Assembly (NCBI GenBank): GCA_965285935.1
Contig: OZ260661.1
Location: 60,512,001-60,576,000, forward strand
Source of the DNA: Ophelia neglecta
Taxonomy: Eukaryota
DNA: 64,000 bases
Reading direction: 5' to 3'
Part shown: positions 1 through 64,000 of the stretch, in pieces
How the letters are laid out: each line of letters opens with the position of its first letter
Position numbering within the stretch: position 1 is the first letter of the stretch
The notes under the pieces: model-generated
Told to the model about the DNA's origin: nothing
Seen by the model: only the letters and a program-made list of their open reading frames with translations
Databases searched by the model: none
Translations under genes and position numbers: made by a program

Positions 1-1848
1 AGTGTTATCTTAAAGTTGTAGGTCTAGATGTTAAAACGACTTGATATTATCATCTGATTTGTTAAATAGCGTCGTTGCCCACCGGAAATTAGTTCGGCGG
101 ATAAACAAACTTGCTTAAGGCTGCTGAGTTGTCATATCCTTGTGCCATATAATTAAGTTTCTAAAGGAATATAAAAGGAACAAGATTATCATTTTGGAAT
201 AACATTTCTCGACTCTGCATCCGATATAAACTTGGCAAAATGTCATTAAGATGATTAATCAAAAGATGTATGTAACTGAGATTTTTATGATCTGATATAA
301 AGGTTTTTTAATGTTTTATTCTTCTAACTTTTAGGTACACAACCCACACAGAAGTTCATCGACATCATATATTTTTACTATTAATAATATAGTACCATAT
401 TATATTCCATTCATAGCTCTCACTTTCTTTTGAAAAGCATGTTATAAAAATGTTATCTGCTTTACCATATCTTAATTTGTTATGCAATTAAGTTTTCTAA
501 TTGATATAAATAAATTGGACCACACGTATGAATCCCGGAGTGCTAAAAAACCAGGGGAATTCCAGACATAATTTGGGCTTCAGTCACCACACGTTTTGTA
601 TATCAGCAGTTTTCCATTATTTGGTAACTTGTATACAATTAGAGTAAAAGTGTTCCATAGTCTCTTGTTCGTCGCAAACTTTACACAATTCATTTTCATG
701 AATTTTGATTTTCTTTATAAAGTATGTATCTACTAGGTACATGTTATGATTTATTTATCACTGTAGGGTTACACTATAAGCGTTTTCCTTGGAGCATATT
801 TTTCCTATATGTAAAGTTCCATTTCATAAATTTGGTGAATGTATCAACAAAACATTGTGACTTCACTTTTTCTATACAAATTCACTATTGTGAAGAAATT
901 GAATAAAGTGCGAAGGCAAAGCCTGACCACTTTATAAATTTCTGAATGTGTCTTTCAGGTCATAAAGTCTCAATACCTTATTGTTATTGCTTTTAGAACA
1001 TATCTCATAAAGATTCAGAGGTACAATATGGCTCATTTGCATAAAAAAAATGCAAGAAGAAATAGATTAAGTTTCGCCGCCGGCGAAACCGGATGTTGTT
1101 TCGTCTTTGCTAAGTTGTTCTTTCTATAGACTATACGCCCTCAACGTCACTCATTTGACCTCCAGGAAGCTTATTTGATTAACACCTGTGTTTCTGGAAT
1201 TTTCTTATTTTAATGAGGCTCTTAAGCATTATTGATTTGAGATGAAAAGTTTATTAAACCGGACGGGGATGGGGCGGGTGGGGTGGGGGGCAGAAATAGT
1301 TGAATTTATACCGTACTTTGTCGGAAAACCTTAAGTTCGGTTAACACTAATCACCTACAGATATGTTGTGATTATAAGTAATACAGGTTAGACTTTGTTT
1401 ATGGACTTCTACTCAAAAAGGAACCCAAAGAACCCAGAGTATACACTCATTAGTGAGAACAGTTTTATATTCAGAGCTGACCATGATAGTTCTTTCATAG
1501 TGAGTGTCAATCATAAAAACTATTTTACCACCTGCTGAATAGTTTTCCTCATTGCCTTTGCTGACCTTAAAACCCATCTGTGCAGAAAAAGCTCAAGTTT
1601 TATATTTGAACAAGGCCTTTCCCTGATTGGTTTAGTTCACATTATAAGGAGAACATTATTGGAAAGGCGAACCAAATGACCAAAGGAGGTCGGGACTCGT
1701 TAAGAAAAAAGACACTTTTCTATGCTAACATTTATGTGCGATTTTTATGATGTTACAACGTGAACTATGATGCAATGTGTTCGTGACGTAGTGATGCCCC
1801 TTAAAATATCTATACTACACATGTACACGTGAAGCTTATTTGATATGA

Positions 1849-1892
1849 AATATATATTTAATATATATATATATAATATATATATATTTATA
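1849..1892. repeat. (TA)n-rich tract
   Basis: Direct reading; similar tracts at 11272-11289 and about 57540-57563. Confidence 0.85.
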
Positions 1893-3014
1893 CATGACAG
1901 TGAAACTATTTGAATTTAATGATATTATATCATAGAGAAGTTCAGATCTTATTTAGGCTCTCTCTGTCCCCACAGCTAGATATGTTAAAAACAGCATTGT
2001 GGACAAATGCCTCAATTACCATATTATATGAACACGGACAATTTTAAACATTGATCTCGAACTACTTATTATCTATTAACAATCAGTGCCACATGGTTAA
2101 ATTACTTGTATGTTGAAAAAAAAGGTAGATCACCGATTAGTTAAACAGTTGATGAACCAATGTATCGTAAGTAAAGTTCCAAATATATTAATAATTAATC
2201 AACATACTAACGTTGGATCAAACTTATTGCTCTTTGCAATAATGAATCAATACAGAATCGACATTGCGATGATGTGATCAATAGAGAACCTTTTGTGGTA
2301 TACCAGTCGACCAAAAGAAGATCAATAGTGTATAATCAATATGATCAATAAAAAATCAATGGAAATCATTTTAAAAATCATTAAGAAAAAATGAAAGCAA
2401 TAGACCATATAAAATCAATAACTAAACTGAGATACCTATTGGTGATGTGGATTTTTGTCAAAGTCATTTGGTTTTATTAATCTTAGTGGTTAAAACTGCT
2501 TATAGGTTTTTTTAAATCTGCAAATAAAACATTTTTTTGCAGGACTACTGGTCATTCCTTCTTTTTATATCCTAGCTTATCTGAATTAAAAATAGCATAA
2601 ACTGCCACCTTATCTGTATTAGAGAGAGTGGTTATCATCTTTGTCGGGCGCCTGGCATGGTTAACGAGAAATCGTTTACACGGATAATCTCTGGACTTTC
2701 AAACTGTAGTTGTTTAAACCTACGCGTTTTGACAAACTATACAAACGGCTGTTAAAACCAACCACTTGGAACCCCGAAAAGTGTGTGTCTTAAAACAGTT
2801 CAAAGTACATATACAAATAACCTGTCCTATACAAAGTAGCAAAGTAGCAATCTATCTGACGTGTACATCGTCCGAGGAGTGCGTAACAAACGTTTACGTG
2901 TATATTGAGAACAAAACGTTGAAAATGTATTAAAACCAATAAACAAGATGTTTACGTAAGAAAGTCGTAAATCCTATGATGGTGTACATATTGTTACTGT
3001 TTTGAATACCACTT

Positions 3015-3073
3015 GGTCGGGGTGGGGGGGGGGGGGGTGTTGGTGGTGGTGGTGGCGGTGGTGGGGTTCGGGA
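3015..3073. repeat. Poly-G/(GGT)n tract (G-quadruplex-prone)
   Basis: Long G run followed by GGT repeats. Explains the poly-Pro spurious ORF 2930-3154. Confidence 0.85.
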
Positions 3074-3884
3074 TGGCACTGTTCTGACCTTCTTGTTCCA
3101 CTTAATGAAAAGATGACAGTTATAGGGGTCCACAACAACTAAAGTGTAAAACATGGCCCAAAAGTTTAAGAAAAGTAAAATATCTAATTATTTTTTCTAT
3201 TATTCTGCTAATAACAAGATTTGTCATAAAAAAAGTTTGTATTTTTGCCAGCCAGCTGGCAGATCTAAGAACACCCAACAGCATAATGTGCTGCTCCCAA
3301 GCAGCATATATACAGCACATTATAAAATTACATTGGGTCAGTACAACGGTGTGCTCCACATACAAATGTATATGCCCATACAGGGATCTCTAAGAGACCT
3401 GATAGCAGTCAGCCAAGATTTTTATATACTTATCTGCTCTTATGAGGTTGTTTTGCCAGCTGGTTGAGTGAGGCATCAAGACATATATTAAAAGAACAGA
3501 TCGTTGGGGACCCCTGCATTTAGCAATGTTGTTTCCGTCTTTCGGCGACAGGGACCCGTCTTGGCCTCTGTTCTGTTTTTTTGTCCTTAGTAGTTATTCG
3601 CGACTCAGCGTCTCCGTTGAGACACGCGAACCTAATTCACTTATGGGGCCTATTTTACTGGATAACCATTATTACACTGTTAAGTTTAATTATTAACAAC
3701 TGTTGCACAGATGTGTTAGTTTTTTTCGTGGAAACCGCCATATTTGATTTCGGTTTAAACTTAAAATATATATTGTACTTTATTTCATAGCATTGCAGCT
3801 AAACCTACAGTACACGCATGCGCGGATAGCTGGGTGCTGACATTAGCCTGATTTTACATTATAATAATAACTTTGGCAGACGAT

Positions 3885-4090
3885 CATGCCTGCTGACGTT
3901 TATCCATGCCTGCTGCTTCCCTGGTTATCCATGCCTGCTTCCTCCCTAGTGTATCCGTGCCTGCTGCTTCCCTGACTATCCATGCCTTCTTCCTCTGGTT
4001 TATCCATGCCTGCTGCTTCCCTGGTTATCCATGCCTTCTTCCTCTGGTTTATCCATGCCTGCTGCTTCCCTGATTATCCTTGCTAGCTTC
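3885..4090. repeat. Minisatellite, 24-26 bp unit (TATCCATGCCTGCTGCTTCCCTGGT), about 8 copies
   Basis: Units start at 3901, 3926, 3952, 3977, 4001, 4026, 4050 and 4075 (partial), with a partial unit upstream. Confidence 0.95.
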
Positions 4091-4255
4091 ATTTGTGGAC
4101 TACATAAACTGCTTAGAACAGAATGCCTGTGTCGTAGTGCAGTAGGCCTCTTTTCTCACGTGACTCAGATTGGCATATTTAAAACTGCGTCAGTTTTGAC
4201 CAGCTATAAAATGCCACAGAAAAATGACGCAGAAAAAGTACACACATATTGAGGC

Positions 4256-4301
4256 TGTGTGTGTGTGTGTGTGCTGGGGGGGGGGGGGGGGCTGAGGGGG
4301 G
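4256..4301. repeat. (TG)n plus poly-G tract
   Basis: Direct reading. Confidence 0.85.
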
Positions 4302-6306
4302 CCATAGTTTCTTAACTCTAAATAGAATGATCATACATGTTTAACCTAGTTCAAAATGGCTTTACCTGACAGTGGTAGCCCCAAAAGAACTAGCCCCTAT
4401 TCTATGCGGATTTTGATATTTAACACTGGTCGTTAAGCCGCACTATAGTGTATGTAAAAAGGAGGGCTGGCGTTGCTTCTATAAAAGGTGCAATTCTAAT
4501 GAAAACGCATATTTTCAATATTCCATTGGAGAGATCAAATGAAGAGTATCACAAGAGGTCTTGTACATAACCATGAAAAGCCTTTCGAGTCAATCCCAAA
4601 GGCATATGCAATGATTAACTGACTGTGGCCAACAGTCTCGCAGATCTGTGAGTACCCTTGGCTTAAGACTATTGACAAGTTACCAATAATGAAAGCCACA
4701 GGTTGTCTTTCGCTTATATTTGAAGAGCAAAACTAGAGGGATAAAAAAACAGAATAGGCCCAAGGAATGACCCTAGTGGCACTCTTATACATGCCATAGC
4801 AGCGTGAATTAGTCAACCGAATTCAAACAGCATGAGATTGAAAAGTGACTTGGTTCAACTTGAAAAGCAGTTGATATTACTAAGAGTAAGAGCAATATTC
4901 TTTACGTCATTGCTAACCTATATTAGAATTTCTTCTATTTGACAAAATTTAAAATCGTCATCTGTGTCCAAGGATATAGAGATATCAATACGGGCTGAAA
5001 CGCACAATGCTGTACAGGGAAGCGCATCACATCTATTCTCACTGATTCTGCTTTACGACAGGCGCCTTTCTTGTTTTTTTCCTATATTTCCGTCTCAATC
5101 AATTTCTAAGCTAATCTGCATCGCAATTTATTTTCAAAATAAACATTTCAATTAAAAACATGTAATTAGCCTATCAGATCACTGATAAATACCCACGTGA
5201 CCTAATCAGACGCTGCGACTTCTAATTCCGAAGTTAGGTTACAACGCTGTCAAGATCCATGTTAATTATGATCTTCCAGGAAGATTGAATTGCCATCATT
5301 CCGACAGTTGATAACTTTTAAAATTATTATGGCCCTTGCACCAGAGGACATTTATAACGCAGGAGTCGTCCAGATCTCTGATCCCTACAGCCTGCCTGTA
5401 GCTGTTCTAGGGCTCGATACATTCTCGAGTGTTCACGTTGTGGTGGGAGTAAGTCATTTTCGGCGGAAGGTCTCAAGGGTTCGATTCGTAAAGTTTGCCA
5501 TTAGCGGTTATGACAAGCTAATTTAGAGGTTCCGATCACCCTTGCTGCGGCACACATTGTAATCTATTGACTACAGACAAGGTCCGGGTCTCGCCCTTTC
5601 TTAAAGAAACAGAACACCATGATGGTACTCATTTTTTCTTTAAATTTTTTATATCATATTGGCGTAAAACAATCCAAAGCGCTGTCTTTCTGTATGGTAC
5701 TTTTGCATTCATTTTTGGACCTGACTACATGACTTTAGGTGGCGATATAGGACTATAATATGATAGTACATGTATACAGTATTTGCCATTCTTGTATTCT
5801 GCTGAGACAAAACCAGTGAGTACTTGTTAATTCTCTCCCCTCGGGATCACTAGGATAGAATCATATTTCAATACTCATTGAAATCTGCGATAGCCCTGGT
5901 CTATATGCAGTTGCAGTTTTGCCCTTTTGAAGGGCAATGTGTAGAGCGAACAGCGCGAAGGCGCCATGAGAAACGCGCCAGCCTGGGAATGACGCCATGT
6001 TCTGTCATGTTCTTCAGTTATTATTCCCCAGACAGGCTCGTGTTCCACCTGAACAAATAAACCCAGGTGACAGGACCTTGTAGATTCGTGTCGGGGTGTG
6101 TGCCGAGAGGTTTTCTAACTAGTAACTGTTACAATCGCCAAACCCCGTTATGGGCCCATGATAACTTCACGTCCTCGTCACGTGGTGCAACCTAAAACCT
6201 TCTCCACCATAGACTTGTAACAAATATCCATCTGCATCAAGAAGCGAACAAATGGGTGGTATCTGTGAATATACACCACCATACTTATTTTATGAATGTG
6301 GGCGTC

Positions 6307-6984
6307 TAGTCAGAAAAGTCCGAAACATAACTGGAAAAAACGTTCAAACTTTTTAAAAAGGTAAACTCAACGCCACGAGGTAAGAAAACTTTTAAAGTTG
6401 TCATGTACAGATTTTGATAACAGGAAGAAACAAACAAAAAACAACTGAAGTAATTACATGCTGTCCCAAAGAAAAAAAGGGAAAAAAATGTACTCCTATT
6501 TGGTTACATTTGTATAAAAGGCGAAATGTGATACCTGCAGCTCCTACAGAGTGATGTCTGGTATTTCTCGCCTCGTTAAATTTCGCATAGTAAGTGATCT
6601 TATATTCTGTTCACGATGTGCGCAGAATAAGCCTGCTTACTGCGTATAGTCAGAAAAGTCCGAAACATAACTGGAAAAAACGTTCAAACTTTTTAAAAAG
6701 GTAAACTCAACGCCACGAGGTAAGAAAACTTTTAAAGTTGTCATGTACAGATTTTGATAACAGGAAGAAACAAACAAAAAACAACTGAAGTAATTACATG
6801 CTGTCCCAAAGAAAAAAAGGGAAAAAAATGTACTCCTATTTGGTTACATTTGTATAAAAGGCGAAATGTGATACCTGCAGCTCCTACAGAGTGATGTCTG
6901 GTATTTCTCGCCTCGTTAAATTTCGCATAGTAAGTGATCTTATATTCTGTTCACGATGTGCGCAGAATAAGCCTGCTTACTGCG
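6307..6984. repeat. Exact tandem duplication, 340-bp period
   Basis: 6307-6644 is identical by eye to 6647-6984 (338 bp), separated by TA. Confidence 0.95.
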
Positions 6985-9900
6985 CAGAGTTAGACGATAC
7001 CTGAAGCTGTTTACCTTATTCTGTGCTCGCGAACGCCGTGCTTTCTGCGCGGAATCAAACACTGTCCGATACCACGTGACTTTACCCTTTACCCCATAGT
7101 ACGATACATAGGCTCCGGTGAATGGTAGGCCTACAATATACTGTCAGCAGTTATTTTATTACTCCTATCAACTGCAATCGAGACACATTAAGGTAAGAAA
7201 AGTAGAACCTCTGGCGTGTCTGTCACCGCCAACTCGGGGCCGAAATACACAAGAGACATAGACATTTTCCAGAAAAATTTAAAAATAAAGGCGATAGCAT
7301 CAGAATGAAGGTTGACCATAGTGGCCGGGTGCGGAGTTTTAAAAGGTCCTTTGTCATCAGTCCAAGTTGTTTATACAATAGGTAGGCCCTATAGGCCTAG
7401 GGCCTTAATGCATATATACTTAACTACAACTTAAGCAACATTCACAATTTGACTAGTATCTGACACAAATAAGCAATTGAAGGAAAATAAAATTAATTGA
7501 ATAGCAATACAACACCTGTCCATTTGCACCAGCAGAGTGCCTGTATAGTCGAAACGCCTCGACCCCTGTACATTAATTAAAACAACTTGATGGACAATGT
7601 TTGACCAGCGCTTTTATTATAGCTCTGCGGGTTGAGCAGGTTGTGATGATAATCTTGTGTAGTTATGATGTGCATAGTCATGCATGTAGCTGTAAAAATA
7701 ACAGATAACCACAGATCATCATCCCACGCGTCAAAAATTAGATTCATAATTATAACGAACGGTGGAAAGAAGTGTGCGGGTTCGGTTTACCACGATACTT
7801 GGTCAACAATATACAGGCTTGCTACGTCGGATAACAAAAATGTCTGCAGTTACCGCATCAAACTTGGTGTCAACAAGCAAAGTGCAAGAGTATTCTGCTC
7901 ACTTTGTCCGAAAATATGAAATAAACAATTCACTCCAGAAAGTATGTACAATTTTGGCATGTAGTCAATCTGAAAATGATTTGCCATTTATCATATAGTT
8001 CGTTTTGAGTAAGTTTGCCGCATATTGTGTTTAGTTTAATACCAGAGCTTGTAAATATGATCGACATAGTGCTAGGCCTACCTGTTTGAATATCTAGCTC
8101 CTCTAGTTACATTTATGCATCTATATAGGCATTCCTGATCCATTAATAAACAAGTAAAATATATGACTTAAATTTCAAATATAATGATTTTTGTTCAAAC
8201 TGTTGGGCATTGGGCCTATAGTTATTTAGCTTGGATGGAGGACAGGCAAAACTGTACTTCCATTACAGTATATATGATCCCTTGGAGTAGTTCTTATGGC
8301 GTGACTATTCAGATTAATCCGCGTGAAGACAGGTAATCAGTCCGTATTCCGGTAGTCGTCTATTGTGAGACGCTGACTGAACTCCTCCTCAGCCGATCAA
8401 AGGCTTGGCTTCCGCGATCCTCGCCGCCCATAAACCAACACACGGACAGAGATAATTCCCAATGTATAATAACCTTTCTGCGTTTTCAAATCCAATTAGT
8501 CACACGTTTGATTAATTTCATCCAACACGCAATGGTCAGCATGGCTAATGGAAGTGGGCAACAATTTTCGGCTGAAGTCGAATGGAACTGGATCACTTTG
8601 ATTGAATGTGACTCTCGGCGTATTGCCCGGCTATTGATGTGGACAGTGGGTCTAGGCCAAGATCATTTGACTTCATTTGGCAGGTGGAGACAGTCCTTGA
8701 TTCTACCTTATTAGAACAATGAAAAACAACAGCACTACTGATTCAGACAGGTCTATCAGCGTTTTTTTTAGAGTAACTCTATAATAATATGCATGCATAT
8801 CAATCCCCCCACCCCCACCCCTACCCACAAGATAATTTAACATGCTACGTTATTAACATTGTTATCCTCTCCCAGAAGATGTGAATGGATCAAATAAGCT
8901 TCACTGACTCCTTTGCCAAAGAGAGGAATCCCTAAACAAAGTGGTGCAATACGAATTTAGAAAATGAGTCAATGTTGAGTTAGGTAATCCAACTTAATCC
9001 TGGAAATAAGGCCAACAGATAATCCTAGTTAACTTGCCATCTCTTTGAATTGGTGAAAGCTTTCCACAATAGATATTGTCACATTCACTCTTTTATGTTC
9101 ATGGCTACTGAAGAGTACTCGCAAATGAGCTTAGTGTGGATTGAAATGTCCCACAGCCCGTCTCCTTTATGTGAACGACGCGTATGATTTGAATATTAGG
9201 CAGTGATGTCACAATTCGTGTGGTTTGTAGCCTGGCAGTCTCGGAGGAACATAGACTAAAGGAACAAGGGTCTCTGTGAGATAAAGTACGCGATTTGAAA
9301 AAAGCAAAGTGCAAGCAGTGTCAATATTATTAGGCAGAGGGCAAGATTACCAGCAAATATATATAGTTTTATAATATAGGCCTCTTCCTCTCGCTCTGTT
9401 CCACCAAAGTTAAAATTATACAAATTAAGACTTCATTTGTAAAGCGCAAAAGCTTAGAAACCAAATGTGGAAATTGTGTACTATATTTCTTTCATACTTC
9501 CTTATTTAAGGGCATAGATCTTTATATACCCACTATGGGAACTGTTACAATTAAACATTTCATACCAACTAGTGAAACATTAATAAAAAGATTGATGTAG
9601 AACCTGAACCACCGAGGCTTTGAATATACTCACAAGTAAAATGTTGTTTACTCCACTTAATTATAAAGCTGCTTCTGAGAATATTATGCCACATGAAAGC
9701 GCTGATACCAGGATCTCCTTAGGACATTACTGGAGACGAAGGTAGTATTGTTTTATAATAGCATCAGAATAGCATCTGGTTTTTAAGATTAACGTGCGGC
9801 TGAGACTGCATGAGTTTATCAATCATTCGGAGTCGGGGACTATTGACAGGAACGACAAAGTACTTATGTCATCATATCGATCATAAGGACATAACACACA

Positions 9901-12599
9901 CTCATCGCCATTCTTTCTGGTTATCTTCCTCTGGTTTACAGCATATCTTCTGTTATAGTTTCACTAAAAGTATATAGAATGACCATTTGACGGACAGGAC
10001 AGCAACAAACTCTTTTGTATTTGGCAATAACAATCACTCAATTTTTACGTTTAACGTCAAATGGTGGAATATTAATTGTTGTCATTTTTTATGTTTCCTC
10101 ACTAGTAGATTGTTGTAGTCGTAGTCGAGTGGGAAAGGTTCAATCAATTATGCATTCATTGCTCTTTTTTCATATGTCTGAGTCAGAAAGACGTGATGGT
10201 AGAAAGTTAGCCGATCATTATTTAATGTGATAAAAGAAGCTTTTGAGTATGTCTGATGTACATTTTCCCTTCTATATCCTTCCCACATTTGCCACCGTTG
10301 TTTCAAATGTATTTACATTTATGGCAGCTCACTTCCAAGCCAGTTGGGACTTATTTACACATGGACAAGATAATATTTTAAGATTCCTCGCCCAGGTTCT
10401 ACGGTGTCATGTCTCGGCAGGATTACAAAGGCTTGATCGGCAACATCAGGTGAAAAATGACCGCAACAATGCTCGAAGGAACAGGGTATAATGGCCGGGG
10501 TCGTCTTGGATTAGGCCTTTAAAATTAAAGCCCGATGCATCATCTTTCAGGGGAGACTCTATGACAGACCACAGACAAGAAAATTACAGATTCGCTCCCA
10601 GATCACGCCATTGCATCACTGTGCACAAAAGAAAAACGAGCGTGCCATGATTTAAAATCATCATTATTTTGTGTGATGAGGTCTATCAAATCAGCCATGA
10701 CATAGCATTTCATCAAATTTTCACGTATAAGATTCATATGATGCATTAAGCTACTGTTCGTCTTCATGGTTATCTTCTTTGGCCTTTTCTTCGCTGTCAA
10801 ACTCGATCAATTTTCAGTTGTCCGTTGTCCCAGTATTAATGAACACACGTGGATATATCATGGATGTTTACAACAACTCCTTGTGTCTAAGCAATGCGTC
10901 TACATAATGTTACATATACATGTTAACAGACAGGTTAAGTTTTTTTTATGTTGATTTTATGTTTACACTTGCCACTTGTTCCTTCCAGGAACAGTAACAT
11001 GCATAACTAATTGAGTTGATGTGTTTCACTGTGAAGAAGTAAGTGACAATAAGATGTACTTTTTTTACAATATTTTCATATTTATTGCAAGTTTAATTAC
11101 TGCCAAACATACAATTATCAATAACAATCATGTGTGGATTACAATTATAAAACTTTGATTTGCTCCTTTGGAAGCCTTTTCATTGAGAGGTTTATTCGTT
11201 ATATGGGCGATATAATATTGGCATAAATATTTATATCATGTGGTTTCATAATTTATAACACAACCTTAATCTATATATATATATATATAGGATGACCAGA
11301 AGGCAGTACAATTCATAATAATACCTGAAGAAATCATACATTTTGTTCGAATAGGAACAAAATATGATAAATTAAAAAGATGTCTTAATTAGAGACAAAT
11401 ACATGAACATCTACATTTTATAATAATTCCATGTCAACTGTGAACAAGGAGCACCACACCATGAACACCAGACCAGTGAGACAATACAAGCTTTCCATTT
11501 ACACATTTGGTTCTCTACAATCCAGTTTAACTTGACCACTAAATGTTCATGTGCACCATATAAATATTTACGAAACGTGTACAGTTTGTACACTTCGTGC
11601 ATCAGAGTTATTCATTTAAATAATTTTACAACTCTTTTGCTATCTTACATAGATATATGTTATCAGCTCACCTCTGCAGTAGGAAAAAATGCCAATCAGG
11701 ACGAGGTTCATTTTTTAAAATTGTCTTAGATTCTTCCCTTCAGTCATTGCTTAATTAAATTGGCAGCTCTTTAACTGGACACCATAACCAACACATAAAT
11801 TCTAGGCAGGTTATGTTACGATTGGCAGACTTGGCATATACTCGAATGGAAAGGAATTATTATGACAAATAATAAATAAATATTGGGAATGTAGAGTGTA
11901 AATAATTGGAATGCTCGAGATTACCCTGATCACCTAGCAATAGTTTATTTACGACAAGTCCAATGTTCAAAAAAGGATTGATTGGAAGAGCATACATGAT
12001 CCACATATCATATACACGACTTGGAAGAAAAAAGGTATGCCCATCATAGCCAGCTGACCCACACAGGGTAACTTTGTGGCAACATACGATATAGGCCTAG
12101 GCCTAACTTGTCACCGACTGTGATATAAATATGTAGGATTACATAAATACGTTTTATAATGAAGTTTCAGATCTATCATTGCAGGGGAGTGTGAACCAAA
12201 GAAGCTCGCTCAAAACTCACCAGCCAGAAACATGGCTTACATATACGGATTGTTAAACAGCAAGAAAACGGGTAAAATTGAAGTTTGGCGTAGATCAACA
12301 GTCCGTTATCTAAGTCTGCTTATCCCTTGATTAAATGGCAAGATTTTGTAAGTGAGGCGATCCGTGTCTAGTGTAAAGTGGGGCCGACGAGATTCAAAGT
12401 ATGAGCCCTCCACACTGGCTCCGGAGGCCCTCACCCATCTGGGCTGTACACACGCTTTGTGTGCGTCTTTCTCATGGAGCAGACGGACCTTGTCTTCATT
12501 CTGCATAGCGTGAAATACTAAGTGCTACAAACGCGGGAAACTGTGCTAAGTTCCCATCAGTGTTAAACTAAAATCAAGACTGGGGAAAAGCGCAATAGC

Positions 12600-13330
12600 A
12601 TTTGCCAGCTTAACACATGTCTCTCACATGGCTTGTTGGAAGATATGGAGAGACGTAGTTGACCAGGAAAAGTGGGTCTAGGTCAGGTTACGTATGGGCC
12701 ACGTGACCCTTGGTTTTCTAACACTCTGAAATATATAATCAAGTTGGAATGAATCTGTGACAATAAGTGTCATGAAGCAGTTTGCTGACTAAGAAGTTTC
12801 AAGATTCTCATATTTGACACTGAAAATAACCCAAGGGTTGCAGTTTCCCAAATCGAACGATTATGAATGCACGCCCAAAGAAGTTCCTTCACATGATTTG
12901 GGTGAATTTCATTGATCGGTAACATTTCCGCCATATTTGGAAAAGACGGAATGTTGCTCTTGGACAATAGTTGTAAAAGAATAATAATTTTAGAGAAACT
13001 GAAAAGGAAGATTGTGATAAATCCCCACAAAGGTTCCATACACCGGTTTCAAAGTGGGTGGGTCCAGAACCCACAAACCAGACGTTGAAATTGGGCATCT
13101 AAAATACGAATTCCACGAATAAGATTTCTGATGGCCGTACAAAGTATTATTTGGTTGAATCTGATAAGGAGCAGAATAATGAGTTGTAAAGCGGAATGAA
13201 TACTTTCCTGTCCACCTAACAAAAAAAAAATCTAAAACGTGACCTTGAAAATAAAGCCGAATATATCAAAAATAAAGCAGGTCTCATCTTCGATGAATTA
13301 CTTGTTTTATGAAGATAACTGTTTTAAAAA
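12600..13330. mobile_element. Possible decayed interspersed repeat (Helentron/HINE-like)
   Basis: Recurrent degenerate TTGG..TGAATCTG-like motifs (about 12741, 12895, 13148) and GTGACCTTGAAA. Resemblance only; boundaries are uncertain. Confidence 0.2.
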
Positions 13331-14890
13331 TTGTTGAGGAAGAAAGTTGGACTTGTGACTTTGAAATCAAACTACAGTTGTGGACATTTTACCAGTTTGT
13401 GACAATATTTTTAGCTGACATTTTTTACTTTCTTTTAGCGGTGCCTGAATTATTTGGCAAACCCCAAGTGGAATTCGGACGGCCACTGGTAAAAATAAAA
13501 TGTGTGTATGGTCTTCCTGGACGACATAGATAGACTCGACCTGGTTAGTTGCTTAAAATGGAAGTGGGAAAATATGTATTCACTCGGGGACGCAGAAAGA
13601 AGGAAGTACGCACATATTATATTGATAAAACAAACACTGTAGAATATATCTTGATAAATTTCCGAAGCAGAACAATCGTATTGCATTGTATGTCCGTCAT
13701 GTATGGCAAATTTAGTATAGAATACATGTGATCATATAGCAGTTTTCATTTGGGCTTCATGTCACACAAGTCGGGTGACTTTAGGTGATGTTGCCGACTG
13801 ACTGAGGATGCAGAGGAAACAGTCGACAATCAGGGGCCAGTTTTTCAAGAGCTCCTTGAAGGTCGGGGTTCAAAGCCATTACATCTGGTAGATGTTAACA
13901 GGTAAATGCGATCAGATGTCGACTTCCACCTTCAGACAAGATCCGCCCTGGGTAAACTTATCAAAGACTGTTGCCTCCGGATTGGGGACCTCAGCCGGAA
14001 TCACATTGTCAAAACTCATGATAAATGTTGTCGCCAGCCCACATAACAAGACTGCCTGCACTTTTCCCCAATTAGCCCAAGTTGGCTTTCAGTATGCCGA
14101 TTTCATTTCGCTGGGCTCGCAAAGAGGATGTTCGACTCTTTGGCTAAGTTGAGTTAAAATGGCCCCTTATAGATCCCTGCCTCCTCCAGCCCAGACTATG
14201 TTTGCTCTTATTTATCGTCTGCTTCCAGCCAAGCCTCAGAAGATTGAGTTGAAAGACGTCTATTGCCTTTTAATTTGTACAAATTGATGAATTTGGCACT
14301 GCCATCATCAGTCAAATAAACGTTAGCCCTTCATTGGACGCCAGACAAGGATATTTCAGTTTTCATACAAATGTAGGTAAACATCGTCTATATAGGTACT
14401 TACTGGCAAATACCCGTGTCCCCTATATCCTCCATACACTACACTTATAAATATGGACATGTACTTATTTTGAAGACACTGAGAAGACCTCCGCTGAAAA
14501 TCGAGAATCCTGTCTGTGAGAAATTTGAAAACCTGCCAAATTACCCTCTCTACATACCAAAATGATTACCGAAAGATTAGGCAAATTGAACAATTGCATG
14601 AGGCAAATTAACAAAGAAGTAAAACCGTGTAACCGACTTACAAACAATGCCAATGATAGGTTAATCACTTTTGGTACCGAGCTTTTGAGTTCACGTCTTG
14701 TTTGTGAATAGACGCTTAATATCATAGCTTTCAGGGGCTGGTGGTATTGAGCAATTCGTTAGTCATAAAATTAATAATCACTCACTTGACGGAACGCAAT
14801 ACTTAGTTTCATAAGTAGAAACATAGTAATTTGTGTTAAAAACTATGCAGAATGTTGTTAATTCATAAAATTATTAGATTGTCTAACATT

Positions 14891-14899
14891 TACCCTGTA
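14891..14899 (-). promoter_or_regulatory. miR-10-family 8mer target site in the putative Hox1 3'UTR
   Basis: mRNA-sense TACAGGGTA is complementary to miR-10 nt 1-9 (UACCCUGUA), about 365 nt after the stop codon. Confidence 0.55.
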
Positions 14900-15103
14900 T
14901 TGACCAACCTAGGAAACGTAACAAAATAAAAATAGGTGATTGTGTGGGAATGTACTTATCAAAAGTGTTTCTATGGTGACACCGCGACATACTTTCATAA
15001 TACACCTTATACACATATATACACACTTATTTGGATTATGCTTCAAATGATTCCTTTTGGAGCGTGCATCTACAGGAACTCGTGCTCAAGTCAGACTCCT
15101 CTT

Positions 15104-15156
15104 GATTGGACAATGATGGCCACGTGATTAAAAAAAGTTCCTCAGATGTCACGTGG
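15104..15156 (+). promoter_or_regulatory. Inverted NF-Y/USF cassette 3' of Hox1 (candidate antisense promoter)
   Basis: GATTGG 15104-15109, 11-bp spacer, CACGTG 15121-15126. Second E-box GTCACGTGG 15148-15156. Confidence 0.5.
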
Positions 15157-15262
15157 TAGGTCCGCAGAGCAGAAGTGTCCTCTGACCCCCAAACTTGACT
15201 GGATCTTTGATATGACTAGCATGACTGGAATATTTTTTTTGAAATGACTAAAAACGTATTCC

Positions 15263-15558
15263 TTAACTGTCGTCTGCTTGTAAAGAGCCATCATTAGAAC
15301 CGTCACTGTTCACGCCACTATTACCTATAACACCAGGAGATTCCTTCATGCGTTTCTTTTGCTTCATTCGACGGTTTTGAAACCAAATTTTCACTTGAGT
15401 TTCATTCAGTCCAAGGGCCGCAGCGATTTCTATTCTCCTAGCTCTTGTGAGGTATTTGTTAAAGTGAAACTCCTTTTCTAACTCAGTCAGTTGTTTGTTT
15501 GTAAAATTTGTCCTGCCCATATTTGGCTGGCCTTGGTAACCGTACTCGCCAGACTTCC
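15263..15558 (-). CDS. Hox1: Hox1/labial, coding exon 2 (homeobox 15526-15347)
   Basis: Acceptor poly-T-CAG|GG (AG at 15560-15559), phase 1 matching exon 1. Homeodomain [60 protein letters not shown] is diagnostic of paralogy group 1. Spliced CDS 966 nt = 321 aa. Confidence 0.98.
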
Positions 15559-15887
15559 CTGAAAAAAAAAATACCAAGTAAGTACTCATTGAACAAGCAA
15601 ATTTTAGATGCGTTTTTTAGATACCAAGGACTTACTAGGTTTATTTTGTTTCCATGTTTACTGATAACGGTCAAGAATATTAAAGGTGGTGTTATTTGGC
15701 TCGAAAGAAAAACATGTGCCTGAATCGTATTATTTATACAGACTACACTTTTTTTGAATAATTCAGCGTTATATTAGTACTAATATTTTGATAGTGATAG
15801 TATCATGTTAACCATCCCTATCATGCAAGTAATATTAAGGTCGATGACTTTAGGACAGGCACATATGGCCTATCCTGACCGCTAATG

Positions 15888-15901
15888 TGACCTCTTGACC
15901 T
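15888..15901 (-). promoter_or_regulatory. Perfect DR2 nuclear receptor element (AGGTCA AG AGGTCA) in the Hox1 intron
   Basis: Plus strand reads TGACCT CT TGACCT. Confidence 0.5.
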
Positions 15902-17623
15902 CGCTGCTGATGTCGGACCATCATCTATGGCACAGGTAAACGCTTTGAACTCCTGTTCTGATGCACATATGGAACATGCATGTATATATATTTAAATGAG
16001 CCCCCAGGGCTATACTTGGACGTTTACACTGTCTACTCTGTGTGCTGTGTCACCGATATGGGTTGACACGGCAATTTTGTCATTAAGGCGCCCTTTTCTG
16101 TTATTAATGAATAGGTGTGTTGTCATCAGAAGACAAACAGTGTAGTGGTAAGTCATTACCATGGCTACACCACAGGAAAATAATATTGAATATGAAATAG
16201 AGTTGCATTTTCGCATTTTATCCTATATTGAAATTTATATTGGTGTAAGTCGATATTCGCAAGATCAAATTAGGTCAATCTTTTTATAGCTTTCTTCGAT
16301 ATGTATCAATATTAGTAATTCAAATAATGGCTGAATTCGATATCCCTGTTGAATGTTCCAGGTGATAGTAATATGTGAGTAGTGTTTAAAATGATCTGTC
16401 GTAAATCTTCCATAATTGAAGCTTAATATTAAATGACCAGGAGAACCTATAAAATCAAAACTAGTATAAAACTGTCATAAATCGTCTGGTCATTAAATTA
16501 TTGTAAAAATTATGACCGGAAGTGCATAGAAGTGGACTATAAAAATGATCTAGGAGTTCTCCTCAAGCCATTAAGAATCGATTTATGTATAGGAAAGATG
16601 GAGGATTCTTGCTTGCGCAAATCTAATTGGCCTGATATAAATATTATATCCGGTCATCACAAAGGGTATCGCATAAATTTTGAATTGAGATTGTTCTAAA
16701 CAATGAACTAACTTAACTTTTGTTAAGTTCCAAAAAAGCAAAAAAAAAAAAACTAATCTTAATATCGTATCTCATTCCATAAAAATCCGATGGAACATTG
16801 GACATAGTTATTGCCAGCCTGTGCCAAAAGGACAAATAATCGGTTCATATTTCTCTGACACTGATAAATTCGTGCAAAATTGTCGAATCGCACATGAAAC
16901 AACTTCACGTAGAAGTGTTCAACTGAGATAAAAGTTAGCTGAGCGAAATAATACACTAAGCTTCCCATCTGTCAACTACCCTAATGTCTAGAGAATCATG
17001 TCACCCTGAAAATTATTAATATTAATGACATTCGTGTCTCGCTGATAATGGGGGCAAAGGAAACATCCACTATAGCAACTTCAACCAGCATTACATTCTA
17101 TTATGTTCGCATTTACTCAAAAGCAACAAAGCCTGAATCAGAAGAAATCGAACGGGACGGCTCTCGTTCGTGGAATTTCTCGGCAAATGTGCACTTTGAT
17201 TAACTTTGCCTTTGCTGGAGCATCTATGGCCATTAGCCGAGGCGTGTGGCCAACGTTATTTTGGGCCTGCCATATTAATAGTGTGGTACTCCCTCGAGGG
17301 AAAGTGGGGGGATAGGGCAATCAGTGGTAGTCCTGGTCACTACTGTTCTCTCATCATAGCTGTCTTCATCGGATGAGAATCCTGACAACATTGTGCTGAT
17401 CGCAACACAGAGCTAAATAGGGTCACTCAAAAATGTAGTTAATCAGCCATAAAACTTATATGTAGGATGAAACTGAGCAGTGCTCAGTCCACGAGTCGCT
17501 CTCTATACTCACTTAAAATATAGTTATATTTGGACATTATGGTGGGCATTTAGTGTGTGTTTGTAATGTCACCACGTATAAATTTATATAGTTCTCTCTC
17601 CAAAAAGGAGGGCTGACATATTT

Positions 17624-17654
<31 letters not shown>

Positions 17655-17670
17655 TAATTATAATAATAAT
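17624..17670. repeat. (AAT)n microsatellite, imperfect
   Basis: Direct reading. Confidence 0.9.
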
Positions 17671-20600
17671 ATGGATTATTAATGATCTACTAAAATAGTG
17701 CCATACATCTTAATTGAAATGGATGATTTCAACTTTCATAAAATGCAGACTTTATTAATTTGAATATGCGTTTCCAGGTTAAAGTCGCTTGTGTTCTGAG
17801 TTGCTTATTCCCACAATTGGTCCCATCCCATCAAATACAAAACACTTTTCCCATTGCAAAATGAATGAAAAACGGAGCTGTCATGCTTTTGCTTCCTTAA
17901 TTCATTGCAAAGTTAGTTCCATCACGACTAATACGTGCTTAATAATTAGGATATAATTAATTTTGCTCTAAGTTGCACATGTCGGTATAATTCTAGAGCC
18001 ATGTAAAGGAAATAAGAATACTGCAGTAAACATCTTCAGGGAATTTCAGGAGGCAAAATGAACATTTCGCACCTGAGTTGAGTGTATAGCCCTCGAGGAG
18101 TTGGAACAATAAGTTGGGGAATTAAACCTAAACAAATTGGAAGATTATTGAGTGAAATTTATGATATATGGCGAAGTTTTAGAAGTTGATTCATCGCTGT
18201 AGTGAAAGAAAGGCTTGCCTAGACGTGGGGGCAGAACCCAGGAGGACAGAGCTGGTCGTGAAATCTTTTTCAAAGACTGTTGGGCGAAATACTGGAGATT
18301 AGAGAAGCCATTTGAGAAACAAGTCAATTAAACGGAGTGATTAATGAGAGGTTTGTTAATTATCATCCGGCTCATCGTATTTATTACTTTAGCAAGATAT
18401 TGGGATTATGACTGATCATTCTCCTTGGAAAGAATGCTCCTTATTCCGCGAATACATGAAATAGATTTTCGCTGCGTTTAATACAAAATATATGAGATAA
18501 TTTGCTCTACTAACGGACTTAAAATAATTATTGGTGGGTAGAGTAAGTAGAAATATACCAATAAGCGTTTTTACAAGACCGTGAAATCTTAACCCATAAT
18601 TAATCTGAGCATTAATATCCGATCACTGTAGACAGTTTGAGCAACTTTAGGAACTGGACTCTCCAAATAACGAAAACAAAAATAAAAGAATTGATCACAG
18701 GGAGGTAAATCAATAGTAATTTGCTATAAAACATGGCGGCAATAGCTCGGTGCCAATCGAAAATTGAAGATCCAGGTGTCTATGCTAAATGAGATCAATT
18801 AATTTTCAATAATTTATGCAGTAGATGAACGCCACAGCCGATGGCCTATTCAGGGTAATTAGTTGGAGTGGAATTAGTTCTGTGTCGGAGGCTTTATGAG
18901 AGAAAAAAACTGACGACCACATAGAAAATGTGAAGAGTGTTATTCAACTCTGCGCCTAACTGTTAGTTTAAACATATTTATTTTTGTAAGTTGGGTCATA
19001 CAATTGATAGAAATGATTATGACAAGGGAAGAATGCATGTGGAGAGAAAGTTATAGGTATGTTTTTGCTAGTTGGATGGAAGGTTTGAAAGCCAATTAAT
19101 ATTACATCTTTAAAACTCCTTGTGAACGCTAAAGTCTTTAGACTATCATGAACATGAAAATAAAAGTCAATTACTAAAATGTTTCTTTTTTCACAATCTA
19201 TGAACCTGATACAGGTAAAATGGAAATAGAATGATACGGGTTTCGTCTGTTATTATTTTAACCCACAGGAAATTATCAATCGGAAGCCTTTAACTGCGCG
19301 CTTTATTGTGAAAGGAGTTCTAAAATTCATTTATAATTGGCAATAGCAAGCTAGCCAAACGTGACTTGTTGAAGAAATACAGTCAGCATTTTTTTCTATA
19401 AGTCAATGCTTAGTAACATTACAAAGGCATCAACTCTTTATTTTTTTTGCTAGAATTACTGTTATAGAAGCTTATTGTGCGACTGTACATAATAAATAAC
19501 ATTCAAAGGCTGGGCTAGGGTTTCAATGATAAAATCTTATTCTCATTCTAGCTCTGCCTTTGATACAAGGCAAAACCGAAGTAAGTTGCTTAACTATTAT
19601 AGAGAACGCCTCAAAGACCTGACAGTCATTTACTTTTATTGTTCAGGCAGTAGGAATGTTATATAGCATGGAACAGTGTTACGAAGACAATAAACCTGCA
19701 GACATTCTTCTCCCTCGATCAGAGTCATAAAAATATACGCCTTCATAATTTTCCATTAATATCTGGTTTTAATTATTTGAGAGAAAATGACCGTTTAATT
19801 GACTAGCTACAGTGTATTAAGATACATAGGGGATGACTCCTGTTCAGCATTGAAGTGGATGATACAAGGACACCCTGAGATAAGTTTAATTTCAGATTTT
19901 TTCGACGAGAGGGGCCAAGCCTGTTGCAGTGGAGTGTTGTTAAGAAGTTAGCTGGGGGAGTTACACCATGTAGTGCGGTATTTAGTCTATCCGACCACGT
20001 ATATAGCTAGAGACCTGTCGATGGGATTACAGCTTGATTGATATTAGTGCGTGAGATACATAGCCCTTGAGGATGATGGAGGTCACTTTAGAGATTGCCG
20101 ATGAAGGATTGTATTTCTTTCTTTGGTATGGAGAAACTTTCGGCCTAACTTCTCCATCACCTCTGCTGTCTGCAGGTGAAGAAGAACTCGTCTATTCCAA
20201 TTCTAAAGCTGTGTAATTAACTTTGTTTTTGCGGATTCTAAGACGAATAGGTGTGGCTTTTGATACGAAAACAATCCTAATCACTCTTGTTAGAAGCCTG
20301 AACAGGGTCTACTCCATTCAATGCAGCTCGCTAACATACGGGTCATTTCTGGCGTTGCTGAAAGCGACATATTTCATAGGTGTCGCCAACAACTTATAGA
20401 AAGTCTTAATCCTTTATTAGCTGACACCTCTGGCGAAAATGGTCAACACTGAGACATGGATTAACGGGTTTTATGCCTACTGAAAGCAACATTTCTCATG
20501 TGCTGTTCATTTCCTCGGCCACAGAAGATGTTTAATCCCTTGAAGTTGACACCTAGCTTTTTAGCAGACACGAATTTGCAGTTTCTGGTTTTGCTGAAAG

Positions 20601-22398
20601 GCCAATTTCTCATTCTTTGCCGAGCGATCAAGCTGGCTCTAAACGGATAGTTATACAGACACTCGGGTCGAAATTGACTTGAATTCACTGTTTCTGGTAC
20701 CAGTGAAAGCGACATTTTTCATGTGTGCCACACGCATCCGTACAGTCATTATTCATGTGTAAGGATCTGGCTTCTGCAGGACCGAGCCACTGGGCCTGTT
20801 GGTTCCCAGCATCTTCTGCCGACTACCGGCAAAGCTGGCAACATAAATTCGCTGCCACTAAGCGGGGCCCTATCAATCTAGTTCCACTGTTTCTTCCAAT
20901 GGCACGGAGCTGCTAAGTTTGGGCTCCAGCCATTAATCAAGACATGATGAAAAGAAATATCAGACATTGGCAATAAATAACTCATATCCCACTAAAACTG
21001 GTCATAACTATCTACAACGCTCCGATAGGTTTGTAGCTTTAATTCTCCGGATTCTTTGACATATGACACGAAACCTCGGCTTAAAATTTCACCTAAGTAG
21101 CTTGATCGGTGTTGATGGACTGAAAACAAAGGATTTGGGCTCTATAAAATCTGGGGAGAGGCATGTTTTATCGAATGATCTGGAGCTGCCTGGCTTTATA
21201 AAATATTGACGACTTAGATCACATTGCCTGCAGACTAGCAGAAATTAAGGCTATCACTGACACATGACTAGCTGGTGATAACAATACCTGGCCCACTCCG
21301 GTAATTGCTACCTTGCCGGGGGGCAGTGTTCATGCCTGCGCCCGCAACCAGGCAGGACCAACTAGGGGCCTTAAAAGTGTCAAATTGTGACAAGAAAATA
21401 GGCGAGAAGCCACAAGAATAGAAGGAATAACAGCTTGAAAGAGATCGGAAATTGCTCTACTTTTGCCTGAACACTGGACATGTAACAAGCTATTCTGATG
21501 GTTGTTGATATGACTGCGCGATTCACACATTGCATGTTGACCAAGTTATGGTGAAAATCCTCCCGGTGTGAATGGCGACCCTCCACCTTATCTTAAACAA
21601 TGTTATTCATGCCTTCCCCGTGGTACGACACCTTTCCAAAATGATGATAGGTTCCACGTCCTGTGACCCATCTATTGATAGTTTATGAAAATATAAGATG
21701 TTTAAAACGACGCCCAGACAAGTTTGAAAAGACAAGCACGCATGGCCACTTGTTCTCAAGATTTATATTTTGAGAGGCTCAGGAAAGTTTGAAAGTAAAC
21801 AGCATTTTGTCGGATTATTAAACAATTGGTGACATTCAAGCACCTGCCTCTTATTAATTGTCATTGAGGAAAAGAAATATCTTTCTAAAGATTATTATCT
21901 ATTTAATAGAGAACTGTTCTTTTAAATTAGTAAGTTTTGCACCAAGGTTGGCTTTGTAGTAAACACAAATAATAAATTAGCCATACTAAAAATGAGATAA
22001 AAGGAACTTAATCAATCAGAGGAGGGCTTTATTACTACAGTTACTATTGGCAGAAGAGAGAATAATCTTCACCTTTTCTAGTGTTTTCATCTAGTGGGCA
22101 TGCGAAGTGATCTCCTGGGTACCGTGATGGCAGGAGTTACGTGAATCATCATGCAATGCTGAGAGTTCTGGCCACATGGTAACGAGAATATCGGTCAGGG
22201 ACATACATGTGTACCGGGACCAACACGGAACAATGGTCACAACATGGTTATTAGTCTCTAACGACAGGCACAACTGCTACGTCCTATATTATATCTCTAT
22301 TAGGAGAGTCTACATATTAGTTTATGAGGGGTTTGATACCTCGGTGGTTCATGGTAGTTACAACTGCCTCCCTAATCGATGGGAGACAGACGGCGTAT

Positions 22399-22430
22399 GA
22401 GAGAGAGAGAGACAGTGAGAGAGACAGAGA
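22399..22430. repeat. (GA)n microsatellite, imperfect
   Basis: GAGAGAGAGAGAGACAGTGAGAGAGACAGAGA. Confidence 0.85.
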
Positions 22431-23559
22431 AATTAAACCAGTTCCTCCCTCAAGATAAAAGGGCTGTTTGAAGCTGGACACATAAAATGTGTCATCCGAG
22501 TGTGCCCTGCCCTAACCCCTGACCCTCCGGCGGCCAGGCCCCGTCTCCGGCTGGTTGCCAGCCTCTCTCGCCCGGCTGCAGGCATATTGCCGCGGTCACT
22601 TGCCAATCCCACTTTTATGTGGCTCATATAACGACTAATCAACTAGCCATCATAAAACTGATGGGCTAAATTGCAGTTATTGTATAGAGCACTGTGATTA
22701 ATTATGATGACAATAGAGCTATTTTGCACTCTACAGTATAGGCCTTTAAGGTGGGGGTGCCAATTACATATAAGAAAGCATCATTTGATCATATAAATTG
22801 AATTTTAAAAAAGCTTCATATTTTGCATTACTCACTCTTGGAATGTTTATTTTTTCGCGTGTTGTTTGTTTGACAGGTATTATTAGCCTTCCAGACCTTT
22901 CAACGCCCTTCTTCTGCTAAGCAGACGATGAAATATAACCCAAATAAAGCGTCTTATTCGCTTACAAGCAGTTACAAGCATGTAGCGGTTAGAATGAATG
23001 TTCCAAGAAGCAACTCTGCCATAAATCAGACGAGGAAAGCATTATTTCTTACGCTAATAGAGCGCAGGTTTTTACTCCGGCAGACGACTCTGGTGCAAAA
23101 CGAGCGGTAAATCATGGTCTAACTAAAGGAAGCAGGCCTTTAACACACTACGGCTTGTGACATTTTAATCTCAGCCGGCACGTGGATTTGATTATTGTCT
23201 CTTCTAAACGCCCCAATGGAGATCTTTATGACCCATCCCATATATCTCCCACCGCTCTGTTTATCCTCAAGCATGGATTTATGTCCCTCGAGTTTTGGCC
23301 AGCAAGTCAATTGTCTTCCGCACAGCGTGTTTGTCAGAATGCTAGGCAGTGGTGCTACCCCAATGTTTACATGCTTTTCACCTATTGAGCAGTTGTAAAA
23401 CACGGATCTATTAAGTTGGAAGAGATTAGAGGTATATTAGATAGTAATGATCGAATTAGCCAGGAGTTTGATTGATATTTGATTATGTCAATGGTCGAGT
23501 ATGAAAGGGGCAAGTATAGGAATTCAAATAAAAAAGAGAGTCGACATCACCTTTCTCAC

Positions 23560-24229
23560 CTGTTTTCGGCGTACTTCGTTTGACTGTCATCCATTTGTAT
23601 GTTGTTGTTGGGGGTCCCTGATCATGTGTGGGGCTGGAGGAAAGTCCTTGGGAGGAGCACAACACCCCGTAACCCGCCGCTGTGCCTGGGGAGTTACACA
23701 TGATGGGGTTACAGTCCGAGTGGTCAGGGTAGCACGAGGAGGGGTAGCCAGAATTGGGCATGCCATGGTGTGGGGGCATATCAGGGAGGGTACCGTTCAT
23801 TCCCATGTTTCCTGGGGGTCCGTAGTACGGAGGGTAGGGAGCCTGTCCGTGGTGTTGGGCTCCGTTATGACCCGTACCCCCTCCACAGGCAGCTCCTGGG
23901 TGTAGTCCGTAGGCAGTAGGTGCCTGCTGGTTAACTCCGTTGCCGTGGCTCAGCACTCCGTTTCCCGTGGTCTCGTAGCCCATGGGCGGGCCCTGCTGGT
24001 GGCCACCGGTCAGGTCCTGTAGCCCGGCGGATCCGTGGTGATGTCCCGGGTGCATGCCAGCCCCTGCCCCTGGGCCAGGCCCTCCGTACCCGTAATGCTG
24101 TCCGGTGTCAACCAGACCATTGTTTACGTTAGAGTAACTATAATTCGAGGTGGAAATAGACTCCGGATAGCTTGTGCTGTAAGTATTATTGTCCAAGTTA
24201 CATATCGTGTACTCTCCGTTCGAATTCAT
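23560..24229 (-). CDS. Hox1: Hox1/labial, coding exon 1 (N-terminal domain and hexapeptide)
   Basis: ORF MNSNGEYTICN... (resembles the HoxB1 N-terminal EYPLCN), G/P/H/Y-rich, with the labial-type hexapeptide TYKWM followed by TVKR. Donor ACAG|GTGAGA, intron starting at 23559. Exon is 670 nt (phase 1). Confidence 0.95.
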
Positions 24230-24445
24230 AATTTACACTGGCTAGCAGACTTGATCTGTCAATGGACTAGCACAAATTAGCTGTCGATGGTCAGATAAAT
24301 CTGAAATAAATGAAGCTAAATTACACGTCGCACTTGACAGGATTATGAGGGTTAAATTGGTCACGTGGCTGCGGTCAACCAATCAGAAGTCAGGCCATTG
24401 CTGTGGAGTCTACTCAATGCGCTGGTTGATGGATGGCATGACAAA
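24230..24445 (-). promoter_or_regulatory. Hox1 5'UTR/proximal promoter: E-box plus CCAAT cassette, Pbx-Hox1 site, Meis sites
   Basis: GGTCACGTGGCT 24359-24370; CCAATC 24379-24384; TGATGGATGG 24427-24436; TGACAG 24335-24340; CTGTCA 24256-24261. All lie within about 215 bp of the ATG. Confidence 0.7.
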
Positions 24446-27400
24446 ATCGGTCGAATAACTTTTTCGCTGCTCGTGTAAGCTTCTTACCCTCCTTGGCGAT
24501 GAACGTGAACACGACAGACGAAAGCTCGCTAATTTCTGCACCTTTTCTACTCGTGGACACATCAGAGAGCACTGTGTTTCGTGTGGGATTCTTTCCGTTA
24601 CCATAGCGACAGCTGCGACCCCCGGAAAGACGCAAAAATGGGGGAGACCCAACTGCAGGTAGGTTGTGTGTGATTCCAGCGCCAATCTCGTTTGGTTTTT
24701 GTGGAAAATGGCCGCCTCCCGATCAAAAATGTTGCCGTTTGCGGCAAATGGTGACTGCCGTGGAAGTCCTGCGCTGTTGGTTGCCCACATTGGCCGGCTC
24801 CGCCCTGGTCCCAGGCCAGGTGACTTTGGTGATTAGTTCAGGGGCTCCCGGCAAATCTCTCTTTATTTTGCCCCGGCCATTGATTCTGTAGCAAATTATT
24901 CGCCGATTCGCTGGCATTAAGATTTAATACGGGGGATCCACAGAGGTCGCACGGAGCATTAGCATGAGAGGCGAGCGATCGAGGGGTAGATGGTGTGTCT
25001 TCTTTGTGTGGGCCGCCTCAGTCGGTTGAGAGATGACACCGGCAGCAGGTCTCTCCCCTCACTCGGTGTAGTTTTCAAACAGATAACCGTCACACTGCCC
25101 AGGTGTAAATTGGCGTATCTCGTCTGCAGCCACCGCTTGTTTTTCTAATCACATGGTGCATGCTGAGCTCGTCCATGAATCGGCCTGTATTCCCCGATGC
25201 CTTGTTACATTTGCCTTGTTACATTGTATTTACACTCCTACAGCCCTGCGCTTTCAGGTCTTTGCAACATTGCTATTCTCCATCACCAAACACCGTTATG
25301 CAAGACTGTAAACGGATCCTCTTTTATGTTGAATAATCCTGTTGAATTTAAGCCGAAAATCCAATTTGATTTAATTGATTTCCTATGAATAGGCGGTTCA
25401 TTTAGGAACACTTCTGTCTAATTGTATAAGATTTAGGTCTTTGAATTGAAGTGTCCTTTGGTGTTCACTCCTTCTACCCCACTAACCTAACTGAAACTTG
25501 AGGACGGCAAATACACCGGTCGGTCCTTGTGATCTTCAGGCATATTATACCGAATTCTTGGCCGAGTGTGATTGCCCTGGTGTTTACAGTCAAACAAGAC
25601 CCGCTGTTTTAGGTTGACTTATGCTGACTCGGAGACGGCCCTTGTGCCCCAAATGGTTCCTAGTTAAAATCGGGTCAAGCAGGTAGTCTAGTATTAGACA
25701 GGTGGTGGTGTAGTCGTGTTCATCCTCCCCAAACTGATGACTTGCTATGCACCAGTGGGAAAACAACTTTCAGGCCAATTTTCAATACAGAAACCCATAT
25801 GCGCACCGTGTTAGGGTACGACACACGGTTGCTTTCAGCACAATACTATCAATGTCAAGCGTTCAAAGGGCACAAGTTGATGCTTTTTGATGCTCCAGTT
25901 AAAAGTTGACATGCATTCAACAACGAAATAGGGTTGTTGGAGAGATATAAACTCTTTAATATTGCCCCTAATCAGAACTTCCCATATGCCTGCCATTCAG
26001 CTGTTTAACATAAAGGTCTGATAAAGGCCACGACACTTGAAAAATTGTGCAACAAGCGCTAGGCAGTTTCGGGTAATATTTGTTAGCAAATAATTAATGT
26101 TTTCATTCTGTCACAAGCGTCTGATTGGTTATGCACGAATTGAATTCTGAATGATGGCGGAGACGTATTCCGTGGAAACTGCCATGTTGTCACCAACACA
26201 TTTCAATTAGCCTAAAGAGATTTATCCGGCTCATCCTGAATGTTTTGAAAAAGTTTGAAAATGCGTATTTTTTCGAACAAAATGATAAATAAGAAACAAG
26301 TGTGATATTAACAAGATCGTTCACAGCCTTGGGCAAAAAACAGTAGATATTTTAAAAAGCTGAACTGTGCGTAGTTCAGTAGGCCTAAAGGCCTATCAGT
26401 GCTCTAGTTTTAAATCTAAAGCGGTTTATACACTTACAGTTTGAGTGTATACAGATAGAATCCCCCAACCCTCAGGCCTTAGTTAAACAAATGTTTTTCT
26501 TATTAAGGACAGTGTGTTCAGATAGTTGAATTCTATATAACCTTACTGAGTGCTCGTGTTATGATATTTGTGACTGTCTCATGTTGTCATACGCTGGTGC
26601 ACGTGTGGCGACAATTAAATAAACATTGTCTAGAGAAATGGAAAAATAATGATCATGTTAATAATCTATAGCAATATTAAATCCTGTTGTAGTCTGTGAA
26701 ATATGATGTATGATTATTACCAAGGTCATAAATATGGTGGCGGGGACGTCAGGTTTGTCTATTTTTGTCCGTTAAGTTGCAGCAGTATTGCATAAATATA
26801 GTCAAGTTTATAGTCTACTTGCTTGGGTTTAGATTTCTTGACTTGATGAGTATTTCTATAGACAAGCGCGGCGGTGAAAATCAATTCATTTATTGAATAT
26901 TACACATATGATTCGGGCATCTCAATCACCATTAAGCCCGCCCCATTTTATAACCCCATTCAGGCTGCTGCAATATAAGCCTTGATGCCTTTGTTTGACT
27001 CAGTTTGATAGCCGTCTTGCCATCACGAGAGGAGAATGCGGCGAAACTAACATCATGGCAAGTCAATGAGAACTGACCCGGCCGATGCATGATCCAGAGT
27101 CGGAGATACCATTACGGCCCCAGGGCCAGAAATCCACCACTGACACCAAGGCCACTCCGCAGCACGAAACGCCTAGCCCGCTGCAAGCAACGCGGATCAG
27201 GGTATTAATATCGTGTATTGAAATTAATGATTCATAAGCCTACATAAGATACCGGCAATCAAATTATAAGCCATGCAGCCAGTGCTGAACATGAAGCCAT
27301 GGCGGCCTGAACTTCTCCCATCCACCCCAGGTACACGCAGCTCTCATGTATTGTCCACCTAGGCTAGCCCCAATCAAAATTAATGATACACCCGGACGAG

Positions 27401-30400
27401 AAACCGTCCCTAACTCAATTCAACGGGGAGTAAAGCCGAGTACGGCGGCATATAGACGGCCATAGGGGAATGTAGTCAACGACTGTTTCTCTGTATAATG
27501 ATAACTGAGATTCACAGGTGTGCCAGCCGTGCTCCAATATATAATTTACTGTAGGCAACCATTACGCCGGTAATTGATGATAATACGCCTTCTCTTGCTC
27601 AATATCATCATGGTCATCATCTTTAAGGCTCAAGGGAAGTGCCTGCTATAGACAAGGTCCTTGCCTCACCGATACATCAGCTCTGAACAAGCCATACCTG
27701 ACATGGGCGATTGCTCCGACTAGAGCTGATTGAGACAAGCCTTTTACACAGCAGTGCTATTAGGCAATGAACAAGACCAAGTGGTGTTTTCTGTATCTAA
27801 TTTTGCACGTTAGATGGCGGTTAAGTTTCCTAAGAACCTGTTCTTGGAGGCTGGCAGCCAAGAGGTTCCAGCCAGTGACGCCACTTATGTGCTTGCTCTG
27901 ACCACAATGGTAATGGCTACATAATACAGCACACCCTCAGCCAATAATGACACTTGGATCCTTGCCTGAGGTCTTAACACTTAACATCTTTTATGAAGAT
28001 TAAATCAATAACATTACAAAGTAACTACCTCCAACTCTATTATGGAAATAAAAAAGCTAATCTGATGTTGCTCATCTTTATCAATCATGATATCATTTAT
28101 CAAAGGTAAAAACATCTTTCAGTGTCGATATATAACCAGCACTAATTTTGTTACAGTCACATGCTCTTTAACAAAGGAACTTATATTTTTTCTTCCATGT
28201 TCGGTGTACCATTTTCTAAAGAGATTATTGGACTGAATACATCGAGAAAACTACACCAGTGTCTATGACCTTAACATATTGACAAAGAGATAATGTATAA
28301 ATATGTGAACACTTTTCTAACTTAATAATTATATAGATTCTGGTCTTTTCTGGAAGCTCAAGATGGATACTGTGTTGTACTTTAGTCGTAAGCTTCACAT
28401 TTTTATATATCACAGGCCATACAGAAATGTGAACAGTTTATCCAATACATTTATAACAAACATAAAATGATATATAGGTGCTTAATTTATAAATAGGACT
28501 CTTATAAAACTGCTTACCAATTGCTTTTCAGGCATAACACACCTTGTTATGTGAAATAGTCATGCTCCTTGTTCTTTGCAATAAGATTGTCACTCTTTTA
28601 AACAGCATTCTTAGATATATTTTAATTTTGTATGATTTTCTTCTCTTCATTTCTATCATTCATGACCGGACTTGGCAGTTCGTTTCCATGCAGACCTACA
28701 GGTGCGTATACGTATGTCTCACCAATTTTAGGTGCATTTGATATCTGTTCAGTCCATAAAGGTCTTCTTTATTATTCTTCCTTTATTTCGTAAGACAAGA
28801 ATGAAGCCCAACAGGGAAATTTTCCTGATCTCTTTTTAAGAAACATCAATACAGTAATGGCGGGACTGATAGTTGATATGGACAGGGCTTATACCGAAGA
28901 CAAAACGATAATGTTGATGTTTGTAATATTAAACATTTCCAATAGTCACATCAAAAGCTGAGTTAAGTATGCAGGACGTGACTAGAAACGAAAATCAAGG
29001 AGTAGGAGCTCTGTGATAGACATGTGACGAGATTGACTAACAAGATATGTCTGTCTACCCACATCTCTCTATAAAACAGCAAAAATAGACTCTATCTCCG
29101 GGCAGAAATGACCCAAATGTGTGCTGTTTTCGGTAAGGATTTTTTGTATAGATGTTGTGTTCAAATAGTCTTGTATATTTATATGGGTACTGATCTTCGC
29201 TAGTGTATTTAATTATGCAAACTTGCTAGACAGCCGATATACAGCCCATCTAATATACTGTCGTGTGTATTATTTTACGAGTTTATTTTCAATGTCGATA
29301 AACATTTACTTGACAATGTGCAATTTGTTGGTTTGGAAAGTGTCACCGTCGAATAGTTCACAGAGTGTCTTATGCGACACGTTCAACACATTCCTTGCTG
29401 TCTAATGAATTCTTTTCAACGCTTCCCAAGTTATGCTGAAGCTTATTAATTCTGAGCGACAAGTTTATGATTTGCATCTAGAACCTGATTCCACACTTCA
29501 TCACTGCGTTTGCTATCCTCGGAAAGTAATCCTCGCGGTGTTGTCGAAATCACGTGAATATCTAGCCCGTCGGTAGATCTGGTCGACAGGATTTAGCACC
29601 TCAAACCTTAGTTGGATTATGTCGGCGGAAATTTGATTTAGAACACATGTTACCTAGGCAACGGTTGATCACAAAGGTATTTGCTGGTGTGGCGAGAAGT
29701 TGAGGGAATTCCAATCCTAACGTCGAGTTATACCTGGGAGGATAGGTATGATCACTAACATATCTAAGGCAAAATCAGGTAAACCGCATTGGACTCAGCT
29801 ATATTAAGATAAATTTACCATGTATAAAACGAAGAAAGACTAACAGCAATGCAACGAAAAAGTAGTATTGGTTTGATGACTAACTTAGATGTCCTTTGAT
29901 ATTCCAGGCGGTCAAATAAGGAATTCTGTTTGGGTAACCATCTTGCCTGTTTTGGAGTCTATTGGTATACTTATCAATTCATTGGTTTGTAATAAAAGCA
30001 GGTCATTCGGAGATCACAGTGCCCAATAGAAAGATTAAATATAGCTTCATTAAGACAATGGCTTGCTGCTATAAATAATTCATTTGTTTCTCCAGCTACA
30101 GTTTTGCCCGGGGCTTGGTGGAAGGCTGCTTCCTTCGAAACTAATGATTAGTAACCAGGCGTTGCCAAAACAGTTGGCATGACTGTTGCTTCCCTCTTGG
30201 CAATGTCGCTTGTTGCAGTAACATTGAAAGTTGGGTGGTGAGTCCCTATTCACCATTTTGAGACTCGTCAAGTGACCAGTGTGCTTTTCAAAGGGCACCA
30301 AAGGTTACAGTTGAACTAGCCAGTGACCGGGCGGTGTAGGAATGCGATTCTCTATTGTCATGGTTATGAGCCACTTAAGCAATTGTTTATTCGTGGTACA

Positions 30401-32494
30401 ATCGACTGAGTGACATCAAAAGGCCATTTGTCATTATTCCATTTGCATTATACCAATTGATTCGATTGGATTGTGTGAATAATACGAAGTCCTAGAAATT
30501 TAAAAATGTACATTTTTCCATTTAAAATCATTGACAGGGGCTTGTGCCCTGTCAGTTTGACTATGCTTCAATTGAAACTCTGTTTAATTCGCTGAAGTAG
30601 ATCGTTGCTTTGAAGTGATTCGGCTACTCTCAGGGCCTACGGGTTTTTTTCAAACCAAAACAGAAAATACATCAAAATCATTATCCCAAGTGTTCACCAA
30701 TTTGCCCATAGTGCCTATCTATGCACATTGGCCAACTGGTGTGACCGCCAGATCCAAATTGATGTTTCAGCGTATCCCACTGTCAGTGTTCCGAAGAAAC
30801 TGTGCTACTTCCGGGGCCTCACCTTTGTTATTGTGGCCCGACACGTGTATAACATTGTCCACTGTCGCCAAGACATGGCCATTAATCACTGCTGACCTCT
30901 GGGCGGGAGAAACACAAACTAGGACTGGACAGATTGTGGCGCTTTTGAGGTGTCTTTATGCGGCCGGACTCGACCCCTCGTTCTAGCCGGAGGCCATTTC
31001 CGCTCCCGATCGAACTATATTGGTTAAATGTAATAGCAATCGATAATTTTTTTCACACACATTGGTAGTGACCGTCCCCTTTTTTATTGGTATCTGTGAG
31101 CTTCTGGGGATGCATAGCCAGCGCCTCTTGTAATGTCGATAACATTTATCTAAAAATTCTTCTAAGAAATGGCCATTATATTAACGGTATTTACTATTTG
31201 TTGGGAGAACGCTGTCCGTTATGATGGGGGAAGTATAACGATTATAGGGTCTAAACTATGGTCACTACACTCGGAAACTTACTTAAAAAGAGAATCATCC
31301 GCTAAAGCGAAATCATAATGATTTATATTAATGTGCTTTAATAATTAAGAGTCGTTCATAGCGGGTATTAAATAAAACAAATATACAGAATTCTGAAAAT
31401 TCATAATGAATTTCTGAACATAAATTCTAGTGTCTTGTTCCTCATAGTAGTTGTTATAAATACATGCCCGGTTTTTGATACATGAATGCAACTTTTGGAA
31501 ACCGGTGGCTTATTTCCAATATGATCACAATCAAGCCATTATATATACATAATCAGTATATTTGATGACTTAGTTATTCTCGTTATAATTTCATTGTGTT
31601 ATATTTAAAAATCTATATAAATTGGTATATGTATGGAAATAATGTTGGACTTATCACGGATAATATGTATCCATACACTTTGAGTGGCCAGAAAGGATGT
31701 ACATTCTTTTGTACCTATAAAAGCTTATTGATGTACTCTCTGGAGAATTGCTGATATCTTTGAGGCTTACAGCTTTTATTTTCTGGGAGATCACTGTGAA
31801 ATAGATGTAGCTAGCTGAACTATAGATCATAAAAATGTTTACAGACTAACCACACAGGAAGTGTCGGAGAAGGGTTGGGTATTTGTAGCTAGAATTACTC
31901 TATAGAGGACGCGGTTAGGAGCCTTCAACGGGACAAAGTCTGTCTGTACCACCGTGTATCAGGCTCACGGATACAAGTGAGTAAACTCAATCAATAGCTA
32001 TTATAGTCAATGTATGAATTTTGAACGATGTGTCTACATACTGTGAATTTTTTATAGTTCATAGAACTGTTCATTATAATTCAACTTGGACACATTTCCT
32101 TTGAGGAACATTTTTTAAAAATAATTTAATGTCATAAAGGGGCCCGTATTGTATTGTTTCCATAAGTTTGCCTATCACATTACAGACAAGAGTGTTAGAT
32201 TCAATGCCCAGTGTGTCGTCTGGCCTTGCGAGTCACGTGTCTTTTGTACATAACAGACGGTTCATTATCGCAATTGGAAAATTGGCCGGATTGTTTAAAA
32301 ACTTCGATTCTATAAGGAATATTGTGAAAATGGCTTGTTAGTTTTTTCTCATCAGAGAAATAGGATTATGCCTTTCGGTGATCGAACAAAAACAAACAAG
32401 TGCTTTATCTGTTGTTAAATATAAAAACAACAACATTATTTGTTTAAGTAGCCTAAACTACTAACATATAAGTTCATTTATCTATAGATGGTGG

Positions 32495-32817
32495 CAGGGC
32501 TCGAAATCAAGTCTAGCAAAGTAGCAAAATTGCTAGTTGATTAGACATATTTTCTAGTGAAAAATATAATTTCTAGTAGGAAATTGGTAGTAGGAAAATA
32601 CTGTATATACATTGCTTGCGGTGTCTTAATTTTTGTGCATGCAAATATAAAACTTGGCCAGTATTTACCATTGAGTATCCAGATTAATATAAATTACATA
32701 CTTTTAATGGTGACTTGTCTGAGCAGTTTATTGCTAGTCCTATAATTAATTTGCTAGTGCAAAACATCGAAGATAGCCATATTTTGCTAATGGATAAAAA
32801 GCTTATTTCTAGGCCTA
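32495..32817. mobile_element. Probable non-autonomous DNA transposon (hAT-like MITE), decayed
   Basis: Imperfect terminal inverted repeats CAGGGCTCGAAAT ... ATTTCTAGGCCTA (10/13), subterminal TAGCAAAAT/ATTTTGCTA inverted match and repeated internal TGCTAGT. No clear target-site duplication. Confidence 0.45.
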
Positions 32818-34824
32818 CCATTTTCAACCAGTTGCAATAATACTGGTGTCTACGATAATTATAGCTTCATTTACTTGCGCGTGTCGTTGTCTGAGAGTTA
32901 ATTCACCTTTCGTATAGTGCATTATAAGCACCGATCAATAGATGATTGACACTTCCTTGCCGAGTCCCGTGCAATAACGACTGTCTGTTTTGGCCTGTGT
33001 TGTGCGCGTCCATGCTGTAATTGATATAGTCTGTTTATCATTGTGCATGATATGGATGTTTTGGCAGAAGTCCAGGTTTCATATGCGCAGTACTTTGTAA
33101 ACTACTGCTCATCAACGTCAGGTGCACTAGTATATATTCAATTCCGATGTTTCCTTTCAAATAGTGGTTTTAATTACCATTCTATTGATTAGTTGTCAGT
33201 CACGTGGGCAGGCGGTCGGTTTATTGTCAGACAGTCCTCCTTCCTGCAAACACGGCAATAACCATTGTGAAGTAGTATGCTAGGTTTCAACTTCCTGCAA
33301 TGTTCATTTGTATTAAACCATTTCTCGTTAGTGCTCTGTTATTTACAAAGCTAGATCACCAAAAATTTGTGTATCAGACGATGAATCTTACCATTTCGTA
33401 TAATAAGCTTAGCAGATCTAGTTTATGCTGAAGAAATTCTATGCAATGCTATTGGTTATGTTTTTGCAATTATTTTTTAAATGCTTCGAATGTATTTAAG
33501 TTTATAGTATATATTTATAGAACATTAGTAATCATTATCATATTAATCGTACTTTAAGAAGCTAACAATACGCTAGATTTTTATACAACGTGTCACACGT
33601 GTCATAGTTAATAATGCCGATTTTACCCATATTTAAACTAATGCCGTCCAATATAAGATACATGTTGATGTACCCTACGAACATTAACTTGTTGGCCGAT
33701 AAATGTTTTGGCAAATGTTAAATGCCGGCTTAGGCTATTGGAGGGCTGCCCATGCTTGGCATATATACATGTGTTGTATCTGGGCCGTTTTCACTAAGGG
33801 TACTTCAAAGCCCGTCGACCGTACCCTACAGCTCCATATCGTAATTGAAATGTCATTCAAATATGGCATGATAATACTGTTAGGAGCCAAGCTCTAAAAT
33901 GCTCCTCCTTTCATGCGTCTCCGCAAGTTTGCCGCAATTGTTTGCCTTGTAAGGGGAGCAGGCTCGTTGAGTGAAATTGACACTATTTTCATATTTCAGC
34001 GGCGCGCAGAGAGTGAGCAGACGAGAGACTGCAAACCAATGTTGGCGCCAAAGTGGAAAGAACGCGCCTCTGCCTTCAAACACTCCTATCCTCATATAAG
34101 GCCCATAGGTGTTGGGCCCAAAGGGGGTGGGTTGGGGGGGGGGGGGACTAGTTCTCTTGAGGTATTAAACTCCCTTGCTGATAACCAACCTTATAAAATG
34201 AGATAAAACTCAGCTTCTGGACTGAAATTAATTAATTTAGCTATTTGCAAAACTTTTGGTTCCATATAATGTTTCTGGCAGCCGTACCAACTAGCACATA
34301 TGTCATTTTTTCTCTGTTCGGTTTGCCTCCAAGCATAGTTTGCAGAGAGAATCGTGCCTTCTGCCGTTGGCGACATAATTGACAGAAAATCAACAATGGG
34401 CTGTCGTGCGCAACCGGCGGCCAGACACACAGAGACGGTTTTTCGCTAGTCTGGTATTTTCAAACCTCCACATATTTCCACGGTGAACCAACCAGGAATA
34501 CCACAAGCACTATTAATCGCCAGGATGTAGGCTTAAAATTCGTCCTTGGAAATGTATGTTAAATAGACCTAGCCCTTATAAATAATCTTATCAGTACTTA
34601 TCAATAATATCAAATAACCGTATCAAGCATTTAATATAGGTCCAAAAAGCGTAGAGTATATTTGGTTGTGTCGCTTAAAACTTACACATAATGACTTTTG
34701 GTTTTCAATACAAAATATATTCCTTAATATAATACAAAGTTTAATAATATTCAATAGATGGCTTATTATTATATGTTAGCAATATAGAAATATGTCACGA
34801 ATACAGTATTGTTTGTTTCACTTC

Positions 34825-36048
34825 TTTATTACAATAAATTAATCCACAGTTAAGAACATAATAATTATGAAAATACACAAGTTCTCCCTGGACACAATAA
34901 TTATGTACACTCTTTGATATGTATACAGGAACACATACACATAAGACGAACAAATGACAAGTATTTCACAATTCACTACTATTTAAAGTGAAATATTTAG
35001 ATGTGCTTTCCAGATTGCAAATAAATAATCAAGTCGAAAAGACCATACTGGAATATTCCATCCTGCTTCAGTGATATTAACAGGTCGTCTGCTCGGTCGC
35101 CAGCAGGTGCAAGAGAAATGTATTGTACTAAACACGCAAGAAGTTTCAGCGCAGGCCTACCTTTTGTTTCAATCGATAGAGGGCACATGTCAACACATAC
35201 TACTTCGGTGTCGGCCATCAAACTCCGCATGAGAGAGGCGCATGCAACTCAAAATGTGCCAGTGGTTAAAATATGATCATTTGCCATTGATGCAGTTTAG
35301 CTTTGTTGGCACTTCTAGTAGGTAATGGTGATAATCATTTTACTTGCATTGTACCATACATTATAATCCGGCTCCTTGAATAAACATACATGTAGTGCAA
35401 GTTACAACCATTTCATGACCAAATATGCATATTAAGGCTACAAAAACCAGTCTTAAAATGTGTCATGCTGTTTATTTTGACAATAAGCCTCGTGCATTAA
35501 CAACGTATGTGCTTATTATGTTTATGCCTATAATAAAATACAAAAAATGAAACTTGAAGTCTATTTGTTGAGATAAATGTTTCAATCATACATACAATTG
35601 ATGTCAGTAAAATTTCAGGAACAGTTGTACCTCTAGCTGCACACACCAAAATTAAGAGTGGGGGAGATTATACAGCTAAAAAATCACTTTTACCGGGCGG
35701 CAAAGATAGTGCATTAAGTTAACATGATATCACATGGTGCATTTGACCTCCAGACCACGTACAACAATGCATTTATTGGAAATAGCCATTTCCATCTAAG
35801 ATTTATCTACTTGTCACACACAAATTATAACATTATTGGATTTTATATGAAATATTAGAATATTCAATATCACTCTCCACTCGAGCCCCAATTTACCCTG
35901 CTTTTGAATAATAAAAAGTGTATTCGTTGATGGTTAAATGCATGAATAAATTATATCAATTGGAATATATATTTAACCTGGTTTGTTTGCTGTGTTTACA
36001 TACACTGGCCAATCATTTTGAGAATAATTTACATTTTTTTGCTTTATG
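34825..36048 (-). other. Putative Hox2 3'UTR with candidate poly(A) signals
   Basis: AT-rich; AATAAA on the minus strand at 35772-35777, 35471-35476 and 34825-34830. The true end is not determinable from sequence. Confidence 0.45.
35894..35900 (-). promoter_or_regulatory. miR-10-family 7mer-A1 site in the putative Hox2 3'UTR
   Basis: mRNA-sense CAGGGTA about 150 nt after the stop, upstream of the first AATAAA I found (35772-35777). Confidence 0.4.
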
Positions 36049-38177
36049 TTATATAGACATGGTGTAATATTCGGCATTTTCTTGAAGATCGCTAGCAAAA
36101 TTACCGAAGTCAGCATTCATTAGATCTGTGGCGCTCATATTACTGAAGTCTGGCATGTTGAAAGTCGAGCAATAGTCCATAGAGTGGCTCTCTGTGTAGT
36201 CGACATTTGTGTTAGCGGTCACTGAGGCTGTATTTAAAGCGGCATTGGTCTGAAAATGTTCACTTCTATGTTGGTCCTCAGCCCCGATCCTGTTGACCGG
36301 ATCAGAAGGGGAGTTGTCAGGATAAAAGGCCCCGTTCACATGTCCAATACTGTATTGACCATTGCTGTCACTGTAGCTATTGATGGAATTAGCCGGCCCG
36401 CTCATTGAAATCTGTGGATAGTTACCCGTAGTTTGGTTATGGTCGTAACCCTGTTGAATTTCAGAGCGTTCTATAGCGGTGTCCCCCTGGCCCCCAGCAG
36501 GTTGGGGGTAGGCCCCTGGGTCAGGGACCATTGCCGGGTACCCCCGAGATTGAAGAGCATGGCCTGCCATTCCACGTTGCTGCTGGCCGTGGGGGTACGA
36601 CATATTGTGGGCATTTGCAATTTGAAACCCAGAACCTCTAGAATTGGTTTGCGAATATTGCCTTGGCATCTGGTTTTGTTGTGCTTGATGTTGATGTGGG
36701 TAGTAGCGATTGTTTACATACTGAGCTAGAGCGGCGGAGTCAGCCACGTAGCCATGTGTATCATTTTGACCAGGATATTGATGCTGGTACATTGGGTGAT
36801 TGGTCTGCACTTCGTTACCATGGCTACCAGCCATTGGGTCCTGCGGCAAGCTATTGACCATGTCCATACTGACATTGATGCCATTTCGTGCTGCGCTAGT
36901 GTTTCTCATCATGGGCGGTGGGCCAGTGTCGTCTGCTCGAATAAAGTTATGTGCTCCGCTAGATGGCGATGTCAGAGGCAAATTTCGAGTAGGCAGCGAG
37001 TGCCTGAAGTTTGCCTGATGTTTTACCGTGGTATTTGACTGAGCATACTCAGTCGGTCCCTGGAGAGGTGCGTGTTGAGGGTTGTATGTGTCAAACTCAC
37101 GACGAAAGCCGTTCGTAGGTTGGTAGCCCATTGGAGGCGGGACATTAGCGTGCATCATTTGCCCGTGAGTGAAGCCAGGGTATCTGTTGGTACCCATTGC
37201 TCCCTGGCCCACAGCGACATTGGGAGGGGGGATCCGACCAGATGTGAGCCCTGGGGAGGAATGACTGGGGGCCGTCGAAGCCTGAAGGGCCTGGGGAGAT
37301 TTTTGCTGGGGCTGTGGAAAAGGTTGCTGAGAGGAGGCTTTAGAATGCATGGGACTTTTAGTTGGTTTCTGCCCATCACATTTACCCATGTCTACAATCT
37401 CTGATTCACCAGCTGCTTTGATCTCTAACGAAGCTTCTGTTCTTCCTTCATTGTTCTTTGTGTTCCCTGATTGAGATTTATTGTTGTTCTCTGAATCAAC
37501 CGTTGAGTCAGCGTTAGCTTTTACTTGGCAGGCATTTCCTTCGGGAGTAAAGTCTCTTTTGTCTGAGACGGCCCCGTCCGAGTCGGTGTAATTCACCGGT
37601 TCCGACTTAACACAGTCTCTTTCATTTAGTTCTGTACTCCCCGACGTTGAATTATTTGTGCCAGTATTGAACGACTCTGTTGACATACGGGAGTCCTCCT
37701 CGGATTTATTTGATTCCGATGGCTCTGAGATAGCCGCCACGCTGGCTGTGTTCTCACCTGCCGAGTCCTCCTGGTATTTATCCAGGGGGTCTGCCATGTC
37801 CCCGAGGGGACTCTTACTGTCCTCCCCTCCGGGGTGTGTACTGCTGTCCACCGCCGGGGAGGGGGAGGCAATGCTGCCCTCTCCCTCCTCCCCTGAGCCC
37901 ATGCCAACACCGCCCCTCTCTTCCTCTCCCTTGTTGCTCGTCTGCCTCTTATACTTCATCCGCCTGTTCTGGAACCATACTTTCACCTGTCTCTCCGTCA
38001 GATCCAGCGAGGCAGCTATCTCTATTCTCCGGGGCCGGCAGAGGTATTTGTTAAAGTGGAATTCTTTCTCCAATTCTAGCAGCTGAGTATTTGTGTAGGC
38101 AGTTCGCAGTCGCCGGGGATGGCTCGAGCCGCTGCCGCTGCCACCGCCATCCGTTGTCGACTGTCCCTCGGGGAAAT
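36049..38177 (-). CDS. Hox2: Hox2/proboscipedia, coding exon 2 (homeobox 38118-37939 plus long C-terminal tail)
   Basis: Pyrimidine tract plus TAG|AT acceptor (AG at 38179-38178). Homeodomain [60 protein letters not shown] is PG2. Frame open to TAA at 36051-36049. Spliced CDS 2454 nt = 817 aa. Confidence 0.98.
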
Positions 38178-41100
38178 CTAGAGGAAGGCAGAGAGAAGAA
38201 AAAGGAACAAAAATTAAATTTCAATTAGTCAGTTGAAAGGCGATCGGCAATCGAGCGAGCCGAGGAATTTAGCTGTAATTGAGCTTCCCTGACCCTAACT
38301 AGTTGTGGGTATTCCAGCCTAGGAATCGGTTCCCCGAAACGCGGCGACTCGGGGTTTCACCTCGCGTCTAAGACAATAGAAAGAGACAGGTAATTATCTG
38401 TAGATCACGAAACCGACTGAAAGCGGCCGTGTTCGCATGATTGCAAACTAACTCAGGGACAGGCTGGCCACACGAGAGTCGACTGATGTTTGTACTGTGC
38501 CTTCGTGCTCCAATCTCAACACAAGCGCTGCATTTGAATTGAAGAGGCCAGGGAAGCTCAGAACAACGTCTTATACTTATGAATACAACATGCATATTAA
38601 CTTGATAAACGACAAAGAGTCTTATACGGTATCTAAACACTGTTATAAATAATAAATATTCTATCATCTAGGTTAATAGCATTATCCCAAATCACAGACA
38701 CATATATAGGCATTATTTACAGCCCAGCAGTTCCCCGAAATAGGCTTATTCTAATGGATAGTTCTCTAGGCCCACTAGAGGACAAAGACTAAGTTAGAAA
38801 CGCTGCCATCAAGTAGAGAAGAAACTAAGAAGGAGATAGATTCTCACATCGTAAATCTCTTTTTCACAGCCAGGAATTATGGGGTTTGGAGACAAGCATA
38901 AGACGGTTTAAGACCACAGAACAGCCGTGCAGTTTCCTCGAGTCACAAAACAAATTACATTACAACACCACAATCATGGTTCATTGGCAAACGCCTTGGG
39001 AGATTTATGGTTCTAAAGGAAGAAATTGAAAAATAACTAAAACGAATTAGGGATATGTCTCAGGGTGGGCTTTGTGCATTGGGACTGTCCAGATGGTCCG
39101 GCCGGGTTTTAAGGCCTTGTGATTCCCAACTCAGCCTGGAAACCGACCCGAAGACAGGTACTGAGCAGACGACAGGACACATTTCAAATTTGATGTCAGT
39201 CGCTTGTTGTGGTAGCCAAGACCGGGGTTTAGGAGGCACGCTGTTGCCTTCATCATTTGCCTCAAACAGCTTTCGATCTTTGCAGAAATTGACAGAGAAA
39301 GATAGTAAAGGGTGGGTTGAAAATGCTTTGTCGAGTTGTAATCAGGCCATGGGGGACTTGGGTCGAAATCCCCCTAGTAAGGTGGGATTATAGAAAGGAT
39401 TAAGACCTGAAAGCAGTTCGCTTGTTGTGCCCTTGTAAGATCTTAGGTCGAACTCCGGACGATAACAGCAGGGTTTTTTTCCCTGGTAGAACATTTTATT
39501 GTGTATTTCCCTCGTCCTTTAGGACTGTCTTATTCTCATGAGAGAAGACAACATAATTGAGACTTCTTTCGAGTTATTATTATAGAAGCTCGAGCTGGCA
39601 AGCATGACATGTGAAGGATTAGTAAAATGCATATTTGCCTTCGCTTTTACAAACACTTTGTCCTTCCTAATGCAGGCTCTTAAGTTTGAAAATGCACCAA
39701 CCGAGTATTAGCTTCTAAAGGCAACAATGACAAAAACGCCATGAGTAGGGTATCTGACAGCCCCGTCTAGACCTACATGCAATTCTAGAAATAACTCTTT
39801 TAGGGTCGTGTTGACATTTTCTGGAACATTCTATGTCTTTACTCTTAATTAAAGCAGGCCTAGCTACGTAGGCCTCTGTCATTGCAATTTTTCCTAGGTC
39901 TTGTTTCAGCAATTACAAGATAAAGCAGACATGTGTTTATGTATACTAACATATACATGTACCTAATCCAATATGGTTCCATGTGCGGAAAGATTGTCAA
40001 GTGAACTAACCAAATTAAGGTAAGGGAATTACACGAGAAAACTTCCCTGCCTGCGAAAATGTTTTGATTTACAGTGAACAGTGTATTGACATCTCTATAT
40101 ATTATATGTATATGTTTGTGGATAGGGAAAATGTCCCCCCCCCCCCCCCCGTGCTTTGAACAATATTCTTTCCATTCAAATATCTGGCCGTGTATCTTTT
40201 ATCTTACCCTTAAGTCTGTAAGTACTTGTTGTTTTGTTTATAAAAGGAAACCCCGGGCTTACATATCTATTATCAGCGTTTGATATCATCTATGTAGTAA
40301 GTGTTGGATGCTGTTCGGTCAGAGAATCTTTATGTATCGGCACATGACTCCGGTTTTTCAATGAAGTTGGGATAAGCAAACAGGTCTACAATTTAACACT
40401 AATTAATTGTCTCTTAATTATTCTTGAGAATTCGTTTTATTGTATTCTTGTCAAAAGTATACTATAAATGTTAAAATGTTTACAAGACACTGCTTTGGAA
40501 TTAAGAATAGCAAGCAATTAACTGGAATGATCCAGCTTGCAGAAGGTTTTTACTATTCTCAAGGAAAATCGCTCACGACTTTGAGCCCCCCCCCCCTCAG
40601 GAAAATGCTCTGGGTAAATTAAGGTTAAGGTAGCACTTGTATCTCACCTTCACAGCATTTCATATAAGTTAGTGAAAAAATAACCTGGTGACCCTTTTGT
40701 ATGGGGAATTCGGAAGAGGAACCAAGCACTAAGGCTATCACGGTGGGAGGGAGGATCCTGAGGCAAAATACTTTTGACCCCCCCCCCCTCATTTCCACCT
40801 TGAAACATTGTGTACCCCCACCCATTTTCTTTGCCACCCCACCAAACCCCCCCACCCTCTGATATTAATAATGAACACTCCCCAAACGGTCCTGGGTTGA
40901 AGCCAAAGTGTAAGCATATGTCCTATTTGTCGAATCTCACATCATGTAAGCTGGGTAGAATAAAATAACATTGGTGAAGTGTATGGTGCTGTTTATTCAA
41001 TAATTCATCGTCCCATTTTTATAGCCACAATTAGTCAAAAAGTCCATTCCTTATTGCTGGCTCCATATGTTTGTTGATTTGATATATACTGTATATATAA

Positions 41101-44100
41101 TATAATTACTTGTTTAACATATTTAGTCAATTTCTTTTCGTAAATCCTGGTGCCTTTATGTGACATCGTCCCTTTTTCGGTCAGAATGACTCCACCTTAT
41201 TCCAACATCTTAATGCCCTGTTAATTCGTATGCAATAAACCAGCAAAATCAAATGCTGCTATTGAAAATAAGCAGTGAATTATAATAGAAAATAAGTTAG
41301 GAACAGATCCGTTAACATATGTACCGCACTGCTCTGTTGGATACCTCACCCTAGAATACTTATCAGCACAGTTCTGAAGCTAATAGACTGTAATCAGCTC
41401 TTTAAATATCAAGGAAACCCAATGCATGCCAGCCTCCTAGCGGGCAGCTAAACATCACGGATTGATAGGAGCCCCACACTCGGGAGGAACTTGTTATATC
41501 CTGCTATCCCCCCAAAAGGAAATCACCTGACCGACACGCACCTGCCGGATACCTGTAATTATTCACTTCAGTGTTTAGACTCATCGGTGGATATTGCAAG
41601 GTTTAACTTGAGGTTGAAAAGTCAGTTGATTGTAAAAGCAATGTGTTTGTTAGCTTGTGTATTGGGACTTATGAAATTGTGATTAAAGCGATGAAAAAAT
41701 CAGATGGCCTTTCCTCTTTGGGCCTAAATGTGACCAAACGTCGGTTGACTTTATTGAAATAGAGCATTTCAACAGCACTTTCAACTTATATTGTTGAGAA
41801 AATGTGGCCATTGATTGCAAAACGTTTCAACAAAGATATTTGTCATAACTTACAATGACTAATTGCCTATGGCTAGACTGCAGTTGGGGTCAAAAGGTGC
41901 AATCTGGTTTGTCATGGAAATAGATTCGTTTTGTTAAGTATTATCCCTATTAATTACTTCAAAGTAAATTGCCTAAAACAAAGCATTCATTACAAAGGTC
42001 ATTCATTAGCAGATCCTGCTATTGATACCTAATGCCCAAATATGGCTTGCCACATTCTAATTGCAGGGGTGGATTAAGAATTGTTGCCAATCCATCCCCG
42101 TCCATCCCGGCGTCTGTATCTGTCCAGAGATGACAGCCGTAAAGGAAGATCTGCTAGAATTTATCAGCAGGTCCACTTCAGAAACGTTGATGGCTCTATA
42201 AGCTGATACTTGTTCAGATATCCCGTGTTAGCACCCATTCGGGCACTGTCATGCACACGGATTTATGTAATTCCCTATCTCGGCTTATTCAAGCTTGAGT
42301 AAGTGCCGTTGTAGCGTTGAGATGGGAGCTGATATCGCAGGCGGGAGTTGTAGATTTCTGAGTATGGGTGCAGGGATGTGAGACACTTGGGGCTTTTCTG
42401 CTCGAGCGGGCATTTCAAGGCACTATGTTGTAGAACAGTGTCGAGACTCACTGTGTCATTTCATTGATTGCTGGCAATTATGCACAAGTGGAACCGTCTC
42501 TCATTCTCCCTCGAGATTACTGCAGCATTGGTATAATATATCATAGCCAATATTATAGGATTATTATTGCTCATTTTGTGTTCACTATTCCATTCCACTG
42601 GAGTCTCTTAAACACTTGTCTAAGTTTAAGTCTATAAATAAAACATATACGCCATCAAAATGAAATGATATATACATTATCTTTTAAAATAAACAGGTCT
42701 CAAAATGTCTCAAAGCAGGGCGCAATGGGTCTGTTTCCTTTAATGGAACTGTCTTAACCACTGTTGCCTCAGAAAAAAAATATTTGCAAACAGACTGCAA
42801 GCCTCATTTGACAGATCAAGAAATTCAGAGCGAGTCTCACCAGAAGCTGGAGAATAAAGAGACTATTTACTTTTGAGATTTCGGGCTGATTCTCAGTGGA
42901 GGCACGGAGGAGAATGTATAAAGAGGAAACAGGCTAGAATTGCCGTCGGGGCACATGATGTCTTCAGTCTCAACGTGATAGCTTCAATAATAGATTTATT
43001 AATAATTCATGGAGAGTTTTCTTTAGGGTACATGGGGGACGTGGAAGAAAGGCCAGGGATACTATTGCAGATAGACAGGCCGTACGTGCTACTGTCAGGT
43101 AACCTCTATGGCCGACTGGCCAAGACACTTTCAGCATTAAATCTCTCTGAATGTGAACAGACTACATACTGACACTTTTAAAATGGCCACTGCAATTATA
43201 CGGTCTTAGCTAATTAAATATATTTGTCAACAGAGCCAACTCCTAAAACCAAACAATAATTATTTAACAATATAGTTGCAATAAAAAGGAAGGTTCAAAG
43301 TGCTGAGTGTCCATAAGTCGCCTTGGCAATTTACCTGGTGTTATGTTGCTGGCTGGTTATTTGTGGCCAGAACAACTGATAGTGTCTTGTTTGTGGTCAG
43401 TCATTTTTCTTTTTCGTGTGTGTGTTTGGGTGAGGAAGCAATAGGTTTAGACTAATGAGCCAACTTGTAAAAGAAAGACGAGTCTGTTTGAGTTGAATTA
43501 CCTATCTTCAAAGTATAATTCACGCTCTTCGCTCTTTGGGGAACTTGTTCAGAAATATGGGGGCTAAAGGCTAGATAAACCATTCAAAGGAAACTGACTT
43601 AGTACAAGGTCAAACCAGCGTGGCTCATGACTGCAAAGAATTTGATTGAACATGGTATAGGCAGATGCATGCCCGTTTATCATGCAGATATGACCAATGT
43701 CTGGAGGCAACAACACTGGCCACACACTGTGTGGTATATATAAACGATGTGTCTGATTCATAGATCAAGGTATGGCTGTCTGGGGGCCGTCTCAAAACAC
43801 GTGCTCGTGGCTGGCTTCAGAGCATATCAGAGTGCACAAACTCTTGAGAGTGTTGCTGTAATATTCTGGAAAATGTCGGAACTAATATCACAGGGTGTCG
43901 CTGTATCACTTAACTAGTGTATTACATCACCATTATGCGTGTAAACGTCACTGTTGTCTTCAGCGTCGTCATAAATGCTGCTCTGTGTATACTGGGCGTC
44001 TGTCCGGCCCGTTGAAAGATTACATAAGTTCATTAGGCCCTATAGAATGTACCAAGCTGGCAGATAGATATTTCCGCAATAAAATGCACCACATGTTTGA

Positions 44101-47100
44101 CACCTCCATATTCAGAAGATGGTAGCAACTTGCTAAAAGGTATCTAAAAGCTTCTGAAGGCTAGTTGAAACATTTACTAATTCTTGTTAAGTGACTCCTG
44201 ATACGCTTATGAGTTAGAAAAACATGTAGGTATTGTCCGTTTTATCTCTCAAACTCACTGGCTCAACTGTTCGTTGATACTCATAAAGAGATAACGTAAC
44301 ATGTTTAGATCATGCCCAATCCAATTTATCATACTTGACCAACAACTTGTGGCATTCAATAAACGGCCGAATGATAATGAAAACGTTTCAAGGTTTTTGA
44401 CTCAAGGCTTAAAGCACTTCTATTAGAGCCAAACGCTGATGGGTATATTGGTGGTTTTTATCTAACCAGGACCCAAGCGACCACCTACAACCAGAGGCAA
44501 AATTGAAGATGGCCAACATTTGTGTGTATGAAAACCTTGTTGGTGTGGTTCTCACGTGCTTAGATACATTCAGACCGCTGACAATATAGGTCCAGGCAGC
44601 CAAACATTCAATTCATGTCGCCCAACTATTTCTCTTCAGGCAAATACGACTGCTAACAATGGTTCTGATTTATTGCCGAATGACAACTTACACTACTTTA
44701 CGCTATTTTTCCGCCTATTTCAGTTTTGCTTGTGACTAGCCGATAGACAAAGTTGCGCATTTGTAATTGATTCAAATGTCCCGAGAGAAAAAACTACAAG
44801 GGAATATGTTTCAGATTGGGAATGATTTACGGTTAAGTTTCTACGATATTTGCCAGCAAATAGATAGAAAAAACACATCTTTGAATCAGAAACAAGTCGA
44901 GAAAATGGTTGGTGTCAAAGGTGAGACCTATTAGGAAAACGAACCTTGTCCACCGGCCCTAGTTGGCAAATTAATAAAACTGATTTCAGAACTGCCCTGT
45001 AACTTTATCTTTTATTTATGAGATAATATGTCACATGTGTCCCGGTATACCTGTACTATAGTAAAACAAGCCAACATGTAGTCACCCAGGTTATTGTGGA
45101 ATATATGCTGACTTTCATGAAGTGTCTAGAACTGTCTAGGCCAAGGAGTGTAGAAAGCTTGATTGACATGTACAAATTGCTACATTCGACTGTGTTCGAA
45201 AGCTCAATGATAAATGAAATTGCTTCCCCCATTTCTACTTTAAACCTTCTCATCAATGTGCATCTTTATTTTTTGTTTCTCCGATAGGCAATCAGCAGTC
45301 TGTATATTGTCAACTCAGATAACACACATATTCCACTGAAATCTGCTTTGAAATTTGGCTAATATGATACTTTATTTAACTGGAGGGAAGCTTGAGTTCT
45401 ACTGTCATGTTAAGCCTACACCACTCGCCTTTTAATCTGTTTCAATACAGCATGATTTTGCCGATTCTAACTCAGGAATGTTAGGCTAAATGTCATTCAT
45501 TTTGTATTGACATGTTATTCATACCGGCTTTAGAAATCTTTATGATAAGGGAGGAAAAATCTGGGCTACAGATATTTAGAAGTCAGTCAGACAACATAAA
45601 TGGATCTTTGTTCGGCTAAAGGCCACTTTGCAAGCAAGCGTTTCGGCTTCGAATGCACATAAACCGTTTTATTTTCAGATAAATCGCACATAGAAAAGAC
45701 CAATGTGTCTGTATACATTTGTTTGCACACATGACTTACTCTTCTGAATCATTACCATCACGGTTAATATCCGGTTTAATAGAAATATTGTCAACTATTT
45801 GAAAGTACGTACCACGTGCAAATGAAGTCGGTATCCTACTTTTATATTCCAATGACAAAATGCAGTATATTTCATAGAAATTCACAGCGCCCCAATTTAA
45901 TCATTATCAGTGTTTAATTGGTAATATTTACACCACTCAACACATTTCAAGACGAAAGCCAAACCTCACTTCCCACTTTGGCTTCAATCGCCAGCCAGCC
46001 TGAGAGTACATTGAAATTGCTACACCGAGTGGTTGACTTCTGAGAACAAAGGTCAAATGAATTACACTGGCAAACATCTGTCAGCGATAAAGAAAAGACT
46101 TTTCGATTTCGCCTTTTTCCTTTACCCTAACTTCCAATAACTCAACTACACACAGAATGGACATGCTAGAGCAACATTAGGCCTCACTGCAAAAGCTACA
46201 GAACGTTTGAGAGAGCGAAGATCATACAAACTATGTGAACTTCTGACACTGGTGTTTACATATTTCGTCTTTCCCGAGTGAAAATTTCCTTCAAATCTGA
46301 TGTTTTGTTTAGCAGTTATTAGCATAAGAAAAGTTACGTCAAGTGTGTTCCTATACGAGGCGTCACTGGGTGATGTGGCTAAAAACATGGAATATTAAAA
46401 ACAAATCTCATTAATAGTCAACACCATGGTGAAAAAGTTGACATCTCTGGCAGGTAAAAAGAGGCCATAACACCCATGAATAGGCTATAACAGGCAACTG
46501 TTTACGTCTAGTGTCGTATGGCATATGCTCACAATGTAATGTAATTGATTATGAACATGAATTTACAGCTATTGAGACATATTTCCCCTATCTAGAATTG
46601 AATGATGGCACTTGCCCGTCAGCGAGAGGGATGTTAGACAAATGACCGGCACCCAACACCCAGTCTTTAGCAAGGTGCCATAGCGGGAGAAAGCATTAAT
46701 CATTGACTAAATTGGACATCAAATTTTCACTGACATGTCGGAGAAGCAGATCGGCTTCACTGTGGGCAACGCAAAGTTGGTTTACACTTACTTGACAGGC
46801 CTAGTTTAGTGAAATTTTCCCTCAAAAATGAATATAATAACCATGGACATGTAAGAAAGATATCAACTGTTATTTGTTGTATTTTTGCCTGCCTACATCC
46901 CTGATATTATGTTGATAACGATAGATTCTGAAATCTTGGAGTACTCAATGAAACTCCGATTTCTGCCTGTTTCGCCTACTTACTACGATATTCAGAGCCC
47001 ATAAATCGGGCTGGTGAAGGGTTTAGTGGCAAACTTTCAGCACGTTTGACAAGAGATTGGTGGTTGGTGTGTAGGAACCTGACGGGTCGAAAGAGCACTT

Positions 47101-47413
47101 TACAACCTGACTTCAACCCAAAACAACTTCCTGGGCTGTCGGCGAGCTTTCCAATCAGGCATCAAGGTTAATAACAGGTCAACACTACATGTCAGTCTCA
47201 CGCCGAAAACTGGCGCAAAAATTCTTTACCGCCACTGACAGATTACAGAAAGTAGCATTATATATCTATCTAGTACTACACAAGTATGCTATTGAGATTA
47301 TCTGCTCCTGAGAGACACCCTTCAGGTCTATCTAGTGGCTATATCAGAGTCAAGAAGGAGCTTTGAGTGATAGTTGACATGAAAGTATGAGAGAGTAAAG
47401 TAAACCGTCATAC
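38178..47413 (-). other. Hox2: Hox2 intron (9236 bp, GT-AG, phase 1)
   Basis: In-frame join (G+AT = Asp) between the two exons. Confidence 0.88.
40730..40882. mobile_element. Possible MITE fragment with C-runs ending in AATAATGAACACTCCC
   Basis: C-run architecture and terminus resemble, from memory, short interspersed DNA-transposon derivatives of marine invertebrates. Only one end is recognisable. Confidence 0.25.
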
Positions 47414-47738
47414 CTAAGTCATTTATGGAGTGTTGTTGCCCGTCCGAACCGGCCTGTCGCCGACTTGGTTTTTTCTCCTTCATCCATGGGTATTCCGGTA
47501 CTTTTAGACTGGAGAGTGAACCGGCATGCTGGCTTTTACCCGGAGAGGCACCATTTACCGGGGTGATATCGGCCGGTAGGCGATCAGAACCATTGAGCAC
47601 TTGGCAGAAAGACGGCATCCTTGAAAGCTGGGTGATTGATGACATGGAGTAGCGCTCATTGATAGCTCCCAAGTCCGTCATAAATTCGGCAATACACGGC
47701 TGACTGTTGATGAATCCCGACTCACGATTGTCTTCCAT
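47414..47738 (-). CDS. Hox2: Hox2/proboscipedia, coding exon 1
   Basis: MEDNRESGFINSQPCIAEFMT matches the PG2 N-terminal GFINSQP motif. Hexapeptide EYPWMKEKK. Donor TTAG|GTATGA; 325 nt, phase 1. Confidence 0.96.
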
Positions 47739-47928
47739 TATTATTTGTAAAATAACTCCCTGCTCTGCTTATATCGGTCAGTAATATGTGTCAATAATTT
47801 GACAGCCACCCCCATTCAGCGTACTGCTCGCTTACAGGAGTTAGCCGGCCCAGTAGCATTCATATTAAAACTCTCTTACCCAGTTGTGCTTTTGATAACC
47901 AGGACTCGAACATCAGTGCTAGTTGTAG

Positions 47929-47954
47929 AGCCACGTGACCCTAGACAACCAATC
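47929..47954 (-). promoter_or_regulatory. Hox2 proximal promoter: USF E-box plus NF-Y CCAAT cassette
   Basis: AGCCACGTGACC 47929-47940 and CCAATC 47949-47954, with the same 11-bp spacing as at Hox1, about 200 bp upstream of the ATG. Confidence 0.68.
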
Positions 47955-50900
47955 GATGCCTCTCGATTCGTTGCACTTGCCAGGCCTGCGATCTGCCAGC
48001 TTTTAAGCTCTACTCTGGGAAATTATTCGGTGTGCAAATGTAGCATTACAGGCACAATCGACAACCTGTAAGAAAGGCGAGGAATTTATAGCCCCGATTC
48101 AATAAAAAGCACCCATGAGGAGGGCAATATACAGGTTTGATCCGGCGCCGGATTGCCCTCTATGCCCCCGTTATCTTTATTGGCTGTAATTACGCACATT
48201 ATAGCCCTGTGATATTGTTATTTTTCATCGCCTGTCAAGTCTATGTTGACGACTCGCCTATCATGTGAAAAGGGAATCTCTGGCAGTTGAATAAATGCAA
48301 TGCTTCTGTCATCAGGTTTAGAACTTTCATCATAGCCCTACGATAAAAGTGTCACTAGGTTAGGCTTCCGTAAATTCTTACAGATGAAGTTGCCTGTACT
48401 TTTCGCTGCTGTTCTTATTTCGGTCCTTCACTGAGCAGACGACACAAAGAAGTCCTAGACAGAGCCATCTGTGACTCCTGAACATATGGAGAGCATTGGC
48501 GAGGAGCTCGACTCGCGACCAAAAGGTGGAAGGTCGAACAGCAAAAATGACTGCGGACAGGCATGCATTTTTATTGGGTAAAAATTAAGATAATGTTGTC
48601 AAGTTCTCTCCTGCATTTCTCAGTGTCAATGAATCGCTTTATGTTGGTTATCGTGTACATTTGGACAGTGAAATATGCTGCTATGGTTCGCTTTGGAATA
48701 TGTCCTTCGCTGCAGTGGACAATAATATAGAAGTTATTGAGGGTAGGTCTGTGGTCTGCCGGCTTACAACCCTCTTCTGGGGGCTGGAGGGCAACAAAGG
48801 TGGCTTTATTTCCACAAACATGAATGTCTAAATAGTCAGGAGACTAGTGGGCCCTCTTAGCAGCACGGCTGGTCCCTCAAGCACCGGTTCTGTTGTAGCA
48901 TGTCACAGCCAGACTGAACAGCACTTGGCTCTATTTGTGTCCACCCCATCTAGATAGCTTTAATTCATTTGTGGTACGTTCACAAGGGTTTTGGAGTGTT
49001 ATTGGTTGCTCCCGTTCAATTCATTTGCATTTCTCTCTGTTATATAGCTAGTTTCCTTGTGTTAAGTTTTCCATTGTTGGTCAGTGCTAGCTCGATCCTC
49101 ATATGTTTAGTGGCTAGAGGACAATAATTAGATTTGATATGACAAGGGGCTGGAAAAATTGGAGATCATTCGACACAGTGGTGCATGCGAGCGTTGTAAT
49201 TACGTTCTGACTCGCAGTTGATTACGTCTTGTGATCGGATTCTATTGTTTGTTGGCAGCCCTAAGTCAACGTCCTGACCCAAAGATTACAGAGGTAGCAA
49301 ACCAACCCCATTCAAGAACATTCACTTCCATGAAAATTGTATAAATCACTCGGGTTTAGATCCTGTGAGGCAAGCCACATGCCTGCAGTTGGCAAGAACA
49401 GAGGCGAAGTTCGCTGGGCATCTCGTAAGACGACAGCTCTCTTAAAGAAAATGAGATCAGGGAATGAAGTCTTGTCAAATTTGAAGGTTTAGAGCGAGGC
49501 GCAAATTTCACTCACCATTAGACGATTCTGCCTGCAACTCTGATTGGATTGGGCCTTGATTTGATTTTCTCTCTCAAGTTACTTTTCTTCATCTCAATAT
49601 TGCCAGGCAGATCTATTTGCATGTAAAAAGTAATGGGTTATGAATTTGATGGTGTCATGTCGAGACAAAAGGCAGAAGGCAGAGAGGAGGACCCGATGTC
49701 CTTCCTTCCTAGAAATATGCCTGATTACTTAATTATTTTAAGGAACTTCTTGAGAGGGCATTTGCAGATTGCTTTTAACCTGATGCATTTGATTTGGTGC
49801 CAATTTAACAGTTTTATATGCCTTTTAATTAAATCACATTGGCCCAGTGTAATCAGCAAATTTTCACTGAACTAAATACACTGACCCCCATGTTGACCTG
49901 ACCCGACACAGATTTGATTGAGTGCATCATACCAATTTACAAATATTCTACGATAGGCCTAAAGCGCATGTCGCAAAATGTGATGAAAAGTTAGACTAAT
50001 TAACCTGTCCTCGGAGAAATATGTCTTTAGATAAATATTGATAATTATAATAGTCCAAGAGGCAGCTGTAGTCATTTTTCATCAACATTAGCAATGGGTC
50101 GAACCGGGATGACACACATTCCAGCATTATGGCTATGGCCTATATTTTCCACCTATTAACTGGACTCTAATTAGTTTACTACTGAGAAATGACCTTGTAA
50201 TGAAGTTGTCTCGGTTCAAGGTGCGCAAATTGACATATTACACCCAAGGTGATAGAGTTAAAGGTTTGACCTGAATCCAAACAAATGTTTCAAACTAATT
50301 TTACATAGCTAATAATCTTCCCTGGCAACATATATCAATGTCAGTGCCCGGCACAACGAATAAGGCTGCATCCACCAGCTATAAATAAGTTCATAGCACA
50401 GGGACTGCTGTATTATGATTCTATATAATCTTCTTTCAAGCTGATTTGACTTAAGTCTTTTGAGACTTTTGTCTGTATGTCATCATTTTTATTGATCACG
50501 ACTTGAAGCTGGGTTATGACCTTTCAACAGTTATTCTTCAGATGCGAATTAAACGCACTTATTTATACTGACTATTTCTTCTACCTTAAAAAGGAGCAGC
50601 TAGCTATCTATGATAAGCTGTGCAAGTTTTTCTTTTTTCCACACCCTTTGCATGAGAGTTAATCAAAAGATCTCTTTCCTCGAATCGAATACAAATCTGT
50701 GAATGCTGACGGCTACCCTCAGGCTCGAGAATGGTGGAAGCTGGGCGATAATGGACCAAGTTTAGGCCAGACACTTTCCTTGAATATCACTTCTCCTGAG
50801 AGCTAAAGGCGCTTGCCAGGCAAACTAAGGTGTAAGCAAATCGATCGCTTATACTAATTTCTTTATAGTGGAAGGCTTCTTAGCTTTCATAATACTGAGG

Positions 50901-53900
50901 TAAGGTCAACTTTACAAAAAAATGTTGTAAGTATGTAATGATTAAAAAAGCGGTTTGCACTGTACATATATACATTATACATTTATATCAAAATGGTCGA
51001 CGAAAGCATTTGCCTCCAACTTCCAGTTTGCAAATAGTTTGCAAAAAATATTGATGACCTCTTACAATGTTATGAAGGTCCATGTCAGCATTTATCATTC
51101 ATTACTTCAGGGCACACTCTTGTTACCTAATGTCAAAACCAAAGTGCCCCTAGTGACAAGATCAAAAGTCAAGGCTTTCAAACAGATATAAGCTATATTT
51201 ATATTGGCAGTACCAATGGTTTTGGGTATAAAAACCCCTACATTTCATCTAAGATACCAGGCACTTCCTGCAGGCTCTCGAACTGTCTGGCGGTGTTTTC
51301 AGACACACGATTCACCTTTTGATACAGAAAGATGGCTGATATTTGTATACACTGTGGTCGCCTACAGCATTATTGTGGCGTATTTAGATTTCAAGAAGAT
51401 GGAATATATGTATTCATGTTCCCCAAACATCATTTATACATTTTTGTTGATTTAAGTATGGTTATGTAAAGAGAACCTAAAGACTTACTTGAAATATCAG
51501 ACGAAAATACCAGGAATTAATATTATAGGATTATTTAAAAGTCAATAACGCTTCAAATGCTACCTTAAACAAGACTAGTGTTGTTAGACGATTCTATAAG
51601 TGCACATGATACTGACAGGCCCTATTGACGCCAAAATAAATTGACAAACGTGCTTCAAAACTTCCTTTGTGACCTGTCAGATAGTCCACTTTGTCAGCTG
51701 CTGGGTTATATCAATAATAGAAACAACTGCTCCGGAGTTGTATACATCTTTATTGAATTATTAAGAATGTATCATTTGCAGTTTATTATAAAAAATAATA
51801 AAGCCACCAAATTAGCCAACTTTTAACAAAGTAAACTCACTCGCACAGAAAAGTAAAAACAATTATCCTCGAAACAAGCCGGAGAAATTTGATTTATAGT
51901 CAGTCTGTCTGATCATATTTCATTATTTATTGCTAAACAGACAGCTATAAGAGCATGGAACTAATGATAAACGCCCAGAGTCATAAACATATGTAGAATC
52001 AATTGATTTATTGCGTTTTTGCATATGAGCCGATGCTCTCTCTAAACCTTCAATAATGTCCTCAAATGTTCTCTGACACTAAATATCATAAGATTGGTTC
52101 AGGTGTTCTGCTAGAATTGCCTGTTTAGTCCGACGCCTATTTCCTTTTAACCTTCAGCAACAAAATGGCTGGTTTAATGTCTAGTTTTCATGAGGAGTGT
52201 CATAAACTCTGCACCCCGTGTCCCCGATCAAATATATACAGGTGGTTAACATATATCGAGGGTTCAGATATATCGGTGCAAATCTGGTATTTATAGTGTA
52301 GAACAGAGCTAGCCGTGAAGGTCGTCGACAGGCTGGGACACCATAAACCAAGTATGGGCATAATTAACATCTCCAATATCAGCATCCCAACGCGGAGTAA
52401 TTTGTCATGTATTTCAATATTATACTGCAGATCTATGGGCATATAGAGACAGAAATCAGACAAATAACTAGTGGGATGGGTAAGAATACTCTCTATCCGT
52501 CCAATGCCCCCCTCCCCCTCCCCACCCCATGTGAAGCCAACCTTCAGGTTTTGACTCAAGGGTGGTTTTAATTAGTTGGCTATAGACATAGTTGCTTTCT
52601 CGGCCACGTGTGATGTTACGTTCAGATGGCTGGGTGGCTTCGATGTTAGGTTTTCCAGACTCGGGGACATTGCTCCACCAGATGGTCATCCCTTCAGTCG
52701 GTCTCACTCGCTCTCCTGGTACACGTAACGTATCTACCCGCCGCGGCACAGGGACTTGGGCTAGTTTGTTTGGAGGTGTTAAGGAGATGTCAGAAACTTC
52801 ATGGGGACTTGTCAAAACTTCCCAGGCCATATGCCGTATCTGAAATAGACCTAATATCAATATGAACCTCTCGGGAGGAGTCTATTGATCATATTATACA
52901 TGTTAAATCTCCAAACGACGGATGCTCATCATTACCTTATAAATGAGCACTCCACATACAAATCATTCGATGAAAGGCCAGCTCGTGCTAGACATTTCAT
53001 GTTTCCAAGCTAGATTTGACATGCATAATTTCTTTAGCAGATTTTCACATGTTTATGAGGTCCACGTTTATGATGCCATTGAAGTTTCATAGTCCATACA
53101 ACAGGACCTGATGCCAATGTCTGATGCCGCCATGCCGACTGGCATATTAACCTAAGTAGAAAATACATTTGTTTTGACGGCACAGTTTAATGGAGTTGAT
53201 TTCTCATTAACCTATAAGTTGAACATCCTTTTACTTGGACCTGCACCGTTATCAGCTGAGTCTCTCTACAGATCGCCGCCTCTTTATGCTCATTGCCTAT
53301 CTGACAGGGTGACCCAGATTTCCTGCTCTCATTTCCCCTTAAAACCCTCCACTCCTTCCCATAAACGAGAAATTGTCTACAATAAAACGGCTTTATCAGA
53401 TGAGTTTAGCCTGTGGTTCTCTGGCTTCTGCAGACGTCTTATCTATTCATCTTGCTGTTCACTAAATTTTATCAATCTGTTCTATACACTTTCCTCACCC
53501 GAGTACTGGGCGTAGTAATAAGCAGATAGAATATTCCTCCTCTTCTTGCAATGATTTGATAGAACAATATCAAGAGATTTAGCCTTTGACCCCGCACATG
53601 TTTAAATTGATCTAGCGAAAGTACCACTGATAAGTGGCCATCGAATATCAATAACTCGCTTTCCATGTTTAATGTTATTTCAAGCTCTTTCTCTCTCCTC
53701 AACCTGGCTCTCCGAATCGATAAAAAGTGAATCCATTTGTCATTATAACAGTTGTTCCTAAATTAAAAGACGGTAGCAACTATTGTCTGGTTATCCAATA
53801 ACTATTTTTTGAGCGACTGTAAAATTATGATGCATGCTGGTTATTTTTTATTGGAAACAGATTGTTTTAATGTATTGTGGTTCTTTTTTAAATATCTGTG

Positions 53901-56900
53901 TATTTTAATAATAATAACATGTGATAGTGATACAAAAAGTTAAGTATATTATTATAACGATGTGTAACATATGGAGCATATAATGAAATCTGTATTTACA
54001 ATATAAATGTACTCAAAACTGTTTTCTGTTTTTGCAGGTAGACTGATCGCGATTGTGAACGAAACGCTATACAATCAGACCAACCAAAACTGACTGTGTT
54101 AACGAACAGGCTTACCAGAAGAAAAACGGCTAGCTTCTAACCTGCAATAACTGACCAATTTACTTTCTATGACTTATTAATGGTAATTAGAAAGAGCCTG
54201 TTACTATATAATAAAGATGTCTGTAAACTAATAAACTTTAATTAATGTTGAAAGTGTTGTAAATGGATATTACTAATCAAACTGTTTGAAGAACAAAGAG
54301 TACCGGTTATGTTAGTGTATAGGCACTATAATTGCAGATAGAAAGAATGTTTATTTTTTAATGTGTATGACAGACCCGTATAATGACTTTGTTTCTTACT
54401 TATTATAAGAACCTTATTGTTATTATTGCAAGGATGTGCTTATACACAATAAACTAATAATAAGCCTTTGAGTTAATGTGTCAACAATTGAGCTGAAATC
54501 TTTAGGTTTACCAATAGGCCCTAGTCAACCTCCTAGTCCAATTTAGATCGTTGGCAAATGACCAAAATAGCGCCCGCCCCCCCCCCCCCCCCCCACCACC
54601 TCCCATTGGCATGTCACTAGTCGGTCGTTAAGTTGGTCCGAAGAGTTGCAGAGGCGATGCTAGGTTTAAAAGTGATCAGCCTGAGTTACCTAACGCTGTA
54701 TCTTACTATCTAAGTGGGGCTGTAAATCTGTCACAAACCGGCCAAGGTCTCAGGGGTTCTCTTCTGTTATGATGTTATAAATGTGATGGCATCTACTCCT
54801 ATTTTTGATTAGCCCGAGACACATGAATGGCCTTTGATTTGTGCTGCCTACCTGGAGACTGGCCAATACCTGGGGGCTTGGCAGCCCCCAAAAGAGAGAA
54901 TAGCGACCGTAAAACAATGGTCTCACCCGTAACTTATTACACAGACAGAGTGTTTTATGGCCGTACAATGATGCAACGTCAACCTTAAAGCAATGAATTG
55001 TTTGCGGTGAATAGAAACAGAATGAAAGTGTCACAAATATTGTTAGCCCGTGCGTTTGATGTGATATATAGTATTCAAAGCCAATTGCTCTCACAATGCC
55101 AAAGAGTCAGACACATTTGAACGTGCAACTGCCATTTTTTAAGCAGTTGATTTTTGCATCTTATATAGGGGTCAACTATACAATTGGGGTCGGGTTGGCG
55201 AGTAATGAAAAGGTGTAGAGGTGTTTGTTTTCACGAGACTGACAGGAAGATCAAAGGTTTCACAGCATACCAAAATTATGACTTACGCCTCGTTATATTT
55301 TCCCAGCTGCAGTTAGTCGGGGATATGATATGCTGCTACATAGTCTAAGTAGCAAGCTTGATTAGCTTGTATACTTGGAATACCTGAGACTCTCATCGTA
55401 TATGTGTACCCGGGTTTTTTTGTTTCAAGTGGAGCAAACAGAACATTATGATCAACTAAGGACACATTTTGTATCATTCTTGAAAGTTTACAGGGTGTTT
55501 ATACATATTTCCCCAAATAGTTGAAATGAAATGTGTTCTATAGAGAATGTTCCTCTTTAATTTGTCATAGATAGCAGTCTGATTAACGTGATGCTGTCGA
55601 AACTAGATCAGGTGAAATACCTAACTAAATACTTTGTTATGGGTTTCATAAGAAAGAATGCAGAGAAAAATCGATACATTTACGCGACAAGTGGTGCTTG
55701 TACAAACTAAGTGTTGCTCAAATGAGCTACGCTAGTCTGAGCGAAAAGAAGAGCCACCTGCTCGAGAAAAAACCATGATCTTAATCTGGCAGAAATGAGA
55801 TAAAAAGCTAACAAGGTCCAAAGCTATCTGGCTACAATCCAGGCTGTTTGGCCTCTAGTGATGTCACGCACCCGAGTTCCGATGGGCTTTAAGGGGAGGT
55901 AAAAAACTCATGGCCCGCTATGGCCGTGCCATCCGGACCCCTGTCTGAAAACAATAACTATAAACGCACAGATAAAGCGAATAAAATGTTAAAGCTCGCT
56001 TGAGAAGGTCATCAGATAAAGCCGGTTAAAGCCGGGCATTTGCGTGACGTCGAGATCCCTATCTGGCCCAGCAACTGACAGTTAAATTATTGGAGCTTTT
56101 GCTACGGACGGCCATCAAGGCTTTCTGCAGCAGACATGGGCAAATCTTCAGGGATGGGTGTATCAGAGGAAATAATCATTGGGTGGATCTGTGCTATTTA
56201 GACCAGTATCACTGTGATATTGTTCGAGTAAATGCCACTCAATATCGCCGAGCACAATGCCCATCAGGCGGGAGATCGGTGCTGAGTCTGACTCAGGGGA
56301 TTGAGCCATTCTCATGAGCACGTCATGCCACGAGTGCCCACAACGGGAACATGTAATAGTAGAACTCGGACAGAATAATGCTCACTGATCCCACTTATAA
56401 TGACCATCAACTCCAAGCTGTCCTTGAAGCTAGTTATTGCAGGTCACAAAAACAAATTGGGTAGTTATGCGAGTTCACGAGCGTTTGGCCGTTTTACGAC
56501 TTAAAATCATTGCGCGGTCTGGATTCTCCCTGCAGGATTACATTAACATATTGGCAATTCTTGGTAAACTTTTTATGACACTATTGACTTGGTTATATAT
56601 TTTTAAGAACTACGAGAAACGAATATTTTGGCACTTTTTGGCTTCGTTTTAGGCTTTCCTTTCACTTTGGTCCAACTTCACTGTTTGTTTCAGGGAACAA
56701 CTAGGCACTCTAGGGTCAGCTGGTGTAGGCCTATAAATTATATGATTCAGGTCGGATGGAGACCGGGTTGCCTCTGTCAGACCATAGCTGTTACTTTGCG
56801 AACGCGTCTACATTCTGTTTAGCTATAAAGCAGCATTCCTATATCTACTCTTCTTTAGATGGTAGGGTACCCCGTCATTTCATAAACCGCAAGCATGCCC

Positions 56901-57175
56901 ATTATCGCCCACAACATCCTCTTCACCCAGGACACTCCCCCTGCAATGTGCCCCCTACCCCCGGGGTGGGGGAGGAAGATGGAAGATTAATTGCTGGAAT
57001 GTTCTGATTCACCTATGTACAGCCAAAACCCTGCTTAATGTCTCACACTCATTTACTTAAGGGTTTGATTTATATTCTTTGTATATAATATTATAATTTA
57101 TATTAATCGAAATGTTTAATAAGGCTCAGATCGGTTCAATTCGGGTCACTTTATATTATACGACAGTGGGTTGTT

Positions 57176-60140
57176 TTTATTGAAACATATTTCATATTTA
57201 CAGCAACAATATAAAGCTAATATTTTACTTTAGGATGGAATGAGAACATAAATGCTTATTGCTTTTTTCAGTAAATAATTATAAATAATATTTAATGATG
57301 CTGATGGAGAGCGTACATTTTTATTGATAGCCGATGTTTTAGCATTAATCCCGGTATAATCAAGTGTTCAGGATCGTTGTAATAATGATAGTTCTACGTT
57401 GAAATAGGATATTTATTATTTTGTTGTAGGGGTATATATTTTTATATTCAAATAAATGTCATACCCGTTAGTATATATATATATGGTATGGGGATATCAT
57501 TAAAATAAAACTTTCGATTGTATCATATTATTTAAACATACTATATATATATTTATATATATATGTGTGTTTAGTATGTATTTTAATCAAACTTTTAGAG
57601 TATTCAAATTGCTTTTTTTAAATTGTACGTGGTTTAAGGAATAAATTTTAATTACTTAAGGTTTGTTTTTGTTTACTTTTACAGTGTAAATGAAATAAGT
57701 TGTCTTTTTAAACACAAGTAAATTACATCATAGAGATAACAACAAGAAATCATTTTGTTGGTCTAATATTTAATACTACAAAACACACATTGTACATGGA
57801 TACAGCCGTTAATCTTATTGTGATTTTAGGACAAATATGAAATCTCAACTTTCAATATCCGACGCCGTCTTTAAATAAAATACTAATCTCCTTTTGGTGT
57901 ATCACTTTCCAAGAAAAATGGTGGATTTCTAATATCCGCGCCACTTGTATTACTATGTCGTCTGCTACCCTAATAATATATCTACAATAAAGCTCATTCT
58001 AATTGACATTTTCAAAATATAATATACATATATTATTTACATGATATTTTACTCTCAACATGTTTACAGTTAATTTCAAAGTTCACAATGAACTATCAAC
58101 TCCATTCCACTAGTATGTGACCAATAATTAAAATCTTGTACGCAAAATGCCTTCAATGCAATATATCATTAACACCTAGAAATACATTTCTTAACATCAG
58201 ACTGCGAGAGATCTGAGTGCTGCGAAAAATATCTAGAATTTCCATCTAAACTTTACATTATTGCTGGCAAGAATATGGCAGCTGAATTGTTTGTCTCCGC
58301 ACCGAGTAAGGTGAAACATATTACTAAATATATACTATTACAAATTCAGGTATGCTTCAAGTTTTGCGCCTAAAACAGACGTTTAAAATTGTCCATTGTT
58401 CATATTCTGCGCATACTTGAAGCGACTTGAAATGGTAAGTTAAGATAAACGATATAGTGTACCCGTAAAATCCCGTTTAGCAACAATATTTATAAAATGT
58501 ATACTCTGAAATGTTCCGACTATTTTACTCTTACAACAAACACACAGTGGACACTAGAAAAATTAAGTAAGGAGTGCACATACATTTTTGAACTAATACA
58601 AACTCATGACAATGCCACGTGAACTATTGTTATTTCTTTACAAATTTCATCCAAATACTATCTGCTAATGCACAGGTTTTAGCAAGATTGGGTCCAGTAA
58701 GTTAAAAGAGAATCTTCATAAAAGTTGACCCTCTCTGGACGGCTGGCAAAAGAACAAAGAAAAACATTATAAAGAACAAAACCACAGGTGAATAAAGTAA
58801 TAAAACTACGATCAAACATATGGAGAAGGCATTACTGAGTGACCCCTAGCAACCTGCTATTGGAAGTCAAATTCCAAGCACAGCTAAGCTAGTTACAGGA
58901 GGCACTATAGGGCCATATAAAGTTCTTAACTGTATCTATTTGCATATTTTCAATTGGAAATCACTGCACCGTAATTTTGCATTGGTCTGTCATAGTGGAC
59001 GATTTCTGAATAAGACAGTTTTATGACCCTTGGTTAAAAGTTTTTCTTCACACCTGCAAGCCTGCCAAGATTAAACGGTGAAAGCGGCTGAATGGGCCAC
59101 CTGAAGACCGCGGTGCTAATAAAGAAGGCAAGTTCAAGAGACCTTTATAGTTTCTGGTACTGCCTATAGGCACTTATTGGCTCCTGCTGCGGTGAATACA
59201 CAATGGCAGGCAGTGGTCAGTAGCTATAAAGTTAAAATGACGAGCTTTCTTTTCAACTAGCACTCAAGTAGGCACCTCGCACGGGCCCCTATGTAGTTAT
59301 CTTAATTATATCTGGCTTGCAATTCGCAACTAGTTAATAGGTGTATACTAAGGGAACCAGCGATACAATTGTAATACTTTGTTAGAATACCATATTGCAC
59401 CTGTCAAGATGGAGCTTGAAGTTTACACATAAAACAATGCTAATATTCTAAGTTGTATTTAACACAAAAAGGGCAAGAAATGCAGGTATCATTGGATTTA
59501 AAAATCAGATCTATAAACCGGCAGTAAAATAAATTTACTGACAATTAACACGGAGTAGCATTTAACAGACGCCATTTAACACAATATTCTCATAACAATT
59601 AATCACTACACTAAGCAGCGAATTAGCCAGGGTTAATAAAGTGGGCTCCCATTGAAATTCCAGCTTATCAAAATACAACTTTTCAGAAGTTAAATATCAG
59701 AATAATCTCTCAATATTTTCCTTTTTGTCTTTCAGTTGTATCACCATGTTATATTTTTCAGTTGTTCTTCCAACTGCCTCTTTTAATAAATATTTCAAAT
59801 TTTGATATTTTTCACCATTTTCTCAAGTTTTGTCGACCCTGTATAAGGCATCTCAAATTATACATTGAGATAGCAGAAGAAAACAGAAACAGCTCGTTAC
59901 TACAGACCATCTCACTTCGTAGGCATCGAGCTGCTATAACAACATAGGCCTATCACTTAGCCCGCCACCACGGACAACGAATTAAGTACACACAATATGA
60001 TATATCATAGCACTATCAAATCAGCACACTTTTAAACAATTATGCCCATTCTATATTTTAGAAAATCCCTGCTGCATTTAATGTATATTGCGCCGGCGCT
60101 TGCGCAGATGTTGTACTGAAATCTGCCGCCAATGAACTTC
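57176..60140 (-). other. Putative long (about 3 kb) Hox3 3'UTR
   Basis: AT-rich tract with Pumilio-type TGTANATA motifs (57195, 57979, 58034) and miRNA seeds. Cluster of minus-strand AATAAA near 57176-57420. Confidence 0.4.
59836..59912 (-). promoter_or_regulatory. miRNA target module in the putative Hox3 3'UTR (miR-10/993-5p seed, miR-124 seed, miR-993-3p-like extended site)
   Basis: Plus strand ACCCTGTA 59836-59843, TAAGGCA 59844-59850 and AGCTCGTTACTACAGACCATCT 59891-59912. Confidence 0.5.
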
Positions 60141-60937
60141 TCATAAATGGGTTAGTTTTGGCGCAGGATTGTAGTTTCCCTGAGTATAATTCATTTTGTC
60201 CATTGAACACAAGTTGATATTGGGCGGTAGATGTAAGGGAAGAGACATCCCTTGACCGTTGATGTAATGTTGAGGGTTGGGTGAAGGGGTGTGGGGGTTG
60301 TGACACCCCATAGGAGATCCCGTTCTACCGTAATCGAGCGGGCTGGCACTCGCTTGGTGGCGCTGTAAGTGAAGGGGTGAGTTGCCCTCTAATGGTGACA
60401 TCTTGTGTGACATATTGGGTGGCGACTGACCCATATTTGGAGATTGCAGTTCTGATGACGTAGAAGAGGTGTGGTGGGGATAATTGGGTCGTTGGGCGCC
60501 ATATCCGCTATCACCATGGCCTGATGACGCATGATGACCCTGAACCCCACCGGATGTGGACAGAGGTGACGTCACCGGCGACGCTAGTGATGATTGGTCA
60601 TCCTCCGAGGAGGTGGAGCCATTACCGGATGTGGCGCTCGACGACCCTTTAATGCTATCCACTGATTGGTCAGTCAGCTGCCTCGTCACATCCCCACCCA
60701 TTTGCTTCTCTAACAACTGCTTCTGTTTCTGATCCTTCTTATATCTCATCCTCCGGTTTTGGAACCAAATTTTGATCTGTCTCTCGGTGAGATTGAGAAC
60801 TGCCGCCATTTCAATTCGGCGCGGACGACAAAGGTAACGGTTAAAGTGAAACTCTTTTTCTAGTTCCACAAGTTGAGCGCTGGTATAAGCTGTTCTCGCC
60901 CGCTTTGACGGCTGCTGGTTTGACTCGGCGTAGCCAT
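60141..60937 (-). CDS. Hox3: Hox3, coding exon 2 (homeobox 60908-60729)
   Basis: Acceptor TTTTCAG|AT (AG at 60939-60938). Homeodomain [60 protein letters not shown] and the C-terminal APKLTHL* motif are both diagnostic of PG3. Confidence 0.98.
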
Positions 60938-63781
60938 CTGAAAATAAAGAGCGGGGTATTAAAAATTTGACTCAAAGTATTCTCCTTTGAAATAAAACCA
61001 ACAACAGTAGACCACTAAAATCCAAGCAATGTTCATTTCCATTGCATTAATTCCTGGGTTGTCATTTCCATTATTAGCAGATTATCAATACATTCCATCA
61101 TATAGATTACTGCAATTAGATATTCATGTTCTGTAAATAATTTTTTTTACATATCAATTATATTTGAATATTTTACTCGCCCGTAAGTGAAAGAATAAAT
61201 AAATAAATAAAAGAGAATAAACTGAAGAAGAGCTATTTGTTCTCCTTTATGACTTTGATACTTTGGACTCGACATGAGAACAGTGACTTTGGCGTATGTC
61301 ATCAATTTACGTGTGATTCATTGTTCCTTGGCGAATTTATTTATTGTTTGCTTGCCTAGAAATAGTCGGATACTGTTTGAGGGGATAAATGAGTTCTGGA
61401 GGTTGTTACAAGTGTTTCTGACTGGTGGCCGCTTTACGAGCACTTCACAACGGTGTAAGTGTGATTCGGTTATCAACAAACACATAACTTGCCCGAACTC
61501 AACAAAGATCACGAAAATCATTCCGCAATCAGCGCCATTTCAAGACACGCGGCTTACGCAACACGAGGCTGGTTGTCGTCTGCCTTGTGTAAGACCAGCG
61601 CTCCTGCTCAACAATAGTAGAAAGAATATAGTCAGACATTTGTTAGTGGGCGACAGGCAGCTAACTCATTAAGTCCCAGAGTTATGTAATCAACAATTGC
61701 TGCTTGTTGAGACTTGCTGATACAAGAGTGAACCAAGTTTGATATATGACCAGCTAAACAGATCCTTTTGTTAGTGCTGGTGGGAATTTTATCGTTTATT
61801 GACGTAATTTGGGGAAAGCTTTGCCAATTGGCAGTTTCAAACACTGAGACAGTTGACTGAGCCCCTAGGACTAAAAACGGGTGTCCCGCTAATACTCTCC
61901 ATTAGATATGTAATCCCGGGAAAAGCCTTTTTTATTTAAAATTATTATGTGTTAATTAAACTACTTTGGCATGCCCACTAAGCAAACTTTGTATCTGGAC
62001 AATGGTACACAGTGTCGCCATGATTTACCTTATTAAACATGGATCTGACCTGAGATGTGATTTTAGGAACCAACCTTTCAGAAAATAGCTCTCAAGTGTT
62101 AGGTCTATGAGTAATTATAAACGACTAAGCAGAGTATCAATAGGTTATAATTTATATTTGAATCCTGAAGAATTAATGGACTGAAATGTCATTTATTCAA
62201 TTCCTCAACTTGATTGTTAAAATCGACTACAATATTAACCGCACAGTCCTTGAATACTCCTGTGGACTAAGCCCATGGATGCCTCGAAGCTCTTTCAATA
62301 AAACTCCAAGATATGTCTATCAAAACTGTAATTTGTTTGAATTGGGATAAATAAATAATTTTCATATAAAATGCAATGAGCGCTCAAAATTTCAAAATCA
62401 ACCACTATATGTCTTCTCTACATGTTCCAAATTCCAAAAATGAGATATGCGTATTCTAGTCTCGCTGCCAGTGAACATATAAAGCAGAGATGTCGTCAGT
62501 TTGTTTATTTAACATAAACCTAATCAGAGCTGACTTTGAACCGAGTCTATCAGCATGATCACAGGCAATAGTTAGAATACCGATAGCTCATCTCCACACT
62601 CCCACTAAGTGCCTTATTTACAAACTATCAGCGGAGAAACTTTGTCACTCTTGTAGCATTTTGTAAACCAAGCTTGAATTCAAAGGCCCTTACCCTTCCC
62701 CCTTATATTATACTTGTGAGTTAAATCAGAATAAAACACCTTCAGAATTCACAAAGATCCTATCGCGGCGATAAAAAAAGCGAACAAGTCACCCATTTGT
62801 TATAGGTGTTATTAAGAAGCACATTCATTAAACTTTACCGCCAAAATTTATTAGTGTTTTAAGTCTTCTCTACCCGGCACTTTTCTATTAAGTCACCATA
62901 AGATTCAAGGCTGTCTTCGGACGAGACGCATAAAAATTGCTCGCAGATGACACACGGGATATGATATGAGTAATACCACCGTGATTCATCAAACTCTGCC
63001 CAGAACTTCTGGCCTGTCCATCCTTGTCATAAGTCTTAAGTCTATATTTATCTCGCCAATGTAACACCGAAATTTGCCAACTAAATTTGACTGGAAGACA
63101 GTAGTTAATAAATAGGTAAAGTTCATCAACAAAACTTACAACTACTGTCTTTAAATGTAATATAAGTGTAGCTGGACAGGTGATGATTAAAGAAGGTACA
63201 CATTTAATTGTGTCGTGCGGCAGTCCTCTTAACACCATTGGGGCTCAACACCTTCGGCCATTTTGCAGGTAGAGAGTTGGTAAACTTAACTAGACTGCTA
63301 ATCGAGGGTCATTAAATACTCATTTCAAATCTCATTCAGAAATATGTATGTTGCCCTTGCTCAACAGCGTGCGCTAAGTATTTGTAGTAGTTAAACGTAG
63401 AGTGTCTGACCTTATGGGCAGGTTATCGTAACCCGAGCCTTGAACTAGTCAACACTTCATTTATGTTATTAATCATGGCAATTGATAAATTGTAAAAGGA
63501 CAACCCCTGCCCTTCTTGATCCTGGGTCCATTGAACGCCAGGAGCATAACCACTACATTTTCCCAGTTGTTAAGGCTGGTTTTGCTTTAAAAGTCATTTT
63601 TACGGAGCTTTTATTAAAAGATGCATCAAAGCTATCATGTCCGTGAAGTGTTGATATATGGGGTGATTGAGAGTAGAGCGATGAGGAGGGTGTAACCCGG
63701 AGTATTGCCGGGTCTGGAGGGGCACATTAAGCCGTGGCCGGGGGGACCCGGGCCAATCCATCATACCAACTAGACACTTAC
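60938..63781 (-). other. Hox3: Hox3 intron (2844 bp, GT-AG, phase 1)
   Basis: In-frame join (G+AT = Asp). Confidence 0.9.
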
Positions 63782-64000
63782 CTGGCGAAGATGACAGTTG
63801 TCTCTGTTTGCCATTTTGACGGTTCTCCCTCATCCACGGGAAGATCTCCTGGGGAGGTTTCATATCAGGTGGTGGCTGAGAGGCATGTGGCTGGGAATTG
63901 TGTTGCTGGGCCCCGGGGGCTGGGCCTGGGCCCTGGGGCTGTACGATGATCGGACCCATACCTGGATTGTTTTCCATACAAGAGGTGGGTGGGTAAGGGT
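63782..64000 (-). CDS. Hox3: Hox3, coding exon 1 (5'-partial; runs off the window)
   Basis: Frame is open to the window edge (..PYPPTSCMENNPG..), so the Met at 63977 is probably internal. Hexapeptide EIFPWMRE. Consensus donor CCAG|GTAAGT, intron starting at 63781, phase 1. Confidence 0.93.

What the first reader, a model, noticed from the sequence alone, without database searches (positions are those of the whole stretch)
14891..14899. miR-10 seed sites downstream of all three anterior Hox genes (Hox1 site: nt 1-9 match)
Seen: mRNA-sense TACAGGGTA about 365 nt after the Hox1 stop, CAGGGTA about 150 nt after the Hox2 stop and TACAGGGT about 300 nt after the Hox3 stop. The Hox1 and Hox3 sites fit both the U-start and the 1-nt-shifted miR-10 seeds. 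A hand estimate for the 8-mer is about 0.5% per 400 nt. Known: miR-10 is encoded within bilaterian Hox clusters and represses hoxb1a and hoxb3a in zebrafish. Inference: miR-10 repression of anterior Hox genes (a post-transcriptional form of posterior prevalence) is shared with this protostome and may be ancestral to bilaterians.
Basis: partly seen in the sequence, partly recalled or inferred. Interest (0 to 1): 0.75.

Follow-up and report, generated by a model that had tools for sequence, protein, structure and literature searches.

The report
miR-10-family sites behind Hox1 and Hox2
The short motifs behind the worm's Hox1 and Hox2 genes are real and probably docking sites for a shifted version of the Hox-cluster microRNA miR-10, while the Hox3 motif could easily be chance.

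Summary
The genome's own miR-10 lies between Hox4 and Scr and has the expected 5' end.

Hox1 and Hox2 share the 10-mer CAGGGUAAAU. Its core, AGGGUAA/GGGUAAA, is the word that earlier reports of this scan found in arrays behind Scr and Antp of the same genome. I confirmed both arrays and found a third behind a Lox2-like gene. Over ten Hox genes the count is 27 sense to 2 antisense.

The core fits a miR-10-family microRNA that starts 2 nt (or 1 nt) upstream of canonical miR-10. A candidate hairpin lies beyond Post2, where miR-1991 is published.

Canonical miR-10 sites that do not overlap this word number 2 sense (Hox3, Lox5) and 2 antisense, which is background.

No RNA data exist, so UTR membership rests on poly(A) signals. 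In 16 other labial-type loci there is no enrichment; one contig keeps a similar block. Ancestry across bilaterians is not supported.

The parts
14888..14899 (-). Hox1 site, mRNA sense TACAGGGTAAAT. It is an 8-mer for canonical miR-10 (ACAGGGTA), an 8-mer for a +1 start (CAGGGTAA) and an 8-mer for a +2 start (AGGGTAAA). It begins 364 nt after the stop.
14541..14547 (-). Second Hox1 site, AGGGTAA, 716 nt after the stop. It is a 7mer-m8 for the seed UUACCCU.
35891..35900 (-). Hox2 site, CAGGGTAAAT, 149 nt after the stop. It is a 7mer-A1 for canonical miR-10 and an 8-mer for the +1 and +2 starts.
59836..59843 (-). Hox3 site, TACAGGGT followed by C, 298 nt after the stop. It is a 7mer-m8 for canonical miR-10 only. 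This class of site is at background frequency across the cluster.
15263..15558 (-). Hox1 exon 2 (homeodomain), stop TAA at 15265-15263. The best solved-structure match is HOXB1.
23560..24229 (-). Hox1 exon 1, containing TYKWM, with a GT donor at 23559-23558.
36049..38073 (-). Open frame of Hox2 exon 2 (homeodomain plus a long tail), stop TAA at 36051-36049. It holds an in-frame ACAGGGT at 36454-36448.
60141..60869 (-). Open frame of Hox3 exon 2 (homeodomain), stop TGA at 60143-60141.
14269..14274 (-). First canonical poly(A) hexamer after the Hox1 stop (ATTAAA, +989). Both Hox1 sites lie upstream of it.
35772..35777 (-). First AATAAA after the Hox2 stop (+272), 116 nt beyond the site.
59782..59787 (-). 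ATTAAA at +354 after the Hox3 stop, about 50 nt beyond the site. Another ATTAAA at +59 (60077-60082) lies upstream of the site and would exclude it if used.

Best explanation
The Hox1 element (TACAGGGUAAAU, plus a second AGGGUAA 350 nt further on) and the Hox2 element (CAGGGUAAAU) are most likely 3'UTR target sites for miR-10-family microRNAs encoded in the same Hox cluster.

The register that best fits them, and the arrays behind Scr, Antp and the Lox2-like gene, is a mature RNA starting 5'-UUUACCCU, 2 nt upstream of canonical miR-10. A start 1 nt upstream, as published for Mir-10-P5, is the second-best fit.

The most likely source is the hairpin at C1:61102323-61102381 (L110), beyond the Post2-like gene, where miR-1991 is published. 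Argonaute loaded with this RNA would pair by its seed and reduce Hox1 and Hox2 mRNA stability or translation wherever the posterior microRNA is expressed. That would be a post-transcriptional form of posterior prevalence.

The Hox1 site is also a perfect canonical miR-10 8-mer, so it may be read by both RNAs. The Hox3 site is a lone canonical 7mer-m8 and is as likely chance as function.

Shown: the motifs, their strand bias, the hairpins and their folds. Inferred: UTR membership, the mature 5' end, expression and repression.
For: Sites and distances:
- Positions and distances are as stated.
- Hox1 and Hox2 share the 10-mer CAGGGTAAAT.

Ten-gene table, 1.5 kb after each stop:
- Sites for the seed UUACCCU number 27 sense (Hox1 2, Hox2 1, Scr 10, Antp 6, Lox4-like 1, Lox2-like 7) and 2 antisense.
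- Background predicts 1.7 per strand.
- By type they are 11 8-mers, 9 7mer-m8 and 7 7mer-A1.
- The 8-mer AGGGTAAA within 400 nt of the stop in at least 2 of the 7 genes without arrays has P = 0.0012.

Hairpins:
- UUUACCCU is present in three cluster hairpins: miR-10 (L004), L027 and L110.
- L110 folds at -45.1 kcal/mol (z = -5.1), with GUUUACCCUG inside an 11-bp stem above a 9-bp basal stem.

Literature:
- miR-1991 belongs to the miR-10 family, may be seed-shifted, and lies between Post2 and Post1 (PMC3394115 and PMC4138081, passages).
- Mir-10-P5 starts 1 nt 5' of the ancestral cut (PMC12257675, passage).

Other support:
- No AATAAA or ATTAAA lies before the Hox1 and Hox2 sites.
- Contig L029 keeps GGTCAA-N-ACAGGGT 447 nt after its labial stop, plus AGGGTAAAT at 381.
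Against: - No RNA run exists for this organism. The three runs are DNA. So the 3'UTR ends, microRNA expression and the mature 5' end are all unobserved.
- L110 and L027 get no Rfam match at E <= 1.
- Post1 was not located, so 'between Post2 and Post1' is not shown.
- The published shift for Mir-10-P5 is +1, not +2.
- Cross-species support is weak. In 16 other labial-type loci, AGGGTAA is on the sense strand in 2 of 16 within 400 nt (0.32 expected). ACAGGGT is in 2 of 16 sense and 2 of 16 antisense within 1 kb.
- In 49 mixed Hox loci there are 12 sense and 8 antisense clusters, P = 0.25.
- The closest labial exon (L031, 82%) has no ACAGGGT or CAGGGTA in its first 3 kb.
- The L029 flank similarity is modest: blastn E = 0.037; 121 of 2000 flank shuffles and 32 of 3000 random anchor pairs do as well.
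- Hox1 and Hox2 carry one or two sites each, not arrays.
Confidence: 0.55

Rival explanations
1. One reading: canonical miR-10 (5'-UACCCUGU), encoded between Hox4 and Scr, is the regulator of all three anterior Hox genes, as in zebrafish.
For: - Canonical miR-10 is present on the Hox strand.
- Hox1 carries a full 8-mer with nt 1-9 paired. Hox3 has a 7mer-m8 and Hox2 a 7mer-A1.
- 280 of 262,144 9-mers do as well.
- Both the Hox1 and the Hox2 core are preceded by C, P = 0.03.
- Zebrafish hoxb1a and hoxb3a are repressed by miR-10, and vertebrates show a Hox1-3 target bias.
- L029 keeps ACAGGGT at a similar distance.
Against: - Canonical sites that do not overlap the AGGGTAA core are 2 sense and 2 antisense over ten genes.
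- C before the core in 6 of 20 sites, and AC in 3 of 20, is not above base frequency (P = 0.11 and 0.08).
- The Hox2 site is the weakest canonical type.
- Hox3 has an ATTAAA at +59, before its site.
- There is no enrichment of ACAGGGT behind 16 other labial genes.
Confidence: 0.2
2. Chance: the three motifs are unselected words in AT-rich sequence downstream of the genes.
For: - The window as a whole is not enriched.
- A lone ACAGGGT within 1 kb has P = 0.043 per gene, and the antisense strand shows as many.
- There is no broad conservation.
- The window lengths and the word family were partly chosen after seeing the data.
Against: - The 8-mer AGGGTAAA, a word specified by independent findings in Scr and Antp, lies within 400 nt of both the Hox1 and the Hox2 stop. 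P is 5.8e-5 for the pair and 0.0012 after allowing for 7 genes.
- The shared 10-mer.
- The 27:2 strand bias of the family.
Confidence: 0.18
3. The AGGGUAA(A) word is read by something other than a microRNA, such as an RNA-binding protein on the mRNA or a DNA-binding factor. Its match to miR-10-family 5' ends would then be coincidental.
For: - No small-RNA evidence exists for a +1 or +2 start in this organism.
- The Antp copies extend to GGGTAAAT in 6 of 6. The final T is not what a microRNA seed rule predicts.
Against: - The strict strand bias (27:2) argues against a DNA element.
- The word is the exact complement of a stretch present at the 5' arm of three hairpins in the same cluster.
- Its split into 8-mer, 7mer-m8 and 7mer-A1 (11, 9 and 7) is typical of seed sites.
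Confidence: 0.07

Closest known systems
miR-10 repression of hoxb1a and hoxb3a in zebrafish (Woltering and Durston 2008, PMC2148072), and the vertebrate bias of miR-10 sites to Hox1-3 (PMC3394115)
   Same: A Hox-cluster miR-10-family RNA has seed matches in the transcripts of more anterior Hox genes on the same strand. Hox4, next to miR-10, has none here.
   Different: Here the best-fitting seed is shifted 1-2 nt. The Hox3 evidence is at background. Nothing is tested experimentally. Zebrafish HoxB3 sites are associated with the ORF.
miR-1991 / Mir-10-P5 and the other annelid Hox-cluster Mir-10-P1 paralogues (PMC12257675, PMC6160089, PMC4138081, PMC3394115)
   Same: Extra miR-10 copies lie in the cluster: L005, L027 and L110 here. 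One lies beyond Post2. The literature describes a 5' seed shift.
   Different: The passages I read describe the microRNA genes and name no Hox targets. The site spectrum here predicts a +2 start where +1 is published. L110 gets no Rfam match.
miR-196 to Hoxb8/Hoxa7 and iab-4/iab-8 to Ubx/abd-A (posterior-prevalence microRNAs; reviewed in PMC3394115)
   Same: A posteriorly encoded cluster microRNA has multiple sites in more anterior Hox 3'UTRs. L110 folds on both strands, as iab-4/iab-8 does.
   Different: It is a different microRNA family origin: a seed-shifted miR-10 duplicate. Near-perfect complementarity or cleavage is not shown.
Conserved miR-10-5p sites in insect Scr 3'UTRs (Lemons et al. 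2012, PMC3290615, supplementary figure legend read)
   Same: Scr carries miR-10-family sites here too: 2 canonical 8-mers within a 10-site array.
   Different: In Drosophila no major embryonic effect on Hox targets was found (title and abstract listing). The array here is of the shifted word.

Membership tests
Canonical miR-10 (Mir-10-P1) target site | Watson-Crick match to microRNA nt 2-8 and/or nt 2-7 plus A opposite nt 1 | tested here: met
   Hox1 is an 8-mer, Hox3 a 7mer-m8 and Hox2 a 7mer-A1, against the genome's own miR-10 sequence.
Canonical miR-10 (Mir-10-P1) target site | The microRNA is encoded in the same genome | tested here: met
   A hairpin lies at C1:60685996-60686064 (-). RF00104 scores 35 bits, below the gathering score of 47.5. 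The fold is -34.2 kcal/mol, z = -4.25. It holds the full canonical 5' arm.
Canonical miR-10 (Mir-10-P1) target site | The site lies in the 3'UTR of the mature mRNA | tested here: inconclusive
   No RNA runs exist. No AATAAA or ATTAAA lies before the Hox1 and Hox2 sites. Hox3 has an ATTAAA at +59, before its site.
Canonical miR-10 (Mir-10-P1) target site | Enrichment or conservation above background | tested here: not met
   Sites that do not overlap the AGGGTAA core are 2 sense and 2 antisense over ten genes. ACAGGGT is in 2 of 16 sense and 2 of 16 antisense in other labial loci. One suggestive block is in L029.
Canonical miR-10 (Mir-10-P1) target site | Seed-dependent repression | not testable with these tools
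   This needs reporters, CLIP or knock-down.
Seed-shifted miR-10 paralogue (miR-1991 / Mir-10-P5-like) target site | Seed match to a 5'-extended miR-10-type RNA | tested here: met
   Hox1 and Hox2 are 8-mers for both the UUACCCUG and the UUUACCCU starts. Hox1 has a second 7-mer.
Seed-shifted miR-10 paralogue (miR-1991 / Mir-10-P5-like) target site | A hairpin with that sequence in the Hox cluster at the published position | tested here: inconclusive
   The L110 hairpin lies 22 kb 5' of the Post2-like homeobox and folds well. Post1 was not located. There is no Rfam match.
Seed-shifted miR-10 paralogue (miR-1991 / Mir-10-P5-like) target site | The mature 5' end is 1-2 nt upstream of the canonical cut | not testable with these tools
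   No small-RNA data exist. The end is inferred from the site-type spectrum and from stem geometry (the 11-bp Drosha rule is recalled).
Seed-shifted miR-10 paralogue (miR-1991 / Mir-10-P5-like) target site | Sense-strand enrichment in target UTRs | tested here: met
   27 sense and 2 antisense against 1.7 expected per strand.
Seed-shifted miR-10 paralogue (miR-1991 / Mir-10-P5-like) target site | Conservation in orthologous UTRs | tested here: inconclusive
   AGGGTAA is on the sense strand in 2 of 16 other labial loci within 400 nt (L029, L031) and on the antisense strand in 0 of 16, with 0.32 expected. Orthologous Hox2 UTRs were not obtained.
Hox1 / labial gene | Labial-type homeodomain, a hexapeptide exon, and position at the 3' end of a collinear cluster | tested here: met
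   The best PDB match is HOXB1 at 8e-30. Pfam Homeodomain matches. TYKWM is in exon 1. Ten collinear homeoboxes lie on one strand.

The most novel reading that the evidence does not exclude
One posterior Hox-cluster microRNA, a miR-10 duplicate whose start slid 2 nt (5'-UUUACCCU, candidate hairpin L110, miR-1991-like), holds seed sites in half of the cluster: Hox1, Hox2, Scr, Antp and Lox2.

It would be the spiralian counterpart of miR-196 and iab-4. That would mean a microRNA layer of posterior prevalence was built independently a third time, here by seed-shifting.

The Hox1 site would be a dual-register site read by both miR-10 and the shifted paralogue. It has extra pairing to the 3' half of the L110 RNA.
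Probability: 0.3. Interest if true: 0.75.

Novelty: new member of a known kind. Interest (0 to 1): 0.5.

Why it matters
Hox-cluster microRNAs that dampen more anterior Hox genes are established in vertebrates (miR-10, miR-196) and flies (iab-4/8). For spiralians, the papers I found describe only the microRNA genes.

If the Hox1 and Hox2 sites are real members of the AGGGUAA(A) set, an annelid would show how duplicating miR-10 and sliding its start creates a new regulator of Hox genes.

The prediction is concrete. It specifies a mature RNA starting UUUACCCU, and named sites to mutate. This makes the idea testable in Platynereis, Capitella or this species.

Tried and rejected
RNA evidence. The look-up of sequencing runs listed no RNA run. 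Read laying showed that X1-X3 are DNA: contigs cover the intron, exon 2 and the 3' region alike, and no listed difference falls at 14888-14899. Twelve differences were not shown.

Orthologous UTRs.
- The genome-contig scan with Hox3 exon 2 found nothing.
- No usable Hox2 or Hox3 orthologue with a real stop from a near relative was among the 80 metagenome loci.

Hairpin searches.
- Rfam at gathering score found nothing in 144 kb.
- BLAST of the hairpins against the own genome gave only self hits.
- The pattern hit at C1:61368256 is not a hairpin. The one at C1:62101414 is not either. The one at C8:19193559 was read but not folded.

Pairing beyond the seed. Extra 3' pairing of the Hox1 site with L110 was matched by 10 to 22 of 1000 shuffles. 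That is the best of 15 microRNA-site pairs (21 rows, because L110 was tried in three registers), so it is not significant after correction. No extra pairing was seen for miR-10 at any site.

Register -1. The Drosophila-type start gives only the same Hox1, Hox3 and Lox5 places.

Supplements of the cited papers (microRNA tables, and Figure 1 and Figure 5C sequences) were not seen. They may give the mature miR-1991 / Mir-10-P5 sequence, which bears on +1 versus +2.

Spliced models were searched exon by exon.

Full report
OBSERVATION

The window holds three minus-strand Hox genes in collinear order.
- Hox1: exon 1 at 24229-23560 with TYKWM; homeobox exon at 15558-15263.
- Hox2: hexapeptide exon ORF at 47738-47328; homeobox exon ORF at 38073-36049.
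- Hox3: 63977-63600 and 60869-60141.

All three homeobox exons match Pfam Homeodomain. The Hox1 exon's best solved-structure match is HOXB1 at 8e-30. The names Hox2 and Hox3 rest on gene order and on homeodomain residues that I recall as diagnostic.

The motifs are exactly as described.
- TACAGGGTA at 14899-14891, 364 nt after the Hox1 stop.
- CAGGGTA at 35900-35894, 149 nt after the Hox2 stop.
- TACAGGGT at 59843-59836, 298 nt after the Hox3 stop.

IS IT MORE THAN CHANCE?

The words are not enriched in the window at large. Their placement is unusual.
- Of all 262,144 9-mers, 280 (0.11%) have one of their three 7-mers in each of the three 400-nt windows after the stops. With 1000-nt windows the number is 2,429 (0.93%).
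- In 1-kb windows the per-word Poisson P for Hox1-3 is 0.0008 to 0.02 against local background.

For a microRNA named in advance this is moderate evidence. A handful of alternative cluster microRNAs and the free choice of window length weaken it by about an order of magnitude.

THE MICRORNAS OF THIS GENOME

The window is C1:60512001-60576000 of a 762-Mb assembly. Ten homeoboxes lie on the minus strand from 60.527 to 61.080 Mb. In order they are Hox1, Hox2, Hox3, Hox4, Scr, Lox5, Antp, a Lox4-like, a Lox2-like and a Post2-like gene. The last three names come from recalled signatures.

The hairpins I found:
- Canonical miR-10 lies between Hox4 and Scr on the Hox strand.
- A miR-993-like hairpin lies between Hox3 and Hox4. 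It scores best on the plus strand.
- Three further miR-10-type hairpins lie at 60781445 (L005, behind Antp), 60893925 (L027) and 61102323-381 (L110, about 22 kb on the 5' side of the Post2-like homeobox).

L110 folds at -45.1 kcal/mol (z = -5.1) and almost as well on the other strand. L005 matches Rfam mir-10 weakly. L027 and L110 get no match at E <= 1.

The literature fits this picture.
- Annelid clusters carry mir-10, mir-993, mir-10b, mir-10c and mir-1991 (PMC6160089, passage).
- miR-1991 lies between Post2 and Post1 in oyster, limpet and Capitella (PMC4138081, passage).
- miR-1991 may be seed-shifted (PMC3394115, passages).
- In Platynereis, Mir-10-P5 starts one nt 5' of the ancestral cut (PMC12257675, passage).

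THE TWIST

Hox1 and Hox2 share more than the miR-10 seed match. Both read CAGGGTAAAT.

Two earlier reports of this scan, on other DNA of the same genome, described arrays of AGGGTAA behind Scr (s1-739806) and of GGGUAAAU behind Antp (s1-740732). I checked both.
- Scr has 10 AGGGTAA between +389 and +1215.
- Antp has 6 GGGTAAAT on the sense strand and none on the antisense strand.

I also found a third array behind the Lox2-like gene: 7 sites between +730 and +1275.

I classified every site in the 1.5 kb after each of the ten stops.
- The seed UUACCCU (an RNA starting UUUACCCU) has 27 canonical sites on the sense strand and 2 on the antisense strand. Background predicts 1.7 per strand.
- By gene the sense sites are Hox1 2, Hox2 1, Scr 10, Antp 6, Lox4-like 1 and Lox2-like 7.
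- By type they are 11 8-mers, 9 7mer-m8 and 7 7mer-A1, an ordinary mix for seed sites.
- With a +1 start (UUACCCUG) the count is 20 to 0. All of those are 8-mers or 7mer-A1, and none is a 7mer-m8 alone. That is less natural.

The Hox1 and Hox2 sites are 8-mers in both registers.

This word was specified by independent findings. The chance that its 8-mer lies within 400 nt of the stop in at least two of the seven genes without arrays is 0.0012.

The stretch UUUACCCU is present in the 5' arms of miR-10, L027 and L110, but not of L005 or the 993-like hairpin. In L110 it sits inside a perfect 11-bp stem above a 9-bp basal stem. A cut about 11 bp from the base would fall there. This rule is recalled and was not tested here.

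WHAT IS LEFT FOR CANONICAL MIR-10?

Over the ten genes there are 8 sense and 2 antisense canonical sites. Six of the eight are simply AGGGTAA sites that happen to be preceded by C.
- C precedes 6 of 20 AGGGTAA sites, and AC precedes 3 of 20. This is not more than base frequencies predict (P = 0.11 and 0.08).
- The sites that owe nothing to the shifted word are Hox3 (+299) and Lox5 (+1053). That is two sense against two antisense.

Taken alone, P is 0.017 for 400 nt and 0.043 for 1 kb.

Both the Hox1 and the Hox2 core are preceded by C (P = 0.03). Hox1 is a perfect miR-10 8-mer, so dual reading of Hox1 is not excluded.

ARE THE SITES IN UTRS?

No RNA run is on record for this organism. The three runs that hold the stretch are DNA. 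Their contigs cover the intron, exon 2 and the 3' region alike. No listed difference falls in the site, though 12 differences were not shown.

By poly(A) hexamers:
- Hox1 has none before ATTAAA at +989.
- Hox2 has AATAAA at +272, 116 nt beyond its site.
- Hox3 has ATTAAA at +59 and at +354, so its site could be excluded from the mRNA.

This is inference only.

CONSERVATION

A metagenome scan with Hox1 exon 2 returned 80 Hox loci of unnamed animals. Of these, 22 are labial-type with a stop and 16 have at least 400 nt downstream.

In these 16 loci:
- ACAGGGT occurs within 1 kb in 2 on the sense strand (L029, L032) and 2 on the antisense strand.
- AGGGTAA occurs within 400 nt in 2 on the sense strand (L029, L031) and 0 on the antisense strand, with 0.32 expected.

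Over 49 mixed Hox loci, family clusters are 12 sense and 8 antisense (P = 0.25).

L029 is the one suggestive case.
- The best local alignment between its 3' region and the window's falls exactly on the site: GGTCAA-N-ACAGGGT, at +447 against +364.
- The support is modest: blastn E = 0.037; 121 of 2000 flank shuffles and 32 of 3000 random anchor pairs score as well.
- It also has AGGGTAAAT at +381.

The closest labial exon, L031 (82% identity), has only AGGGTAA at +86, and two CAGGGTAAA at +3139 and +3227.

No usable Hox2 or Hox3 orthologues were obtained. So there is no support for a site conserved across annelids, let alone across bilaterians. Site turnover could hide a conserved interaction.

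MECHANISM

The most likely mechanism (0.55) is as follows. Hox1 and Hox2 mRNAs carry seed sites for a 5'-shifted miR-10-family RNA made from the posterior part of the cluster. L110 is the best candidate source. 5' isomiRs of miR-10 or L027 are alternatives. Argonaute binding there lowers mRNA stability or translation where the microRNA is expressed.

The Hox1 site can also be read by canonical miR-10. All predicted targets lie anterior to L110, and the adjacent Post2-like gene has none. This matches the posterior-prevalence logic described for miR-196 and iab-4.

NOVELTY

The kind is known: Hox-cluster microRNAs targeting Hox UTRs. The annelid miR-10 paralogues are published as genes.

My five paper searches and the passages I read named no Hox targets for them in lophotrochozoans. 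Supplements were closed and may hold target lists or mature sequences.

The scan had already reported the same word behind Scr and Antp. This report adds four things:
- Hox1 and Hox2 as members of the set.
- A Lox2-like array.
- The ten-gene table.
- A candidate source hairpin.

It also demotes the Hox3 site.

Noticed in passing
L113 (G000:C1:61052200-61054400), minus strand: The Lox2-like gene has 7 sense-strand AGGGTAA/GGGTAAA sites 730-1275 nt after its stop and 1 antisense. This is a third array besides Scr and Antp.
   Followed up: partly
L110 (G000:C1:61102240-61102470): A near-palindromic hairpin about 22 kb on the 5' side of the Post2-like homeobox. Both strands fold (-45.1 and -43.8 kcal/mol) and both 5' arms hold GUUUACCCUG, so it may be read in both directions as iab-4/iab-8 is. 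It gets no Rfam match.
   Followed up: partly
window 14909-14920 (minus strand), about 10 nt upstream of the Hox1 site: ACGTTTCCTA pairs with the 3' half of the L110 5' arm, which gives seed plus 11 further pairs (-25.5 kcal/mol). It was matched by 10 to 22 of 1000 shuffles and is the best of 15 microRNA-site pairs, so it is only a lead.
   Followed up: partly
window 36448-36454 (minus strand): A canonical miR-10 7mer-m8 (ACAGGGT) lies inside the Hox2 coding exon. Vertebrate HoxB3 sites are also associated with the ORF.
   Followed up: no
window 11919-11928 (minus strand): CAGGGTAATC lies 3.3 kb after the Hox1 stop on the sense strand. The related contig L031 has two CAGGGTAAA at a similar distance (+3139, +3227), each behind ACGCTGGT.
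   Followed up: partly
L002 (G000:C1:60625019-60625096): The miR-993-like hairpin between Hox3 and Hox4 scores better on the plus strand, opposite to the Hox genes: 35.9 against 21 bits, and -40 against -33.6 kcal/mol. Its plus-strand 5' arm shares the canonical miR-10 seed.
   Followed up: no
window 13000-18000: Runs X2 and X3, filed under one sample with X1, differ from the assembly at many places in the Hox1 intron and 3' region, while X1 does not. This is probably a second haplotype or individual.
   Followed up: no
window 7080-7094 (minus strand): A tandem GGGGTAAAGGGTAAAG lies about 8 kb downstream of Hox1 on the sense strand.
   Followed up: no

What the first reader, a model, noticed from the sequence alone, without database searches (positions are those of the whole stretch)
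15104..15583. Third, inverted copy of the Hox promoter cassette predicts an antisense RNA across the Hox1 homeobox exon
Seen: on their transcribed strand the Hox1 and Hox2 promoters read GATTGG-n11-CACGTG. The same arrangement (ttGATTGGacaatgatggcCACGTGatt) occurs on the plus strand about 140 bp beyond the Hox1 stop, pointing back into the gene, with a second GTCACGTGG at 15148. None of the other CACGTG sites I inspected has a CCAAT box at this spacing. A plus-strand donor CAA|GTAAGT (15578-15583) lies just past the Hox1 acceptor, so an antisense first exon would cover the whole homeobox exon and its 3' splice site. Inference: a convergent sense/antisense pair driven by the same factors, able to mask splicing or cause transcriptional interference. 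Alternatively, the paired cassettes act as a 3' enhancer or gene-loop anchor.
Basis: partly seen in the sequence, partly recalled or inferred. Interest (0 to 1): 0.8.

Follow-up and report, generated by a model that had tools for sequence, protein, structure and literature searches.

The report
Inverted Hox-promoter motif behind annelid Hox1
A two-part DNA motif (CCAAT box, 11 bases, E-box) that sits in front of Hox1 to Hox5 in this annelid-like genome also occurs once, backwards, just after the Hox1 stop codon; it is real and unlikely to be chance, but its proposed role as an antisense promoter could not be tested and it is absent from the closest relative.

Summary
GATTGG-n11-CACGTG lies at 15104-15126 (+), 137 bp past the Hox1 stop. 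A second GTCACGTGG lies at 15148-15156 and GTAAGT at 15578-15583. The window holds three n11 cassettes against 0.03 in shuffles. The stretch is single-copy, and an alternative haplotype keeps both motifs and the spacing.

New context: the same cassette (n10-12) lies 75-195 bp before the ATG of Hox1, Hox2, Hox3, Hox4 and Hox5, always on the gene's strand. The Hox1 copy keeps its exact n11 spacing in three relatives. It resembles the NF-Y/USF composite element described in mammals and the two elements of the human HOXB4 promoter.

The third copy lies inside the probable Hox1 3'UTR. It is not conserved in the nearest relative, where both motifs are mutated, and is absent downstream of Hox1 in five further taxa. 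A distant relative carries its own inverted cassette in the Hox1 intron, which argues against pure chance. GTAAGT is common here and does not support the proposed donor.

No RNA data exist for this organism, so antisense transcription is untested. A preprint reports Hox1 antisense RNA over the homeobox and 3'UTR in Alitta virens. The scan's other notes on this cassette concern this same window only.

Verdict: a plausible, lineage-specific antisense-promoter candidate (about 0.35), unproven.

The parts
15104..15126 (+). Third, inverted copy of the CCAAT(GATTGG)-n11-E-box(CACGTG) cassette, lying in the DNA of the probable Hox1 3'UTR
   Evidence: single-copy in the genome; both motifs and the spacing are intact in the alternative haplotype
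15148..15156 (+). Second USF-type E-box, GTCACGTGG. TCACGTGG (15149-15156) forms an 8-bp perfect inverted repeat with CCACGTGA (15120-15127)
   Evidence: RNA fold of the region is not significant (z = -1.26)
15578..15583 (+). GTAAGT, the proposed antisense splice donor. On the - strand it reads ACTTAC, 20 nt upstream of the Hox1 acceptor, and it is one arm of a 26-nt inverted repeat (15561-15586 / 15627-15652)
   Evidence: ACTTAC is kept in L001 but not in L015 or the other taxa
15263..15558 (-). Hox1 exon 2 (homeobox), stop codon at 15263-15265
23560..24229 (-). Hox1 exon 1, from the ATG at 24229 to the donor G|GTGAG after 23560
24362..24384 (-). Hox1 promoter cassette GATTGG-n11-CACGTG, 133 bp before the ATG
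   Evidence: It is 22/22 identical in L001. The n11 spacing is kept, with a different spacer sequence, in L014 and L108
47932..47954 (-). Hox2 promoter cassette GATTGG-n11-CACGTG, 195 bp before the ATG at 47737
14269..14274 (-). First poly(A)-signal-like hexamer (ATTAAA) downstream of the Hox1 stop. It is conserved in L001 and implies a 3'UTR of about 1 kb that contains the cassette
13809..14307 (.). Conserved non-coding block 1-1.45 kb past the stop. It is not part of the cassette. It is a rival candidate for a conserved 3' enhancer or antisense promoter

Best explanation
Positions 15104-15156 hold a real, single-copy extra instance of the CCAAT-n11-E-box composite site, plus a second USF-type E-box. 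The site is of the NF-Y/USF type and heads Hox1-Hox5 in this cluster. It lies in inverted orientation in the DNA that encodes the Hox1 3'UTR.

Shown:
- the motif, its spacing and its rarity;
- its identity of grammar with five Hox promoters;
- its lineage-specific presence.

Inferred:
- The site is bound by the same ubiquitous factors as the promoters. The genome encodes an NF-YA domain.
- In the orientation used at all five promoters, it starts plus-strand transcription that runs antisense through the homeobox exon. That would be a Hox1 natural antisense transcript.
- Such a transcript could damp or sharpen Hox1 output by transcriptional interference or by pairing with the sense RNA.
- Such antisense promoters would turn over in position between species: 3'UTR here, intron 1 in a distant relative, none found in the nearest relative.

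The specific splice donor at 15578 is not supported.
For: - The cassette is exact and rare: 3 in the window against 0.03 in shuffles. The conditional expectation for the third copy is 0.01-0.06, or 0.008 within the Hox1 locus.
- A further CACGTG lies 23 bp away.
- Genome-wide, GATTGG-n11-CACGTG occurs 180 times against 36 for the control, and spacings n4-18 together give 820. Among the first 100 listed places, n11 is about 4 times commoner than other spacings after obvious repeat families are removed.
- The same cassette (n10-12) lies 75-195 bp before the ATG of Hox1, Hox2, Hox3, Hox4 and Hox5, always on the gene's strand.
- The Hox1 copy keeps n11 in three relatives while the spacer sequence changes.
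- The CCAAT flanks of the third copy (GTCCAATCAA) resemble those of the Hox3 promoter copy.
- A distant relative (L014) has an independent inverted exact cassette in Hox1 intron 1, where 0.008 are expected.
- The genome encodes the NF-YA DNA-binding domain.
- Literature: a CCAAT/E-box distance of 10-12 bp at sites shared by NF-Y with USF1/2 and MAX (PMC4889920; PMC3730095). NF-Y and USF1 can bind their motifs in unmodified chromatin (PMC3730095). The human HOXB4 core promoter needs ATTGGCT and CACGTG (PMC2193192; PMC3675019).
- In Alitta virens, a sense probe over the Hox1 homeobox and 3'UTR detects antisense RNA (bioRxiv 10.1101/2021.01.30.428931).
Against: - No RNA data exist for this organism, so no plus-strand start or junction has been seen.
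- The cassette is not conserved in the nearest relative L001. The region between the conserved blocks 15564-15197 and 14907-14879 aligns poorly. The corresponding sites read TCAAT, TACGTG and CATGTG with a different spacing, and no copy with up to 1 mismatch exists anywhere in that locus.
- No antisense cassette lies within 3 kb (or to the contig end) after the Hox1 stop in five other taxa (L016/17, L018/19, L063/64, L065/66, L067).
- If Hox1 antisense RNA is ancestral in annelids, its promoter should be conserved. The conserved block at 13809-14307 is then a better candidate.
- GTAAGT is frequent on this strand.
- In a crude ORF test on 40 other n11 sites, orientation did not predict a downstream coding start (2 against 7).
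- In mammals the composite works in either orientation relative to the start site. PMC3730095 places the TATA element on the CCAAT-reading side.
- Hox2 and Hox3 have no E-box near their stops.
Confidence: 0.35

Rival explanations
1. The site is a neutral, young motif cluster. A perfect CCAAT-n11-E-box and a second E-box arose, or survived, by chance in the fast-evolving proximal 3'UTR of this lineage. They may be bound but have no selected function and yield no meaningful transcript.
For: - It is not conserved in L001, while about 15 other non-coding blocks of the locus are 69-94% identical.
- It is absent in five further taxa.
- CACGTG is three times enriched across the whole window (23 against 7.6), which raises local chance.
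- Heterozygous variants at 15128 and 15142 show the stretch is not frozen.
- Many unique n11 sites genome-wide show no sign of a nearby gene start.
Against: - Even conditioned on local motif counts, the expectation is 0.008-0.06.
- Using the window's own E-box density (23 in 64 kb), I estimate that an extra E-box within about 40 bp of the cassette has a chance of roughly 0.03.
- An independent inverted exact copy occurs in the Hox1 intron of L014. By my estimate from those expectations, two of three loci carrying an extra copy has a joint chance of about 2e-4.
- L001 has one-mismatch remnants of all three motifs in the same order. So either all 17 core bases were retained here or three sites were perfected here.
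Confidence: 0.3
2. The site is a 3' cis-regulatory element for sense Hox1: an enhancer, a promoter-tethering or loop partner of the identical promoter cassette, or a USF-type chromatin barrier at the 3' edge of the cluster. It produces no stable antisense RNA.
For: - It has the same grammar as the Hox1 promoter 9.2 kb away.
- NF-Y binds enhancers as well as promoters, including a Hoxb4 intronic enhancer, and USF is known at barrier elements (PMC3730095 and references cited there).
- USF1 recruits the hSET1A H3K4 methyltransferase complex to the HoxB4 promoter (PMC3675019).
- Hox1 is the first Hox gene at this end of the cluster in the window, and no ORF of 90 aa or more apart from one of 104 aa lies in 1-15000.
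- The extra copy in L014 is intronic, which suits an enhancer as well as a promoter.
Against: - It is not conserved in L001, unlike the neighbouring block at 13809-14307.
- No looping or orientation rule is known for NF-Y/USF.
- PMC3730095 reports that sites co-bound by NF-Y and USF in unmodified chromatin do not behave as acetylated barriers.
Confidence: 0.25
3. The element acts on the sense strand. Either it works at the RNA level within the Hox1 3'UTR (the two CACGUG palindromes pair into a hairpin), or it is an internal minus-strand promoter for a short transcript made of the distal 3'UTR.
For: - No AATAAA or ATTAAA lies between the stop and 14274, so the cassette is transcribed within the mRNA.
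- There is an 8-bp perfect inverted repeat, 15120-15127 with 15149-15156.
- TATA-like runs lie about 90-100 bp beyond the CCAAT box on the minus strand.
Against: - The fold is no better than shuffles (z = -1.26; 23 of 200 shuffles fold as well).
- It is not conserved.
- There is no Rfam match in the window.
- The orientation is opposite to that at all five Hox promoters.
Confidence: 0.07

Closest known systems
NF-Y/USF composite element (CCAAT box and CACGTG E-box at a fixed 10-12 bp), described genome-wide in human cells (PMC3730095, PMC4889920)
   Same: Both have a CCAAT pentamer with NF-Y-type flanks and a canonical CACGTG at one fixed spacing. Here the gap is n11, with n10-12 across the Hox promoters. 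The spacing is preferred genome-wide in this genome too.
   Different: Binding is not shown here. The mammalian distance is measured from inside the motifs, so equivalence with the edge-to-edge 11 nt is probable but not proven. In TATA promoters of mammals the start site lies on the CCAAT-reading side, whereas here all five Hox genes lie on the ATTGG-reading side.
Human HOXB4 core promoter elements HxRE-1 (ATTGGCT, NF-Y) and HxRE-2 (CACGTG, USF1/2) (PMC2193192, PMC3675019)
   Same: A Hox promoter that reads ATTGG then CACGTG on the sense strand shortly before the gene. The annelid Hox4 promoter, and those of Hox1, 2, 3 and 5, read the same way.
   Different: The copy under study is not in front of a Hox gene. 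It lies behind one, in inverted orientation. The exact HOXB4 spacing was not available in the text read.
Natural antisense transcripts of annelid Hox genes, e.g. Avi-antiHox1 in Alitta virens (bioRxiv 10.1101/2021.01.30.428931; review PMC8293171)
   Same: Antisense RNA was detected with a sense probe covering the Hox1 homeobox and 3'UTR. That is the stretch a transcript from 15130-15300 (+) would cover.
   Different: That is another species. [quoted passage not shown] No RNA evidence exists for this genome.
Vertebrate antisense lncRNAs at the anterior end of Hox clusters (HOTAIRM1 between HOXA1 and HOXA2; PMC8293171)
   Same: Antisense transcription at the Hox1 end of a cluster, co-regulated with neighbouring Hox genes.
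   Different: HOTAIRM1 lies between Hox1 and Hox2, upstream of Hox1, and does not cross the homeobox exon. There is no sequence relation, and the window has no Rfam match.

Membership tests
NF-Y/USF-type CCAAT-E-box composite element | CCAAT pentamer with NF-Y-favoured flanks | tested here: met
   GTCCAATCAA on the - strand. The Hox3 promoter copy reads GTCCAATCAG and the Hox4 copy GACCAATCAA.
NF-Y/USF-type CCAAT-E-box composite element | Canonical CACGTG E-box at the fixed spacing used by functional copies | tested here: met
   n11, as at Hox1, Hox2 and Hox4. Genome-wide, n11 gives 180 hits against 36 for the control, and n4-18 together give 820. The literature value is 10-12 bp (PMC4889920).
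NF-Y/USF-type CCAAT-E-box composite element | The organism encodes the binding factors | tested here: inconclusive
   The NF-YA domain PF02045 was found at C9:27564124-27565067 above the cut-off. USF was not searched, because no specific family model was used.
NF-Y/USF-type CCAAT-E-box composite element | Occupancy by NF-Y and USF in vivo | not testable with these tools
   No ChIP or CUT&RUN data are reachable.
Hox gene promoter cassette of this cluster | Lies 75-215 bp upstream of a Hox start codon on the same strand | tested here: not met
   There is no ORF of 90 aa or more on the + strand downstream. The only long ORF nearby is Hox1 exon 2 on the - strand.
Hox gene promoter cassette of this cluster | Motifs and spacing conserved in relatives | tested here: not met
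   The promoter copy is kept in L001, L014 and L108. The third copy is lost or absent in L001 and in five other taxa.
Promoter of a Hox natural antisense transcript | RNA from the antisense strand with 5' ends just downstream of the element | not testable with these tools
   No RNA run is on record, and the runs laid are DNA contigs.
Promoter of a Hox natural antisense transcript | A used splice donor at 15577/15578 | tested here: inconclusive
   The consensus is good (CAA|GTAAGT), but GTAAGT occurs 3 times in 2.4 kb. It lies in an inverted repeat. It is kept in L001 only.
Conserved 3' Hox1 enhancer | Sequence conservation among relatives comparable with the other non-coding blocks of the locus | tested here: not met
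   The cassette falls in the gap between the conserved blocks 15564-15197 and 14907-14879. The block at 13809-14307 does meet this feature.

The most novel reading that the evidence does not exclude
Annelid Hox1 genes repeatedly acquire an inverted copy of their own NF-Y/USF promoter grammar inside the transcription unit: in the 3'UTR in this species and in intron 1 in a distant relative. The same ubiquitous factors would then fire a convergent antisense RNA. This would form a self-limiting sense/antisense circuit whose promoter position turns over while the logic is kept. It would also give the first mapped promoter for a spiralian Hox antisense transcript.
Probability: 0.2. Interest if true: 0.75.

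Novelty: new member of a known kind. Interest (0 to 1): 0.45.

Why it matters
Antisense transcripts of Hox genes have been seen in annelids only by in situ hybridisation, and their promoters and logic are unknown. If this element is active, it gives a precise 53-bp target for 5'RACE, reporter assays and deletion. It would let one test whether sense and antisense Hox1 RNAs are driven by the same factors.

Independently of that, the work shows that five consecutive Hox genes of a spiralian share a CCAAT-n10-12-E-box promoter grammar, and that the Hox1 copy is deeply conserved. Human HOXB4 depends on the same two elements. This points to an old, shared core-promoter design for Hox genes that can be tested by comparative genomics.

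Tried and rejected
- RNA evidence: the look-up of sequencing runs returned only three DNA-type runs of one sample. Laying them showed even cover of exon, intron and flank, and only haplotype differences.
- More relatives by DNA: an 18-mer from the conserved 3'UTR block gave 38 metagenome contigs, and none carries a Hox1 homeobox, so all are chance matches.
- Several relatives' contigs could not be fetched because the sample files were too large.
- The L015 contig ends 124 bp after the stop, before the cassette position.
- I tried to extend L014 through a called downstream gene, but its reading frame contains a stop, so an exact-product look-up was not possible.
- Neighbouring gene: I considered that the promoter-like sequence after the Hox1 stop in L016 and L018 marks a conserved neighbouring gene. 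There is no similarity among L016, L018, L001 and the window by blastn or tblastx, and the L018 ORF looks spurious.
- Repeat origin: a repeat family does carry a GATTGG-n11-CACGTG variant with a TCAACCCCGCT spacer. However, the 15040-15240 stretch is single-copy.
- RNA hairpin in the 3'UTR: not significant.
- Known RNA families: none in the window.
- Orientation test on 40 other n11 sites by ORF asymmetry: no support. Two sites had an ORF of 100 aa or more downstream and seven had one upstream, and several of those ORFs are internal exons. The method is too crude to decide.
- The intronic E-box at 23179 is not the counterpart of the L014 inverted cassette, and it reads CACGTT in L001.

Full report
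**What is there**

The window holds the anterior end of a Hox cluster on the minus strand.
- Hox1 exon 1 runs from the ATG at 24229 to 23560. A phase-1 intron of 8 kb follows.
- Exon 2, with the homeobox, runs 15558-15263.
- The best named matches of exon 2 are annelid Hox1 proteins from Platynereis, Perionyx and Lamellibrachia, so the genome is most likely an annelid.
- The two exons were searched separately by reference.

**Checking the observation**

- GATTGG (15104-15109), 11 nt and CACGTG (15121-15126) lie on the plus strand, 137 bp past the stop codon at 15263-15265.
- GTCACGTGG lies at 15148-15156 and GTAAGT at 15578-15583. The Hox1 acceptor AG is at 15559-15560.
- ATTGG-n11-CACGTG occurs three times in the window against 0.03 in shuffles.
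- No other E-box of the 23 in the window has ATTGG at n8-14. The other 40 spacings between 0 and 40 give four hits in all.
- Given the local motif counts, one more copy is expected 0.06 times for ATTGG and 0.011 times for GATTGG.
- The stretch is single-copy in the 762-Mb genome.
- Contigs of three DNA runs confirm it. An alternative haplotype differs at 15128 and 15142 but keeps both motifs and the spacing.

**What the cassette is**

Genome-wide counts:
- GATTGG-n11-CACGTG occurs 180 times against 36 for the reversed control.
- All spacings n4-18 together give 820 against 434.
- About a third of the listed n11 hits belong to repeat families. One is a repeat end carrying a TCAACCCCGCT spacer.
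- After removing these from the first 100 listed places, n11 is still about four times commoner than any other spacing. The arrangement is therefore preferred in this genome.

The Hox cluster is a hot spot. Eight of the first 100 places lie within 320 kb around the window. Fetching them showed the cassette before three more Hox start codons:
- n12, 75 bp before the Hox3 ATG. This lies 314 bp beyond the window end.
- n11, 92 bp before the Hox4 ATG.
- n10, 98 bp before the Hox5 ATG.

Together with Hox1 (133 bp) and Hox2 (195 bp), five consecutive Hox genes carry it. In every case ATTGG is on the sense strand.

The Hox1 copy is deeply conserved:
- It is 22/22 identical in the nearest relative L001, which is 76% identical in exon 1.
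- It keeps the exact n11 spacing, with a different spacer sequence, in two distant relatives, L014 and L108, at 36-38% identity.
- Conserved motifs and spacing with a free spacer are the signature of a composite factor site.

The cassette resembles elements known from mammals:
- The CCAAT/CACGTG module at 10-12 bp, found at sites shared by NF-Y with USF1/2 and MAX in human cells (PMC4889920, PMC3730095).
- The two elements, ATTGGCT and CACGTG, on which the human HOXB4 core promoter depends (PMC2193192, PMC3675019).

The genome encodes an NF-YA domain.

**Where the third copy sits**

On the minus strand there is no AATAAA or ATTAAA between the stop and 14274. That ATTAAA is conserved in L001. 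The cassette therefore lies inside a 3'UTR of about 1 kb. A transcript started just downstream of it on the plus strand would indeed cross the whole homeobox exon.

**Conservation**

Window and L001 share some 15 non-coding blocks of 69-94% identity across the locus. They include:
- the first 70 bp of the 3'UTR;
- a 29-bp block at 14879-14907, the site another note reads as a miR-10 seed match;
- a 500-bp block at 13809-14307.

The cassette falls in the gap between blocks. At the corresponding place L001 reads TCAAT, TACGTG and CATGTG with altered spacing. No copy with up to one mismatch exists anywhere in that 20-kb locus.

A second close relative, L015, ends before the site. Five further taxa have no antisense cassette within 3 kb, or to the contig end, after the Hox1 stop. 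Hox2 and Hox3 in the window have no E-box within 1.5 kb after their stops.

So the third copy is lineage-specific, in sharp contrast to the promoter copy.

**An unexpected point in favour**

The distant relative L014 has, besides its promoter copy, a second exact GATTGG-n11-CACGTG. It is also inverted, about 480 bp into Hox1 intron 1. The expectation per locus is about 0.008. By my estimate from that figure, two of three loci carrying an extra copy has a chance of about 2e-4. Both extra copies are inverted. This suggests that inverted copies inside Hox1 recur and move, rather than being noise.

**The splice donor**

GTAAGT occurs three times on the plus strand in the next 2.4 kb. The copy at 15578 reads ACTTAC on the sense strand, 20 nt before the acceptor, which is branch-point-like. 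It is also one arm of a 26-nt inverted repeat. It is present in L001 but not in L015 or the others. It adds nothing to the case.

**Direction**

All five Hox promoters use the same orientation, which favours plus-strand output from the third copy. Two points weaken this:
- In mammals the composite is used in both orientations relative to the start site (PMC3730095).
- A crude ORF-asymmetry test on 40 other n11 sites gave no directional signal.

**Transcription**

No RNA run is on record for this organism, so the core claim stays untested. A preprint reports antisense RNA detected with a sense probe over the homeobox and 3'UTR of Hox1 in Alitta virens, and antisense RNAs for most nereidid Hox genes (bioRxiv 10.1101/2021.01.30.428931; review PMC8293171). 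Their promoters are not mapped. If such an RNA is ancestral, the conserved block at 13809-14307 is at least as good a promoter candidate as the cassette.

**Verdict**

The element is a new, inverted, lineage-specific member of a known kind of composite site, and this site type turns out to head five Hox genes here. My estimates are:
- 0.35 that it fires an antisense Hox1 RNA;
- 0.25 that it is a 3' regulatory element without a stable antisense product;
- 0.30 that it is a neutral, young motif cluster;
- 0.07 that it acts on the sense strand, at the RNA level or as an internal promoter.

The interpretation cannot be decided without stranded RNA or chromatin data.

Noticed in passing
G000:C1:60576314-60576337 (314 bp beyond the window end), 60664048-60664070, 60759173-60759194; loci L020, L021, L022: The Hox3, Hox4 and Hox5 promoters carry GATTGG-n12/n11/n10-CACGTG 75-98 bp before their start codons, on the sense strand. 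With Hox1 and Hox2, five consecutive Hox genes share this grammar, which resembles the human HOXB4 HxRE-1/HxRE-2 pair.
   Followed up: partly
window 13809-14307: A 500-bp non-coding block is conserved with relative L001 (82% overall, and about 93% by my count over the inner 280 columns of the alignment), 1-1.45 kb past the Hox1 stop. It begins at a conserved ATTAAA. It holds a conserved CCAAT box, a GATA site and a DR1/DR2-like nuclear-receptor half-site pair. It may be a 3' enhancer or a conserved antisense promoter.
   Followed up: partly
window 14879-14907: A 29-bp block is 93% identical to L001 inside the otherwise unconserved 3'UTR. It covers the site another first-reader note reads as a miR-10 seed match.
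   Followed up: no
L014 11131-11153 (minus): A distant relative has a second, inverted, exact GATTGG-n11-CACGTG about 480 bp into Hox1 intron 1. The surrounding intron does not align with the window.
   Followed up: partly
genome-wide, e.g. G000:C1:19903629, C1:82163905, C2:16613172 (loci L002-L013): A dispersed repeat family carries a GATTGG-n11-CACGTG variant with a TCAACCCCGCT spacer about 20 bp from one end, followed by internal short repeats. It inflates genome counts of the motif. Other small families carry CTGAGCGTGAG and TGCGGGTAGGC spacers.
   Followed up: partly
window, whole: CACGTG is three times over-represented in the window (23 against 7.6 in dinucleotide-preserving shuffles). 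This is beyond what the six cassette and paired sites explain.
   Followed up: no
window 24356-24384: The Hox1 promoter E-box is flanked by CCAAT boxes on both sides (GATTGG-n11-CACGTG-A-CCAAT). The second CCAAT is kept in L108 but not in L014.
   Followed up: no
L016/L017, about 150-230 bp after the Hox1 stop: Another annelid-like taxon has a GC-rich stretch right after the Hox1 stop with two CACGTG sites. By eye it also holds CRE-like, ETS-like and YY1-like motifs, so it looks like a CpG-type promoter. It has no similarity to the window.
   Followed up: partly
window 15561-15586 / 15627-15652: A 26-nt inverted repeat (81% complementary) lies at the 3' end of the Hox1 intron. It places GTAAGT on both strands 50 bp apart.
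   Followed up: no

Follow-up and report, generated by a model that had tools for sequence, protein, structure and literature searches.

A conserved, very probable Hox1 proximal promoter with a CCAAT/E-box core and a putative Pbx-Hox site in the lophotrochozoan Ophelia neglecta

The DNA directly upstream of Hox1 in Ophelia neglecta carries a block of about 135 bases that is retained in distant Hox1 orthologues and is, very probably, a functional Hox1 promoter. Beyond it lies an invariant 8-base word of Pbx-Hox type, TGATGGAT, which is probably read by some Pbx-Hox pair. Our preferred reading, to which we assign a probability of roughly 0.55, is that of an ancient Hox1 core promoter with one Pbx-Hox site, through which Hox1 would likely regulate its own expression. 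The preliminary description of this DNA had proposed an autoregulatory element of the vertebrate Hoxb1 type in front of Hox1, made up of a Pbx-Hox decamer, an adjoining TGACA and two Meis/Prep hexamers, and overlooked the main feature, namely the block at 24253-24388 with its CCAAT box and E-box.

The stretch of DNA analysed (the window, 64,000 bases) corresponds to positions 60512001-60576000 of the contig, and the adjoining 600 kb were added to give a cluster region of 60512001-61176000. ORF translations identified Hox1, Hox2 and Hox3 in the window, all encoded by the minus strand, and across the cluster region ten Hox genes span 560 kb in this single orientation, in the order Hox1, Hox2, Hox3, Hox4, Hox5, Lox5, Antp, Lox4, Lox2 and Post2. 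The genes were named from homeodomain signatures and gene order. This gene set marks a lophotrochozoan cluster, and no Post1 homeobox was seen within ~95 kb past Post2. As to phylum markers, a search run without a positive control gave no molluscan haemocyanin domain, and the ESM Atlas returned nothing above 0.9. The one named homologue of the protein encoded by Hox1 exon 1 is Chaetopterus CH-Hox1 (36% identity), and the genome also contains a Pbx gene and two Meis/Pknox-type loci.

Several further features were observed around these genes. The Hox1 intron contains, ~330 bases before exon 2, a perfect AGGTCA direct repeat with a 2-base spacer (15888-15901, minus strand; DR2, the retinoic-acid-response type), and the window has just one other RGKTCA direct repeat, a DR4 at 57133 (plus strand). 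Comparison of this intron with the DNA downstream of two distant orthologues (L061 and L064, see below) revealed no conserved elements above chance-level words. Splice-acceptor-like pyrimidine tracts ending in AG occur upstream of the start codons of Hox3 (near 60576238-60576380) and Antp (near 60796950), and since the CCAAT/E-box of Hox3 lies downstream of its tract, this suggests an upstream non-coding exon and an internal promoter in that gene. The Hox4 start codon, at contig position 60663955, has a poor context (T at -3), as is also reported for vertebrate Hoxa4 and Hoxc4 (PMC8892498).

The decamer TGATGGATGG is indeed present at 24427-24436 (plus strand) and, because the minus-strand exon 1 of Hox1 starts at 24229, it lies 198-207 bases upstream of the Hox1 ATG, or 198-214 bases when taken together with the TGACA that starts two bases past it. 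The two TGACAG hexamers are likewise present, 106-111 bases (24335-24340, plus strand) and 27-32 bases (24256-24261, minus strand) upstream of the ATG. Judged within this single genome, the evidence for the motif set is modest. The decamer is single-copy in the window, where at least one copy appeared in 19 of 100 window shuffles, and occurs 2204 times in the whole genome (0.0009 per 300 bases), and TGACAG is found 50 times in the window. Among the 2213 tiles of 300 bases in the cluster region, four contain the decamer and TGACAR within 100 bases of each other, 48 contain two TGACAG and 87 contain a looser pairing (TGATDDATKD plus TGACAR). The word TGATNNAT occurs once in the 2 kb upstream of Hox1; the core TGATGGAT is absent from the viral contigs, and the bacterial promoter scan was empty. 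The strong evidence is conservation.

A conserved Hox1 N-terminus pattern led to four metagenome loci, one of which (L062) extends just 46 bases upstream and was left out of the promoter counts, leaving L061, L063 and L064. Their exon-1 proteins are 39-40% identical to the window Hox1 (BLASTP), and they fall into one clade (support 100/100), so that the three count as roughly a single independent comparison at this depth. The core TGATGGAT lies at -203 to -206 from the ATG in all four sequences (Ophelia and the three orthologues), within flanks that are barely conserved (2/19 and 7/42 columns invariant), and is the only 8-mer common to all four 2-kb upstream regions beyond -160. Of 5000 shuffle trials, 100 yielded a shared 8-mer, and when it also had to lie no more than 10 bases from the right place the count was 40 of 20000 (~0.002). 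The preliminary description had named presence in orthologous promoters as a test, and there its parts separate: the core and the TGACAG at 24335 are invariant (8/8 and 6/6 columns), whereas the full decamer was rejected as a conserved unit, as its last two bases vary, and the adjacent TGACA, with 0/5 columns invariant, was rejected as an essential Meis site, as it is lost in all three distant orthologues. The TGACAG at 24335 keeps a distance of 84-86 bases from the Pbx-Hox core in 4/4 sequences; it sits inside a longer invariant run, which means that it is not singled out and may owe its conservation to something else. The second hexamer stands less firmly, since the word at 24256 is TGACAG in Ophelia and L063 and TGATAG in the other two (L061 and L064), and it is possibly a second, weaker and degenerate Pbx-Hox type site.

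Table 1 Features of the Hox1 locus, in window positions.
Feature	Position	Strand	Evidence or remark
Hox1 coding exon 1	23560..24229	-	Starts MNSNGEYTICNLD; hexapeptide YKWM; ORF; splice donor read from sequence
Hox1 coding exon 2	15263..15558	-	Paralogue-group-1 homeodomain; acceptor read from sequence
Ultraconserved block of ~135 bases, predicted proximal promoter / 5' leader of Hox1	24253..24388	-	BLASTN, L061/L063/L064
TGAYAGAT (second Meis hexamer of the preliminary description)	24254..24261	-	7/8 columns invariant
Initiator-like TCATTT	24308..24313	-	Predicted transcription start near 24311
43-base invariant run	24317..24359	-	Words TAATCC, CTGTCA, CAAGTG, TAATT
Meis/Prep hexamer TGACAG (predicted site)	24335..24340	+	6/6 invariant; inside the 43-base invariant run
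E-box CACGTG, predicted USF/bHLH site	24362..24367		CCAAT box 11 bases away
CCAAT box, predicted NF-Y site (reads ATTGG in the sense of the gene)	24379..24383	+	In 4/4 orthologues
Bipartite core TGATGGAT of Pbx-Hox type, with labial/Hox1-type spacer (central GG)	24427..24434	+	8/8 invariant, four sequences
Final GG of the decamer	24435..24436	+	AG, CG, AG in the distant orthologues
TGACA adjoining the decamer	24439..24443	+	Kept in closer relative X9; gone in 3/3 distant orthologues
A-rich conserved island AAAAAGTWATT	24454..24464	-	10/11 columns invariant

The block itself matches the three orthologues at 90% identity over 133-137 bases (BLASTN, E ~1e-47), and nothing else in their 2 kb of upstream DNA resembles the window significantly. 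It has a single match in the genome, on which ground a repeat or transposon origin was rejected. In the sense of the gene it opens with ATTGG-N11-CACGTG, and 56 bases past the E-box in 4/4 sequences comes the initiator-like TCATTT, the only TCAKTY match within 260 bases of the ATG in all four. No TATA or DPE was found properly placed at the start predicted from it (~24311). Such a start would put the Pbx-Hox core in the proximal promoter, the hexamer at 24335 just before the start and the word at 24256 in the leader. Among open-access titles and abstracts we found no account of the block, of the site or of a CCAAT/E-box module in Hox promoters of lophotrochozoans. The block resembles the bilaterian-wide conserved regulatory segments described by Frith and Ni in 2023 (PMC10735318) in being a developmental-gene promoter with near-perfectly conserved CCAAT and E-boxes, and differs in that the homeobox genes named in the available part of that paper, which covers 25 bilaterian-wide segments, include no Hox gene, a point on which its supplement may bear.

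Closer relatives were represented by contigs of four sequencing runs (X4, X5, X6 and X9), which were compared with positions 23400-25400 of the window. X4 differs at 15 of 415 letters over 24068-24482 and X5 at 18 of 399 over 24084-24482 (95-96% identity), as against 54/314 (X4) and 53/307 (X5) in the 3' part of exon 1 (~83% identity), the middle of the exon being unalignable. Over 24341-24482, X9 (contig depth 3.8) has one change in 142 bases, and as this falls at 24393 the decamer, TGACA, CCAAT box and E-box are all unchanged in X9; the X6 contig ends at 24415. Because the entire block is conserved at this range, the closer relatives pick out no single motif. Two further upstream blocks, 24576-24745 and 24840-25005, are conserved in the closer relatives and not in the distant orthologues.

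The CCAAT/E-box module recurs along the cluster, where it precedes the start codons of Hox1, Hox2, Hox3, Hox4, Hox5 and Lox5 by 98-215 bases. In the form CCAAT-N9-12-CACGTG it accompanies 6/10 Hox genes, compared with 10/2213 tiles of the cluster region; it was first noticed at Hox1 and Hox2, and half of the remaining genes (4/8) carry it. At a comparable distance Antp, Lox4 and Lox2 carry ATTGG without CACGTG (exact match), and at Post2 the module lies 784 bases upstream. The spacing is also constrained: where CCAAT and CACGTG occur no more than 30 bases apart in the cluster region, 12/23 pairs have a spacing of 10-12 bases, compared with 0/14 in the opposite orientation, and 10-12 bases is the spacing reported for NF-Y/USF in human cells (PMC4889920). 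A tighter version of the pattern gave 247 matches genome-wide and 29 for a reversed control, with many of the matches being repeat copies, and these numbers imply a general promoter module that is not Hox-specific.

Other occurrences of the module were recorded as well. A recurring GATTGGTCAACCCCGCTCACGTG family, probably a dispersed repeat carrying the module, lies behind many of the genome-wide matches. Within the cluster region, modules without an adjoining Hox start codon lie at contig positions 60709262, 60957753 and 61038826 (minus strand) and 60527105, 60782899 and 61060817 (plus strand), and are candidate promoters of microRNA, non-coding or antisense transcripts; the one at 60527105 (window ~15105) is just beyond the Hox1 stop. 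The Lox4 leader (60882347-60882459) has a CCAAT box followed by TGACATCA instead of an E-box, and a copy of TGATGGAT 17 bases before the ATG.

In its combination of CCAAT and CACGTG 10-12 bases apart near the start codon, recurring over many Hox paralogues, the module resembles the NF-Y/USF module of vertebrate Hoxa genes (PMC9456764; PMC4889920). There, Hoxa9 has a conserved CAAT box and E-box ~60 bases before the start, and mutation of the E-box reduces the promoter activity of Hoxa3, 5, 7, 9 and 11 (PMC9456764). The Ophelia module differs in belonging to a lophotrochozoan cluster, with NF-Y/USF binding predicted, and in being present at Hox1 and Hox2, whereas the tested mouse Hoxa1 and Hoxa2 leaders are described, in the available part of the source, as being without such activity or E-box (PMC9456764).

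Copies of the decamer are also found elsewhere in the cluster. TGATGGATGG occurs 12 times in 664 kb, where 1.9 copies are expected from the genome rate (6-fold, Poisson P 9e-7), and the 11 copies other than that at Hox1 have unique flanks, ten of them lying between Lox5 and Lox2 (60769680-61005081) and one 10.7 kb upstream of Hox3. The words TGATTTATGG and TGATTAATGG exceed their Markov expectation in the cluster (11 vs 3.6-4.3 and 9 vs ~3, respectively), and TGATTGATGG is not enriched there (2 vs 2.3 expected). At the promoters themselves, the TGATGGATGG site is present at Hox1 and at none of the other nine Hox genes. Since the decamer is found at 11 other places in the cluster, the word alone is no mark of Hox1 autoregulation; its enrichment supports a function of the word but weakens a meaning restricted to Hox1.

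Under the preferred reading, NF-Y would bind the CCAAT box and a USF-type bHLH protein the E-box 11 bases away, and the two would set a TATA-less start near 24311. Pbx-Hox1 would occupy TGATGGAT, 43 bases upstream of the CCAAT box, with Meis/Prep on the TGACAG at 24335 as a third partner, and the resulting positive feedback may keep Hox1 on in cells already making Hox1 protein, thereby maintaining an anterior expression domain that other inputs started. On this reading the element would work like the Hoxb1 element, with one site instead of three. The site lies 5' of a group-1 Hox gene with a hexapeptide, in a genome that encodes Pbx and Meis/Prep, and has a conserved Meis/Prep hexamer within 100 bases. 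The conserved unit is exactly the core with its central GG, which is reported to decide between Lab/Hox1 and Dfd/Hox4 specificity (PMC8846413), and the core-TGACAG distance of 84-86 bases falls inside the 100-base rule of vertebrate enhancers, in which Pbx-Hox and Meis motifs this close together predict hindbrain activity (PMC4489388).

The same core may instead be a real Pbx-Hox site that is read by another Hox protein, in activating or repressing cross-regulation. This would agree with the 6-fold enrichment of the decamer over the cluster, mostly in its Lox5-Lox2 half, with the excess of TGATTTATGG and TGATTAATGG and with the use of Pbx/Meis motif pairs by different Hox proteins in vertebrate enhancers (PMC4489388), whereas the central GG is the spacer of the Lab/Hox1 type (PMC8846413) and the site is absent from the other nine Hox promoters, so that we consider cross-regulation somewhat unlikely. 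A constitutive core promoter of NF-Y, bHLH and TALE factors only, in which the 8-mer serves an unrelated factor, serves Pbx without Hox, or has been kept by chance, would account for the generic nature of the module (247 genomic matches against 29 in the control) and for the second island at 24454-24464, which is equally well conserved, and TALE factors are reported to join NF-Y at promoters without Hox (10.64898/2026.02.16.706105). That cooperation, however, requires the CCAAT box to have a DECA motif at a distance of 10-12 bases (10.64898/2026.02.16.706105), whereas TGATGGAT is not a DECA and lies 41-43 bases away; a DECA-CCAAT element (Pbx/Prep with NF-Y) was accordingly rejected on spacing, with the nearest TALE-type words ~40 bases from the CCAAT box. 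The low frequency of chance retention in place (~0.002) and the fit of the TGATGGAT word to a prior from other phyla also speak against a merely constitutive promoter, which we judge quite improbable.

The block could also have been kept as an RNA element of the 5' leader, with the two inverted TGACAG words as the arms of a stem. The Ophelia sequence folds at z -2.4 with both words paired, and seven pairs can form in 4/4 sequences, one of them through a G-C to G-U change in two. The orthologues, however, fold at z -1.05, +0.53 and -0.59 into differing structures, the four sequences show no compensatory change, and the 5' arm would lie upstream of the predicted start. The block has no Rfam match, and a scan of 14 of the 60 cluster loci found no RNA family. 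A conserved RNA fold was therefore rejected, and an RNA element, which would also leave the TGATGGAT island unexplained, appears very improbable.

The Hox1 autoregulation that we favour has a vertebrate counterpart in the rhombomere-4 autoregulatory element of Hoxb1 (b1-ARE), reportedly described by Popperl in 1995. The autoregulatory elements of Drosophila labial and C. elegans ceh-13 are distal enhancers, whereas the putative Ophelia site lies ~200 bases from the ATG. It shares with the b1-ARE a position 5' of a Hox1 gene, a bipartite site with central GG and a TGACAG within 100 bases (PMC8846413; PMC3227721), and differs in offering one clear site where mouse Hoxb1 autoregulation uses three cooperating Pbx-Hox repeats (PMC3227721), in being merged with the predicted core promoter and in the conservation of the 8-base core alone. 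With labial and ceh-13 it has in common a Hox1-group gene and the same type of site, the feedback there being Exd/Pbx-dependent (PMC8846413; PMC12767569).

Pbx-dependent Hox1 autoregulation is reported in mouse and fly (PMC8846413) and for the Hox1-group gene ceh-13 of C. elegans (PMC12767569), Hox1 autoregulation with Pbx is reported in Ciona (PMC3227721), and a shared bilaterian language of Pbx/Hox/Meis motifs is already in print (PMC3261376). In amphioxus, Hox1-3 fragments gave no Hox/Pbx response according to the available part of Natale 2011, which concludes that Hox/Pbx response elements arose after the amphioxus split (PMC3227721). It is thus unsettled whether Hox1 autoregulation, reported in mouse, Ciona, fly and nematode and not found in amphioxus, is ancestral to bilaterians or arose repeatedly, and for the third great bilaterian branch we found no data in the open-access literature. 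The conserved lophotrochozoan core would favour an older origin, yet an 8-base word can arise repeatedly. A wider scenario, which we regard as unlikely as a whole, would join these observations: lophotrochozoans may keep the ancestral bilaterian Hox1 promoter near letter for letter, with a CCAAT/E-box core that came from a proto-Hox promoter and was inherited by most paralogues, and with a Pbx-Hox1/Meis feedback site; later multiplication of this site would have produced the Hoxb1 enhancer of vertebrates, flies and nematodes would have shifted it elsewhere, and amphioxus would have lost it, and copies across Lox5-Lox2 would place the remaining cluster genes under the control of Hox1-type complexes.

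A conserved site that keeps its place in the Hox1 promoters of lophotrochozoans makes the question of ancestry testable with one 250-base fragment. The block, together with a module common to six Hox paralogues, suggests that the core promoters of Hox genes, beside their proteins and their order in the cluster, are deeply conserved.

Follow-up and report, generated by a model that had tools for sequence, protein, structure and literature searches.

MicroRNA loci and Hox genes share the same cluster in many animals, and the stretch of DNA behind the Hox3 gene of Ophelia neglecta raises the question of whether a Hox message is regulated by the microRNA that neighbours its gene. The original prediction was that the Hox3 3′ UTR holds, in precursor order, segments complementary to both arms of miR-993, the 5p arm at a first segment (here site A) and the 3p arm at a second (site B). 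Either Hox3 would be targeted by both arms, or the module would be a decayed, inverted copy of the precursor recycled as a target. The window, meaning the whole 64,000-nt stretch that was analysed, is part of 712 kb of contiguous genome holding ten Hox homeoboxes, 10/10 on the minus strand. From their order in the cluster and from homeodomain signatures we take these to be Hox1-5, Lox5, Antp, Lox4, Lox2, and Post2.

Table 1. Features of the window and of the surrounding Hox cluster. Positions without a contig name count from the first letter of the window; C1 is the contig that holds it.
Feature	Position	Strand	Remarks
Studied window	C1:60512001-60576000		Hox1, Hox2, most of Hox3, all minus strand
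Hox3 last coding exon, homeodomain	60141..60937	minus	stop codon 60141-60143; ORF, splice acceptor
Hox3 preceding exon, FPWM hexapeptide	63782..64000, continues past window edge	minus
ATTAAA, candidate proximal polyadenylation signal	60077..60082	minus	+59 from Hox3 stop
ATTAAA, candidate polyadenylation signal	59782..59787	minus	+354 from Hox3 stop, 50 nt past site A
Site A, mRNA UACAGGGU	59836..59843	minus	7mer-m8 plus nt 9, seed ACCCUGU; +298 to +305
miR-124 match	59844..59850	minus	nt 1-7 of the genome's own miR-124, 7mer-A1; abuts site A
Site B, proposed miR-993-3p site	59889..59912 (original segment 59891-59912)	minus	own miR-993-3p nt 3-7 and 12-17; better fit to miR-100-3p, nt 3-10 and 12-15
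Predicted stem-loop holding site B	59888..59935	minus	-16.8 kcal/mol
Hox1 3′ flank site	14889..14899	minus	fits all 5p registers; 8mer for P6, P5, P1 seeds
Hox1 3′ flank site	14540..14547	minus	7mer-m8, P6-type seed
Hox2 3′ flank site	35892..35899	minus	8mer, P6-type seed; fits P5, P1 seeds too
mir-993	C1:60625019-60625096	plus (antisense to Hox)	Rfam; between Hox3 and Hox4
P4-1 (mir-993) hairpin	C1:60625027	plus
P4-2 hairpin	C1:60666308	plus
P1 hairpin	C1:60686056	minus
P7 hairpin	C1:60781459	minus
P5 hairpin	C1:60893939	minus
P6 hairpin	C1:61102379	minus	-39.1 kcal/mol; 22 kb beyond Post2 homeobox

The Hox3 3′ flank and the microRNA loci

Both segments lie 230-305 nt 3′ of the Hox3 stop codon. 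AATAAA is absent within 2 kb of that stop and ATTAAA occurs at +59 and +354, so that the segments are only putatively part of the Hox3 3′ UTR; if the candidate signal at +59 were used, sites A and B and the adjoining miR-124 match would fall outside the mRNA. Three sequencing runs read through the intron with no joints, as DNA from one sample would, and one of these three DNA-like runs (X3) lacks a letter at 59890. A repeat origin of the stretch is rejected, as the 200 nt around the segments are single-copy in the genome.

We located mir-993, mir-10, mir-100, and let-7 by Rfam search, and the family hairpins by pattern and hairpin scans. The species has its own mir-993, and its Rfam match and the homeobox positions place it between Hox3 and Hox4, as had been expected. 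It lies on the plus strand, 49 kb past the window edge, and its position agrees with the accessible part of a published account (PMC4862073). Rfam also places mir-10 between Hox4 and Hox5 and mir-100 and let-7 on contig C7, while mir-125 and mir-124 are likewise present in the genome. Six miR-10-family hairpins lie in the 712-kb cluster, and by sequence, order, and strand they match the Mir-10 set of Platynereis, which points to an annelid. Two pattern matches were weighed as candidates for another mir-993 whose 3p arm would resemble site B more closely, and both were rejected, one being the antisense of P7-5p and the other having no microRNA-like hairpin. Three more 5p-like words outside the cluster were folded, gave unconvincing hairpins, and were excluded.

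The annelid Mir-10 paralogues P1, P4-1, P4-2, P5, P6, and P7 have been described together with their arm and seed shifts in the available portion of a recent study (PMC12257675). According to that portion, in Platynereis the seed ACCCUGU is common to P1, P7, and P4-2, the starts of P5 and P6 lie one and two nt earlier, respectively, and P4-1 gives both arms (3p 2643 reads, 5p 1249 reads), with a 5p that starts one nt later. The same source lists 0 reads for the miR-100 star against 61,860; it calls P6 lost in its main text yet includes it in a supplementary list, and the paralogue number is uncertain (PMC12257675). The 5′ ends used here are a proxy taken from Platynereis small-RNA ends, and under that proxy the staggered starts of the paralogues would give different target words. 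By its position P6 may be miR-1991, which adjoins Post2 in oyster, limpet, and Capitella, as far as the part of the source at hand goes (PMC4138081).

The two segments behind Hox3

The plus-strand letters originally read at 59836-59843, ACCCTGTA, are present. Site A is Watson-Crick complementary to nt 2-9 of this genome's own mir-10, mir-993, and P7 5p arms and matches nt 1-8 of its own P4-2 5p. It is a 7mer-m8 and not an 8mer because position 1 is C, and it is also a 7mer-m8 for a 993-5p starting one nt later. Its seed is common to four of the six miR-10-family hairpins of the cluster, so the site is not specific to miR-993; it is matched equally by mir-10 and by two more paralogues that in Platynereis yield mainly the 5p arm, in the published data available. 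The hybrid energy of site A was reached by 19/150 shuffles for mir-10, 40-78/150 for 993-5p, and 89/150 for P7. P4-2-5p binds best in the model (-21.6 kcal/mol, reached by 5/150 shuffles), which may hint at P4-2-5p as the binder, as one of ten arms tried. Site A has a predicted unpaired probability of 0.011 against a median of 0.039.

The miR-124 seed said to abut site A is also there, as a 7mer-A1. Sites for miR-124 are not enriched behind the Hox genes (1 seen, 2.1 expected). Target sites less than 8 nt apart compete, according to the accessible text of PMC4532895, and competing with site A is all that the abutting match could do.

The letters of the second segment proved correct as well. 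The original match to miR-993-3p had been drawn from an insect sequence; pairing at nt 12-17 and the mismatch at nt 2 hold for the species' own arm, whereas nt 8-9 and the last four nt are unpaired in register, because the species' own 993-3p differs mid-sequence. This arm pairs with site B at nt 3-7 and 12-17, with G:U pairs at 18-19; nt 2 and 8-11 are mismatched, and this nt 2 is nt 3 in the Platynereis register. On the seed side, five of the six pairs at nt 2-7 are formed, leaving the single mismatch of a 3′-compensatory site, and nt 8 is also unpaired. Sites of this kind need about nine contiguous pairs centred on nt 13-16; the 3′ pairing of site B is too short for this, with six Watson-Crick pairs (12-17) and two G:U pairs. 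The hybrid energy of -16.2 kcal/mol is within the top 1.4% of 4905 window tiles and does not stand above shuffles, since shuffled 360-nt flanks reach it in 21/150 and 38/150 cases. The 3′-compensatory assignment thus keeps its single seed mismatch and loses its 3′ pairing and its energy, and site B, taken as a 993-3p site, is probably weak or a product of chance. For the proposal that both arms of miR-993 target Hox3, this leaves a 5p site that is family-wide and not 993-specific, and a 3p site that is probably nothing more than such a match.

Folding of both strands confirmed the local stem around site B (z -3.2 on the plus strand; z -2.3 and -16.8 kcal/mol on the mRNA strand), and as strong a fold occurs in 1.1% of 1072 GC-matched 53-mers. 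The seed side of site B is predicted to be paired in this stem (0.013). Loss of the letter at 59890, if it is the C, would let 993-3p pair fully at nt 2-7 and cost the stem one pair.

Seed matches behind the Hox genes

Sites of at least 7mer for the ancestral seed number 8 against 0.93 expected in ten 1.1-kb Hox flanks, and are found behind five of the ten genes, with one antisense site in the same flanks. The excess is present at each of six flank lengths, the shortest 0.5 kb and the longest 3 kb, with P between 0.009 and 6e-6. In 2-kb flanks the ten Hox genes have eight sites, as many as the 42 control homeobox genes together (P 0.0055). Six of the eight sites double as P6/P5 sites, and the ancestral excess is therefore partly borrowed. 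The other two belong to Hox3 and Lox5, each of which has one 5p site in the ancestral register (mir-10, P7, P4-2, and 993 5p) and none of P6 type. With Hox5 removed, 4 sites remain against 0.83 expected (P 0.01). The full eight letters of site A are found behind Hox3, Hox1, and Lox5, three copies where 0.15 would be expected (counting the discovery site), and in 0 of the 42 control flanks of 1.1 kb, while Hox4 and Post2 have no miR-10-family 5p site in their 2-kb flanks. No excess over controls was found behind the Hox genes (P 0.08-0.9) for the seeds of miR-124, miR-100, miR-125, and let-7, nor for 993-3p in two registers, the late-starting 993-5p, or antisense-993. For 993-3p, 1 or 3 seeds were seen against about 1.6 expected.

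The word ranked first among seeds behind the Hox stops is AGGGTAA, the 7mer-m8 match to the P6-type seed UUACCCU, and this seed also gives the top 6- and 7-mer in these flanks. P6-type sites of at least 7mer number 28 against 2.6 expected in ten 2-kb Hox flanks, with two antisense; behind 42 homeobox genes, which include a likely Post1 and three ParaHox genes and some of whose flanks are probably introns, there are 11 against 11.0 expected (P 1.6e-12). By gene they fall behind Hox5 (11), Lox2 (7), Antp (6), Hox1 (2), Hox2 (1), and Lox4 (1), and 2-kb flanks of Hox3, Hox4, Lox5, and Post2 contain none. The enrichment peaks at nt 2-7; 20/32 cores have A opposite nt 8 (P 1.5e-5), and 19/32 have A at position 1 (P 0.01). 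The contexts of the sites are unrelated and are not repeats, and 300 Markov simulations gave at most 7 P6-type sites. Supplementary 3′ pairing gave no signal at nt 13-16. A motif for an RNA-binding protein could mimic the P6 word. The probable introns among the control flanks are suggested by a Pumilio-like word, whose sense to antisense ratio is 64:50 there versus 37:17 behind Hox genes, a weaker bias in the controls.

Metagenome contigs yielded 80 Hox loci, 59 of which were counted after removal of 6 without a usable homeodomain or stop and 15 others (13 Hox3-like loci with an apparent intron directly after the homeobox, one with a short flank, and one Xlox-like). An ancestral-seed site of at least 7mer was found in 0/7 usable Hox3-like flanks of up to 1.5 kb, and the same seven hold no miR-124 site and nothing resembling site B. 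In 22 distinct Hox5-like flanks there are five ancestral-seed sites (one antisense) and two of P6 type (one antisense). Local alignment of the Hox3-like flanks beat 100 shuffles in 1/7 (L161), at an A-rich stretch and not at the sites. Because of the 0/7 Hox3-like flanks and the mere two P6-type sites behind Hox5-like genes, the Hox3 module appears not to be deeply conserved, nor the dense P6 pattern to be general, within a sample whose loci look distant and many of whose flanks are short.

Explanations and comparison with known systems

Given the seed match, the six hairpins of the cluster, the sense-strand seed excess, and a zebrafish precedent, the reading we favour, with modest confidence, is that site A is a canonical match through which miR-10-family 5p arms would repress Hox3, and that site B is probably weak or a chance match. 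Argonaute carrying a miR-10-family 5p from the same cluster would bind site A and lower Hox3 mRNA. In zebrafish miR-10 represses HoxB3a and HoxB1a, and the sites are kept in vertebrate HoxB3, as stated in the part of PMC2148072 available; the same part reports that HoxA3a, with a single miR-10 site, did not respond. In flies, strongly predicted Hox sites are without major embryonic effect in the accessible text of PMC3290615. Points against the favoured reading are that Hox3 has a single site with low predicted accessibility and unremarkable hybrid energies, and that the site is absent from seven Hox3-like loci. Across the cluster, the excess of seed matches behind Hox genes likely lets the six miR-10 copies damp Hox messages. 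The P6/miR-1991-type copy (seed UUACCCU) would act on Hox5, Lox2, Antp, Hox1, Hox2, and Lox4, and the ancestral register on Hox3 and Lox5 through one site each, so that loaded Argonaute would damp the messages of anterior and central Hox genes wherever the microRNA loci further posterior are active.

Rather unlikely, in our view, is the absence of any regulation here, with both segments being chance words or the mRNA ending at the +59 signal. With 120 ancestral-seed sites of at least 7mer in 1.42 Mb, a single 7-mer within 360 nt takes no more than a modest coincidence, and the missing AATAAA, the low predicted accessibility, and the absence from seven distant Hox3-like loci point the same way. 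Against it, family seed matches are in excess behind Hox stops on the sense strand only and show no such excess behind the 42 control genes, site A lies 50 nt before the second ATTAAA, and Hox3 paralogues are established miR-10 targets in the accessible portion of PMC2148072. The idea that antisense mir-993 acts on Hox3 with both arms, the 5p through site A and the 3p through a stem-gated compensatory site B, with a second such pair behind Lox5, we regard as distinctly improbable. It gains from the rarity of the exact in-register pattern (nt 3-7 plus 12-17), which has 174 occurrences over the two strands of the 762 Mb genome and within the 712-kb cluster is confined to site B, mir-993 itself, and the antisense of P7-5p. 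It gains too from the abundance of both Platynereis arms, with a seed at the 5p start that matches site A (PMC12257675, available portion), and from the missing letter at 59890, which would complete the pairing of nt 2-7 if it is C. Looser compensatory-like 993-3p places number 30, and only those at Hox3 and Lox5 have a 5p 7-mer within 200 nt on the same side. In ten 1.1-kb flanks 0.23 such pairs would be expected and two are seen (P 0.023), with the discovery site counted and the class of pairs framed only afterwards. Over 17 arms, however, such a layout has P 0.077 per 360-nt flank and P 0.91 somewhere behind ten Hox genes, and 3206 places in 1.42 Mb equal site B by local match to 993-3p. 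The seed mismatches, the short run of Watson-Crick pairs, an energy that shuffles reach, the enclosure of the seed side in the stem, the lack of a 993-3p seed excess behind Hox genes, and the seven Hox3-like flanks with nothing like site B also weigh against it. Moreover, 3′-compensatory sites make up < 1% of effective sites (PMC4532895), and the 5p and 3p arms of fly miR-10-family hairpins share targets no more than by chance (PMC3049427), both as given in the accessible parts of these papers.

That the module is a decayed miR-10-family precursor copy recycled as a target is very improbable, and its supposed inversion fails: because mir-993 lies on the plus strand, the module has precursor orientation, which is that of two antisense paralogues. 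The best gapped alignment, to P7 on the mRNA strand, scores 28.5 and spans both segments, and 1/67 anchored controls equals it in that comparison; as the best of 16 comparisons (eight precursors, two strands), however, it is matched by 12/67 control anchors. Real paralogues score 37-49 mutually in six of eight cases and 31 and 26.5 in the other two. The Rfam mir-10 model (RF00104) finds no match in the window at the gathering score, nor in 59500-60200 at E up to 10. The two segments pair poorly with each other, as had been noted originally (-7.8/-8.4 kcal/mol, versus -17.7 to -24.2 for eight real precursors), and are spaced 54 nt apart, versus 35-43 nt between real precursor arms. The first is of mir-10/993 type and the second fits P7 or miR-100-3p, so that no one precursor accounts for the pair, and the module is single-copy in the genome. 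Scarcely credible is a role for site B as a target of the miR-100-3p star strand, even with pairing at nt 3-10 and 12-20 (three G:U) that gives -22.8 kcal/mol, an energy reached by 1/150 shuffles, and with 9 places in 1.42 Mb matching as well. Here too nt 2 is mismatched, three other places in the window on the same strand are at least as good (one of them 60 nt away), miR-100-3p was the best of ten arms tried, and the Platynereis star has no reads in the data cited above.

To return to the favoured reading, the link through site A alone, miR-10 on Hox3, would be an ordinary extension of a known vertebrate link to a likely annelid, and the cluster-wide pattern of sites matters more than the Hox3 site alone. 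The roughly tenfold excess for the posterior copy, specific to strand and register, names Hox5, Antp, and Lox2 as candidate targets, and a lophotrochozoan miR-196-like brake derived from a start-shifted miR-10 becomes a testable idea. Two questions are touched by this, namely why Hox clusters have repeatedly gained microRNAs at matching positions, and what role the extra annelid miR-10 copies have. One could imagine a full seed-register code, in which six staggered miR-10 copies split the Hox mRNAs, the Post2-side copy is the counterpart of miR-196, Hox3 and Lox5, having no P6-type site, are reached by both mir-993 arms (3p site, then 5p), and the Hox3 stem and a one-letter polymorphism tune the 3p; taken whole, this would be a long shot. 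Its miR-196-like part alone, played in this worm by the P6 copy beside Post2, strikes us as reasonably probable.

Compared with let-7 in lin-41, as described in the accessible part of PMC4532895, site B shares a seed mismatch with pairing resumed at about nt 13-16, and differs in its six Watson-Crick pairs plus two G:U pairs, its unpaired nt 8, and an energy that is not above shuffles. As with zebrafish miR-10, in the part of PMC2148072 available, there is a seed match in the Hox3 3′ flank and a microRNA between Hox4 and Hox5, and Hox1 has sites while Hox4 has none. Here, however, Hox3 has one site where vertebrate HoxB3 has two or more (PMC2148072), and the animal is an invertebrate whose cluster holds six copies of the family and whose Hox3 repression is predicted from sequence. 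A literature search, mostly without subscription papers, found in the texts it reached no report of Hox target sites for lophotrochozoan miR-10 paralogues. The annelid Mir-10 set has the same six loci, order, and strands, and the Hox target sites given here are absent from that account in the portion available (PMC12257675). Vertebrate miR-196 and arthropod miR-iab-4/8 act on more anterior Hox mRNAs, according to the accessible text of PMC3394115. P6 differs from these in being a start-shifted duplicate of miR-10 and not an unrelated microRNA, as predicted from its sequence. Like miR-196 and iab-4, whose positions in other animals its hairpin roughly shares in the published descriptions available, it lies at the posterior end of the cluster, beyond the Post2 homeobox, and its seed sites are numerous behind more anterior Hox genes and absent behind Post2.

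P6/miR-1991-Type Seed Sites Behind Hox Genes

The density of P6/miR-1991-type seed sites behind the Hox genes is the strongest signal of this analysis, with 28 sites seen on the sense strand of the ten 2-kb Hox 3′ flanks vs. 2.6 expected. In the same flanks, the word TGTATA, which we take to be Pumilio-like, was also enriched on the sense strand (37 seen vs. 12 expected).

P6-type sites on the sense strand (G000:C1, contig OZ260661.1)
Location	Position	Strand	Basis
Hox5 3′ flank	stop G000:C1 60724893	sense	seed match
Antp 3′ flank	stop G000:C1 60784555	sense	seed match
Lox2 3′ flank	stop G000:C1 61054130	sense	seed match
Inside window	14540-14547, 14889-14896, 35892-35899	sense	seed match

miR-10-Family Hairpins

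A strong hairpin (-43 kcal/mol) at G000:C1:60666308 on the plus strand, opposite to Hox4 and 2.7 kb from its hexapeptide on the 5′ side, resembles Platynereis Mir-10-P4-2. That locus is given as P. dumerilii-specific in the supplement of PMC12257675; since a similar hairpin is present here, the locus may be older than this listing implies. According to the same source, the antisense strand of Platynereis mir-993 yields a very abundant microRNA (251,577 reads; PMC12257675). The seed of antisense mir-993 (L002 1501-1578) was not enriched behind Hox genes when the ten 2-kb flanks were compared with 42 control homeobox genes. The opening letters of miR-125-5p are present in two copies, spaced 45 nt from each other, immediately before the 5′ side of the mir-125 hairpin (L032 3838-3890).

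miR-993-3p Matches in the Cluster

The top 993-3p compensatory-like match in the cluster (G000:C1:60865272, plus strand, -25.8 kcal/mol) lies on the Hox-sense strand, approximately 10 kb past the stop codon of Lox4. Another, in the Lox5 3′ flank, precedes by 130 nt a 5p site with the same letters as site A, the miR-10-family match behind Hox3; the pair spans G000:C1:60750091-60750246 (+905 to +1060 from the stop codon) and, because AATAAA occurs at +42, may fall outside the mRNA. At window position 59890, X3, one of three DNA-like read runs, carries a one-letter deletion at the edge of site B (the candidate 993-3p segment) and of its predicted stem.

Other Homeobox Loci

The last exon of Hox2 is long (window 36049-38220), with 626 residues after the homeodomain. 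A homeodomain on the plus strand at G000:C1:92574661, presumably Post1, lies 31 Mb away from the Hox cluster. Finally, 13 Hox3-like genes on metagenome contigs (among L154-L170) have an apparent intron directly 3′ of the homeobox, whereas O. neglecta Hox3 has no such intron.
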